Position numbers and translations under genes: made by a program. Shown in pieces: positions 1 to 64,000 of a stretch of DNA of 64,000 nucleotides; within the stretch, counting starts at the first letter, position 1, and every line of letters starts with the position of its first letter. This DNA is from Balanoglossus misakiensis. Taxonomy: Eukaryota > Animalia > Hemichordata. The notes below the pieces were generated by a model. That model worked only from the letters and a program-made list of their open reading frames with translations, made no database searches and was not told the DNA's origin. The DNA lies in the NCBI GenBank assembly GCA_040954595.2, contig CM082586.2:2485124-2549123 (forward strand). Reading direction: 5' to 3'.

Positions 1-3000
1 GATGCCGGTGCCGACCGAACGGACTTTCCAGATTTCCTTCATCCGTAATTTGAGTCCCACTGGCAGTAATCGCCTGGCCTCTGTCTAGGTTGTACGGAGT
101 GTGGCTGTACTTTTGGCGGAAGCGTCTCTTCTCGTCATCATCTGACATATTCCGGTACGACACTGGGGTGTCGTCAGTGTAACTGAACTTAGTTCTCAGA
201 ATGTCTCTGATCCGACTTGGGCGCTGATCGGAATATTTCTTGCATTGATCCAGAGATAATGTCATTGGTGTCTGTTGTTGCTCTCTATCAGTGCAAAGAA
301 ATAAAATTATTTATTGGTTCTTCACTTGACAAGTTTGTGATATTTTTATTCTGGTCTGTATCGTCTCTGCCAACAATTAAAGTATTTAGCCATAATTTGA
401 TTGTGGCCTTGTTATTTCTACAAAAGTTTATGACCAGAAACAATTCTCATTTTTTTTAAATGATGACAAAAATCAAATTTGCTCTACATGCTGGGCAAGT
501 GTGTTTAAAGCAAGAGCGTATTTGTTTCATTTCTACCTGTTGGTGGCGCTATACTCTCAAACTACCACCGGTACCCAGTTGCCAACAATCTGAACGCTGG
601 CTGCTACAATCATGTATGCAGTACTTACTGTTTAAGCCTATTCTTGTATCTCTGTCTTGCTCTCTCCCTGTTCCTTCGTATCCTTTCCAACGGTGGCGTA
701 GAGAGTGCTTCTCGTACCCTCTGTTCCAGCTCCTCTTCTATCTGGGATCGGATGGTTTCTTTCCATGATTCCGGTTCTGTGGTGCACCAAAAGAGGAAAA
801 CAGATAATAGTTAATAGCTGCACGATTTTCACAAAGTCAAATAAAAAGGGGGAGGGGTGATACTGGCTGTGTACTGGGGGGTGAAGTGGTTAATATTATT
901 TGTTAGATCAAAATATGTGCATTGACATTTTTGTGTTAGCGAAAAACAGTTTTGGCTTGGAATACTATTAACTTTTGGCAAATATTAAAACAGCAATTTC
1001 AGCAAACAAACAAAAGACTGTCACTACTGTGAAGATCGACTTCTTATTTCCAAGTACAAACAAGTATTTGGAGACCCTTTATTTTCAGACAACCTAACCT
1101 CATGAAGTGAACTCTCACACAATTGCGTGGTCTCAATCTGTTTAAAAATATTTCCCACAATGTCATAAAACAGGTCAGAAAACAAGACGGTACATCTACA
1201 AGCTGCCTTGACTGATGGAGGAATTTAGAGCTGCGTGGCCAACAACAGTACCAGTATTATCTCAAACAGATCATTCAGGTACATTTAAAGAGTTTGTGAT
1301 AGTCATCTTTTATCTTTCAGGGCATACATGTATGTTTAAAGAGAGATACATGTACACAGCAATTCCTGATAGCACAACATTTCTGATAAGCTGACAAACT
1401 TATATACAATACACACATTTATTTGCGAAGCTGTTCTGTTGATCAGATCACCCTCCCTGAAAAATTCACGAGCACTCTCTTCCACACTATTCAACAAGTT
1501 TCCTTCATCTAGAAGGAAAGTGTACCGGTAATCGTTATGCAGCAGTCTCATATGGTCACACTGTTATCTATCTGGGCAACTTTCAAAACCATGAAGGTAT
1601 CACCACGGTTACTAGTAAACGTGGTTACTAGTAACCGTGGTACCACAAAGGTATCTAATGCTCTACTGAAGGTCAATGTCTATTCACAAATGCAAGGTTG
1701 GTGGTACAACGAACAAATAGGGTGCTGATAGGTTGACATTTACTGATGAATGAAGCAAATATTTCATGTAAGGAGATAAACAAACCTCCACAGACCCACA
1801 GGCAGAATTGAGATTCCAAAACAACAGTGTCGATCCTGACAGTTCATATTCTATAACAAGTGATGTATCATTCTCATCATACCTGTATTAAAACACTTTC
1901 AAACTGTCCACCCCCCAAAGTTGTTTTGAGGGAGTAAAATTTGCCTGAAAAATCACCCCTCACCTCTTATTTGAAGAGGTCAGAAAAGTCATTTAGAGAA
2001 CACATACTTCAACCTAAACGATCAATAAATGCTAACCTGTCGTCACAGCTGATTTGCACAGCGTATTGATCGATCAGAATAAATTGCTCCTTTTTAAATT
2101 GCTGTTTGATGACCCCGTTTGCGATCTCTAAACAATACATCCATGGCAACTGTGCTGGTGGTACCACCCACTCTGGTCGATTTATTTGAAAACATAAATG
2201 CCACTTGCGCAAGTTTTATCACTTTTTGTCAATTCGTTTGTAGACGTTATGGTTTTATCAATTAATGATAAATTGAAGAAATGTGCATGAATCTCAACAA
2301 GCCTATGTTACGATCAAATGTAGAAAGTTAAAAGTTTGAGATGCTTCAGATTGAGATAAATTTACTGCTTGGGTTGATCAATTATAAATAGTCTAAAATA
2401 ATGTCACCCTTACTAAGACTATTTTAATGGAAGTACACAAATGTAAATGGCAAAGTGGTTCACAAAGTGAATCAACAAATAGGTTCTGGTGTACAAATAG
2501 TGAATTCCGCTGTCAATCAACAACACAAATACTTTTGTTGATTTGCTGGTGGACAAGAATGTCTGAGAAGTCATATGTCAAAGGTAATATGGGGTCAAAC
2601 ATCCCAAACTGGTCTGCATCCATAACAATCAACAACACACAAACTTCCAGTTACCCAGATACTGTTGATCAAAAATTCATTTATATATAACTATGAATGA
2701 AATCACTTCTCAATTGAAACTGACCACCTGAGTACCCCAAGACACAAATCCGCAGACACTAACTGTCTGAGAGCATCAGTGGTTAACGGCACACAGAACA
2801 AAATCGAAAAAGAATTCACAAACTTTTGAAAAGCCGGAGTTAAACACCTTTTGTTGGTGCTTTTTGTTGGGAAGGACTTCTGAACAATACAGGTTTGGCC
2901 TGATGAAACTGGGGTACGACGCACAAGTTTTTGTTTGGAACAAACATGCAACACAAAACTATTCATCAAAATTGGAGGCATTATGGCAGTTTCCAATGAC

Positions 3001-6000
3001 ACTAGCTGTCAATATCCTTCTCCGACCTGTACCTTACACCGACTTAAATATGCCATTCAATAAAACATTGGATTTAACGCATTACAACCATCACCTTCAC
3101 CACACATGCAGCATCTTAATTACAACAAACTATTTGTTTGCTTCAGTAAAGGGACAGTTACAGTAACTAATATTATCAGTATTTCTAGTCTATGTATCTG
3201 CAACAATTTCTTGTAGTTTGACACAGAATGATAACACTTATTTTGACAAGTCTGATATTTTTTGACAATCTTGTCGTCTTTGGAATGTGACATCGTTTAG
3301 TGAACATTGAACCTCACAAAAACTAGCTTCTATTTTGGTTCGACAGGATCTATTTCTGTCTTTTGTCTGAAAAAAATCCTTGAAGCTTTAAAGGGTTTAG
3401 TTTCCAATTTAACGACTAATCATGGAATAATGAAACATAGAAATTGCAAATAAAATTTTTTGCCAGTAACACGGACGAAATCAAAATTCGACTAAATATC
3501 CCACCCTTAATTTTTAGTATTTGGGGTTCTGCGGTTTGCTTGACATTCATTTCTTTAGGTGTAACAGCTTAATAGACTCCGGTGACAACAAAGCAAGGGT
3601 TTATAATACAATACTGTGTACACACGAACAGGTAAAAACCTGTTTACATAATCTGACCCTGTTGGTAAAGTTAATGCACAGACATGGCTCTGTTGGCCAA
3701 GACGTGATAAGTCAGGTGTTAGGAGTGAGCAAATTAAGTGATAAAAGCATTTCGCCTGGGTGCCGAGAAATAAGAAATTTCAAATTCGTGAGGGTTGGAT
3801 TTCACGTGAGTGACCTTCTTGAGTTGCTAAGGGTGAAAAAAAGCAGCAACACAATGAAACAGAGATTAGTGCATAAACATTACCATCTGGACTTTGAACG
3901 GAGATAAAATTATAACAGAATGAATGGAAAACACACTCAAATTATGAAGAAGAGAATGACTCAAACCGCTTTCATCGAGTGGGGAGAGTTCCCGTCTGGA
4001 CGATGATACCACGAGCGGCCACATCGTAGGTTTAACGTGCGTGCAGGCAGTTAAGGGGGGAGAGCAACTTTTTTTGTGGTCACAGTGACGACATGAGGCC
4101 ACAGGTCCTGGCGCAAGACAAGTGTGACCAGCGGTGTGAGTGGTGCGCGACGGACGCTGCACACATTGACTGTTGGCTGTAAAGTAGGGGGAAGAATGCA
4201 CCACATAAAAAGATATAGCCCATGGCAACAATGTTGTTTAGGAGACCAGTCGAGCGTAAAGACACGACAATAAAAATAAAAGACTAGCAAAGAATTACTT
4301 GACAATCGGTTGGTTAAGGCTACCACATCCTCCCATCCATACACAGGGTGCCTTTTCTCATGGATTGACATACTAGCGCCGGGGATAACTCAATTCCGTT
4401 TCAGCGACTCCGAAATAATGGTGTCCACCATGCAGGAACAGGTCTCCCCCCGGCAAACGTATTTCCTGAATCAGTCTAGAAATCCATGGAAAACTTCTTC
4501 TCACACCAGACAAAATCATACACTACTGCTTGAGCCAGACAGTGCTCTGAATAACACCCAGAAAGTAGCATATCAGAAACCATCTGGCAAAGTAATTCAC
4601 AGAGGCTTAAACAAGTTTAGCTTGTTTAACTTAAAGATTTCCCTGTTTCTAAGATCTCATTGGCTGACAAAAAGCGCACACTGCAACACTGGAAATATTT
4701 GCTAAACCCTTTTAATAGAAACACTGGTGTTACGCCGCAAACTGTTGACATTTGTATCTTTTTCTCCAGCCCTGAGCAAACCTGGTGCATTTTTTTAGAC
4801 GGCCCAATCAGGTCTGATAAGTACCCATGCAGTATTGTTGGTTGACTACCTGAAAACTCAAAAGCAAACAGAGCTTTGGTGACAAGACCAAGTCATTGTT
4901 TGTTTGGTAATAGATCCGGATAGGGCTTCTGGAATCTCTTCTATTTTTCCTGGAATCTCAAATTCCTTTACAAACTCCATTACCTGTATTAGCTTTTCCC
5001 CCTCCCCTCCCGGGGAAAAAGTCATTGTCTGACCACCTACATGTACTTAGCTTTGCATAAACCTAATTCTTGACTTTGAATCCCTTAAATATACAGAGAT
5101 GTGGCAACACAGCCCTACAAGTGTCCTTGCAGAAAGACTTTCAAAGTCCACATTTTCGGACCAACAGGCCTCCGGGGACAGAAATCACCATCTGCAATAG
5201 CTGGAGTTAATAGCTGGGTGATAATTGTCAATAAATGCAGTACACACATGGGCTGCCATGTGATAAAAACCAGCCAGCTCACATCATGCATGAATGATTT
5301 GGGTTTCTCTGTCTTTTAGCCCTAAGGGAGGTTTTGGCTCTTTTCAGAACATACATGTACTAGTATATGACTTGAGTGGATTTCCCCTCCCAGGCTTTCT
5401 AAGGAAAGGTCAAGAAAGAACCATTTTTCCTGCACCCAGGATTTGCAAAACAAGATTATACTTGATGTGTGTATAAGCCCTGAGGGACTTCTGAAGTAAT
5501 ATTTTGTACCACTGAACAGTCTTTACAATTGTATACAGATAGAAACAGTGATTCGGTGTGGCCAGACTACCATATCTCTTCATGAGAGAAAAAAAACCTT
5601 TCTGTATTCATGTGGTAGGTTTGTTCGCAGGCAATAAAGTGCGTTAACTTTACGACATCTCTAGTGTGTTCGTGTCATCCCCTCGAGCAAAAGCGACAGA
5701 TTTGCTGTATTGTTTCCTAACTCGCCATTGTGTATTAAAACTGCATCCAAAACAACTTTGCAGGCCTTTGTACTGGTACAAGACATGTGAACACCCCAGG
5801 AAGGCCAGAACTTTGTGTTTTCATATATCAACCGAGACAATAGGCAGCTTTGCTTCTGTGAGACGTTGCATGACTCTTTCCACCTTTGTTATTTATGATA
5901 CCCTTTCAGCAAAGCTGAATTGTGAGAAAAAACTCTACTAATTTCTATTGTTTTTGGTTTAACAACCTGTTAGTGTTTTCTCACTAATGAGCTGCGACTC

Positions 6001-9000
6001 ATAATATGTAAGGAAAGGAAGAGAACAGGTAAACATTTATATTTCACAACGTAAAGTTAGACTAGAATTTTTTAGTGACTAATACACATGTAAGGTCACG
6101 TAACCTGGACAAAACTGGACAAATTGAGATTCAAAGGAGGGCTATCACCTTGCGAGAGTTGTGCAAACAAAGCATGTCTGCCAAAAAAGATTGGCTCACC
6201 AAAGAGACCTCCCTATGTCACAGGTAACCGACAGCAACCATGTTCGGTCGCAGAAAAATGTTACCAAGAGGAGGATACACACAATTGATAAATTAAAATC
6301 ATGGAGAGAAAAGCTTCAAGGGGTCCAAAAAGGCACCCAGGGATACAAAAGAGTCGACTTTCCCCTTTCACGAAACATGGTCACTTTTGGACAAAAATAG
6401 ACCCAGCTACATCAAGCCTTTGTGATTATGTTGTGCTTATTACAAATTCTATTCTCTTGCATATCCTCGCGAAACTTTTTCTTGGGGTTCACAACTTAAA
6501 AAAATACAGCTTTACCGCCAGGGGGCGCTATAACACTACATGTACGTGCTCATTACAACATGCCGCTACAACATGGGTTCATTCATATCATTTTGAACAA
6601 GATCACCTATACAGCGTGTCAGTAATTTCACTTCTAGAATTCTTTCTGGGAAAAAAAGCTTGGCGACTGTCAAATAAAGGAGCCTTACCTCTTTCCTTCA
6701 TCAGAATTTCTCGTTTCCGTCTGGCCAACTCCTCCACCTCTTCACTCAAGGAAGTGCCGACTCTGGCCGGGGATAGAGAAGGTGGATTGTCCGCCAGCGA
6801 CGTCTTGCTCCTCTTCTGGTGCATTCTGACCCTCCGCTCCTTCCGGGATCCCTCCGAGGAGTGGATTCTGGCGAGGCTGTAGTTCTCCTCCTCCGACAGT
6901 CCGTCAGAGACGCGGGGAACTTCGGCAAGCATTGCAGCTAGATTGTACTGTCGCGATCTACTAACGTCGATAATCTAATTAAAACATACTTTACACACGA
7001 TTGTTTATGGTGAATTCAGTGTTCTCCGCCAATCACAAATCCAGTGTAGTTCTCCTGGTCATGCTGACTACTAGCACACAGTCATGCTTAACAAAATATC
7101 AGTTAATTCAGATGAGCTCCCAAGCGATTTTATCGAAACTCTCCACTTCGTACAATCACGGAACCAATTACTTCTCAAGAGGCTTACATTTTCAATGCCA
7201 CAAAGTCTGTATCCTGAAGCCAAAATATTAAAATTCCTGAATCGAACCACTGCATTGTTTGTCTTGGATTGTCTGTCATTCAAGGCACATAAATCTTAGC
7301 GTTGGCAACCTTTACCTTCTGAACTTTGTCCATCCATTCATCTTACAACTCTGCAAGAATGAAAACACAAACAAGAAAAATGTCAGTGGAGAGAACCCCA
7401 TTTTTAAATATTCTCAAAATGGGAGTAGTTGACTTTTTCCAACAATATTACATGTTAGTTTATGATCAACAGAAATTATTCCACTTGTTTCAAAAAATAA
7501 ATGCCAGCGTCTCGCCACATGACAGTTGTCTCAACAGGTGAGTACGCTAAAATAAAACTGCCAATTTACAGAATTCAAATTTCCTGTTTACAGGAGTATC
7601 AAGAAAATCAACAAGATATATTTTAGCTGAGTGAAGTTCCCTCTAGAATCACTGAAACTTTATTGGTCTTTGAGGATGTCGTTGAAAATATGGCTTTTTT
7701 CAACCACTTCAGTGTGTTTAGAGGCCACATGCACAGCAATCTATTAATTTGGCTGCTATGAAGCTATTTTCTGACAGTCACTGGGTAATGATCATTGTCC
7801 CCAGGTCTTAACCCTCTGGTCTGTGTAGTACCTACTTGATAGATGGGGTTAGTCATATGTTCCATTTTGTACTACTACGAATATAAGGGTGGGGTTTGGC
7901 TTTGTTGGTATGGCAACATTTGATACTGTTGGATTTGACCATTTTTGGAAAATCAGTTTGGTATTCGTTGTCAGGAGAACTCGCTCTTCATGGGAAACCT
8001 CATAAGTGAAACAGATCCTGTAATTTTCCAAGGTTTACTTGTCCCGTATATTACATTCCAACTGATAAATTGAGTCGTTCTGACGCACATGAGGTTGCTG
8101 ATAAATGTTATCAGGATAAATTGAAAGTATTTCAGATGTGGTGCGTATGTGACTGGAAAAGCAAAGATGTCTCTCAGTGGCGTTCTGAATACTGATTACT
8201 TCGCGTGATGTGATTGAGAGTAATAACAGAACAGGAAAAGTCTTTTCACGTTAATTTGAGCTATTTTCTAAATTAACTACAACAGTCTGAACATCTGCTC
8301 GGCTATAACAGAATTACCCCAGACCACTGCACATACTACATTTTTTTTATATTATAGACTTTGAGGGTTTCAAGCAAATCTTGCCTAAGCTGCCTTCACT
8401 GCTGTGGAAGAATCTAGTCAATATTTCAGCTAAAACATGAAATAACTAATTGTACAAAGTAGTGAATTAACCATTCAAGTACAACAACCTCCACTAACCT
8501 GACTACAGCCCACGACCACCTGTTGGAATGTCTACCACATGCCTATTTTATTTATTTAGCTGTCACAGATAACTTCAGTACAAACTCCCCACCTAATCTG
8601 ACTCAGTATTGACAGAAGTAATTATGCCTAAACTGTTCAAGCACCTCACAAGATATCATCAAGGATGTAATAAGTTGCTGGCGTTATCTAAAAGTGATCA
8701 GTTGTACATTAATATTGTCTTGGTGGAGGACATATGGTGTCTGCCTGTGTGTTGGTCATAGTACAAATAGCCGATGTACATTGAAATCACGTATATGGTT
8801 GAAAACAAGTTTTGATGTGATAAACAGGCCTCATTTAACAGAATAAATGTACAGAAATGTGAAATGATAGACAGAACAATTAACCTACCTACAAACATTT
8901 GAAATAGCCAGCACCTGCATACTGGATTATCATGACTCGATCAATCTAATGAAATACCAGGTATGTGTCCGCCAACTCAAACGATAAATGGTTCTTGTCA

Positions 9001-10713
9001 AGTCAAAGTCATCAAACTCACAGGCTTGCACGTGACAGACACCAATGACAATGTCCTTTCAGTTTAACCACGGAACTATGCAGTCAAGTGAACAACCCAA
9101 ACGCTCCAAGAGCACCAAACACTTCCAGTCATGGTGACAGATACACGCACATACACACACACTTGTAAATTGTTAGACACTGTTTACCAATCACTGTGCA
9201 AAGTCTGACTCAGTCAGAACACACTCAGTGGACTCAGCTTTCATTGTTGACACATGTAATGCACACAGGACCGGATAATATACAGAATTTTTGCTTTCCC
9301 AACGAGAAATCAGCTCATAAAATCACACTAATTGCATAATAAAACTATATATCCTTTATATTTCATCATAATAAGTCAGTATTTTTCTTTCAAAAACCAA
9401 TGCTCTGCAGACAGACACCTTAAAAAGTCATGAATTACATTACATTAACGAATACTGACAGATACTCAGGAGGTTAATGTTCCCTAGTAACGTCTCCAAG
9501 CAACGGCAGTGATGCAGTCTTTTGGAAATCTCCATCAGAGTCAGTTTGCCTTTGCCTTGAGCTTTCATAGCAACATTTACATTTCATTCAATTACTTTAT
9601 TCATTCCCTGCGTCTATCCACTTTATGTTCCCAGAGTCTAGATGCTTGTATATCCATTTAGATGTCTTAATCTCTTTCTGATTGATGTGATCGCTCACTT
9701 GTAACAAAAATTTACCAGTGTTGATTTTCATTGCTTTTGGAGTGCTGTCCATTTAATAATAATTTCCAATATCAAGCGCTCATTTTGAGTGCTGCTGTAT
9801 CAATAAGACGTTCACTTATCAAGCACCAAGCACCTGTCCAATAATTGTACCAAAGCCATTAAAAATACAATAACACCGAAAGTGACTTCACAAGATTGAC
9901 AGGTTTCTGTAAGTACCAAAGCACAGGAAGAAATTTTAATACCATTTTTGCCAAACAGCCGATACCAAGAGACTGAATATAGGTCACATACCCCTATGTT
10001 AACCTAAAAAAAGAAATGTATTGATTTTTTTCTCCCTTACACCCTGGAGCTAACTCAAGTAAATATCCCCGCCTGGTTTAAGCAAATCTACAAGTAGACC
10101 AAATGTCAAAGGTCAACATAGCTGTCAGTGTTCCTAAGGGTACGAAAGTTGGAGTAAGATATTTTCCACCCATTAATTGGTACAATTTATTTCCCAAAAA
10201 TATGCCAGTTTGAAAACAGAATGGCAATTGGCATGATAAAATAATAGATCTTTCACGGTATCCCCATATCTGTGTTTAAAGAATGTACAGGGTCTACCAG
10301 AAAAATCCATCTTCGAGTCGCTCTCTACGAAAGCAACATTGTCCCTTGCAATATGTGAAAAAAGCCCACAGAGTATCAAACCCTGCAGGCTGTCTGCATT
10401 ACATACTGCAGCATTATTTATGGCTCAACACTGCTTGATATCAATGCCTGGAAAACCCTTTTCCTTTAAATGTAAGGTTAATCTCCATTAGAGATTAAAT
10501 GTTTTCCCCTTGGGCTGACTGATCCTGATGGAAGATTATCGTAATGTCCATGGATTCTCTCCACAGCAACAAACATGTCTATGTATTTTCTCTGTCAAGT
10601 GTTCACAAATGAATATTGGCAAATGGATGAAGTTCACTTATACACATTCACATACCTGATTTCAAACTACTTTCTCCCTGGAGCGAGGGCTGATTAATTT
10701 TCTCCACATTCAT
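1..10713 (-). CDS. 5' coding exons of an unidentified multi-exon gene that runs off the left edge; exons 10713-10656 (ATG), 776-629, 284-<1
   Basis: GT-AG exons join in consistent phase (1, then 2) into an open frame: MNVEKINQPSLQGESSLKS-EPESWKETIRSQIEEELEQRVREALSTPPLERIRRNRERARQRYKNRLK-QEQQQTPMTLSLDQCKKYSDQRPSRIRDILRTKFSYTDDTPVSYRNMSDDDEKRRFRQKYSH. No recognisable domain lies inside the window. Confidence 0.6.
1602..1641. repeat. Palindromic tandem unit / 17-bp inverted repeat
   Basis: accacggttactagtaa (1602-1618) and its exact reverse complement ttactagtaaccgtggt (1625-1641), 6-nt loop; each arm has a palindromic TTACTAGTAA core. Confidence 0.85.
6607..6932 (-). CDS. Probable alternative first coding exon of the same minus-strand gene
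   Basis: GC-richer ORF (MLAEVPRVSDGLSEEENYSLARIHSSEGSRKERRVRMHQKR...) ends at an AG|GTGATC donor in phase 2, which fits the exon starting at 284. Confidence 0.5.
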
Positions 10714-10858
10714 TCAGAGATTGTCAGTGTGTTGGGATATGTCAATGCAAAGATTGTCTTGCACAAGAATGTCAATGCTTTCTTCACTGCATTACTTGAC
10801 TAGCAGCGACTACCTGAAATTAAGCAGAGAAGCAACATTTTAAATATGGGTAACCAAC

Positions 10859-10903
<45 letters not shown>

Positions 10904-10985
10904 CTAAATGCAACACAAACGACTCGAGTCCAATCATTATCATCATCACCATCATCAACTTACATCAACACCATCATCATCAACC
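10859..10985. repeat. (ATC)n microsatellite with degenerate extension
   Basis: About 14-15 perfect ATC units at 10859-10903, then a degenerate catcat/caccat run to ~10985. Confidence 0.95.
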
Positions 10986-13900
10986 ACACACCAGTTAAAT
11001 ATCTACACCATCAGTCTATTTAGTGTTACAGAAAACAAAAGGCCAAAATACAAATATTCTTAATACTGTCATCAGACACGCAACGTGACAGTGTTACGGC
11101 TATCAAGCATGAAATGCAACAACATTACAGCACAGCGTCAGGAAAATGTGAAACCATCCATGAATACCTTAGTCTACTGTGCACTGTCAGTTTTCACTGT
11201 TTATTGAAATACTTCAGAATAGGCACCATGTCCTGTTTTCCTCAAGGTGATTAACATTAACCCATTGCATTATGTATTACCATGACAACAGGAAGTCGTC
11301 ACTGTGGCAACGAGACAAGACTGACAGATAGTAATGAGACTGAAGCTTTATCATATTATTGTCGGATAAATTACCTCGTACCTACTTAACTATCTTTATT
11401 AACTTTTAGTGAACCAAAGACAGACTCAACTGATCATCTTACGGTTACTCAAGTAATCATGAAGTGGTGTCAAAGATCTAACGCTTGCTTTTGGTCGAAA
11501 TGAAAAAAAAAATATCTGCTGATGTCTGTAGGACCCATTTATCAAACTGATGAACTCATGTTTGACGTTAAAGATTAGATAGATTCACAGAATTTGGGTC
11601 CTGTCAATCAAATGCGTTTAAGAAGAGAAACTGTTATTATGCTAATCAGTGATCAAATGATGGCTATTATGATATATAACTGTGCATTCAAAATCGCAGA
11701 CCATATGTCCAACATCAGTGATCTATTCATCTGGAAAAATGCTTGACAATGATTTTGTTCATAAAGGTACTGTCTTTTACAGTTGATATACTGAATGCAT
11801 CTGAGGTTTTTTTCTTCATTTTTTCCTGTACTTCATTAGTTAAAAATCTGTCTTTAAATTCTGATTGACTACATGGGATGTGTATCGCTAACCTATAGGC
11901 AGTAAAAATTTGTTCAGGGTAGCAGAAAACTGACATGCATGTATGTGGCATGTGTATTGAAAAGGTGAAACACACACTTCATTATACTGAAAATGAAATT
12001 GACACGTTTTGTTCATTTCAGGAACTCCATCACAAAGCAATCAATTTCAATGAGAGGATGCGTGTTGCTGTGTGGAGGAAATGAAACGAAAAACGCCCAC
12101 ACAAACAAGATCAGAATTTAATGGTCATTTTATGTGTAGAAGGTAATACATGCACTGCAGCAATTGAAATAATCTCCAGGGATGCGTTTTTTGTCATTTT
12201 CAGGGAAAATATGCAGTTTATATTTTATGAAAGACTCGCAGCAATTTGAAGGAAGGAAATGTGCATTCACATTTTGATGTCTCAGTAGTATTCTCTATTT
12301 TTAAATGCCACATCACGCAATACATGCAGCACACTAACAGAGTGCATGCATGTCAACATCATATAAATCCCTACATACGTGCAGAGAATATAAACTGTTC
12401 TGGCTCTTGCTATCAAAACGAATACTGAAAAAGGATAAAATTGCTAAAATTAGACATCTCGTTTTTCAATTTTTCAATTTTGGAAATCCAAAATGTGAAT
12501 TACTTTTACATTACATTGTACTTATCATGTGGATGATCACAAGTTTTGTTTAAATACAATGTATGTTCTACATATATTTAATCTTACATTTGTGTATGGG
12601 TCCATACAGTATAACCATCAATCATTTCAGTTTCAGCAATATTCCATTACAGAATCCTACAGTTGTGTACTCACAACACAAGATGATTGATTGATTCCCC
12701 AATGAATTCAACGCTTTATCTCAGATCAAACCGTTCAATGACACGCTTGTATGGTACACTGTTCCCATGACGTGTAATTGAAAATCTAATATCACGACAC
12801 TGATACTTTGCCCTTGTTGTTTTCAAAACACCATTCTGTTGCAGAATTTTTTAAAATTTGAAGTAATTGGGTCCTTCAAAGCAAATATTGCTGAATGGTT
12901 ATCTTCTCCTTGATTCTTGAAAGAGAACACTGTAAGAAGTAGTTGAGTATACAACATTGATTTCCAATATACAACACAAACTATTCCTTGGAGATTTGCC
13001 GAAAGAGCAAACAAAAAATTATGAATGACGACATTAAAAAAAATTACCATGAGTTTCATATGACTATTGTTTGGAATTCTGAGAAGTTAATTATTTCTTT
13101 AGTCAGTCAATATGGATATATTATTAGAGCATTTCATGGTGAAAATTAATCAATGAATAAAACATGGTGGCCCATTGTAAAGGCAATTGCACAGCAGAAT
13201 ATGTAAACATTTTTGACAACATGTACACAACTGATTAATTATCATAGTGGCAGAGTAGACCCATGTAAATTGTGACAATGCAGTATTGACCAGTCACCAG
13301 AGTATGGTTGTTTCTATGGCAACAGGGTTTATAAATGGATGAATAATTTGACATTTTATAGCATAATAACACATGTATACTGTTTTTACATGTAAGCACA
13401 TATATTTAGTGGCAGGTTTTTACTGAGTCTGTGTTCCTAAAGCAATATTGAGCAAGCAGTAACTTGGAAGGAATACAAAAGCATCCAACGTGAGGATCAA
13501 TTTCTGGATTACAGTTGGGAAATCTATGGACGAAGCTTGTGCACAAGTCCATACAGAATGGGTTTATAATTTTGATAGATCGCTGTGTATGTGCTCAGTT
13601 TTTTTAATATACATTACAGGAATCTTTTTGTTTGCTGTCAAACATGATCAAATTATTGTTTGCCTGACAACAGAACTGATTACGTTGCATACTGTATCAC
13701 TGTACATGCGATTTTAATACCCTGCTCTGCTTTGTGTCAGGTGTTCCAACACCAGTTAAATGTTTAAAAAGGCCTATTTTCAGAGTAAATAAAATGCACA
13801 AATGTTTTTTCAATGTTTTGTCCCGATTTCGGAATTTGTTTGGTTAGGACAGGCCAGGACTGTACATGAATCATTTTAGAATTTACAGTAGAGCCAAGCC

Positions 13901-16837
13901 GATACAATATACAGTATAAATATTTGTATTAGGTGAACAGGAGTTTTGGTGTACATAGGTATACAGTGAAGTGGTCCTGTGGCATATGACAGCAAAATAA
14001 TATCCTGTCATTTTTTCAAGGTTGCTATTCTCAACATAAACTGAGGTGTGTTTAGCTTGCCTGTTTATTAATGGTAGGACTGGTGCAATGCTCACGACAT
14101 GTTTCAAAATTGGAATTGCAATTGTGAAATTGTGACTCCTTGAATTCTTGGCATACAAGGAAAGAGGGAAGCAATCTTTGCCTTTGACAGAACGGCAAAT
14201 GTTAGCACTTGAGGTATTCTACATTATAATTACCTACTTTTATTGAGTGCATGCCAATTTACCAGGTTATCAGACCTGCAAAATTAGCCACCTGTGTGCT
14301 CACAAAATGTCATTTCCACAAACCTTCTCGGAGGTGGGCAACACTTAATTAAATATTCATGTTGTTTCCGTCGTCCAACAATAAAATATCTTCTATGTCG
14401 GAAATACACTTCCATGGAGGAAAGAATACATGTAGATGAAACATTGGCAAAATTTACAGCAGTGCCACAGAACAGCTATAGCTAACACAGTGCAGTAGTC
14501 TATCAATGATTTCTGAATTTTTGCCCAATTTACAAGACATCAGCCACTTACTGCGAGTAAAGAATTCCTTGTACGAGTATTAAAAACAGAAAACAAGAGA
14601 CAACAAAAAGACTACAAAGAGACATTCCAACAGCGTGTTGTGAATTGACTCAAAGATGGTTGAAAAACAGTAGCTGGGAGAAAGGAACGCAAACATGCAA
14701 AAACAAACACCATTGAAGGAGTTGTCTAGTCCAGCAGCAATGGGCTATCCTTCAGTTTTATTGACTTTTACAACGCTGATCCAACAATAATCAAAGGGTC
14801 GGCAAGTGAGCAAAGAATCTACAAAAGAATGAAGAGGACCTCACTAAATGGCGCCCATGGTGCATTGACTTGCAGATATCACACCCTTCTTTATAAACTT
14901 CACTTTTAGTACCAAGCCTGTTTGACACATTAACTTCGTTCAGCAGACAGCAATCATGTTGCTTTTAAAACGCAGAATTTGTACTTTCTGGGAAAACTTT
15001 AAGAAGGTGCAGTCCCTCATACAAGATAAAGAAACATTATACAGTATTTCAAGTGAGTAAATTTAACTACATGCTGGCAATAAAGATCACAATAAAACAC
15101 ATCATATCGTCTCAGAATACAATATTGATTGGGGAAGTTTTCAGCAATTTTCTGACAAAAGATAAAAAGCGCTTACGCATTCATGTCTGCTCGTCTTCCC
15201 TAAAACGACAAAGCGCTAATCAATATTCCGCACATATAAAGTATATTGATTACCCTCTGTGTGCTGTTTGAAAACCGACAGTCCTGTCCTTAAATTATTG
15301 GACGTGGTGATGACACTAAAATGAGCGCCAGTTTCCATTATGCGAGTAATAAAAAGCAACATGTGTATATCTACACACGCTGACGTTAATAGGATGAGTT
15401 GCGACAGAATTAATATCCGGTTTTTCTGTCTATGGAAAATATCGTATTATTCTCTATGGAAACAAATAGTGCCATGCAACAGGCCGGCGTTCAATTTAAA
15501 TGAGTGATAGTCCTAAGGGCCATACAATAAATGGGTAATGTAAATTAACAAGCAGCGTTAATACAGTACCACGCGGCTAGCTCTGATCCATAAAATAGGA
15601 AAATGTATCCTCATTGAAAAAATCCAAAGCCACATATGTAAACGGTAATAACATGTAACATTTTAAAAATTGTATCACTGTTTCTAGAGTGTCAAAATGC
15701 TATTTGACGTTGTTCGATTCATGTCACCCGTTCTTGTGAAAGGAAATTGGTACTTCAGCGCAGCCGGAAAGGGGAGAACGGGAAAAGGGCATTCCATGGG
15801 AGGGAAATGAAATATTCCGTAAGTGCAAATGAACATATTACCTTCCGTACTATATGACGGGATCCTGTTGCATGCAAGAGACAGAATTCCATTAGCACAG
15901 TTTGTCGCAGTGTCGCACTTTTATCAACGGTCTGACTGTTTAGTGTACGGAAACCAGCTCAACATACTTGACTCCCTAACCGTGTACAGCTTCACAACGC
16001 AACGTTTCGTCTGATCACAAAATCCCACATACCTGACATCAGATAAACACCCAAATCCGTCTTACGGTCCCCGGGACTTAGACGCTCATTCCAGACAGTT
16101 TTTCGGTTGAGCAATCCACACGACCAACTAACACCCTCATTCCGCGCGGCTTTCGATTAAGACCCACCGAACAGTGGACGCCTCCCCATTCGATAGCGTA
16201 AAGCTGTTTACACTAAGAATCGGCTTCGCCAGTCTCAATGCGCCCCCAGGATTAACCTCCGTGTTTACGTAACTCACAGCCATTCTTACGGCCCCGATCA
16301 GCCGCTTGTTGCCATGGCAGCTATACAGCCGTGTAATTGATTATCTATAACGGACAAGTTGTATTGATAGCACCTGTTGATACGTTCTTGTGATTATCTC
16401 TCTATTGATGAAACTTCAATTGTTTTTTGGGGGAAAACAATAGCGTCTTCCTTTAGAATTGGGGCATCGTCACATAGTGTCTGTGGGGTTAGTGTTGGGT
16501 ATACAGGGGAATTTTGGCACGGTTGGAAACAAAAACCTGTGAGTATAATCAGGGACTTGCTTAAATCCTTGGGCAACACAGAGACCCAAACAAACACAGA
16601 CTCAGTGGCAGACGCAAGTGGCGTAGAATTTTCATGGTGGCGCAGTTTTGTCTGGGACATCCAGTTTGCCATTTCACTCAGAGTGGTGTCCAAGTGCGCC
16701 AAAGTGCTCTTGACTGCTCCTAGATAAAAGGTCTTATTTTTGACACCTTTCTGTGAAGACCCATCAATGAAGTGAGTCAAGTACACGAGGAACTGCATAA
16801 ACATATGCACACCACACATACATGGACAACATACAAT

Positions 16838-16883
16838 AATTTTATAATTTCACATTTATATCTAAATGTGAAATTATAAAATT
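16838..16883. repeat. Perfect 21-bp inverted repeat (hairpin, 4-nt loop)
   Basis: aattttataatttcacattta-tatc-taaatgtgaaattataaaatt; the arms are exact reverse complements. Confidence 0.9.
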
Positions 16884-19800
16884 GTAACACTTCAGGATAA
16901 TGAGAGTGTCACAAACTTCCTTGACACAAGGCTACACACCTTTGATGTTCAAATGTCATCAACATGGACTAGGAAATTTTTACTTTCTGCAGAGACATTA
17001 ATTAGACATTCCCAAGTGGGATTAAAGATGTGTGAATAAAGTATTCTAAGTGTCAGTAGTACAAATACGGAAATTAACAATTTACGATCCGAAACATGAG
17101 GTGTGATAAACATGATAGTATAATTTCACCAGGAGGCGGCTGCTGTCAAGTTGAAGTGTGCAAACACTACTCTCTCAATCCCCTAACATTCAACAAACCT
17201 ACCTGCATTTACATACCAATTGTCTGACAATCTCTTCATTGTAAACTTCAAAGTACCTATTTAATCCCTGATAATTAGCTTTACTACTGTTTGAAAAAGA
17301 CAGTGTTTTGTGGTGTTTTTGTTTTCCCTGAGGGTTCTTCAAACCAGAGAACAATGTATGGAATTAATTACTGGGCAGTGACAACTTTTTTGTGGTCATT
17401 TTTGTGGCAAATCACTGACCGTTGATGAGGATGATAAAATTCTATTAGCAGTGCCCTGTAATTTCCATTAATTGTTCTCTGGGTATGGTGTGTCATGATC
17501 AACTTTGCCAGACATAACTGCCCCGATTGGTCAATGAAACGTTGAAACCAATGGGGTGAAAGTATTGAAACAAATGAAAGAAACTTACCTGTGTTTTAAA
17601 GTTCTATAGTCAACTTTGAAAGTTGTCATTGACATGTATAGAAAGAGTTAGTCCTTTCACACTGCAGAAATAACAAGAAAGAGAGAAACGGACATTGTTG
17701 AGAATAAGAAATATACACAATGTGTATTCTTAGTTGCCAAATACCACACACAACTGGCAAGAAGAAAGTTGATGCTCAACATGGAAAGATTTGTACTCTA
17801 GATGTCTAATGCCACAGTCTACTTGAGTGTGTGCTGTGTGTTATTTTTCTATAGTACAGTTTGTTTCTGCTATTTCATTCAATTTGGTGGGTTTAATCGT
17901 CGCAGGTACCGTAATGTGCTCACCTGGTGAAGTCAAAAGGGTTAATTCGAGTGGAAGTGCACAATTTCTGTACTCTCAGTCGCAAACTGCAAACAGCTAT
18001 TCAGTCAAGTCATTTAACTGTACTTAATTGCCGACAATCACTCACACATAAAAAGCCACCCACAATAGAGAGAGAAAACTTCAAACTGACTATCATTGGC
18101 CTATGTTTTGTGAATTGCACGAACAAACCATTTCACAAGAAAATGCGGGTTGTTTTTTTGAGCAATTGCTGCCAAATGAGCTGTTACTTGAATAAAACGT
18201 CACCCAAGTGCGACATTTCTAACGAAACCACGACATCCGCTCTGTGTTTGGAATATCTCCGTGGCAGAAAATTGCTCATGATAATAGCTGCACTTAAGTT
18301 TCTTTTCTATTGAGGTTTTTAGACCCAGTAAAATGGGCAAATACCACTTTGCCGATGATCACAATTGACTGAATGGATTCCGTACAAAAAGGACTGTTGT
18401 TCTCTGTGTGTGTGACGTGGTGAAGAATGAAAACACTCCTACTCATAACAATGGTTAAGATCACCATGCTCCAGTATTGCTTTTACTAAAGCAAAACCAT
18501 TCACCAGACAACAGAAAGTAATACATATTTCACTAAAGTTTTTAAGAAAAATTTTCCATGTGCTATAGGATAAGAAAACATGTTCTTAAAAAGCTCAAGG
18601 CAGACAATTTGTAAATTCATGTTACAGTCCCCGGCATTCAGCGAGGGCACATATCATGGTTACACATACAAAACAAACTTTTTTTATTCTACATCCAAAA
18701 TTCCATGTATCGAACGGATTAACCCCCACAACCCCACATGAACCCTCCTGGCCTTACTGTCCCCAGCGAGAACATACCATTTTAGATTTATGGTGGGTGG
18801 GAGCAGGTAATTGCCCGTAATTGCTTTGAATAGGCAAGCCCTAATCTCCGTTACTTTGAGGTGAGCTATTAATATTATTGCTCACATAGTTGGATACACA
18901 GCTAACAGAGTATCGTGACCCTGCCAGCAATAATACTAGCGTCATTCAACATGGATATTTAATGGCAACGTTTTATGACTGTGTTACTTGTGAAGGATTT
19001 TTTCTGTCATCAACATTCCGATAGGCTTGTCAAGCAAACTGGCGATCGTAAAAAGAAAGTTCAATATTGCAAGCTTTTCCACCACATTGCCATAGAAACT
19101 AATCTAAAACGGTTGTTGATTTCACTTGTGCTGTGTCATGTCACGGTACCCGTAGCTTGGTAACCGAGACAGTTTGTATAAAGTGGCCACCATTGTGTTG
19201 GCATTATACGACCTTCACATCGGAGCATTTTACCTTTTCAGAGGTGAACACAATAGAAAAACTGCTAAGTTCTAGTGCAATTCAATGGCAATTCTTGACA
19301 ACTGCTTGCGGTCATGCGACTGAATGCGCAAACAATGGATGGCTACTGAACTTTCTTCCATATCAACCTCTAAATCATCTAAATCGTTTCTGAGTCTTTC
19401 TCCTCAACAAAACTGCCACAAGTACCACTAGACCCGACCAGCATTTTCTTTCATTGCTGCCAAAATATGTTCAGTTTGAGCATCGTGGATGACACTCTGT
19501 TATTGTTTGGTTTTAATCAACAGATCTCGCTCATATCAGATCGGTATACCAGCTTGATAACACACAACAGCATACTGACAGAAAAGCAATCTGACCAATC
19601 TTGAAAAGGACATTCCCAGACATTATGGCACTGATAGGAGATCATGTACGGTTTACTTGAAGCGAACCCGTGCATATACAAGGCAATAAAAAACCCATTG
19701 CCCTCTGAAAAGAATTAGCCCATTATAATAAAAAGGCCTATGTCTGAACACCCTGAAAGGACTGATAATAAACCGTCTTCAATTCTTTCATGCTTTACCC

Positions 19801-22607
19801 TGTTTTGTGTGTTTTTTATGTACAGTCACTATGGTATACTGCACACGTATTTTCCCCTTTAAAACATGGACAGACGGGTATCAATAGAACAACGATTTTA
19901 TGTATGGCAGACCAGTTGTCGAATACTGAGCACATACAGAAGGCAACTGGGTCAGAGATGGCGACTCTTGTACCAAGCAAATGATAGCAGTGTCATATCG
20001 TTACAATGTACACACCTGCCCGTACTAAAGTCTCAGACTGTTTCCCAGTTGTGTGAACGTTCAGTTTGCTTGAACGCTTGCTTTCTCAGTAAAAGCAGAT
20101 CGTACAAAACTGACAGTATGGTCGACGACCATACCCAGAAACTCACCTGCTTGTCCTGTTTACGTGTGTCAGACTTGCGGCCTTGGCTTTGTAGACAACC
20201 TGGTGGCGTTGGTCGTTAGTGGAGGGTCAGTTGACACGATATATATCACACGGTACAGTAAACACTTGTGAGCTGGACAATCTGACAGGACGACCACAGC
20301 TGTAGGGAACAACGCGTTAATCGTTATACCTGTGTTGGCACCAATGGTGTATCAATGGTTGGGTGTGTAGAATTGGACCAAGGGCGCGATTTGCCACACA
20401 CAAGTTTGATGGCAAGTACACGGAAGTAGCGCAATGGTCCTGTTTAACTGTACCTCTATTCGACACGCGGGTTGAATTACTGACAGGTCATTCTGTCAAA
20501 GCAGGCAGCGTACATATCTGACTGCAGGCACTCGATCGGCCACCTCCCCTTTACATTCCAACAGCACACGTACACACTGCAAACTCACAATACCTCAGCA
20601 CATACCAGCCGATTGTCATTGATCAGAAAAACTCAGGATGTCCATTCAAGATGTTTTCTCTGTTGTTTGTCTGTCTATCTCGGCACAAACAAACGGAGGA
20701 GTTTCCACTAAAAAAACAAGAGGAAAAAAAATTGTTATTTTGGACTTTGTCATTTCACTTCACCAAATAAATCTACGGAAATCATGTCATTGGTGTAAGC
20801 AAACTTACTGTGCCAATAATTGACTACCTACAACTTCACTTTGCGATAACAAAGTCAATAATTCTAAAACTTTGTCAAACATATCATAGACAGCATTGAT
20901 AAAGACAATGTCTTGCACTTCAACTTGTACAAAGTACAACTTAAGAACAGATCCCTAAATAAATTTCTAACTGACTCGAGTTCTGGGCTCTGGGCTACTG
21001 ACCAAAGCCCTTGCCTCTACGTGCACTGTAACTGCACAAATTGCAAACGTGGACTGGGGCACAAAAAAGTTGTGGCTGGTCTATTTGTTGTTTCTGTTAA
21101 AATCAGCTAATGTGTGAAAACAAACAGCCCCTGAGAAAGGGACTCTGTTTGCTTGGCACAGAGGTACAGTAACCATAAGGCCTTCGTAACCATCAAAGAA
21201 ACAATGTCTAACACACAAGAAGTGTCAATGCTTACACAATCACCTGTTACACCATAGAAAGTAGTGAAAGAGACTTTCTACTGTCTATATAGTTTACACC
21301 GACATTCACTAGACTCTTGACATGTTGTGTAACACTGATCTAGCTCTATACAACAGGTTTCAGAACATTTTTCGGATACATTTTTACTTTTTTATGGTGA
21401 CTTTTGTCCTCCTGGCAAAGTTTCAGAGTGAGAGAGAAAAAAACAGAGATGAAAAAACATGATCAGAACTCTCACATTGAATGCTATAGTAAAATTGGTA
21501 GAAGTTTTAAGTCTCTTGGACCATTGAGATGTATGTATACAGTTGCCATGACAACAAGCCAGACAGATCTACGTGTACTTTCAATATAACTGTTGAAACT
21601 TTTACTTTCATTCTATGAAAGTAATCCACTTTGTGAAGATGTGACAGAAAAAGGAAAAGTGACCTCAGGTTTTGTCAAACAAAAGAAAAAACGACACCAG
21701 AATGTAAAAACGCGTTGCGCATTACTTTATTATGAAAAACAATCTGGCATGCACGAAGACTCACTAAAAATCAACAACATTTACTGGGTCATAGTCCATT
21801 TTCATTGGAGAACACTGACCCTGATCAAACTTCCAAGTATTGTGTTGCAGATGTTTACGCGCACACATACAACTTGATTTTGCGTCAATGAAGAGTTTTG
21901 TTAATGACGCAAGTCATGAACTTAATGATTAAAAGTACAGGCAAGAAGAATTTGACTCACGAACACGTAACTTTTTATATTTTCTAGTTTCATGAAACCG
22001 ACATGAAGAAACCGAATAATGCGCCCTCATACAAATCAAATATAAAAAACGTGAATGAAATCGACATCAAATTATCATTTCGCACTTTCCGAGATTTCTT
22101 TTCGGTTTTATTTTTATCTTACAGTGTAACTTGAGCAAAGAATAATCATTGTGTAATTTGATTTGAAAATTCAGTCGTGATAAAAAGTTGTGTATGTCGC
22201 ACAGCGGGAGAGCCGAAGGCCAGCTCAGGTTTCACGACAGCGCTTGGTATCGATATCAACTAATTTACGATGCGCGGTTTTTTTGCCAACACCTCCTGAA
22301 TGACTGAATTACCAGCAAATATAACGTTCTTTTTAGCGCTATATACAGGCGTAAACAACGGTCACTCGGTCTACCATTGTTTACAAACATCCTTGTCAAT
22401 TTCCATTGATAAGAAACAAAAGCTTATAAGAACAAAGGCCATGCAAAAGTTTTGTGACGCGATACGACGGCATGAACTTGGAAAAAAATCATGAATCACC
22501 GCGCGCAAATTATTACCTCTTCCAAAATTGTGTCCTGTTTTTTAACGATTAAACATACATATCTGTGACTCAAGTGTATTAAGTCAATAAATTAAAAATT
22601 ACATTAC

Positions 22608-23068
22608 CTTGATGAATTTCTTTCACATGTAAATAACCAATCTTAGAGGTGTGAACGACTTGATTTTGATGCAAATTTGTATTCACCTCTACTTAGTTTC
22701 TTTCGGGAGATACCATTATGTGTGTTATGTGAAAGAATGCTGCTGAACCCAGGGGTGTGCTGGTACATAATTAGGGTGAAGTACTCCGCAAACGTACTTA
22801 TTCTTTTGGATCTTGTGGGAAAGTATGTGGCAGACGACAAACGAGACAAAATGAAATATTCACAGTGTACAAAGCACGGTGACTGAGTGAAAAGTCATAT
22901 ATTCGCCTGGGGTTATTCACCCCCGCAACTCCATGGTTCTCTACCCTTTCAAAAGGAATGGTTTTATTTACTAGTAGTCACATGATATTTGGGCGCAGCC
23001 ATATTGAAATATCGAAAAAATATCTTGGCGAAACTGTCTCCATAAAATTAGGTATATTTGAGCCAAAG
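22608..23068. promoter_or_regulatory. Probable bidirectional promoter: minus-strand leader exon (donor at 22607) and ATP6V1H 5' end
   Basis: A minus-strand AAG|GTAATG donor at 22608/22607 lies ~460 bp from the ATP6V1H ATG. Inferred from geometry only. Confidence 0.45.
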
Positions 23069-26000
23069 ATGTCGTACCAACGACTTGAGCATGCAATCCA
23101 AGGAAGCCTTGATGCCGATGGAGAAGATCCCGGCAAGAATTTACAAACTGCTACAAGTCTTTTAGCGGCACAGGCCAATGAAGTACGGGCACATCGGGTG
23201 AACTGGCAATCATATCTACAGTGAGTGAATTTCATCATATTGTAATTATTACACTTATATTAACATTTGTATTTTAAATGTTTTAAAATATTGTCATATA
23301 TATTCTCACCAATGTTATAAAAAGAACACAATAATTGTGAGATGTATTGGTTAAAATTGTACCCAATAAGGTAGCTGGTGTATCCGAGCTACTACTTTAT
23401 AGTGGGTTATATTTGTCAGATCAATGATCATATTTGTATTTGTATAATTGACTATGATTTGATATATATTCCTGTCTGATTATGATTTGTATATATTCAT
23501 TCGTGTTTCTCATCTTATTTTTCTCTTCAATATAGGGCCCTGAGCAGGTATACTCCCAAAGTTATTTATAAACGTTATATATGTTCTGTTTCTCTAACTT
23601 CCTACCAGCATGTACACAATTATGATAATCGTTGATTATTAATAGTTAGAGGTTCATGTAGAGGATGATTTAGAGGTACATTGGTCATACACTCATTTCA
23701 TCTCCACCACACACAAAGCTGCGAAGTCTACATATCCACCATCACTGAGATGTATGGGCAGCATTGGCCGTTTTATCATGATCATTTCCATGGGCAAATC
23801 TTTCGTCTATTTCATATTCACTTCCCTGTTGAAACATCTAACTCTTTAGAACAAATCTGATGTTATAACCTAGTAAATTTTGCTCTGATCTCTTCTAATA
23901 TTACTACAGCACAATATAAGCATCTTTGTAAGCACAAAACTTGGGGATTATTTTGCCATAAATACAAGTTCAATGTGAAATCAAACAGGCCATTGTCAAA
24001 TTGCTGAAAACAACCTTACACTGTGTGAATTTATTGCACTCTATTTTGAGTGATCATATTGCTGAAAGAGATGTGTCAAAATTGAAATTTGCTCTCAAAG
24101 ATTTGTCTGACATGGAATATAAAACAAAATGGGGTGATCCCTGCTGATAAGCTTGTCTGCTTTACCCTCTGTACACCATTGATATCACTGGTGACCATGG
24201 TGATGGGAAAATGTCTAAGGACTAAAGCAATCTATGCTCATTATGGGGCTAACTTTGTACCTGTTTATTAGTATTAAATAATGCATGTTAAACGATTCTC
24301 TTTGGTATTTGGTCGGGGTTATTTAACTTTTTTACTGAATATTTCTATTGTGGGATTTTAGGTAAGGTTTATTGCTATAAATATGCAATGACAAAACTAG
24401 TTATCAAATTTGCTGAGAGCACTCACATGACTCACGGTGTCCACAAGTCTAGGGTAGTTTACGCAAAATAGCAATTTCAAGTTCTATACTTCAACAGTCA
24501 CTAGTCTTTTTGCTGTAATGTTCTTTTCTGAATATGTTAAATTTCAAGGTGAATATCTTATAAAATGTCTACAGTAATACTTATGAACTTTAACCTCTTG
24601 ACCTTTCACACTTGCCCAGACAGAGAACTGCAGTTGTAACAATACTCAGTGTTTTTTAATGGTTCTGTTAATACTTTTAATTCAGTAATTGTTTTAATTT
24701 AAAATTGAGAATTTAAAGGAAAATAATTAAGCAAAAATTTGTTTAGGTGATAATTCATGTTGTGCCATTCCATCGTTCAGGAATAAATAATTCATTGTCA
24801 AATACACTTTTAAATAAAAAGAATTCAATGTAAATGCACTTAAAATTGTGGTAAAAGAAATCTTGAAAAACATAAAATAAATGTCTGATTGAAAAATGTA
24901 ACATTTTATCCTTGAAAATGTAAGCGGTATATGTGTCATATAATATTTTCTTCTAAGTTTCTTTTTAACAGAATTTTCAAATTATCAGAATGTTGATGTA
25001 CTCTTAAGAACCTGAACAGAGCTGTAACACATGATGTATATGATTTTACCAACAGAGGGCAGATGATCTCGCAAGAAGAATTCACCTTCATTCGTGAATT
25101 CGACAATGCCACCAGCCCCGAGCAGCGCGACCAGATACTAAAGCGCCATGGACCGTCCGCTGCAAAGATCTTCCTCAGTCTCATGGGTCATATCTCCAAA
25201 GACCAGACTGTGCAATACATTCTGACCATGGTGGATGATATGCTGCAGGTAAGAAATCTTAAATACAGTCAAAGATATTTTCCTAGTTCTTCCACTTTCT
25301 TGATATAATTCCTGTATTTTTATTTCAATACAGGAAGATCATGACAGAGTGTCCATATTCTTCGAACATGCCAAGAAGGCTAAGACCACGCCCTGGGGTC
25401 AGTTTCTGAATATGCTGAACAGGCAGGATAAATTTGTTATCAACCAGGTGAGTATAGTAATAGGGCAATAAACTCTAGTAATTTCCATGGTCAGTCCATC
25501 AGTGAGTGTTTATTGCCTATTCTGAAACATAAATAATCTTTATCCCTACTGCCATCAGGCTGGTAGAGTGATAGCCAAGCTGGCTTGTTGGGGTAAAGAG
25601 AAGATGGGAGGAAATGATCTGAACTTCTACTTTTCCTGGATTCGTGGTCAGCTGACTGCCCCTGGTAACGACTACCTGTGTGCATCAGCTGGGTGTCTTC
25701 AGATGATCCTTAGGTATAATGTCTACAGAGAGGCGTTCATGGAAACAGAAGGCCTGGGAACGTGAGTATAAGACAGGGTTGAAAAGAGCATGGAGATATG
25801 CAGTGATGAACCATACAGTTCAAAGAGTGTAGTGCAGACTTAAAAAAAAACATTTGTCTTTTTTGAATGTGTGATTCATCATTTCATGTGACATTGTAAT
25901 TCATTTCAGATTGGTGTCGGTGCTGGCGACTCGCTGCGGTTTTCAGATCCAGTATCAGCTGACGTTCTGTATTTGGATGTTGACATACAACGCCAAACTT

Positions 26001-27498
26001 ACAGCTCTGGTCAACAAGTAAGGATCATAAGCCTTTCACCCCCTTTTCTCAATAAATGGATCCATCCATTGTATATAGAAACTACAGGGTTGTACCACTT
26101 TGAATACTGAAATGGCAGCTTTTTTTTCATCGTTTCAGATTCAACGTCACCCCTGTGTTAGCTGATATCCTTCACGAATCTGCCAAGGAAAAAGTCACCA
26201 GAATAATTCTTGCCACATTTAGGGTAAGTTGACCATAATTAGAGTTTAGAATGGAGTCTTTGTTTGTAGCTTGTGACCAGATGCACTGTGGAACTTGCTG
26301 TTTTCATTTATCATTCCATTTGTTATCTGATTAACACTGCCTTCTCCTACTTCGACAGAATTTACTAGAAAAACCAGAAGAGAAGGAAATTGTGCAAGAC
26401 AACGCTCTCGCCATGATTCAGTGCAAAGTTCTGAAACAGTTGGAAGTGTTAGAAGGACAGAAATTCGAAGACACTGACATCACGGATGATATTGAATACG
26501 TCTCTGAGAAGTTAATGGAGAGTGTTGAAGGTCTCAGGTAAGCTGGCCAATCAGGATGGACCAGAAGAGGTCACATGATCAAGACTCAGGATCAAGGGCC
26601 CCATGGATTGTATAGTTTATGCTGCTTCTGTAAAATATTTTCAATCTCCACACAGTTCGTTCGATGAATACTCGCAGGAAGTCAAGTCGGGGCGATTGGA
26701 ATGGAGTCCCGTACACAAGAGTGAGAAGTTCTGGAGAGAGAATGCTGCAAGACTGAACGAGAAAAACTATGAAATGCTCAAGTAAGAATAGAAATTTATT
26801 TTTACATGATCTCAATCGTAACTAACTACTCACTAAAATCTGCTATTGAAACACACAGGACAATTGTGATCCAACTTAGATTATGGTCAAAGTTAACATG
26901 TTTAATTAACTAGAGTGAATCCTGCATATAAACAGATGCTCTTGATGTCTGTATTCCAGGATTTTAATCAAACTACTAGAAACTTCCAAAGATTCACTGG
27001 TCTTGGCAGTGTCAGCCCATGATATTGGAGAGTATGTCAGACATCACCCCAGGGGAAAACAGTAAGTCAAATGCATACATATATTGTTCTTCTACTGTCT
27101 CTGTGATTTAAAATACTTCATTTTCAACAGTTCTTATTGAACCTCTCACACACTGTGCAAGTTGTACGCTGCTATTCCATCGTCTTTTTTTCCCCAGCAA
27201 TATTGAACAGCTTGGTGGTAAGGAGTTAGTTATGACGTACATGGGACACGAGGACGCCAGTGTGAGATACGAAGCACTTCTGGCTGTGCAGAAACTGATG
27301 GTGCATAACTGGTAAGTCACACTCTACCCTTCTTTCAATCCTGCCCCCCCCCCCCTCATATTGGTTCAGTCCAGGTGCCATTAATGAAACTATGTACTAT
27401 TTCAGAAATTTCCACCTGAACTTGTAAACTAAACTTTGTCATGTATCTTTTTTATTCCCAGGGAATATCTTGGAAAAACTCTTGAAAAACAGAACTAA
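23069..27498 (+). CDS. ATP6V1H: V-type proton ATPase V1 subunit H; 11 exons (23069-23220, 25056-25248, 25334-25447, 25559-25761, 25910-26017, 26139-26223, 26359-26537, 26656-26781, 26960-27061, 27198-27311, 27462-27498)
   Basis: Signature peptides [113 protein letters not shown]. All junctions are GT-AG and phase-consistent; AATAAA at 27935. Confidence 0.97.
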
Positions 27499-28121
27499 AG
27501 AATATGTGTGGTGTAAATATATGTAGAGCTTATTTCTAGAAGGATTCATATTGTCAGCTGCTGCAATAGTGACAGTGTAGTGCTTTCTTTCCCCATTTCC
27601 TTGTGGAGTGTGCTGGTCTGACCAATGGGGACTTGTTAATTGGACAATCCCAAAAACTGTAGGGGAACTAGGTTGAAATGTCAAGGGGATATATCTTTTG
27701 GATCTATTTCAGTTTATGGAAGTAATGTTTCTTGACTAATGCAATGGGAAAATATGGTTCTTGTAACTTCAGACACTTGTATGAGAGTGGGGCCATTATG
27801 AAAAGGTAGCTGTATTTCTGTAAGTGTGTTTGTTTATTTGTTTGATTGTTGAGACAGTGAGAATAAGTAAGTTAGAAAGAGAATGGGTTGAACTTGAAAG
27901 TTTTTTTTCAACCACTACAAAGTTGATATGTAGGAATAAAAAGCAAACAAAGCCATGACAATGTTATATCCTGACTATACAAGTATATTACCTATCTCTT
28001 ACATGTGTTGTTAGAACGAATGTAATATATATATATTTCATGTGAATATGCAAAATTTATCCAATTTTGACAATAAATTGTCATGATGAAGAAAGTGTCG
28101 AGCGCTGTCCTATTGATATTA

Positions 28122-28141
28122 CCCCCCCCCCCCCCCCCCCC
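28122..28141. repeat. Poly-C homopolymer (~20 nt)
   Basis: Run of C directly visible; a shorter run sits at ~27343-27356 in an ATP6V1H intron. Confidence 0.9.
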
Positions 28142-30157
28142 AGGTTTAATTCGAAAAGCGCCCTCTGTCGTCAATGAATACATTTTGTGTGACTTGAGTT
28201 GTAGAGGTGTGATTTCTCTTGCTGTGTACGCCCGAATGAGTGTGTATGATGAATGCACAAAGGAATGACAAATGACACACACATTTACTGAAATAGAGTT
28301 TAATATCTTGAATTCTCGCAAAATCTGAACACCAATAACAAGTCACTTGTAAATTGTTGCATCATGGTTTGTGCTAAATGCTCTTTGTCATTGGTCCTTT
28401 GTTGTGAAATCAACACAATCACATGATGATGATAGGAACTGGTAACACTTGCATGATTTACTATGTTGTATAGATAACATGATCACATTATTGGAACTAT
28501 CAAATACAAAACTACATGAACATATGTCTGAAAAATTGCCATGGTTACATGGGTAGAACGATTGAATACAAATCTTTAGTTGTGAAATTGACAACATGAT
28601 TACAGCTTTCAAATTTAAAGTGGAAAACTGGTGACATATTTCTCTGTGTGGAATCATATTATCACATGTTAATTGTGAACTTGACAAGAGAACAGTTTGA
28701 TTATTGCATGAAAATATTTTGTTCGTCTAAATGACATGATTACATGATTAAACTATTTAATTTGAATTGGGGGAACTGTCAAACTTGCAAACAATTTCCT
28801 TTGTTCTGAAATTCTGAAATTGACATGAACACCTGATTAGAAATATCAAATACCAAGTTAGAAACCGGTTTTGCTTGCATGAAAAGTTACTGAAGATTTT
28901 GCAAGGCACATGGTGATCACAAGAAGCTTAGTCTAACTATCCTACAACAATTTCGACATGATCGAACTTGAACATCAAAACACTAACTTGTGAACTACAA
29001 TAACGCAATGAGTAACACGTAATACAAGTTTTTCGAAAACTTTCCTTCTGTAACAGCTGTGTATGTCTAAGGTAAAACAACAGGGGCAGTATGGGACGCG
29101 TACTGAAACATCATGGGTTAAGGGTACACTTGAAAATGGCAGCATCACTCCTGCACATTGGAGATGACATGTTTCTGATAAACGACAAACAGATGAAAGC
29201 AGAATACGGGGGAGGGGGTGTACAAGATCACTCTTAAGCCAACAGGTCAAAGGGTAAAGGTCACACAACACCACATGCAGTTCATGTGCCATACTGTTTC
29301 CCTCAAACTAAAACTTATAAATTCACAAAAACATTAAATTAAGAGATGACATGAGAAAACCATGTACCCCTACACTGAATAAAATATAAAACGTCATAAC
29401 ATGAAAACTAAAAAGAAAATAAACAAGGTTTCTTCCAAAATCCAGACACAAAAATGGCTGTCAGCAGCATATACGTTGTTGGCATCAAAGGCTAAAACCT
29501 ACTACATTTGTATCAGAAAAAAAAAACTGTTTGTGACTTAACTCATGTCTCACAGGACAAACATCAATATGCATAACTGTGTGTGTGTGTCCCTGCTAAT
29601 ACTGTTTGTATTTTCATATTGAATGTTCTCTTATTTGTCACCCGGCAGCAAATGGCTTCTGAAAATACTGTCAAAATATGCAAGAGGGTATTTTCAATGT
29701 AAATGACTGTCATCTTTGCAGATGAGAACTGTAAAACACAGTGATATTAGCCAAGCACTAAGCTTTGCTCAGCCTTGTAGTGATTGACATGTATTAAGTG
29801 TGAGCAGCAAGCCTTGAACACAAGACTTCAATGTGTTTGGTGCATCCTGGCAATGACTGAACATGGTTGATGTAATGAAGTCAGAATGATTCTTTCTTGG
29901 GTTGGTGGAGGGGTGTTCAGAAATCTTCTATCGATAATCTGACACCCCCAGCGCTTACCACAAGTGATGCTGAGAACAACATGGTGATGAGTCATGCCAA
30001 TTACAATAAAGAACACAACAAAAATACTTTTCCAACATAACAGCAGAACTTGAGGCAACAGTATACACAGTACTATCAGCAAATGCTAATATATGGGACA
30101 ACATATGTAAAGTCTATGCTGGACCGGTGCAGTGAGAAAAGCTGTTTCTTTTGTTAT

Positions 30158-33100
30158 CTACGCAAGTGCATTGGCTGAGGTGGTTGGACTTGATGTCTTC
30201 GCATCTGTGTCAACTTTACTCTTTTTGGCAGCGGGAACAGCTCCATCTTCTACGGCTGTGCGTTTCTTCCGCACCCTGAGGTCCTGGCTCGGAACCCGAG
30301 AGCGGACCACATTCCTGCCGTAGCCAACCCTGAAGGAGTTTCCCATCCCCAAGCTCTCCAGGCCGCCGACCTCGCTCTGGAATCTCTTCCGGGCCGACGC
30401 TGCCCCCCGGGCGCTGAACATCCCGATGGTGCTCCACTTCTGGACGAACTCCGGGATGTGGAATACCAGGATGTGGAACTCCAGCGTGATGGCCGGCATG
30501 TGAGCTGGAAGCCAGTAGCCCAGATCCCAGCACAGCTGACACAGGGTGTTGACCTCGCTGTTCCGCAAGAACCGTTTCAGACTGACCAGTCGGTTGATGC
30601 CCGAGAGCTGAGTGAAGACCTCGTGGAACACATTTCTCTGTTCCTCGTGCCCTGCCAGCAGCTTCACAAAGACATCCATATGCAACAGCATGCTCAGGAC
30701 CTGCTGGCGACTCAGCTGAACCGAATCCAGCGACGCGGCCCCAAGCGCCAGTTTCTCCTTGGAGACTCTCACCAGCTCCTTCACCAGAGGCCCTTCCTTG
30801 TCGGCCATCTCCAGCTTCTTGAAGATTTCCGCTTTGTGAGCAAGCTTGTTCTCCAGCTCGCAGTAGCTGGCCTGCAGCTTCTCCGCCTTCTCCGTCAGCT
30901 CGTCCAGAACCGCATCAGCCGAACTCCCAACACCACGGCAACCGACACACTGGAATGGCTGCTTCTTGACCTCCGACTGAGACTGCAGCAGGCTGGCGCA
31001 TGATTTGTGGAACTGCTTGGAACACTCGTGGCACCTCATCAGCGGGACACTCCCCTCACTCTCTATGCAGACAACATTCATGCAAGAACCTTTCTGACCC
31101 AACCCCTTCTTCTTCATTCCCAGGTATCTCTTGACAGCTTGTTGCTTATCGGTGATGGTCAAGAAATCCTGTTTGATAACCTCCAGGTCTGACTTTGTTT
31201 CTCGCATTTCACTCTGCACTTGCGCCCTTTCTGCACTATTGAACTCAAATTTGGACTTGACCCTCTCAGCATTTTGCCCCTCTTCGATCACATCCAGTAA
31301 CCTGCACTCCTTGTACAACAGCGAGAAGACCAGATTCCCCACGCTCGTGATGATGTGATCTACTGGGGGCACGCGCTGAACGTTAGGGACAGGGAGGAGG
31401 CCCTCATCGACAATACCAAAACCCATACTGGGGGGGACGGCCGGGCGTCTGGCCGCGAACGTACACGCATGGTACGGCTCCCAGGTCTTGTCATCCTCTG
31501 CCAGTTGGTAGGGAGTGTGGGGCAAGCCGTATTTGAGACTGCGGAGACACACCATGCACCATATGCAAGGGTGAGTGGCAGACCTGCCCTCGTGACCGAT
31601 GGAGTCGCAGAGAAACTCATACTCCCCTGCACAGAACACTCTGACTGCTGTTTGCTTCGGACCTTGGGATTCTTGGCCTGTGAGCAGACCGATGGTACCC
31701 TTGCGGGGCACTTGTAACTTCTCTTGGAGGCCCCGCTGGAAGATCATTTCTGCATTACCACGGCTGTAGTTTGCTTCGACATAACCTAGAAGGCGGTCGC
31801 CGACCTTGACCTTGCTGTTCACGACCTTCGCTGTCAGGGTCATGCTCTTGTTGTGGCTGAGGGCAGAAATCTGCATCCAGACTGATTTGTCCGGGAAGTT
31901 GGTGGGCTGGAAGACGATCTTCTTGTCCACCACGGCCACCTGGACGATGTCTGATATTTCTTTCTTGATGGCCTTGACTTTGAAGTACCTGACAGCAGAG
32001 AGCTCTGTGGCGGTCTTGGTCAGTGATAACATCTCCATGCCAATTTCAATCGCTCTTGGTGATGAGTCTACATCACCTTTAAAGACACAAATAAAATAGG
32101 TGATGTGTTATTATTATTATAGTGTATGAACCAGGCACTGAATGATGAGTGCGCTAGCAAAAACGTTGGATGAAATACTTACAAAGTGTTGCATATGGAG
32201 TCTTCTTCAGTGATGGGAAAATCTTGATTCCGTTGTGAACAAGGGCTTGCTTCAGTCTCTGAAGTTTGGTGCGGTTCAGATTCAGCATCATTTTCAGATC
32301 AGCTGTCTGGCGTTTTGTCAGTTCTGAGGAAAAAGAAAGCGAAAATTGTTCAAGGATCAACGTATGAACATCTTTCCGTATTTTTCCATTCTCTATTTAA
32401 AGTCACGTACATATGGATGAATGGACAGCAGTGTTTCAAAATGGCGGCCAGTAAGCGCTGTTGTCCCTGACAACAGCGTGAACTTACTCTGGAGACGAGT
32501 GGATGTGCCTGCACTCTGGTATGCTTTCTGAAACATCTTATGATTCCTACTGATGAACATCCTCAGAGAGGCCAGAAGATCTTCCTCTTTGACAACTGCA
32601 CCACCTTCTGATGACACACACTTCCACATCTGACAAGAACAAGAGATGTAAACATAAACAATGCACTTTACACGGACACATATTTTGTTGACAAACTACA
32701 TTTGTTATACATGCCAAAATATTTAGTTATATTATATAAGTTACAGTTATTCATCCATTTAATGAAAAAAATTTACTCACATGTTCAATACACTGCACCT
32801 TGCTTTTGACTGGTGCATTCTTTGCATATACAGCTTGAATCCAAAGCTTATCATTGTATAGACTGCTGACGGCCCCATACTGCCGCAACTTCACTTGTTT
32901 GTCGTTCAGGGACCAGCGAATAATCTCTGCCAATTTCTTGTCCGAGGTCTTTTTGCTGACTTCTTTCCAGGACGCAGTCCTCTGTGAGAGCTGATGAAAT
33001 ATGAACATACAGAGACTCGTTAGTGAAATTAAGTCGACTGCCCTCTATTGGTGAGAAGATCCACTTCCCTTGTTTAAGAGGATGGTGACTATGTGGAAAA

Positions 33101-34789
33101 TTTCACACTGATGGCCAGATTGGCCAGGACAATACTGATGGTGTATTTCAACACTTCCAGTCTACCACTATTCATTGTAACACCTTCACCAGCCCCCTTT
33201 TCATAAGTCTACCGCCATCAGGCAGCCATCATGAATTTGAACTCAAAGCGAGGCCAATGGGGAAAGTTGACCAATCACATCAAGGGTGTTTCCCCCATTC
33301 GCCTCGCTGTGAGTTAAAATTCATGAGGTCGCTATTAGTAGACTTATGAAAATGGTGTATCTCGACGAGATTTTCCTACCTTAACGGCCAAATCGTTGAT
33401 ATGCTTGTCAGCTGCCACAATAGCACTGGAAACAGTGCTTTCATAACTAGATGTACTTGAGGCACTCAGGCTGTCTTTCCAATCCTTCCGGGCGAAAAAG
33501 TTGGACTTCTCCATCTGGATTCGCAGACGCTCCTTGGCTGACACCTGCTGTCGCTCTTTCTCCTTCACCCGAGTCTTGAGTTCCTTGAGTTGTTCGAAGA
33601 GCGCTGCCGCATGCCTGTTCTTGGTGTCTTCCAGAGTGGACAAGGCTTCTCTCTTCTCTTTCTTGAAACCCTTGGACATATCCATGTTGGTGATCTTCAG
33701 CTCAGTGATCTCGCATTGCAGGTCAGTGATCTCGGCCCGCATGTCGCGAATCATGACCTGGCCGTCACTGATGTCCAACTGGGCTGCCTCGTGCCTGGAT
33801 TCCAGCCGTTCCAGTTTTCCCACTAACGCTGTGACCCCGTTACTCACCATGTCCAGGTTCTTCTTCACAGACTTGATTTCTCTGCTACTTTTTAAGGCTG
33901 AAACGGTGCTCTCCAGGGCAGCAGTGATTTTCTTCTGCAGCATCTTCCCATCTATCCGTTCCTCCTCATCCTCCTCCTTCTTCTTCTCCTCTTCCTCCAC
34001 AGCATCTTCTCCGTCTCCCTCCTCCATCTTTACCACTGGACCTTCAAATTGTTCCTTTTTCACTTCACTGATCGTCACGTTTCGACGTAGCCGTTCCAAC
34101 GACTGTTTCAGACGAGTGTTCTCCTCCACCTGCGCCTGCAGCTTCTTTTGCAAGTTCAAACATTCTTTACACGTGATGACGTACACGTCAATGTCATATG
34201 GTGGAGAGTCATTCACAACTACAACCTGGCAATTGGAGATACAATCAAAACAGAGAAAGTCTTGTAAAATACTTATTGGAGCTCTTGAAAAAAACAACTG
34301 CCTAGTGATATCATAAAACAGACACCAAGTACAGTTTTCAGAAGTTGATCATTTACACTTCATAATGCCGCAAGAAAACGTAAACAACTGAACACTGCCA
34401 CGCCTATAAATGCAGATACAACCTTCCACTTACAGACTCTAGAGGGCGTTACTTTCGTGTAGGGAAATGTTACATTCTCTGAATTTTCCAAGCGAAATTC
34501 GAGCAATGTGCGTGATTTCAGTTTTGAGTTGTGACGACATTTTCATCATCAGATCCACAAGACGACAATCCTCGATTTTCAGAAACAAAGTCACCGCCGA
34601 TCGCTCATTACGGCCTCGTTCAGCGCTGCACGCATGTTTACAGGATATCAAATCAATGCCGATTCAGCTGGGCTCCCTCGAGGCGAAACTAGAAGTCCCT
34701 CGTTTCGAACTATGCGAAGTGATCGAGCTACTTACCCATCCCGGGCGATCTTCCGGGTTATCGGGAAGCTGTAGGTGGATGTCTTTCAT
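30158..34789 (-). CDS. Domesticated RAG1/Transib/Chapaev-like transposase-derived protein with N-terminal coiled coil and inserted PHD finger; 6 exons (34789-34736, 34225-33380, 32990-32781, 32629-32488, 32323-32183, 32076-30158), ~1103 aa
   Basis: Exons splice GT-AG in phases 0,0,0,1,1 into a 3312-nt open frame. Motifs: LTKRQTADLKMMLNLNRTKLQRLKQALVHNGIKIFPSL (resembles the RAG1/Transib segment just before the RNase H fold); VFCAGEYEFLCDSIGHEGRSATHPCIWC (DDE second-Asp region plus CxxC); PPVDHII; ITLEFHILVFHIPEFVQKWSTIGMFSARGAAS (HxxxxH Zn ligands plus third-Glu region, cf. RAG1 [32 protein letters not shown]); C4HC3 finger at 31084-30938. Confidence 0.8.
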
Positions 34790-35090
34790 TGCTGATTTTC
34801 AAAACTCCGCTATAAACTGAGGGAGAAAATCGCACCCTGACTTCTCCACCTCAATCCATAGCGTGCCTGTCCCACTGTCAAGCGTGAGTCCCCACAATGC
34901 ACTGTAAATATTTCTCACGCGTGCGCAAAGAGCTGATCCCACGAGCGCTGCAAAACCTTTCTGTAACTTGAGGTAGTATAGGATAAATTTAACGTACGGT
35001 TCTTGCAGATTTCTTGGTGAAGATACTAGACTCTGTCCGCGACTTGAAAGGCAGATATAGCGGGGACGAGTGTGTGCTGCAAGAAAAACC
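34790..35090. promoter_or_regulatory. Bidirectional promoter between the RAG1-like gene and CAND1
   Basis: Only 301 bp separate the two divergent ATGs (34789 minus, 35091 plus); the region is CpG-rich relative to the introns. Confidence 0.7.
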
Positions 35091-38000
35091 ATGGCGTCGG
35101 TTTCGTACCATATCTCCAATCTTTTGGAGAAGGTGGGTACTTTTCTCACGATGTTATGTGCGCAGCCATTTTGATTTTCAGGGCTCAGGGAGGCATTTGG
35201 CATGTTACTGATGGAGGGACAGTTTTAGAGCGAACATTGAATGAAAATCTTGGTATGTTTGGAGATCTACAGAAGTTCACAATGCAATTAATTAGTTTGA
35301 TCCTTATAATTGTACCCATTGATGTATTTTGTTCAGTTTCACATATATTTTATTCACCAAAATAAAAGTCCACTTGTGATTCTAATAGCCCTTCCTATAA
35401 AAAATAAACAGTAATCCCTATAATGCGTTTACTTGTATGTTTGTTGTGATAGAGAGGTGTGATGGAAGCTAAGCTGCTTTGGTGTTTTGGAAGATTAATT
35501 ACTGTAAACATTGCATGTTGTTAAAAGTTATAATTTATAATATATGGTGACAACATGCATCTGCTATTGTAACCAGGAAGTCCAACACTTTGCTTTGTCT
35601 CTGATACATACATTGACCTTGCAAACAAAATAATCTGTTCTTGGTGGTTGTGTTGGTGTGTCTTTGCAGATGACATCCAGTGATAAGGATTTTCGATTCA
35701 TGGCCACAAATGATTTGATGTCAGAGCTGCAGAAAGATTCAATAAAGCTTGATGATGACAGTGAGAGAAAGGTATGTATACAGATGAGTGGACTGTTATA
35801 TGTTAATGAGGTGTTAACTTTGTATTTGCATAGTCAATTACTTTTGCTAATTAGCTGTGCAGAAACTATGGGTAGGACTTGCAGGCTCCTTTTCAGAGGT
35901 TGTCAGTTTGCTAACTTTTTCAAATTAATACATTTTCGTTTCTGTCAGTTTAACATATATAACTGCCACTTGGAAAATAAATATACCCACAGTTGCTGAT
36001 TAATTTGACAACTTTTGTCCCGTCAAGGTCGTCAAAATGTTATTGAAACTGCTTGAAGACAAAAATGGAGAGGTGCAAAACTTAGCTGTAAAATGGTAAA
36101 TTTATTTTGCTTTTTCTTGTTTTGATTGAGTTACTTTGTTGGTTAAAATCCAGTGTGTGATCCAGCATGCCAAAATAAGGAAGATTAACTGATCCTCTGT
36201 GACATCATAGATTCTGTAAATTTGCCTACAGCCTTGGTCCACTGGTAAGCAAAGTCAAAGAATACCAGGTAGAAACCATTGTGGATACTCTGTGTAGCAA
36301 CATGCTGTCAGATAAAGAACAACTGAGGGACATATCAAGCATAGGTAAGTTATAATTGCTGTGACTCCCGGGTCAGTTACATACATAGACATTTACCCAC
36401 CAAACACTTGCCATAACCCCCATATATGATCATGTCATCATTTGGTGTCTATTATTTGTAGGACTGAAGACAGTTATCAATGAGCTGCCTCCAGCGTCCT
36501 CCCCATTGGCTGCCAATATTTGTAAGAGAATTACTGGAAGGCTGACCAGTGCCATTGCAAAGGTGAGAATAGAAACATATACTGGTATACTGTTTATAAA
36601 GTATTTATAAACTTGATATGTATTATTAAAGATATGTTTATTTCATAAACTACCAGTGTTCTTGATGGTATTTTATTATTTTCTCCGTTAACAGCAGGAG
36701 GATGTATCGGTACAGTTAGAGGCACTAGACATTCTAGGAGATTTGTTGAGCAGATTTGGAGGTAAGAAAGTTTGTCATATAACAGAAAAAGATTACATAA
36801 TGATATTAATGATTTAAATGATTAAGCATGAAAAAGAAACCATCTTCTTTTGCTCCTTGTAGGATTATTGCTGACCTTCCATCCGTCAATCCAGGCCAGC
36901 TTGCTTCCTCAGTTGACAAGTCCGCGTCTTGCAGTCAGGAAGAGATCCATCATTGCCATCGGTAAGTTCACACATATATTGGCAACTAATAGTTGCTGGA
37001 CTATATTTTTGTATGTTGTACCAATTTCAAATATTATGCCTCATCAACAATTACTAATTCTTTGCATTTCTTTTTTCAGGACATCTTGTTGTTAGTTGTA
37101 ACAATGCACTATTTGTGGAACTCATGGATAGTTTACTGTCAGAACTTGGTAAAAATGCCAGTGTGTCAACTACCAGGACGTACATACAATGTATTGGTGC
37201 TATTAGGTAAGACTGGTATACTGTTAAAAAAGAGGTTTGTCAAGATGGAGTTGCTTAAAATAATCCGAGCATTCATATCGAGAAATGATGCGCCCACATA
37301 ACCTGATACTAGTGGTTTGTAAAGATGTTGATTTGCTAGAATTACTGCTCTGACTGAACCTTTCATTGATGTTTTCATCGTTAGTCGTCAGGCCGGTCAT
37401 CGTATTGGTGAACACCTGCAGAGAATCATACCACTCGTCATTAAATTCTGCAAAGAGGAAGATGATGATGAACTGAGAGAGTATTGTATACAGGTAATTA
37501 CAGTTCCAAGTAGTGGTGTGGTATATCTGTACTGTACACTTCAATCTTCTGAGTACTGGCAAAACTGTGAAGTTGCAGTCAAGTGTGATGGCAACCTGAC
37601 CATTGTCAAAATAGATTGTTTTCTTTATTATTTTGAAATGCGATGCCATTCCATGAGTTCTCCTAATAGAATATTTCACTCCTCCAGGCTTTTGAGTCTT
37701 TTGTAAGACGCTGTCCCAAGGAGGTAGCACCACACGTTCCTACAGTAAGTATGTTTTGTCTGTTGTACAAAAGTTCTTCCATTCTGTGACGATGGAGAAA
37801 AGAAACACTCAATATTTCAGCTGTTCGTGTCAAACTTTTTTGCATCTTGAATGATATTCTAGCATGCTCATTTTCCTCTTCCTTTTATCAGATTATTGGG
37901 TTGTGTCTAGAGTACATCTGTTATGATCCCAATTACAACTATGAAAGTGATGAGGATGAGGATGCCATGGACGCAGAGGATGAAGATGAAGAAGCGTAAG

Positions 38001-41000
38001 TTACCATGGCAACATATTAGTACATCTTTGAGACTTCCCTGTGTAGATTTTGATTATACCTATTATGATTGAAAAGGCCAGGAATGGGAGTATGAAATTT
38101 TACTTTTGTGTGTTGCAGGGAGAGTGATGATGAGTACAGTGATGATGACGACATGAGTTGGAAAGTCAGACGTGCTTCAGCTAAGTGCTTGGATGCCATC
38201 TTTGCCTGCCGTACGGAGATGATGGCCGATTTCTACAAGACTGTGTCTCCAGCCTTGATTTCAAGGTTCAAAGGTCAGTGGGTCAATCAGTGTGTGTGGG
38301 GTCTTCATGACTTGTGTCTGCAAGAGTGACTGCAATACTAGATTTTCAATTCAGCACTCAGAGGGTTAAACGTATGCAGTACTTGTTCAGTGTCAGTCCT
38401 TTCACTTCAAGCTGCAATCTGAATTCCCTGATCTGTCTTCTTTCACAGAGCGTGAGGAGAATGTGAAATCCGATATTTTCCATGGTTACATAACACTGCT
38501 GAAGCAAACCAAACCAATGCAGAGTGGATTGGTTGACCCAGATGCTATGGAACAGGAAGACACGTAAGTAGCAGCTGTAGAAAATTTTTGTTTTGGGTGG
38601 CAAAATAAAAGTATAGCTAGTTACAAGTAGCATTTGAGCACATTATATTTATGCAAGTATAGGTACATACTTCTGTCGCTTTAGATATACAAGTACTGTA
38701 TAATCCCAAAGGCTTCATGATTTTCCTTCTGTTCCTGCTTGCAGGCCTGTTGTGATGCTACGTAGCCAAGTCTCCAGCATCGTCAAAGCCCTACACAAAC
38801 AACTGAAAGAGAAGAGTATCAAGACAAGGCAGGGATGTTTTGCTTTGCTGACCGAGTTAGTCAATGTCATCCCAGGTGTACTATCAGAACACATCGGTGT
38901 CTTGGTACCAGGCATACAGTTCTCATTAGGGTGAGTACGAGTTGTAACCTAGGAGAGGTCTTTCTGATATCACAGAGGGATGTACCTGAATTAATTGTGT
39001 TGTTGTTATTATTGTTGTTTACAGGGATAAGAACAGCAGCTCCAACATGAAGATTGACACGCTAGCTTTCCTACACACTGTCATGTCAAACCACCCTCCC
39101 CATGTGTTCCATCCGCACATAAGCCAGCTTGTACCGGTAAGTACTAATACAGAATGTGTTCAGAATATTCAGTGCTTCCACAGTTAGTACAGCATTCATA
39201 TGAAATTTGGAACAATTCATATCCTGTTATTTTCTTTATCACTAGCCCATTGTACACTCTGTGGGTGATCCATTTTACAAGATAACCTCGGAAGCACTGC
39301 TTGTCACACAAACCATGGTGAAGGTCATCAGGCCACTAAGTAAGTACCAACAAGATCCAATGTCTTGTTTAGATTAATTTCATTTAAATGTACCCTTGAA
39401 GTGTTTCACTGACAAATATTAACTGTCTAGCTGGAGACAATTGTGTAATATTATCAATGATTGGTTTTATTTCTGATAGATGTGCAAAGTAAATTTGATT
39501 TTACTCCGTACGTGCTGGATCTGTACGGCTGCACCTTTACCAGACTGAAGGCTGCGGACATCGATCAAGAAGTGAAGGAGAGGGCTATCTCTTGCATGTA
39601 AGTGTCATCATGGTTTTACGACCCAGTAGGAATTCTGTCAAAAGGCCACTGAATTTGTGGTATTGTCATCATTTAGACAGCCTAATGAGACACAGTTTCA
39701 TCACGTCTGATCGGGTGTTATATGTACATTTATTTCAGGGGTCAGATAATTTGCAACCTTGGTGATCAACTCAAGAATGAACTGCGAACCTGCTTGCCGA
39801 TATTTCTCGACCGGTTGAAGAATGAAATCACTAGGTTGACAACCGTGAAGGCCTTGACCTTGATAGCTGGTTCACCATTGATGATTGACCTTCGGCCAAT
39901 CTTGGTATGTAGTTGAATTGTGAAGCTGACAATTCATCCTTTCTGTGTGCTCAGGACAGAATATCGATGTTTTGAAAACATATTGGATTTCGGAAAATGT
40001 AAATTCTTTATAATGATTCCTATATTTCTAAATTCTATTATTTGCAGGGAGAAGGTGTACCTATTCTCGCATCTTTCCTCCGTAAGAATCATCGTGCTTT
40101 GAAATTGAGTACTCTACACTGCCTAGATGTACTCATGAAGAATTACGGTAAAAATTAGTTGTTCTCCATCGACATTTTCATTTGCTTTATACGAATATAC
40201 ATGTACAAGCATAAGCCACTGTTAAAAGCATCTTGAGCAATTTGTCTGCCTTATGATTTTGTTTCAGGTCCTGCACTAACCACCAGCATGATTGACGGAA
40301 TATTAGCTGAATGTCCACCTCTCATCAATGAGAGTGATCTACATGTCTCCCAGGTAATCAGTCTGTCAAGGACAATTTAGGATATAATTCAGATACATGT
40401 ATTGTCAGAGGAGTATTTATATACTATGTAGTATGGCCCTCCTTACAAGACAGTGTGTTTTGAAGACTTCTGTAAAGAAAAACTTTCTCAATTATGCTCA
40501 CTGTAGACAAACTTGACTTGTGTAATAATGCTCTCTGTTTGTGTTTCAGCTGACAATGCATCTGTTGACATCAATATCTAAGGTACACAGTAGTTGTATG
40601 GCTCGAATTGACCGGACCATACTACCTGAGGTCTTTGTCTTGGTTAGGTCGCCTCTGCTGCAAGGTAAGTATTTATGAGTTCTTGGATGGTCAAACTTCA
40701 AAATTCATGATCTGTAGAAACATCACCGATTTTGTACAACAAATGAATAGTGGCTTTAATGGATAATTTTCTGTTCTCATGACAGGCAGTGCACTGAATG
40801 CAATGTTGGAGTTTTTCCAGGCCCTTGTAGCCACAGGCTCACCTAAGATGGGTTTCAGAGAGTTGCTACAGGTAAGGAATACACTGGATGGTGTTGTGGG
40901 CTGCTTCAGATTGTGTTACAGTTAGCCTCTGAGAAATCTCTGTAGTATGAAGGAATGCTTTTGTGATGCAGTATTGAATAAAATCATTTAGCTGCCGTGT

Positions 41001-44000
41001 TGCTAAAACGTTGAATTGATTCTGTTTTCTCTCTCCAGATGTTGATAAGTCCTATTTACAGTCCAACACCAGCAACACAGCCAATGAATTCACCATTTGC
41101 TGTTCATAAACAGGTAAGGCATCTGGCTGATATTTGGCTGATCGTTAGACCTTTATTGTGTTTGGTGTTTTACATGCTGGTCCCGTTTTTCTGAATATTT
41201 CATATTGATGTCCATTCCCTTGACAGGCTTTCCACTCTATTGCCAAGTGCGTGGCCGTTCTGACAATGACCTGTTCTGGCGAGGGTTCTAATGTGGTGGT
41301 TCAGTTCGTCAGTGATGTCAAGGTGAGTCGAAAACATGCCAGTAGATTGAGAAGAGTAGTTTGGTTTGATACAAGTCTCTTCTGTACAAAGATAAAAGTC
41401 TGTGTCGTTTTGTGTACCATGTGGTTTGGTAGATACTTATACCCAAACTGTTATTTGGTATTTCATTTTCAGAATCCTAAATCAACGGACTCCATTCGTC
41501 TCTTTGCATTACTGGCACTTGGAGAAATCGGCAAGCATGTGTAAGTACATTATTCACTTGTTGACAAAACTTTTTATCTCATTTTACTTTTCTTTGATGC
41601 CTGTCTGACTGTTTATTTTCACTACGTGTCATTGCAGAGATCTGGGGAGTCAGAGTGACCTACAAGCTGTCATTATCAATGCTTTCTCGTCTCCCAATGA
41701 AGAAGTCAAATCTGCAGCATCCTATGCATTAGGTAAGTTGGTAATTTGTCTCAGAAAAATTTCAGTCATTATCTCTTTGGAGTTTATAACACCTAAAAAT
41801 ACATAACTGAAACCCAGCCAAAGTTGGCCAGGTTCTTTGCATGCAAGTTGCTGCAGCTTGTATCATGATCTGTGTTTTTTCTCCCTCCCTCAACAGGCAA
41901 CATCAGTGTCGGAAACCTGTCTCTGTATTTACCCTTTGTGTTACGTGAAATAGAAACTCAGCCCAAGAGACAGTACCTGCTGTTACATTCTCTCAAAGAG
42001 GTGAGCTTTCAGATAACAAGGTCTTACTCTGAAACTGAAACTGAAGCAGTGTAACTAGTGTGTTCAATATTTTTCAATGAAACTGGAGGATTATGGTTAG
42101 TCTTTTTCATACCATATTTAAAAGCCTTTAAAAACAACTCTACCTTGTTGCTTTCAGATCATTGCATGTGAATCTGTCAGTGCATCAGCTGTTGAACACA
42201 TAAAACCATTTGTTGGAAATATCTGGTAAGTCAACCATTTGTCTTGTCAACCTGATTTTGTTATCAAGTCAGGGATTTGTTATGAAAGGAGTTGTATTTC
42301 AGTGTCATATACAAAACCCTTTTGCTGTGATTTTCCCACAGGGAATTACTCTTCAATCACTGTCAATGTCCAGAGGAAGGCACCAGGAATGTTGTCGCCG
42401 AATGTCTGGGAAAATTGACCCTCATTGACCCAGCCATGCTACTACCAAAGCTTAAGGTGAATATATTGAAATTTTCTTGATTAAAACAGTTGTGTGTGTA
42501 CATCATGCTTACATAGAGCATTGCGAGCACAAAAGGGTATACTACAAAAAAGCATATAGAGTATATTGTAAGGTCTCTAAGTGGTTAGTTGCTCTGATTG
42601 AATTCAGTAGTTGCTAATAAGGTGATCCTGCTGTGTTAAATGTCTATTTCTAGGGTAACTTGAAGTCATCTTCACCGTTCACAAGGAGTACAGTCGTAAC
42701 TGCAGTCAAGTTTACCATCTCTGATCATGTGAGTATCCAGCCCATCAATCAATCCTGACATATCTTTTGTATTATGGAACACACTCTTCAGAAAATCAAC
42801 CCGGGCCTGATTATGTGAAAGTATGACTGCCATATTTCCTTCCTTCCAGCCTCAGCCTGTTGACTCGCTTCTTAGGAATTGCATCGGTGATTTTCTGAGC
42901 ACCATGGAAGATCCGGATTTGAATGTCAGGCGGGTGGCCTTAGTCACGTTCAATTCAGCTGCTCACAATAAACCGTCACTCATTAGGGACTTGCTTGATG
43001 ATATTCTACCACACCTCTACAATGAAACCAAAGTCAGGGTGAGTTTTGTTACGTTTCTCCAACATCATCATGTTGCTTCATCAGCAGTGTTCTTCTACAC
43101 ATCATCTTTGAAAACAGACATCTCAGTGTAACAGCATAGAGACATACTTCTGAATGATGGTCTGACAGAAATATATAATGTTGCCTGTACTTTGTGTTTT
43201 TCTTGTCATCAGAGAGATCTGATTCGTGAAGTTGAAATGGGTCCGTTCAAACACACAGTGGATGACGGACTTGATATTAGGAAGGTGAGTTGTTCTAAAA
43301 CCAAGTCAGTCATTAAAAATTCGGAATCAATGACATAATGTTATATAGTTTGCATACTTGGTAGGAGTTGATCTGGAGAGACGACTATTCTAATTTTCAT
43401 GTCACTCTTGTCTTGCAGGCTGCTTTCGAATGCATGTACACATTGTTGGACGCCTGCTTGGACAGGCTAGATATTTTTGAATTCTTGAACCATGTAGAAG
43501 ACGGTCTCAAAGACCATTATGACATCAAGGTAAGTGTTAAGAAATCCCTGCTTCACTGCTGTAGTGGATCATGTATATTGCGAAGATCCCAAGATGTAAC
43601 TTTAGTGTCCACGTTCAGTAGGGCTGCCACACTGAATACCAATAGTCATGAAATAGATCATTGAGCTTACAACCCTCCAGAGCAGACTCTTTATTGGATT
43701 AAATGCCGCGAGTGTGCAGTGTTGGCTTTTAAGAAATTCTAAAGTTACAGGTATATGAATCCTCTGTTTCTGATTTCTTTTCTAGATGCTTACTTATCTA
43801 ATGCTGGCAAGGTTGTCATATCTCTGTCCTAGTGCTATTCTGCAACGTGAGTATATACATGTGTGTCGCACTCAAGGGTTTACTGAAGTCTTTGTGGTCA
43901 ACAGTATCAATGATCCTTGGGAGTGTGAGATTCTATTAGTACAAGCTATGCAAGGGAAATTGCATAATTATGTAATTGGGCTGCATGTATCATTTTGATT

Positions 44001-44490
44001 GACAGGTCTTGACAGGTTGATTGAACCTCTGAGGGCCACCTGCACCACCAAGGTCAAGGCCAACTCTGTGAAACAGGAGTTTGAGAAGCAGGATGAGTTG
44101 AAGAGATCTGCCATGCGAGCTGTAGCTGCTCTGATGGCTATCCCAGACAGTGGTGAGTTGAGAGTGACTGTAGTTGGGGTCTCAGAGTTCATTATATTGA
44201 TCTTGATATATGATGTAGGAGTATCACTGGTGAACCTGAGTTCAGAGTTCATAGCGTTGAATGTCAAGTTGAATTTAGTTCAAGCTATATAGTTCACAGC
44301 TTTTGTGAATTTTTGCTGAACTTCCATTCACGTTGTCTTGTTCATCTTTTTTCCTCCAGATAAAAATCCACTGATGAATGAATTTGTCTCCCAAATCCGG
44401 TCGAGTCCTGAAATGTCTACCATGTTTGATAGTATTCAGAAAGACGCAGCGGCCAGTGTTAGCACCGACTCAATCATGGACACCAGTTAA
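35091..44490 (+). CDS. CAND1: Cullin-associated NEDD8-dissociated protein 1 (HEAT repeat), ~35 short exons
   Basis: [154 protein letters not shown]; stop TAA at 44488-44490. Confidence 0.98.
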
Positions 44491-45584
44491 ATATTCAAGA
44501 ATACACTGAATAATAATTCAAAGACACATACACAATTGGGTGTAGTGTATACCAGTTATTGGAAGAATAATACCAATTTTGGGTGCTCTTTACTTGTACA
44601 GGCTATTGTAGTGATGATGGTGTCCAGTGTAATAACTGACACATAGTCAGTTTGTATTGCTTAGCTTCTGAAGCTTCTAAGATGTTAGTTCTTCAAAATC
44701 GTGACCTCGTTGTTCCTCTCCGTCAGTGTCAATTTTCCAGCCCCCGTTTCAAATTCAGCAGAAATTGATGAATTGTTGGCATTAATGAACTTTGATTTTT
44801 TTTAAATTTGAAATGTGGTTGCTTTGAGTGGGCAGGAACCCTTGAAAAATGTCTACCGCATCTGATATTCAGTAAGCTAGGTGGCATTTCTAGTTCTGTG
44901 GGCTGATTGGTCCAGCACTGCAAGAATGTTGAGGTATCCTGAATTAAGGCTGTGTTGGTTTTTCACTCTGGTAATGTACCGGTATAAGGTAACGAGTTGT
45001 CAGAAAAGGTCAGGTTGAAATGTACAAGCACAGCGCCCTCTACAGCCATGTGACCAAACATACAGAACATCGCCCTCACAAGACCGATCTAAACAAGTTT
45101 ACATTACCATCTGCTCATCAAATTGCAAGGAGAACTCGCCTGTAATTGAGGTCATAACTTTAACGTAGACATGCTTGGTTTTTCTCTAATCATATGTTTA
45201 ATACAGTATTGGAAGTTTTATCTAGGCCAGCGAAGGCTGCAATTTTTTTCACCAAGGAGTTGTACAATAAGTTCTTAGAACATAGAATGGAAAAGTGAAT
45301 TCCAGCGCCGTAACAAAATGTTACTTTGTTTCCCAGAGTTGAAATAAACCACTCAATGAGAAATGAACTGGTATGTGTGTATGAAAGGCATTTAGTTGTG
45401 AAAATGTGAGACTGAATCAACCAGGGTTTTATTGAAATTGTGTAATTGTGTGTACTGATTATTATTGTACTGATCGCAATTGAAATACAGTAGCAACTTG
45501 GTAAAAACTTGGCCAAAGTGGTTTCCTCAATATATCTGTTGTTGAAGAGGGTTCTGGCCCCTTAGTTCTAGCTCCATGGTCAAA

Positions 45585-46441
45585 CTATATTTCATACTCG
45601 GTCTTATTTAGTTCTATCCAGTTTAGAAACTTTGTAGTGAAGTCTTTATGTGCTACTAAATCTAACAAGGTGTCGCTATCTGCTTCTGCATCGTGGGAAG
45701 ACGCGTCATATACATACTCCAAATGATTATCACAGAGATCGGCGAGAGTGTGGCTCTCATCTGGTAAAGTTTTCTGGAAAAACAACAGACTATCAGCGGC
45801 GTATAAACTACAGTCGCTCAAACCCGGAATTTCTATTTTATCCACCTCTCTCTTCAGTATTTTGAAATCGAAATTGTCGCCGGCATGAGCGACCAAGCAG
45901 ATTGGCTGCACCTGCCGCAAGAGAAAGCATTTTATGGACATGATCAAATTCTGGTCCGTCTCCTGTTTGCCGTACTTTTCCAGTAGCTCCTTGCTCAGAC
46001 CCGTCTTTTCCTCCGTCCCGGAAGCAACTTGTTTTCTTGGGGCGACGCACATGACAAGCTTGTCTTGAACACGCGGGGTGACACCTTCAGCCGACGCTTT
46101 GGTAAAAGCCTTCCTGGGCACGGCGATCATGGCTATTTCGGTCATGTCTGGTATTTTCTTCCTGTTCGGACAGGGAAGCGCGGTGGCCTCTACATCGAGG
46201 AACACAAACGTTTGCGTAACTGTGCTTGTTTTATCTTTCTCGGCTGTGCTCGTTTCTTCTTGTTTCTTTTCTTCAGTTTTGACCTTCTATAGGGTTTAAG
46301 CAGAAAACATTGCCTATTCTATGCAGTTAGGTGTCAAACTGAAAAAAAAAAACATCTTTCGTTTTCAACTTTTTGCGATTTCCGTCACGTTGTTTCACCA
46401 TAATCATCGTTACTTACTTGTTGGCGATTTCTACGGCCCAT
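45585..46441 (-). CDS. TREX1/TREX2-like DEDDh 3'-5' DNA exonuclease with intact active site; exons 46441-46418 and 46286-45585, ~241 aa
   Basis: ExoI TFVFLDVEATAL, TREX-typical PRVQDKLVMCVAP, ExoII PICLVAHAGDNFDFKILKRE, ExoIII SHDAEADSDTL. First exon MGRRNRQQ ends at a CAA|GTAAGT donor. No C-terminal TM tail. Confidence 0.9.
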
Positions 46442-48016
46442 ACTTTAATCATGTGACACGGTGCGAATCGTCTCGGAAATCTGTTGGAGCAATATAAACA
46501 ATGGTTACAGTCATGCCAGATTATATAGTCTATATAAACAAAGTATAGACCTAATAAAGATAAACCATGAACGGTGCAAAAGCATCGACACGTCAGATGT
46601 GGATATAATACGGTAGAGCGTGACGCTAAATCATAATTGTTCTTCAGTACATTTTAATATATTTTTCATATATATAGTTCTATGCTGACAAAACTTAAGT
46701 ACGCGAGGGACTCACCTTGTTTGAAGGGCGTATTTTTGCTATACGCAGATTCAACTGAATCAGTCAAAGTCCAGTCGTGTACGGTCGCTCACAATGGTGT
46801 TACTACCAAGTATCTGCGCACCTGTACGTGTATGGAGAAGTCGCGTATATTAAATCTAACACATTCTAAATTAACTTTTTATATATGGTGGAAACGACCG
46901 AATTCTACAGAAATAAACACAGATATGAACAGTTAAACGGAAATCATAACATACAATTCTATATATGGTCATGTGTATACGTGGCTACAATGATACACAT
47001 ATCTCTGGCTCTGTGAATTCGGCGAATCTGCAGATGGTCGTCGCTTTGTAAGGGTTAAAGGTCAGGTTCCTCATAACTCACAATGTCACACATCTACACA
47101 TTTTTCCACCATCTCGCTATGGCCCACAGCCCTCCCACCGACACTCAGTCCTGTGTCTTTTATGAAAAAAATACGTTTATATGAACCCAAAATATGAATT
47201 AAAAAATCGCCACTATGTGAGTAGCATGGACTCCATGGTGAGTAGCGACACTGGGGCACCTCGTGACTTCGACAGTCCATTCGCCATTTCAAAAATCAAA
47301 ATTATTTCAGCTGTAACAGATTCCAAAAACGTACGATTGGCCATTCAGTTCAAACGCTTCGATTTTGTACTTCACAGAAACGTACTTACCAGTAAACGTG
47401 CGATATGTCGTAATGATTATTGACTGTAAGCATCCATGTCATCCGAACGATGGTACAGAATTGTATGCGCAAACAATGTCGTATCTATTTATAGACTTGT
47501 ATGCGTAATTAGGTCAGTTCCACGGAAATCATCCCAGGTGTGCATTGTCTCTGCAGTGTACCGAGAACTCGCGTTCCGCGAAAGGACCAGGATCATTGCG
47601 CGTGCGCAACAGGTGGTTGTCACTGTTACGAAGATGGGGGCCCGGGGGACGGATGTACACATATTTCGCTGCTCAATGGACTGAGTGAACCATCTACTTT
47701 ATATCGCAGTCTTAGACTAGTATCTTTACATGGGAGTGAAAAAAGAGGAATAAAAGTACAATACTTGCCAGCACCACAAGGAATACTACCATAAGCTTTA
47801 TAAAAAAAAGTTGTTAAAACATGACAACATTCACCCGAGAAAAGAAGTCTCAACCAAAACATTTCAACTGACACTAATGGCCAAAACGTCATCAACACAA
47901 ATGTCTCATAACATGTACAGGTGATAAAAAGTGATTAATAGTATTATTATAGAGTCACGATTAACAATAACATTATAAATGTATGTTACATGTATTTTGG
48001 TTTTATATAATCTGTT

Positions 48017-49201
48017 CTACAACCCAAAGACCTTTTGTGCCAAGCCTGGATCTTCGCGCTGCAAATGGCTTCGAATCTCCACCATTTTGAGTCCTTGTTC
48101 TATGACACTGCGTGGGTTTCCTTTCGGAATGAAGTAGCCAGCGGTGTGCATGACAACGAGGTTTCCTCTGTCGTCGAATCCAGGACTGCCGGATGATCCT
48201 TGAAGGAAGGAAGACTGATAGACCGTTCCATCGGGTCGCGTTAGCGCAACCCTCAGCGTTTCGTTCTCCCAATTTGTATCAATGGTGTTTCCGTAGAAAG
48301 AGTAGTTGGCCGACATTGCCAGTTGAACCGAGGGGTCTTCGATAGGATTCTGACTGATCGCGCATCGAGGATCGATGCGCTTTGGTTTGCCCCCAGGATG
48401 GCCTATGAGCGCTATGTATGCTCCTTCGTCTGAGGGTGGCGGGCCGATCAGTGTATCCAAGCCAGGAGGAAGGAGAGGAGGAAGGTGGTTCTTCTCCAAT
48501 TCACAAACGGCATAATCCGGATTGTCATTCATGCATCTGATATGTGTCACCCTTACACAATGGTGATTTTCTCCCGCCGTTTCTTCGTAGTTGAAACACA
48601 CGATGAGATGGCCTACCAATGCTTGTCTTATTTTTTCCATGTCCGTGACGCCATTTCCACATATCAGTTGCAAGACGTGAAAATTAGTGATGAAGAAATT
48701 GTCGCCTACTCTGAAACCACTTCCCAGCGCACTATCAACGCCAGCTCTTTTTATGAGGCCCACAGAATTACTGTATTCTATCAATCGTTTCATGTGCGAA
48801 ATACTCAAGGTGGTGTCGTTAATATAGGCTAGCTTTTGCTGCCACATTAACTGTTTTTCATCTGTTACTTTTCCTATCCCCGGCCGCATCTTCTGCAGCT
48901 GACGACCGGCTGGAGTTCCCTCTGCACTATCTTCAGGGAAGTACTTTTTGAATCTCGGATCACTTAGCAGATCCATCTTGGGAAGTTTCGTCAGTATCTC
49001 TTTCATAGCGCTCCAGTATCCACCGGGAAAGGGATGTGATATAATCAACTTTACTAAATCATCAATACTTTCCGCCTTTTCGAGTCGACCTGCGGCAACT
49101 TTAAATCCGCTCAAGTATGTCTTAACTCTCCTTATATCTGTCGTTTCCAATTCATCAAATAATTGAATCAAATCTTCCTTGGAACTCGAATCATCTGCCA
49201 T
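48017..49201 (-). CDS. Death-fold (DED/PYD-like) domain fused to a FAM111-like trypsin-family serine protease, single coding exon, ~394 aa
   Basis: The N-terminal ~85 aa show the death-fold helical pattern (LIQLFDELETTDIRRVKTYL...RLEKAESIDDLVKLII...YWSAMKEILTKLPKMDLL). The C-terminal part has the triad TNFHVL / DYAVCEL / GSSGSP and FAM111 hallmarks SNSVG, FNYEE, LIGHPGGKPKRID, FDDRGNLVVMHTAGY, SVIEQG. Confidence 0.85.
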   Translation of the reverse strand: MADDSSSKEDLIQLFDELETTDIRRVKTYLSGFKVAAGRLEKAESIDDLVKLIISHPFPGGYWSAMKEILTKLPKMDLLSDPRFKKYFPEDSAEGTPAGRQLQKMRPGIGKVTDEKQLMWQQKLAYINDTTLSISHMKRLIEYSNSVGLIKRAGVDSALGSGFRVGDNFFITNFHVLQLICGNGVTDMEKIRQALVGHLIVCFNYEETAGENHHCVRVTHIRCMNDNPDYAVCELEKNHLPPLLPPGLDTLIGPPPSDEGAYIALIGHPGGKPKRIDPRCAISQNPIEDPSVQLAMSANYSFYGNTIDTNWENETLRVALTRPDGTVYQSSFLQGSSGSPGFDDRGNLVVMHTAGYFIPKGNPRSVIEQGLKMVEIRSHLQREDPGLAQKVFGL

Positions 49202-50935
49202 TATATGTGTTGAACTGTGAAATAATGTGAAATAAAGCTTGCTGAAATTATATGTCAATCTAAGGGCGTCAAGTCCTGGGGCACTCTTCCCGGTCCTTGT
49301 GTAGGGTAGGGGTCAGAATTCTACATTTTGGCCAAATACTGATGTCTAAAATCTACATTTTCTAAAATGATGTGTCAAAAGTCTACGTCTACTCAACTAA
49401 ATATGGCCGATGTGCATAACGCCACCATACGACTGACATGGGCGCAAAATACGTCCCAAGACAAAATATACCGACCATTGATCATTTTACTGTGTGTTTA
49501 TAGAATGACAGCTCAATGGTAAATCTAACGACCACTTAAGTTCTTATACTAATAGTGATAGAAAGAGGTCAATGCGTGAACTCGTGGAACCGGGTCTATG
49601 GTAAAACATTCTAGCAAAATCACTTTGATGCTATGCCCCGTGTGTGGGAGCTCTGTCTGGTCATGTCAGCGTTTACAGTTACACTGTGGTCCGTGGTGGC
49701 AGGCGTAATATATTATCCTACTTATGAGGAGGGCGGACACTTCTTTAATAAAGACTACGACCCGCCATATTGTAATCACCCTATTACCATGCAGTTTTTT
49801 TTCAGCGAAACTAAAGTGAAAGTAAAAGTGATGTGTGTTTATTCCCATTGTAGATCGACTGAAAAGCATCTCTTCTTTGTACAGGCCATTACCATCAAAA
49901 CAGTGGAAGAGAAGAAATGATAGACCGTCAAATCTTACGCAGGAGTGATCAACCAAGCCTAGCTAAGTCACGAAAACACCTACCTTGTCGAATCGACCTT
50001 TCATATCGCTACATGTGCACAGCGAATTCCGAACAACAACACCTGCGTTGGCACCAACCTCATTGATTAGTTTTCACACACAATGTCATACAGCCGCATA
50101 CACATATCGCATACAACAGGTACATTGGCATTTCACGAAATAGACTAAGTTGAGGTGTTTAATTGCCAAGTCTTGAAAGCTATCATATACAAAACATGAT
50201 CTAACTCCAAACAAGGTAAAACTATAAGTAACACGTGTACATTTGATAACGCTATGTCCCAGTTTAATACTTACATTCGACAAAAGACTGTATTCCGTGC
50301 AATGGTGGTGTCTCTATGATGTCTCGATCAGGGACCGACGCGGTGCCTTCTCAGTGTGTTCCAGAAAAAGAGAACTACTCGACAGGAGTAAAGGTAATAT
50401 AAAGCTTAAGCCTAAGGACATCATGTCTATAAATAGACGCATTACGTACACTGTTCACGTGACGCTTCAGTAGCTATTGGGACACCAACACCAGGTTTTA
50501 TTTCAGTCAATCAATCAATCGCCCAGCCTATCTCGCTATTTGTCGAGTAGACGTGACATTACAGGTTATCATGGCTTCAAGGCATGTATATGTTTAGACC
50601 AATACAAATCATATGATTCATACGTTTTTTGTATGACACACCTTTTCCAATGAAACTAAAGTGAAAATGAAATTGCCATTAAGCTTTATTTATAAGCGTA
50701 TATACACACAAAAACACATATGTAGTACAGTCATTGTAGGGAAATTGCACGAGATCTGGAGAGTGACATAAATTGCAATTTATGTAATTGTTTTATCGGG
50801 CAACATGAAGGAAGTGATCACATCTAATTTTTATGTACGCGTCAAGATAAGCTTAGGCATTTTTTTTCAAATGCTGACTGCTAATACACTGTAGTATCAA
50901 CACACATGTTACATTCACACCACTCCGCGGCAGTT

Positions 50936-52449
50936 TTACGTGTTTTTGGAGGCGCTGAACATTTGTGCGTGGCTATCGGCCCATGCAAGAAACTCTTTCT
51001 TCCAAGGGTGGTGAAATGCCAGTCTGAACAGTATTTTAGCATCTTTTGCAGCGCACCAACTTTGCTGAGTCCCGAGATATTTCCTGGCCAGTGCGTCCAA
51101 TGAGCGTGGCTTTTCTGGCTCCGTTTCCCTGAAGAATTCCAAGGAATCAACCGACCTGACTTTGGGCAGTTTTTCTGCAACTTTGTAGAATTCATTGCGC
51201 AGGATGGGGAATTGAAAAGCGTTGCCGTTGTGAGCCACGAGGCAAACCGGCGTGGGGAGTCTCTTCAGAAATGACGTGATTACTGTGTATGTCTCTTTGT
51301 CCATGGGTTTGAAGGCTGAGACGTGATGTGCGTCGATCTGGTGGTGTTCCCTGGCGGTGGGTTCGATCGGCTGTTTCGGGGACATGCAGACAACGAGACT
51401 GTTTGTGATGCGTGGCTTTCGGCCGACAGGTGGTGGCCTACTTTGCATTTCTTCTCTGGTCACCGCGAGAAGAGCCAGTTCGATGACGTCAGGCTTCACA
51501 CTGGGGTCGTCGTCACTGATCAAACCCGTGGTTTCCATGCAGAGAAACACGAATGTTTTGTGTCGTGGCATGACGAGCTAAGAGAAAGAAACCATAAGCA
51601 ATGTGAATAAGACGTTCTCTGTACACATTGATGATTTTCACAAGAGGAAATTAAAAGACATAACTCCCCTTTTATATCAGTTGCTCTTTTACCACAAACT
51701 TCAAACCGTTTTACCACAGTACATAGATTTCCTTACCGATTCTTCAATACCCGTTGGGGTTCCTACAGTCCCGGATGTTGAATCTGTAAAATATTGTCTC
51801 CCTATGTCTCCGAAACCTCGTCGGCTTCTGCGTAAAGCTGCAGTCCATGCACAGGGCAGGTTCAACCTTCCATTAAAATGAAACCGTGAATTTAAAAAGA
51901 CATAAATAGCATCCAGATGATGATTATGATGGATCGATGATTTGCTCGGGAAAATCAGTCTTATTCAAGTAATTCTTCGGACACAACAAATATATTTAGC
52001 GACAATTTTTTTTGGTCACAGAAGTAACAGGCGAATAAATGCAGTTCGTGCAATCAGTTCGTCTGTCGAAATGAAATCCACATAATTGATCGATTTGATA
52101 GTACGTACTTCGACCTCAGTAACTAAGACCACAAAACTCCCATTTAGTTTTCATACTGACACCATGCTTAGGTAATTTGTGTGTGTTGTATAATCATTGA
52201 CACACAGTGTTGGCGTTTTGCCAATTTCGCGCACTTTGAAGTATATGATCGTTGCAAATTTCTGTGCGTGTCCTGACAAGATTTGAAGACTTTTGTCGCC
52301 AGGTCATACTCGACAAAAAATCTTAATTCTGTGGGACGCTCGAAGCGCGATTACGCAGATTGTCACTTAGAAAACTCAAGTATTTAACATAGCCATTACC
52401 TTGGTAACATGGGAACCAAATTTCGTCGGACAATGCTAGTCGTTGCCAT
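50936..52449 (-). CDS. Catalytically degenerate TREX-like protein with putative mitochondrial presequence; exons 52449-52400, 51866-51737, 51577-50936, ~273 aa
   Basis: TREX fold is kept (TFVFLCMETTGL, PRITNSLVVCMSP, PVCLVAHNGNAFQFPILRNEF, VDSLEFFR) but ExoI D>C, ExoII D>Q, and the ExoIII His is lost (SWCAAKDA). Two upstream exons splice in frame from an aaccATGg start. AATAAA on minus at ~50690. Confidence 0.82.
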
Positions 52450-54058
52450 GGTTATATTTTGATACCATAAGGTCAGAGTGCAAGACCAGAAGTCTTTTTC
52501 AAAACCTGGGCAAAATAAACAAGAAAACACCAGAAAAGTTCTGATCTGTGTTGTTGCTTCATCGATACTGCAAAAATACAAATGGTTGACTCAAAAATGT
52601 CGATTCCACGCAGGGCTTACCTATACCTGGTTATATAATTCGCAGACCGGGAATCGGTAATTTCCAATGACGACACCAGAATCGCAAAGGTTCTTGGGAG
52701 TTTCGATCAAACAAATACATGATTGAATAATCAGTATTGTGGCAGGTTATCGTTGTAAATGTTGGTGTCAGCGGTCACTCGCCGTTACCTTGGAAACCGC
52801 ACGCCCACAGTCGCACCTCTCGATCGACCTGTTTCGTTGCTAATAAAGGTCACGTGGTTCATAAATTTTGAAGCTGTCTATGGACAATTGCAAGCTTTCT
52901 GCTTGTTTGCGGTATATACTTTCAGTTTGTGAAACTGATCTCTACTGTTGCTTATGATCGGCTTGTTCTGTGCAGGGCAAACACAGGTCACATCACAAGC
53001 AGTCACTGTATTAAATGACTGTCGTCACAAACAGACGCATAAGTGGGCGAGCTAAAATTTCAGTTTTTCGGGGTTTGTCCTATGAGGGCGCCCAAAACCG
53101 ATACAGTTTTACATATTGCGTAGTCCTAAAATCGGCAAGTCACAAAGTGCGGCCAAGTGAATTAACGATCAAAAATCGTGATACCACATGAAAAGAGGTA
53201 GATAGCGGATCCCTACTCGCACTTACGATGAGCAGAGTAAGTGTGGGAATGTAATAGCAAACTCTCCGAAACCCACGTGCTTGTACGCCTACAATACGCA
53301 TGCGTGTATCTCTGCACCAACAAACACGCCCCGTTCACTATCAGCGGCATGGGTACGACGCTACTGGCAGGGAAATGGTGATTGACATACACATTCCAAG
53401 GAGAATTACTTCATGGGTAGGTGGAAAAATAAACGTGGGGTGGGGCTTTTGGAAAATGCGGCATATTTGAAATTAGTTGTCCTCCCAAAATGAAAAATTA
53501 TTAACTGTGTTCAATGACCTAGCGTTTGGTTCGTCCATGCCGTTCTTTCTCTTAGTTTGTCGCTTCTTGAAAATCTCACTCACTAAAAAGTACAGGATAG
53601 CATTTGCCATTTTATTTATATTTACAGGATACATTGAAACTGCGTTTGAGAACAATTCTGTATTAATTACAGTATAATAGAGTAGACTACAGTTGGTAAA
53701 TAATGAACATGGTGTTGGGCAGTATCCCAATATACGATGATGTGTAAAGTTGTAATATCTGCTGGATGTTGTATGTTGTGTAGTTTGTATCGCAAAGTCA
53801 TTGAGTTCAAAACATGTATAAATTTAAAATTATAATTGGTAAAACATGTATTCGTACCATCATTGTCATCGAGTTTGGAATAGATATTGTCAGCGCTGGA
53901 TTCAAATTCAAGCGGTCTTCTCTTACGTAATAGGAATCGGGTTCATCAGCGCTGAAGTGGATTCAGATTCCCGTCGATTCGTCAGCCGAAGATTCATGAC
54001 CCAGAATCTCATCTGTGCTCATAGCCACGGAATCTGGACAGCAGGATTGCAGTCTCAA

Positions 54059-56318
54059 TTAAAGAATCTTCATGCAGTGTTTCCCATCGGGTCTTAACCT
54101 GTAGCCGACAAGGCAGGAACAGTTGAAAAATCCCTGATACGAGGTGCAAATCTGTTCACAGCCGCCGTTTCTGTCAGCGCAGTGGTTTACATCTACGTGA
54201 GCTGATGGTCAAGAAGTGAAAAAAACATGATGTAAAATTGTGCATCTGGGAATGTTGATGAAATGCAACAGACGACAAAAAGTTACAAGTGAATGAGGGG
54301 TAAGTAAGCTTTCTAAGTAATCCAAAAGCATATAAAGCTATGAAAATGTGGGTATTTAATGCTTATGCTCGTTCAGGGGCCCTAGAGTCAAGATTGCTAT
54401 TTTGCATAAACATCTGGATGGCCGTAAGGTAACAGAAACAGATATAGACTCCAGCCCATACGCCCCACGGTGTGGGAAATGAAAGCTTCTTATTTGCACA
54501 GAAGCACCGAAAACGCGTGTTATTATGATTCATCGTAGAATTGGACAGACTTAATTAAGCATAACACAAAATCATAAAATAATTTATTGATAAAACGTAC
54601 CTGCGATTGATGCTTGCACAATAGCAGCAGTTGTTGCTATTGCTGTTAATACCATCAAGATGAGAACGATGGAGCAAATTATTTTTCCGTATCCCTTCTG
54701 TCGTCTTCTCTGTCAAAGAGCGGGAAGGGAAACATTTGGAATCATAGAACAGTAAACTTCTTCGGCTGAACATATTTTTCAATGAATCATGACAGTACAA
54801 AGTATCAATCAAAATAAACTATAATTGTTGTACAGGATAAAGTTGACTAAATATTTTTTTGGAAACAAATGGAGCAAAACAATCGACTGAGATGTGTAAT
54901 TTTCGGGAAATGTTTCCGCTTACCTTTTCCATGGCTGTACACAGTAGAAAAAACTAATTCCAAATGACCGACCGATTTTAAAAATAAATTGAGCAAATGT
55001 CACGTGATGAGGTCAAGATGGCCAAAGGTTAGCGGTCCGTCAAGGGTGAGGCTATGACCCATAACATGACTGGTATACTCGTGTGTATGCACATCGATAT
55101 ACATGTTAAAGTTAACATTCTTTGACGTTGTAAATTTATAACAGACAGAAGAGCTCGGATGCAGTTTCTGAAACATTTTATTGATTTGTTTGGCACTGAA
55201 TCCTCGGTGTAGTTTTCGTCAGTGCATAATAAGGCAAGGTGTCCGTCTGGTGACCGAAACAAAACCTATTGTTGTCAGAGTCAAAGGTGCAGATGGTGTT
55301 CGCTTTCTCATTAGTTTCCAAAGCCGTATGGAGGATCGTTCTATGAATCTCATTTCTGGCGTCTATTGTCATGCAAATCCATCGAAAGAAAACAACTCGA
55401 AGAGTACGGTTACGGTTCGTGTAAAGTATTCCACAATGACTGTGGGCCCTGGTTGATAGTTCGAGTGTCAAATCAGCAAGTTAACGACAGAACACTCGCG
55501 GCCATGACGGTTAACATATTTTATTCAAAATATACGATATTCAAAAGTGAACTTAATAACTGTGTGGTATACAGATTGGATTTTGTTGTATAATTAGGTT
55601 AATCTACATATGGAAATTACGGTCATGTGGTAGAACGTTTGGTAGAGAGATCCATTCTTGGAATACTGTTTCGAGGTGATGTTTCGAAATTTCAAAACCA
55701 CTTCACTATTGCATTCTATTGAGACAGATGTGAGAGAATTATTGTCCAGTAATTTTTTTGCAACTTTTCTCGTCGCCAGCTAGCTCGAATCCGTCACGAC
55801 AGGAGCAGTTGTAAAAATTAACATAACTGTGACATAGTTGCTGACAGCCACCATTTCTGTCGACGCAATGGTCAATATCTGCGTATGTAAAATATATTAG
55901 CATATTTAGACAGAAATGTGTGTTGCGCCCTCACCTGCAGAAGCATTGGGAGGGGAGCCTCACTTTGGAAAGGAAGCCATCTTTGTTTTCGAGTTATGTC
56001 TGGTGAAGGTGCAGGACTCCACGTGTGGTGTGTTCAATTAAAGATGTTGTTCAACACAACGTGTCAACGTCGTGTGGTCGTTTTAATATTGTATCTACAT
56101 GAAGTCATTTCTAAACCTTTGTAAACTTAAAAAAAAAACGTTTGCGTTACAGACAGCGAGGATATTAAGTGTTGTGATCGTGCAAATTAAAATCTTACCG
56201 CTGGGCAATGCCGCAATCCTTTCAACGATGACCACGGCGGTCACGAGTGCCCCCAAAATCATCACCATGGCAATAATGGAAAGGCAAATTCTCAGGAGCA
56301 GCTTTTTATGTCGTTTCT
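54059..56318 (-). pseudogene. TM + EGF gene remnant or short gene, probable paralog of the upstream type II EGF gene
   Basis: TM exon KRHKKLLLRICLSIIAMVMILGALVTAVVIVERIAALPS|GTAAG (~56318-56199) and terminal EGF exon VNHCADRNGGCEQICTSYQGFFNCSCLVGYRLRPDGKHCMKIL* (~54192-54059). The intervening and upstream exon candidates carry in-frame stops, so no clean full model could be built. Confidence 0.45.
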
Positions 56319-58028
56319 GCAAGTGATTTGAATGAGGTAAAATATTATGATGACGTCAGTAGTCCACTGACACCTGAAAATTGACAGAAGATAGGAAATA
56401 CCATGCAGCTTTAATAGCTCCGCCATCTTGGAGTCCTATGGAAAGAAATCGCCTGATTTCTCTTGCAATATTCATACCTGCTCACTGACATTATCCGATA
56501 TTAATGGCCTATGAGACGTTTGCTTGTCGGTCATGGCGACGATGGGCACTGTAAGAAAACAGAGTTATGTCAAAATGCAAATGCTTTTGTGGTATCGAGT
56601 TCAGGCTTTGTCGTCTTTATATTGTTTTCAGGTACAAACCTCGAAAAGTCCTACACGACTTAAATATTTTACTGTTAAGCGAAAATGTTTGTTGTCGAGG
56701 TATTATCATTTTAAAAATAGACACCATCAGCTTTGTGCTGGCACTTATGCGATATTTTTATGCTTTTGAGGTTATAGTAAAATTCGATTTAGGGTCAAAG
56801 GTTGAGTGGTGTCCACACAGTATAGGAAACTTACCTTAAAATACAATGTCAGCGAGCCTGAAGTTCTATCAGCACTCTCTTCATTTTAGACGTGTATGAA
56901 AAAGACCGAGAAATGACTATTAATCAAAGCAAAGCCAACCGTATGGGAGTAATAAAAACAAGAAGAGGTGTCATATAACGCCTTATGGTTGGATGTTGGT
57001 TTAAAAGGCAAATAATCATCGTCCTGTCTGCATGACTAAGCTGGCTCATTCTGTATATATCCCCCCAGCCAACAGGAGGGGTCCCCCTACCCGAAATAAA
57101 AGACCTTGTTGGTAGGTGAGATGACAAATAGTAGGCCGTCGTGTACAAAAAGCATATCATTATTCGTTTCGCCGTTACATAAAAAGAAAATTACATTTAA
57201 AATCATAATGGGTGTGCAAACACTCGGTGGAAGCATATCCAACAGGTTATTTATATGCGGCAATGTTGAGAGTGATGGTAGAGCTGTCACTGGAGCGGAG
57301 AACAAAACACCTGTGGCTTCGACGTACCCAATTGGAAATAGGGAAAGACAACCCCAGGTGTCAGGTTATTCATGAGAATCAAATTACCGTTGTTTAGTTC
57401 CGCAACACTTACCGGCATTTAGGCTGTTGTTCAGGTGCTTGTAAACTCCAGACCCACCCTCGGTACTGCGTATACGCCGCCGCGATTATTTGTGTTCACG
57501 ACTGAAATAGAACGGAGTGTGAAAAAGCATGTGACACGAAAATTTATAACCCACGCAACAGAGTTATCCATTTTATGTGCATACGTCATTCGCCACAGAC
57601 AGATACATCCTGTTCACTACAATAAATACACCATCTGAACGACAACCCAAAATACGTTTGTCATCACATCACAGATGAAATTACACCTTTAATCCAGTTC
57701 CTTTAAATATGCAATACATGACTTTGTACAGATGTTGTTGTAATATATCAAACTATTTAGTCACGATTATCATACAATTTTCATGATTGTTGAAATACAA
57801 TCATGGAAACGGTGCCAAACCTTTTTGGAAGAAAATACCTAATTTCCGCAAATCTCTGTAGTAATAGATATGTTATCTACATTTAATGACTTCTCTGTCT
57901 GGAAGGTCAGTTTTTTCTAGTTAGCGCACAAAACTCTGCTATAAAGTTTCAGTAAGAAGAATTTCAGTTGTATTTCATTTTGTGAATTCAATGTTAACAT
58001 TGTGTGCTCTGATGACTCAGACGTGCGT

Positions 58029-61000
58029 TCAGGGACAAAACGATTCCGCTGTGATTCCTCTTGGGTTCGTGATACTGATGTTGAACCTTGTTCCCAGTCC
58101 GCTGTTGTCGTTTCTTGCCAATGCCATAACGTCACCACTGTATTTGAAACAGAAGGAATATTAATACTCTTGCACACAAAGAACATAAATACATTCTTCC
58201 GTCCATTCATCAACCATAAGGCAATACAGAATCACATAATGATGCTTACTACTCATTACTAATCCAGTAGATGCTATCTTGTGTGAATGCCATATCAAAT
58301 GGCCTTTTTCCATCCGCTGTTATTATTTGGCGCTGGGACGTTGTCAGATCCATACATTCAATCGTGGATACTGCAAGAAAATGACACACAGGTATCAAAC
58401 AGCGCAGAGATTTAAAAACTGGCTTCGTAAATCAACTGTAAATCAAACAAGTATGTACAGTGAGAAACAGCTTACTGTCGTCACACCAGCATAGACGGTC
58501 AGCGTACGGATCGTACTTCAGTCCAGTGAGAGCATCAAGTCCCTCGACCAGTATTGTGGAGTTCTCTCCATCTAGAGTTGCCTGCTCAATGCCATACTCT
58601 GTTGTCGCCAGGTCAAGTCTGTGTTGATAACCCCAGTACAAATCTCTGTTGGGGAGACGTGGCATTGAGACACGTTTAGTTGTAGAATCCACGTTGCGGT
58701 CGCATTTGAAATGACTCTTTGGTAAGGCCTGAGCAATATTTTAGACGATTGCATTTATAATTACTGGCCATAAATTTCATTCGCCAATTAACATGCGCTC
58801 TAACCACTGAAAGCTTATTCGACCCAATTCCAAACGGAAATAGACGGAACTGCATGTGAATACATGTTAGCGATTGGAACTCATTAGATATGCGTCCTCG
58901 TCACATGTACTATTAAAAGCCAACGTTATTCCAGTTGACTATTTCGGGAAGTACTCTGATAATAACGTAATTTGCAAACAGATATTTTATCAATGTGGCA
59001 TAAGTGACCAATTGATAGGTGTTTAGTCCTTTCAGCAACTACGACTGAAGCAAGGGTCCTGGTTTTTAAATGCACCACGTGTGCAATCTGTGTGACAAAA
59101 TAGAGGACGTTCATCTCACCCTGCCATTGGGTTCACCGCTACGGCCAGCGGGTCCCTCCGCCCGGTGTCAGCTATGACGTTCGTGTTCACCTCCGACCCA
59201 TCCAACGAAGCGGACGCGATGTGCTCGTGCTCGTTGTCAGCCCAGTAGATTCTGCCATTGAACGAGTCAACTGCCACGTCTGTAGGCATTTCTATACCTG
59301 GAAGAAAGCAATGTGTTGACGAGGGCGTTGTTTAATACATGTACCCGAACTCTCAAAAGTACGTTAAAAATTGTTATAGAACGTCATCCTTAAGCTTTAT
59401 ATTACCAGCTGTGACTACGTTTTGAACTTCTTCCAATCCGCCATCTTGCAGTCTGCCCCGAAGGATAGAAGATTGCGTCACACTTGACCAAAAGATATAC
59501 CTATAGGAGCATTCATAGTCAATACCATAGGCTCCCTGGCTTTCTGATAATAACACGGGATCACCGCCAGCTACGACGCTGTAAATTCCACTGGCTGAGT
59601 CGGTGTAGTACAGTACGGCTGGAAGATAATAAGAACGAATTCGATGCATTTCAAGCAAGGGACAAAATATCACATTGACTTGTTAAATTCACCCGATGCA
59701 GGTTACTAGACACTTGTGCCACTTAATCAATGATATACATGTGACTCCTTTTGAAATGTATTGCACCAACAAATGGTGCAGTGCCATAAGATAAGTCCCA
59801 CTGGCCGTGTAACTGTTAACCCTACCGTCACAAGATCTCCCGTCTGCGTTCAGAACGTAGCCTGTTCCACAATGGCAAACGAATGACCCCTCTGTATTTT
59901 CACAAGTCTGCTCACATCCTCCATTATCGACATTACATTCATTAATATCTGTTGAAACAAAGAAAAAAAAACATTTTAAACAATTCAGTGAGCTAGTATT
60001 TATATCAGCACGGGATCCGGCCTGTGAACAGTTAAGTCAATTCTAAACATCTTAAATATGTCAGCGTCTCCTTTGAACTATCGGATAGGGCTTTTAATGG
60101 GCAAACATACCATCACATGTTACATTATCGTCACTTAGCTGAAACCCTTCATTACAATCACATCTAAAAGTTGACACCAGACCAATGCAAATCTGCTCAC
60201 AGTCATTTACTTCGGTAGCACACACGTCTATTTCTAGAAATTAAAACATGAATATTGTGTGAATCGTTATGTTAAATCCCCTGTATTCTTTGGATAACCT
60301 TTCTTTGGATTTTCACTGCATACAAGAATTATATTTATCAATCGCCAATAATTATACAATTTATGATAATTCATTACTATCACAATTGTCATCTTATAGA
60401 TCCTCTGGGATCAATGATATACTCTTAGCGGGTAGGGTGTTCAACAGACCTACTGGAAAACATACCATTGCATGTTTTACCATCATCATTGAGCAGATAA
60501 CCTTCGTGACAGGAGCAGGTAAAGAATGGCACCTTATTAACGCAAATCTGTTGACAGTCATTATCGCCGCTTTCGCATTCGTTAATGTCTGAAAATTGGA
60601 ATGGATCATTCGAGATTAGTACTGAGAGTACCGAATACACAAAATATTCGTCCTAGGCTGGGAGTTGATGTCTGCGCTTTACATCTTCTATTTCTTGGAG
60701 ACATGCTGTTGACTCTTTGGTGTCAGGCCCTGTCTTGTTGAGCCACGACATTTTCCTTGTCTTCTACGAGAATGCCCGCTGTGAAGCACAGTAATTATGA
60801 GAACAAACATAGTACCACTAAGTAGTTCAAACTTACCACCACACGATCTGTTGTTGGCGCCCAGTGCGTAACCATCCAGACACGAACAGACGACACCGCT
60901 AACGTTGCTAAACGAGCAGTTGTGCTGACAGCCGCCATTTTCCACCGAGCACAGGCCAACTTCATCAAATAGTTCTGAAAGCACAGTCAGCTCGTAGATT

Positions 61001-61832
61001 AACTTTGGAATCGATGGCATACGAAAGAAACGTCATCTATTGTCATACCCCTGCAACCGGCTGTTTGGGCACTATATTTAATAGTCATATGTCAACACAT
61101 TAACAGACGACTTATAATCCAATTTTGCCACATCGGCCTCCATAATATATTTGCGTCCGGGGCGGTTGATAGTCAGATTACAATATCACTTTTCATTGAC
61201 ATATGGTTAGACACCACAGTTAATTAAAGTAAAGATATATATGCTATGAAATGGCAGTGCTCAGGTTCTGAGAAACATCAACCAACCGGCCAGTGTTTCT
61301 GTTTATATGCCTGTACTTTCTTTACCTGAAACATTCGTCTCATTTGCGTATCATTGCATCACATTCATGCATCTCAGATTTCTTTGTTTGCATGATTGAT
61401 ATCATGCAGAACACTTACCTTGCGATCCCAATCTTCCCGGAATAAACAACACCATCACAATGACAACGGCCACGGCCACCAATACTATAAGCGTCCAGCA
61501 CACGATTCTCCCTACAGACTGTCGTTTGCCTTGCTAAAATCGGAAGGGGGTTCGATTTAAAGTAGATGGGGGAAAGGAGTCTCAGAAGAAGCATGTGACA
61601 TGGACAGGTCGTACACAAGTCAACCTGAATCTCGGTAGAAAGATAGCATGGCGACTATCCCACAAATCGTAGTTTAATGTCTCATGTTCGAGCCAAGCCA
61701 AACCATACCAAATCAACCAAAACAAATAAAAAACGAACATTTTAAGCGAACAAACAATCGGATAAAATAACTTACTTCAAGTCCCCTGTCTTGATCGAGT
61801 AGTCCATTCTGTTCAGCGTTCGGGTTCGCCAT
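58029..61832 (-). CDS. Type II membrane protein with 4 EGF/cbEGF repeats and a C-terminal YWTD (LDLR class B / nidogen G3-like) beta-propeller, ~11 exons
   Basis: [19 protein letters not shown]|[33 protein letters not shown] (N-terminal anchor); EGF exons [58 protein letters not shown]; propeller motifs YIFWSS, RIYWAD, DLYWG, RLCWCD, SIYWIS; ends [11 protein letters not shown]. Confidence 0.85.
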
Positions 61833-64000
61833 AGCAGTTCAACACACCTGAAAGGACAACCCATGAATACACTGTATTTCTTTGCAAGAGCGCATGTACT
61901 ACACCCGGAAAAACTGGGACGTCGCTCTTTATATGTTTTCACTGTTTACACGTATTCATACAACAATAATTATTCCATCCTATAGGTACGCCACGTATGC
62001 TTCGGTCAAGCTATTTTTATCTCGAATACACTCTTCAACTGTCGACGCGAAAGAATGGCATGTCATTATTCTTCTCTTTCAATTCATTGTACCTGCCACG
62101 TTAATTTTACTACTCTGAAATTTCACATTTTATATAATTCGTTTACATGCTCACACGGTGGTATGGTTGATGTTTCTCAGGGTACATCCATTTCGAAATA
62201 TACTGACAGAAACGACAGTCTATACTATTCTTAAACATAAACTAATATATAACGGTCGCCACGAGGTTGTTCGTTTTGGATTTATGAACGTTGCACCGCG
62301 GTATAGGTACCCGACGGACTATTAACCGCTACGGGTAACGTGTTGGTGTATTTCCATGTTCTACGTTCAAATAGTGACAAATATGAACACCCGTACCTAT
62401 CCTCCAAAATACAGAGACTGAAAATAACAGACATTCACGATTTGAACAGAATACCACTTTGGCCATGAAACGAAACAAGAGGAATCGCACGTAAATAACA
62501 ATGTGCTGGTAGGAACAGAACCACAGAATATGTGTTTTTGCACACCAGGTAGATCGATGGCGGGTTCTCCCAACCCTTTTTTCAATACATGTATCAACTG
62601 AATAATTCTCACTGCGGGAAAAAAAAGAATTTCGGATGGAATATAACATGGTTAGGAAAATTGTATTAGACAACATTTAGGTGGGTATTTCATAGTAACG
62701 TCATAAATGTTACAAAATGCGGTAAAATGCGGTCCTTTTATATTGATGGTATTGATGAGGTAAAAGAACATTTCGCCTGATTCTTCTATGAAAATAATGT
62801 CGACGGTTCAATTTTTTGTTTGAAATTGAAGAAAGTAACACCACCTTTGTGTTCCCTTAGTCTGAGTAAAAATAAAACCATTTTAGTGGTGGTCTGTGAT
62901 ACCATATGTGCAGTAAAGGACTTCGAGAGTCAAACGTATATTTTTTGCAAATTCGACGCAAGGATCTAGGTAGTATATTCGTGCACCTACCTGAGTATCC
63001 GTTCACTGAACTAGGGTCGACGAATGTTGCTGTTTTTGATGACCGGTGGATGACAGTACGAATCGAGGAACATAAAATTCCGTGCTGCGCCGTGTGACTA
63101 GTGTGTATACGATTGTGTTTTTATACCGTTTGTGCTAATTTTAGAACGCTGCGCGCGTTGACTCTAAAGTGAGAGCACACTCGCGGTTGTCTACCTTGTG
63201 GCATACAGTCTGTGTGTAAACAATGTACTCTGTACACGATATAGATATAATTCCAATATCAAAGTAATATATTCGGCCTCATACTGCTGTGTCCCGATAT
63301 TTTTTGTGTCCGATTTTAACCCCGTCACTTTAAAACGTGACTGACGTAATACTACAAATCTGCGAGTGATTGGTCCCACCGAGATGTGGCATTGCATTTC
63401 ACATGGGAGTAAATATCACTGATACATTTAATGACATTCACAGTGCATGTGCCCGCATTTTGTAAAGTTAAGCTGTGAAAGTTGTTACGTGTGACAGTGA
63501 CAGACAAAGAATATAAGAAAAGACAATGAAAATGTTGCTTTTCGGAAGGAACGTAGCTATTTTTTATCATGTTATCATTACGCACAATATACAACACAGA
63601 CAATGTGAATATGCGTTCTGACTTCTGTTGTTGTAGTACCTCCATGGTAACGAGGGTTGGATGGGCGATGTAGTCAAAGGTCGCCCTTCTTTTATGGCTT
63701 TCTGCCTTCTACGAAGTAGGTCTACAGGAAACAGAAAATGTATGCCATCCAGGTAATATTGCCAAGAAATGTCCGTCCAAGTCCAGATGTGTGCTGTACT
63801 GTTTACGGATATAGTTGTGCTTCTTATTGCAGAAAAATGATTGTGGTGTTGAACTTAAACTTAGAACGTTGGTTTAGCGTCAATAATCACCTCTCTGCAG
63901 TTTAGGGAATTAAACAATCAGATATGTTGGTATGTCTAATGCTGACACTTGGGCCATCAACTTAAAAACGGGGGAACATCGATCCTTAAAACGAGACGGT

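What the first reader, a model, noticed from the sequence alone, without database searches (positions are those of the whole stretch)
45585..52449. Compact three-gene cassette: active TREX exonuclease, death-fold-FAM111 protease, dead TREX; a candidate animal DNA-defence or cell-death module
Seen: three co-oriented, intron-poor genes within 7 kb, in a neighbourhood of intron-dense housekeeping genes, with two TREX paralogs bracketing a death-fold protease. Established: TREX1 removes cytosolic DNA upstream of cGAS-STING; FAM111A is a protease that restricts DNA viruses; death folds nucleate immune and death complexes. Inference: the arrangement resembles a defence-island or guard layout, with a nuclease, a dead nuclease acting as DNA sensor or decoy, and an oligomerisation-activated protease effector. 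I know of no description of this linked set.
Basis: partly seen in the sequence, partly recalled or inferred. Interest (0 to 1): 0.88.

Follow-up and report, generated by a model that had tools for sequence, protein, structure and literature searches.

The report
Pyrin protease between twin DNA nucleases
In an animal that is likely an acorn worm, a FAM111-type protease gene tipped with a pyrin-like domain (a domain reported as absent from invertebrates) sits between a TREX DNA-nuclease gene with an intact active site and a copy that has lost its cutting residues, a trio that likely also lies together in a related worm and may form an unstudied DNA-defence cluster.

Summary
The three minus-strand genes are real. 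TREX-A keeps all five DEDDh residues. TREX-B lacks three of them, as does its Ptychodera flava orthologue (59% identical). The middle gene is a FAM111-family protease with an intact His-Asp-Ser triad. Its N-terminal domain is pyrin-like and replaces FAM111A's PIP/ubiquitin-like region; a 2024 survey found no pyrin domain outside Craniata. Transcript contigs cover the genes separately, spliced for TREX-A and the protease. In P. flava the orthologues lie on one 40.3-Mb contig with near-consecutive accession numbers, an indirect sign of linkage without coordinates. In Glandiceps two of the genes share a contig but are 250 numbers apart. New: contigs from one sample join across a 2,208-base gap that removes the whole protease coding exon, so a second haplotype likely lacks the protease. 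Likely mechanism: pyrin-driven clustering switches on a dimer-dependent protease, while the TREX pair likely sets how long stray DNA persists. Coupling between the genes rests on linkage alone; bystander synteny is nearly as likely. The pyrin-FAM111 fusion is the solid novelty, the guard module a hypothesis. New variant of a known kind; interest 0.64.

The parts
45186..46821 (-). TREX-A gene: 5' exon about 46821-46716, exon 46480-46418 (start Met at 46441), last exon 46286-45186 (stop at 45585); 241 aa, all five DEDDh residues, no hydrophobic C-terminal anchor
   Evidence: 57-59% identical to P. flava P0027 and Glandiceps P0026
47695..50356 (-). Pyrin-like domain + FAM111-family protease gene: non-coding exon 50356-50275, one coding exon 49214-47695 (CDS 49201-48017, 394 aa)
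48920..49201 (-). N-terminal six-helix pyrin-like (death-fold) domain, about residues 1-90
   Evidence: PYRIN E 0.038, below the cut-off, for this protein; orthologues pass the cut-off; hemichordate-only profile hits NLRP4 PYD E 1.5e-8; top 7 VIA rows are pyrin domains or NLRP chains, Z 5.9-6.7
48020..48814 (-). FAM111-type trypsin-fold protease domain; triad H175, D229, S337; alpha-1 helix positions M137/K138/I141 match FAM111A V347/K348/V351
50675..51588 (-). TREX-B gene, last exon (CDS 51571-50936, 211 aa): TREX fold with three of five catalytic residues replaced, basic (pI 9.2); upstream exons not confirmed
47590..49797 (.). 2,208-base segment holding the whole protease coding exon; contigs of runs X1 and X3 join across it (non-splice ends): likely presence/absence difference between haplotypes
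   Evidence: table 5; junction pieces not repeated elsewhere in the window
49962..50586 (.). 625-base segment holding the protease's first exon; an X1 contig skips or replaces it (letters between not known)
   Evidence: table 5

Best explanation
This is a cluster of three separately transcribed genes, likely conserved among acorn worms, in which a pyrin-like domain likely switches on a FAM111-type protease by clustering it, while an intact TREX nuclease would clear stray DNA and a catalytically stripped TREX would likely slow or tune that clearance, so that the three likely serve one DNA-triggered defence pathway without needing to bind each other. Shown: gene models, catalytic residues, the domain swap, separate transcript contigs, orthologues of all three. 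Inferred from relatives: FAM111A needs dimerisation through helix alpha-1 for activity, that helix's key positions are kept here, and death folds activate effectors by induced proximity (my odds for this step about 0.65). A separate pyrin-bearing sensor or adaptor would nucleate the protease; acorn worms encode such proteins (pyrin-pyrin, pyrin-DED, pyrin-like + TRAF-like, pyrin-like + GT4). Inferred from linkage only: that the TREX pair and the protease act in one pathway. The likely haplotype without the protease fits a costly, dispensable immune effector.
For: Intact triad and FAM111A fold. Alpha-1 positions M137/K138/I141 match V347/K348/V351, which FAM111A needs for activity. Pyrin-like N-terminus; no PIP-box pattern in 4 of 4 such proteases. 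The four hemichordate proteases with this domain form one clade, 100/99. The same domain is joined to TRAF-like, DED and GT4-conflict domains in hemichordates. Death + Trypsin_2 proteins in a mostly cnidarian cluster of 90 and bacterial EAD-trypsins are the nearest Atlas clusters. TREX-B orthologues are as conserved (59%) as TREX-A orthologues (57-59%) and are stripped at the same three positions; 73 of 75 metagenome TREX relatives keep the ExoII Asp and none has Gln. P. flava accession numbers 084, 095, 097/098, 099/100 share one contig, while its two non-pyrin FAM111 records lie on another. Dominant dead TREX1 alleles compete with active enzyme on DNA (PMC8047136).
Against: Linkage in P. flava rests on accession numbers and contig length, not coordinates. 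Glandiceps numbers are 250 apart and no Glandiceps TREX-B was returned (1 hit among 156 candidates). None of 75 metagenome TREX loci holds a protease or death-fold neighbour, though most are short. TREX-B does not keep the R128 DNA contact or the D65/K66 positions. No induction or co-expression data: all three runs are one sample. The window's own domain is below the Pfam PYRIN cut-off, P0001 has no PYRIN hit, the domain model is weak (pLDDT 61) and its Z-scores are in the range the tool calls common.
Confidence: 0.4

Rival explanations
1. Bystander synteny. The pyrin-FAM111 protease is a real immune-type effector and the TREX pair an old tandem duplication, but they are neighbours by history and work in unrelated pathways.
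For: Looser spacing in Glandiceps; accession order in P. flava does not reproduce the bracketing; the protease duplicates (two in P. flava) and is likely deleted on one haplotype while TREX-B stays; separate transcripts.
Against: Both families have vertebrate roles in DNA-linked antiviral defence. In P. flava the two pyrin-type FAM111 records sit by the TREX genes and the two other FAM111 records do not.
Confidence: 0.35
2. Direct guard or decoy module. TREX-B binds DNA or a viral TREX antagonist and physically triggers or restrains the protease.
For: TREX-B is conserved, dead and basic (pI 9.2 and 9.7 against 5.0-6.4 for the three active cores); the trio is compact and likely linked in P. flava; bacterial nuclease-trypsin conflict systems give an analogy.
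Against: TREX-B carries no death fold and lacks R128; TREX-B appears on the haplotype that lacks the protease.
Confidence: 0.15
3. Genome maintenance. The protease removes DNA-protein crosslinks as FAM111A does and the TREX proteins trim DNA ends; the helical domain is only a docking module.
For: FAM111A protects replication forks; TREX-A lacks TREX1's membrane tail and has a basic N-terminus.
Against: The PIP/UBL region is replaced by a pyrin-like domain; P. flava has other FAM111 genes without that domain; a haplotype likely lacks the gene.
Confidence: 0.1

Closest known systems
Human FAM111A/FAM111B (PDB 8S9K; PMC10920703, PMC10931937)
   Same: Trypsin_2 domain with the FAM111A fold, intact triad, alpha-1 dimer helix positions kept.
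   Different: PIP box and two ubiquitin-like domains are replaced by one pyrin-like domain (two copies in P. flava P0001); 394 aa against 611.
Vertebrate pyrin domains (NLRP, ASC, AIM2) and pyrin-caspases of zebrafish (the latter recalled)
   Same: Six-helix death fold whose best sequence and structure matches are pyrin domains, placed N-terminal to a protease.
   Different: Found in a non-vertebrate, where PMC11508797 reports none; the effector is a serine protease, not a caspase; filament formation untested.
Bacterial EAD/bDLD-trypsin effectors and the NucA-trypsin conflict system (PMC7159879, PMC8195603); Death + Trypsin_2 Atlas cluster of mostly cnidarian proteins
   Same: [quoted passage not shown]
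   Different: The nuclease there is an HNH-type endonuclease in an operon; here DEDDh exonucleases in separate animal genes. Analogy, with no homology of the system shown.
TREX1/TREX2 (PMC9314330, PMC8047136)
   Same: DEDDh fold; TREX-A keeps all catalytic residues; R62 and R114 positions are kept in both paralogues.
   Different: No C-terminal membrane tail; TREX-B is a naturally conserved pseudonuclease, whereas dead TREX1 forms in the papers read are disease alleles.

Membership tests
FAM111 protease family | Trypsin_2 domain closest to the FAM111A protease domain | tested here: met
   PDB E 1.6e-20; Foldseek ranks 1-6; VIA Z 29.5 against 20.0 for the next
FAM111 protease family | His-Asp-Ser triad | tested here: met
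   H175, D229, S337
FAM111A proper | N-terminal PIP box and ubiquitin-like domains | tested here: not met
   No PIP-pattern match; the N-terminus is an all-helical domain; vertebrate hits carry PF26749, the hemichordate hit P0001 does not
FAM111A proper | Dimerisation-dependent activity | not testable with these tools
   Helix positions are kept; activity not measured
Pyrin domain (PF02758) | Pfam gathering score | tested here: inconclusive
   Window protein 14.6 bits against 22.9; P0031 28.7 and P0035 25.9 pass; 4 of 6 hemichordate-named hits pass; P0001 no hit
Pyrin domain (PF02758) | Closer to PYD than to DED, CARD or DD | tested here: met
   Hemichordate-only profile: NLRP4 PYD E 1.5e-8, ASC PYD 7.8e-7, best FADD DED 0.24, no CARD or DD up to E 1
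Pyrin domain (PF02758) | Six-helix death fold by structure | tested here: inconclusive
   VIA top 7 rows are PYD or NLRP chains, Z 5.9-6.7, rmsd 2.9-3.6, 70-84 aligned, on a pLDDT 61 model; Z under 8 is common
Pyrin domain (PF02758) | Homotypic filament formation | not testable with these tools
   Needs experiment
Active TREX exonuclease (TREX-A) | D18, E20, D130, H195, D200 | tested here: met
   All five present
Active TREX exonuclease (TREX-B) | D18, E20, D130, H195, D200 | tested here: not met
   Cys, Glu, Gln, Trp, Asp; P. flava Ile, Glu, Gln, Trp, Asp
TREX1 proper | Hydrophobic C-terminal ER anchor (recalled) | tested here: not met
   Highest 19-residue hydropathy 1.0-1.5 in 5 of 5 proteins, none at the C-terminus
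Guard/decoy or defence-island module | Linkage conserved across lineages | tested here: inconclusive
   Near-consecutive accession numbers in P. flava; 250 apart in Glandiceps; no coordinates
Guard/decoy or defence-island module | Physical or genetic coupling of sensor and effector | not testable with these tools
   Needs experiment
Guard/decoy or defence-island module | Co-induction on challenge | not testable with these tools
   Three runs of one sample, contigs only

The most novel reading that the evidence does not exclude
Acorn worms have a caspase-free, inflammasome-like branch: pyrin domains older than vertebrates nucleate a FAM111 serine protease, and a linked TREX nuclease / pseudonuclease pair sets or senses the DNA signal that fires it, the effector segregating as a presence/absence polymorphism. 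It would be an animal counterpart of bacterial nuclease-trypsin conflict systems.
Probability: 0.2. Interest if true: 0.9.

Novelty: new variant of a known kind. Interest (0 to 1): 0.64.

Why it matters
Two parts matter even if the three genes prove unconnected. A pyrin-like domain family in hemichordates would move the origin of the inflammasome's pyrin domain back to early deuterostomes, against a published survey. A pyrin-FAM111 fusion is a death-fold protease that is not a caspase, and FAM111A's known need to dimerise makes an induced-proximity switch directly testable. If the TREX pair is coupled to it, this would be a compact invertebrate DNA-defence module with a natural pseudonuclease, and animals with and without the protease would supply a natural knockout.

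Tried and rejected
Complex prediction of TREX-A + TREX-B + protease: no answer, ipSAE 0.00 twice, alignments not used; not evidence either way. No genome is held for the window, so paralogues elsewhere and the second haplotype could not be read directly. No RNA holder was listed; X3 is read as RNA only because its contigs skip canonical introns. Depth hint only: X1 bins over TREX-A and the protease are about 28 against a flank median of 61, and no second contig at 90% or more was listed over TREX-A; with no joint across it, loss of TREX-A on the second haplotype is not claimed. Foldseek on the N-terminal model: no match at E 0.001 or better. Atlas on residues 1-97: no usable hit. Fusion or read-through between the genes: no listed X3 contig joins two of them (tables were cut). 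ATG 52449 as TREX-B start: rejected for the 2 splice paths tried. Recent retro-insertion of the protease: rejected, since it has a 5' intron and orthologues in two other acorn worms. Decaying pseudogene for TREX-B: rejected. The 2,208-base joint as an intron: rejected, its ends are not splice signals on either strand and it stands in a DNA run. Profile A4 held a fish pyrin domain, so it was redone with hemichordate rows only. P0034 was dropped from the 11 profile hits as a repeat artefact in a UDP-glycosyltransferase. PADLOC gave only weak generic hits. No protease or death-fold neighbour in 75 metagenome TREX loci. dN/dS was not computed: no orthologue DNA. Paper searches listed nothing on this fusion or linkage; only listings were seen for most, subscription papers are not covered and no supplements were opened (domain-architecture tables of PMC8195603 could hold such proteins).
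Full report
Observation. The three ORFs exist at the stated places on the minus strand. TREX-A and TREX-B match mouse TREX1 (E 2.9e-30 and 1.6e-23) and the middle ORF matches the FAM111A protease domain (E 1.6e-20; VIA Z 29.5). No further copy of either family lies in the window. The closest named relatives are from Ptychodera flava and Glandiceps talaboti, so the animal is likely an acorn worm; this is inference, as no genome is held.

Gene models. Run X3, listed as 'DNA?', has contigs that skip canonical introns in CAND1, TREX-A (two) and the protease (one), so I read it as RNA. The three genes lie on three contigs of 1,270, 1,630 and 916 letters. The TREX-A and TREX-B contigs end about 10 letters past a poly(A) hexamer. 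TREX-A is 241 aa from a Met at 46441. The protease is 394 aa in one coding exon. TREX-B's contig shows no intron; the ATG at 52449 is out of frame in both splice paths tried, leaving the Met at 51571.

The TREX pair. By TREX1 numbering (passages of PMC9314330), TREX-A keeps D18, E20, D130, H195 and D200. TREX-B replaces D18, D130 and H195, and the P. flava orthologue replaces the same three. A and B are about 30% identical to each other and 57-59% to their own orthologues, so the duplication is old and the dead copy is as conserved as the live one. Among 75 metagenome TREX relatives, 73 keep the ExoII Asp, 2 are interrupted there, and none has Gln. TREX-B is basic, TREX-A acidic, and neither has a hydrophobic tail. 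Both keep the R62 and R114 positions; TREX-B does not keep D65, K66 or R128 (TREX-A here also lacks R128), so DNA binding and dimer formation by TREX-B are open.

The protease. The triad is intact, and the helix through which FAM111A must dimerise to be active (passages of PMC10920703) keeps matching residues. FAM111A's PIP and ubiquitin-like region (passages of PMC10931937) is replaced by a helical domain of about 90 residues. A two-sequence profile of it found 11 proteins among 1.84 billion: the seed P0001, six more hemichordate proteins, two fish pyrin proteins, one unnamed DED/Death protein and one artefact. Seven of the ten new hits pass the Pfam PYRIN cut-off. A profile of hemichordate rows only finds NLRP4, ASC, NLRP6, NLRP12 and NLRP3 pyrin domains first (E 1.5e-8 to 5e-4) and FADD's DED at 0.24. 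The structure search agrees but is weak: top 7 rows are pyrin domains or NLRP chains at Z 5.9-6.7 on a pLDDT 61 model, and Foldseek gave nothing significant. The window's own domain is under the Pfam cut-off. PMC11508797 (passages) states that there is no PYD outside Craniata. The four hemichordate proteases with this domain form one clade (100/99; 27 rows, Glandiceps row partial). The Atlas places the P. flava orthologue next to a mostly cnidarian Death + Trypsin_2 cluster and bacterial EAD-trypsins, so adaptor-plus-trypsin is a recurring design.

Linkage in relatives. P. flava: XP_070534084 (two domains + protease), 095 (active TREX), 097/098 (dead TREX), 099/100 (one domain + protease), all on a contig of 40,314,384 bases; its two other FAM111 records are on a contig of 50,649,872. 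That RefSeq numbers broadly follow gene order is recalled, not tested; consecutive numbers for unrelated proteins are hard to explain otherwise, but the order and spacing are unknown. Glandiceps: XP_077989841 (TREX) and XP_077990091/092 (truncated pyrin-protease record) share a contig but are 250 numbers apart, and no TREX-B was returned.

A likely second haplotype without the protease. Contigs in X1 (depth 34.8) and X3 (depth 25) join 47589 to 49798, removing the whole coding exon; another X1 contig skips or replaces 49962-50586, which holds the first exon and ties the joined form to TREX-B's flank. X1 contigs identical to the window cover the protease at depth about 27, while TREX-B is covered by one contig at depth 52 with 21 differences. 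The joint's ends are not splice signals, and the junction pieces are not repeated in the window. All runs are one sample and the tables were cut, so a paralogous locus or a mixed sample is not excluded. Orthologues in two other species suggest loss on that haplotype, not gain on this one.

Mechanism. Most likely the pyrin-like domain clusters the protease when a separate sensor or adaptor nucleates it, which would drive the dimer-dependent switch; overactive FAM111 proteases shut down replication and cause apoptosis (PMC10931937 passages), and FAM111A restricts DNA viruses (abstract starts). TREX-A would clear DNA. TREX-B would likely dampen clearance, as dominant dead TREX1 alleles do (PMC8047136 passages). 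Joining these two halves into one pathway rests on linkage alone: 0.40 for a shared pathway with indirect coupling, 0.35 for bystander synteny, 0.15 for a direct guard, 0.10 for genome maintenance.

Comparison and novelty. It works like a death-fold protease effector, and the layout echoes bacterial NucA-trypsin and EAD-trypsin systems (passages of PMC7159879 and PMC8195603). It belongs to the FAM111 family by its protease domain but is not FAM111A proper. PMC12066828 (passages) added nothing. Ten paper searches listed no description of the fusion or the linkage; no supplements were read. Earlier scan notes held nothing on this locus; two notes on another protease family in bivalves were seen and not tested.

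Verdict. Observation confirmed; interpretation partly supported; new variant of a known kind; interest 0.64.

Noticed in passing
window 30161-32107 (-) and 33347-34348 (-): A GC-rich block (54% at 30-32 kb) with a 649-aa intronless ORF bearing a PHD finger and a coiled-coil-like 334-aa ORF, between two housekeeping genes; looks like a DNA transposon (recalled resemblance to Transib/RAG-type transposases, untested).
   Followed up: partly
P0032, P0033, P0037, P0038: Hemichordates join the same pyrin-like domain to a GT4-conflict glycosyltransferase, a second pyrin domain, a DED and a TRAF-like protein: a possible adaptor network.
   Followed up: partly
window 47427-47589 and 49798-49961: The joined form that lacks the protease is present in an X3 contig of 961 letters, most of it unlike the window, so the other haplotype may be transcribed there and may carry different sequence.
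   Followed up: no
window 44478-45186: CAND1 (+) and TREX-A (-) end tail to tail; X3 contigs stop about 80 bases apart.
   Followed up: no
window 22883-25305 (+): Exons that read like V-ATPase subunit H (recalled; the one exon scanned gave no Pfam hit).
   Followed up: no
ESM Atlas: A 90-member, mostly cnidarian cluster with Death + Trypsin_2 (87% and 99%) may be a parallel death-fold protease family.
   Followed up: no

Follow-up and report, generated by a model that had tools for sequence, protein, structure and literature searches.

Human FAM111A is an antiviral restriction factor (PMC13245274). Its cleavage of substrates requires a dimer formed through helix alpha-1, and a K348-E415 bridge orders the oxyanion hole, while autocleavage, at F334, is independent of dimerisation (PMC10920703). 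The human protein dimerises by itself with a Kd of ~4.8 nM and no adaptor, favours Phe at P1 and has a recessed active site that suits flexible substrates (PMC10920703). A review of FAM111 evolution left open whether the family began in immunity or in replication, proposed that its UBLs arose after marine invertebrates, and reported invertebrate FAM111s without UBLs; the sections consulted mention no death fold (PMC9798293).

Caspases are clustered by PYD and tandem-DED filaments (PMC11874512). In conflict systems, a shared small adaptor brings effectors to sensors by homotypic binding, and death-plus-trypsin fusions are already known, having been tabulated in bacteria and in amphioxus, where a Death+Trypsin architecture is listed in supplement 4 (PMC8195603). 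A 2024 survey reported that PYD is absent outside craniates and that hemichordates have homologues of GSDME/PJVK (PMC11508797).

We analysed a window of 64,000 nucleotides from the hemichordate Balanoglossus misakiensis (GCA_040954595.2, contig CM082586.2, positions 2,485,124 to 2,549,123). One gene in this window joins a PYD-type death fold to a FAM111 protease, an architecture that is real, conserved and apparently undescribed. No PYD-FAM111 or other death-fold FAM111 protein occurred in the literature titles and abstracts found, a coverage that lies outside the subscription journals. There were 0 occurrences of FAM111 in the searched text and supplements of PMC8195603, and neither 'trypsin' nor 'FAM111' was present in the consulted main text of the death-fold atlas. 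One mention of FAM111, in PMC12700824, was set aside as a typographical error for FAM118.

Gene model and FAM111-type protease

The preliminary description had reported an open reading frame from 49201 to 48017 on the minus strand. The frame was found there, with 394 codons, a stop and zero internal stops; the random occurrence of a 394-codon open frame at 40% GC is ~7e-12. Because the death fold and the protease lie in one frame, wrong exon joining cannot explain the fusion. The features of the gene are given below, where P0002 and P0027 are the two closest relatives, both from Ptychodera flava.

48017..49201, minus strand: coding sequence, a single coding exon of 394 aa with a PYD-type death fold, a linker and a FAM111 serine protease
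49215..49240, minus strand: pyrimidine-rich tract and CAG splice acceptor, predicted from sequence, 13 nt 5' of the ATG
48938..49201, minus strand: death fold, residues 1 to ~88, of the PYD/DED branch with PYD apparently nearest, by profiles and predicted structure
48866..48937, minus strand: variable linker, residues 89-112, with weak conservation and gaps relative to P0002 and P0027
48818..48865, minus strand: residues 113-128, putative amphipathic helix with W120, from the alignment pattern
48764..48817, minus strand: helix alpha-1, residues 129-146, equivalent by alignment to the FAM111A dimer helix
48020..48763, minus strand: FAM111-type Trypsin_2 protease core, residues 147-394, by PDB, Pfam and homologue searches and by the tree
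48677..48679, minus strand: catalytic His175, invariant in 25/25 alignment rows
48581..48589, minus strand: Y205-E206-E207, equivalent by alignment to Y414-E415-E416 of the FAM111A dimer-sensor loop L4
48515..48517, minus strand: catalytic Asp229, kept in 24/25 alignment rows
48191..48193, minus strand: catalytic Ser337, in GSSGSP, kept in 25/25 alignment rows

The splice acceptor would permit an upstream coding exon, but this was rejected and the ATG was kept at 49201, because both P0002 and P0027 begin at the equivalent Met. One candidate splice donor, near 49984, lies between the acceptor and the upstream gene. The gene, in a source genome that is animal and intron-rich, probably begins with a non-coding exon, and both domains are then encoded in a single coding exon. 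Neither a signal peptide nor a membrane segment was predicted in the 394-aa protein (19-residue hydropathy maximum 0.87). The window protein itself was absent from the protein collection that was searched.

A Trypsin_2/FAM111 match had been expected for the C-terminal part, and both components of it were recovered. Pfam Trypsin_2 scored 41.4 bits, and in the PDB sequence search human FAM111A was the sole match (E 1.6e-20, residues 129-382; next 0.089). The 24 homologues taken from 3,970 candidates all carried PF13365 (24/24), 19/24 carried FAM111_N and 15/24 were named FAM111. On these matches the protease is a member of the FAM111 family. NCBIfam gave no match, and PADLOC gave only weak matches to the retron-XI protease.

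The reported H/D/S triad proved intact, with H175, D229 and S337 aligned to H385, D439 and S541 of FAM111A (residue numbers of the 8s9k chain were counted from the catalytic H385). The FAM111A helix that the preliminary description had given was identical to that in PDB 8s9k and aligned to residues 129-148 without a gap. In alpha-1, M137, K138 and I141 stand for V347, K348 and V351, and K345 is replaced by S135. Across alpha-1 and L4, K348, Y414, E415 and E416 are thus identical, the replacements of V347 by M and of V351 by I are conservative, and K345 is lost; K138 and E206 preserve the K348-E415 pair. By alignment, the dimer helix and dimer sensor of FAM111A appear largely retained. The sensor seems less well preserved in P0002 (R at the K348 position, FE at Y414-E415) and in P0027 (FQD) than in the window protein.

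The window protein is thus like human FAM111A (PDB 8S9K/8S9L; Palani et al. 2024, PMC10920703) in its Trypsin_2 domain, triad, alpha-1 helix and Y-E-E of L4, and also in having no signal peptide and in keeping the S1-lining residues H556 and E573 as H352 and E368. It is unlike FAM111A in having a death fold in place of an N-terminus matching the UBL profile, and in the changes of F538, which also lines S1, to Q334 and of K345 to S135. Given the P1 Phe preference and recessed site of FAM111A, the window protease likely has a similar, non-Asp cleavage specificity. The putative 113-128 helix with W120 is common to all three death-fold-fused proteins (the window protein, P0002 and P0027) and lies at the position of the FAM111A autocleavage site, F334 (PMC10920703).

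The N-terminal death fold

The N-terminus had been described as a DED or PYD. The death fold stood, and PYD appeared to be the nearer of the two. Pfam PYRIN (PF02758) matched at E 0.038 with the whole protein and at E 0.0021, 18.6 bits, with residues 1-91; as this falls short of the gathering cut-off of 22.9 bits, we label the domain 'PYD-type' and not PYD proper. A profile made from two PYD repeats of tuna (fish) gave 22.5 bits for the window domain and a maximum of 5.9 for shuffles (468 scored of 500).

A HMMER search with residues 1-94 against 1.84 billion representatives returned six proteins, namely P0002, P0027, P0028, the tuna protein P0026 with three PYDs, and P0029 and P0030, which were dropped as spurious because they are repetitive and aligned only in part. 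The profile of four invertebrate domains, from which the vertebrate row was left out, matched NLRP10 and NLRP4F best in the PDB (E 0.031-0.041), with NLRP12 and an ASC fusion also among its 14 matches. A word-index search with residues 1-95 scored 0 of 58 candidates.

A single-sequence model of residues 1-94 (pLDDT 67) was poor, gave no death-fold match (Foldseek, VIA) and was superseded by a model built on a 5-row alignment (pLDDT 82). The latter showed six helices and a short seventh, as anticipated for a six-helix death fold, and 49 of its 50 structural neighbours were death folds. PYD proteins took all of the top 8 places (Z 11.8-9.9, the best rmsd being 2.0 over 80 residues), followed by DEDs (Z 9.5-8.2) and then by CARDs and DDs (Z <= 7.8), a preference for PYD that is not independent because the folding alignment included one fish PYD row. 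Since a structural Z below ~13 can mean a generic helical bundle, according to the warning of the comparison tool, the uniform list of death-fold neighbours outweighs the Z value itself. The Foldseek result expected for the N-terminus was obtained in rank, with the NLRP3 PYD first (TM ~0.70), but not in significance (E 0.066), and no Foldseek match of the alignment-based model reached E < 0.001. The ESM Atlas, queried with the N-terminus, returned DED/PYD clusters at 0.78-0.80, under the tool's bar of 0.9, and the viral structure library yielded only weak rows, for vFLIP and poxviral PYDs, with no E < 0.001.

The window domain is like vertebrate pyrin domains (NLRP3, NLRP4F, AIM2, ASC), which are its best structural matches (Z up to 11.8) and share a short helix 3. 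It is unlike them in its short H2-H3 loop, which is long solely in P0027, in falling below the Pfam cut-off when taken alone, and in being carried on a serine protease of an invertebrate. The copy in P0028 leans towards DED. On the predicted structure, we take the N-terminus to be a six-helix death fold, probably closest to PYD.

The P0027 death fold reached 28.7 bits with PYRIN, above the cut-off of 22.9, and has a precomputed PYRIN match. A hemichordate protein over this cut-off, together with the window protein as its relative, suggests that the PYD lineage, or a DED-like precursor, is older than its reported absence outside craniates would imply (PMC11508797).

Relatives and origin of the fusion

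P0002 (P. flava XP_070534084, 'FAM111A-like', 516 aa) was 49% identical over 99% of the query, and P0027 (P. flava XP_070534099, 'FAM111B-like', 388 aa) was 45% identical. Both have the same layout of death fold and protease as the window protein and carry automatic names only. P0027 has a single death fold; P0002 differs from the window protein in having two in tandem, the second copy being identical at 87/94 positions. The identity of the death fold across the three fused proteins was 34-42%. P0028 (P. flava XP_070534594) carries this death fold on the initial third of a GT4-conflict glycosyltransferase; it may be an incomplete model of a longer sensor, and it is a candidate partner type. 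P0002, P0027 and P0028 are each listed on a contig of 40,314,384 bases. A non-functional or chance fusion is scarcely credible, given that the frame is open, the triad intact and the fusion repeated in two annotated genes of P. flava (45-49% identity).

The tree of 25 protease domains (two near-duplicate homologues removed, P0027 and P0031 included; rooted at the midpoint without an outgroup) placed the three fused proteases together with support 99/99, and within this group the two P. flava sequences paired to the exclusion of the window protein. The window protein had no match to a profile of the FAM111 N-terminal (UBL) region made from 17 FAM111_N-bearing N-termini; among the 8 proteins tested with the FAM111_N profile, P0031 of P. 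flava scored 19.6 bits (E 2e-7) and P0003 of amphioxus 10.9 bits. By these comparisons the window protein is a FAM111-family paralogue and not a vertebrate-type FAM111A orthologue. P. flava retains P0031 as a separate FAM111 bearing the N-terminal region, and the simplest reading of the origin of the fusion is that a conventional FAM111 was duplicated and its N-terminus then swapped for the death fold.

The protein could also be a FAM111 paralogue that works in DNA replication or DNA-protein crosslink repair, with an incidental death fold. Such a role is the best-studied function of FAM111A, but the FAM111 N-terminal profile is unmatched here, P. flava has P0031 as a separate FAM111 with that region, and the death fold is kept at 34-42% identity in three proteins, and we regard this explanation as very improbable. 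As a separate observation, the match of P0031 and P0003 to the vertebrate FAM111 N-terminal profile fits badly with the proposal that UBLs arose after marine invertebrates (PMC9798293).

The profile search of longer proteins found the 3 input relatives alone among 7,994 scored. No relatives were found on metagenome contigs (0/177 pattern matches) or on viral contigs (0/135). Similar designs in the ESM Atlas were a Trypsin_2+Death cluster of 90 members (346 aa), mostly cnidarian, and many bacterial EAD-Trypsin_2 clusters, with EAD1-Trypsin_2 clusters reaching a feature score of 0.93-0.94 against P0027. A molluscan protease cluster of 98 members (382 aa) aligned with most of P0027, starting at residue 33. 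The cnidarian and molluscan clusters may be further death-fold protease fusions.

The preliminary description had drawn a parallel with the trypsin-like effectors of bacterial death systems, and this was borne out by the bDLDs fused to trypsin-like peptidases (PMC8195603) and by the EAD1-Trypsin_2 neighbours in the Atlas. The window protein resembles the bDLD/EAD-trypsin systems and the amphioxus TRADDN-Death-Trypsin protein (Kaur et al. 2021, PMC8195603) in combining a small helical adaptor with an intracellular trypsin-like effector, and those systems likewise reuse one adaptor on other proteins of the genome. Unlike in them, the adaptor is PYD-type and not bDLD, EAD or Death, and the protease belongs to the FAM111 family.

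Proposed activation by clustering, and genomic surroundings

We give a probability of roughly one half to the reading that the window protein is an innate-immune effector protease, recruited by a death-fold partner and activated by clustering. The death fold would bind a like fold on a sensor or adaptor oligomer. Clustering would then drive or stabilise the alpha-1 dimer, or lift an N-terminal restraint, so that the oxyanion hole becomes ordered as in FAM111A, and the recessed site would cut flexible linkers in a protein of the host or of a virus, with a large hydrophobic residue, and not Asp, as the probable P1. Recruitment with clustering is the best single reading because FAM111A needs a dimer, PYD and tandem-DED filaments cluster caspases, conflict systems use adaptors, and in P. 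flava the death fold is both reused on a GT4-conflict protein and duplicated in tandem. It is further favoured by a fusion kept in three diverged proteins whose proteases group together, by the retention of most dimer-helix and sensor residues, by the antiviral activity of FAM111A, and by independent Death+Trypsin_2 fusions in the mostly cnidarian Atlas cluster and in amphioxus. The presence of the death fold on the GT4-conflict protein fits the 'EAD principle', the homotypic recruitment of effectors. Against this reading stand the weaker preservation of the sensor in P0002 and P0027 and the lack of a second death-fold gene in the window, whose 1,663 six-frame pieces contained no further copy of either the death fold or the protease.

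The layout is like that of the initiator and inflammatory caspases (caspase-8 with its tandem DED), namely a death-fold prodomain, a linker and a protease of a family that needs dimerisation. Fish PYD caspases carry a death-fold prodomain as well. Unlike caspases, with their Cys/His caspase fold, the window protease has a Ser/His/Asp chymotrypsin-like fold and is not expected to be specific for Asp. Although not an initiator caspase, its catalytic domain being Trypsin_2, the protein may act like one.

The weightiest objection to clustering is that human FAM111A is already dimeric at ~5 nM unaided and is held in check by its N-terminus, so proximity need not be the switch, and the conserved alpha-1 may mean a permanent dimer. 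The protein would then be a constitutive FAM111A-like dimer whose death fold, standing where FAM111A has its PIP box and UBLs, serves as an address label or an autoinhibitory cap, either delivering the dimer to a death-fold complex or virus factory or restraining it until the linker is cut. We consider this main rival tentative and somewhat unlikely. It agrees with the Kd of ~4.8 nM and with the reduction of specific activity by the N-terminal region of FAM111A (PMC10920703), with interface residues M137, K138 and I141 that are hydrophobic or identical, and with the clade-specific helix at the FAM111A autocleavage position. A dimer of this kind could, however, be weakened by the M in place of V347 and the S in place of K345, and the tandem death fold of P0002 recalls the tandem-DED caspases, which are activated via filaments. 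Forced dimerisation read out by autocleavage, as had been proposed for the window protein, would mislead, because the autocleavage of FAM111A is independent of dimerisation (PMC10920703).

A gasdermin had been suggested as the substrate under clustering activation. This suggestion gained no support, as there was no other death-fold copy in the window and no gasdermin-like open reading frame was noticed there, and we hold it to be rather improbable. The GSDME/PJVK homologues reported in hemichordates make a gasdermin test possible, yet they are not evidence for a gasdermin substrate (PMC11508797). More broadly, invertebrate deuterostomes could possess a caspase-independent inflammasome-like pathway, in which a pre-vertebrate pyrin-type fold would connect GT4/NLR-type sensors with a FAM111 protease; the protease would assemble on the filament of the sensor, pair through alpha-1 and cleave an executor of cell death, for example a gasdermin. 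We regard this pathway as doubtful; if true, it would match in animals the death-like-domain/trypsin conflict systems of bacteria and would suggest that FAM111 had its ancestral role in immunity.

In the window protein, a naturally occurring chimera, a serine protease from a dimerisation-dependent family has come under a death fold, and it would allow tests of proximity activation beyond caspases and of FAM111 regulation. The novelty is tempered by the shuffling of death folds onto many effectors in marine invertebrates, by the Death+Trypsin fusions already tabulated, and by the function being one that we infer.

The protease gene is flanked by two TREX1/2-like genes.

45585..46286, minus strand: downstream neighbour, exon of a TREX1/2-like DEDDh exonuclease, E 3e-30 to TREX1, catalytic motifs intact
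50936..51568, minus strand: upstream neighbour, TREX1/2-like protein, E 2e-23 to TREX1

The two paralogues are 31% identical and lie on the same strand as the protease gene, 1.7 kb off on each side. The downstream exon opens at a splice acceptor. At three DEDDh-motif positions where the downstream copy has the first Asp, a later Asp and the His, the upstream paralogue has C, Q and W, and it is probably catalytically dead. We treat both genes as context, with only a putative functional link to the protease gene.

These neighbours would be as compatible with dampening as with an effector function, which counts against the clustering reading. The protein could be a negative regulator whose death fold takes the protease to a signalosome, where components are cut and the signal is ended, while the flanking TREX-like nucleases would clear immunogenic DNA. 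PYD-only and FLIP proteins serve as decoys, and TREX1 has a dampening effect on DNA sensing. The TREX1/2-like genes on the same strand, 1.7 kb away on each side, are consistent with this, but gene adjacency in animals is weak evidence, and the known activities of FAM111A are restrictive and toxic, not dampening (PMC9798293, PMC13245274). We judge this alternative to be quite improbable.

Elsewhere in the window, a 649-codon frame at 30158-32107 on the minus strand (55% GC, GC3 0.70) encodes a PHD finger, and the PDB search gave PHD matches only. By eye, we take this frame to resemble a transposase of the Transib/RAG1/Chapaev type whose acidic catalytic residues are altered and which is perhaps domesticated. 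An acidic, coiled-coil-like frame of 334 codons at 33344-34348 on the minus strand matched no Pfam family and possibly belongs to the same gene or element. Exon-sized frames on the plus strand at 24997-25308 and 35634-44279 presumably resemble V-ATPase subunit H and CAND1. At about 54000-61100 on the minus strand, exons with EGF-like and YWTD-propeller-like sequence, of LRP type, were recognised by eye.
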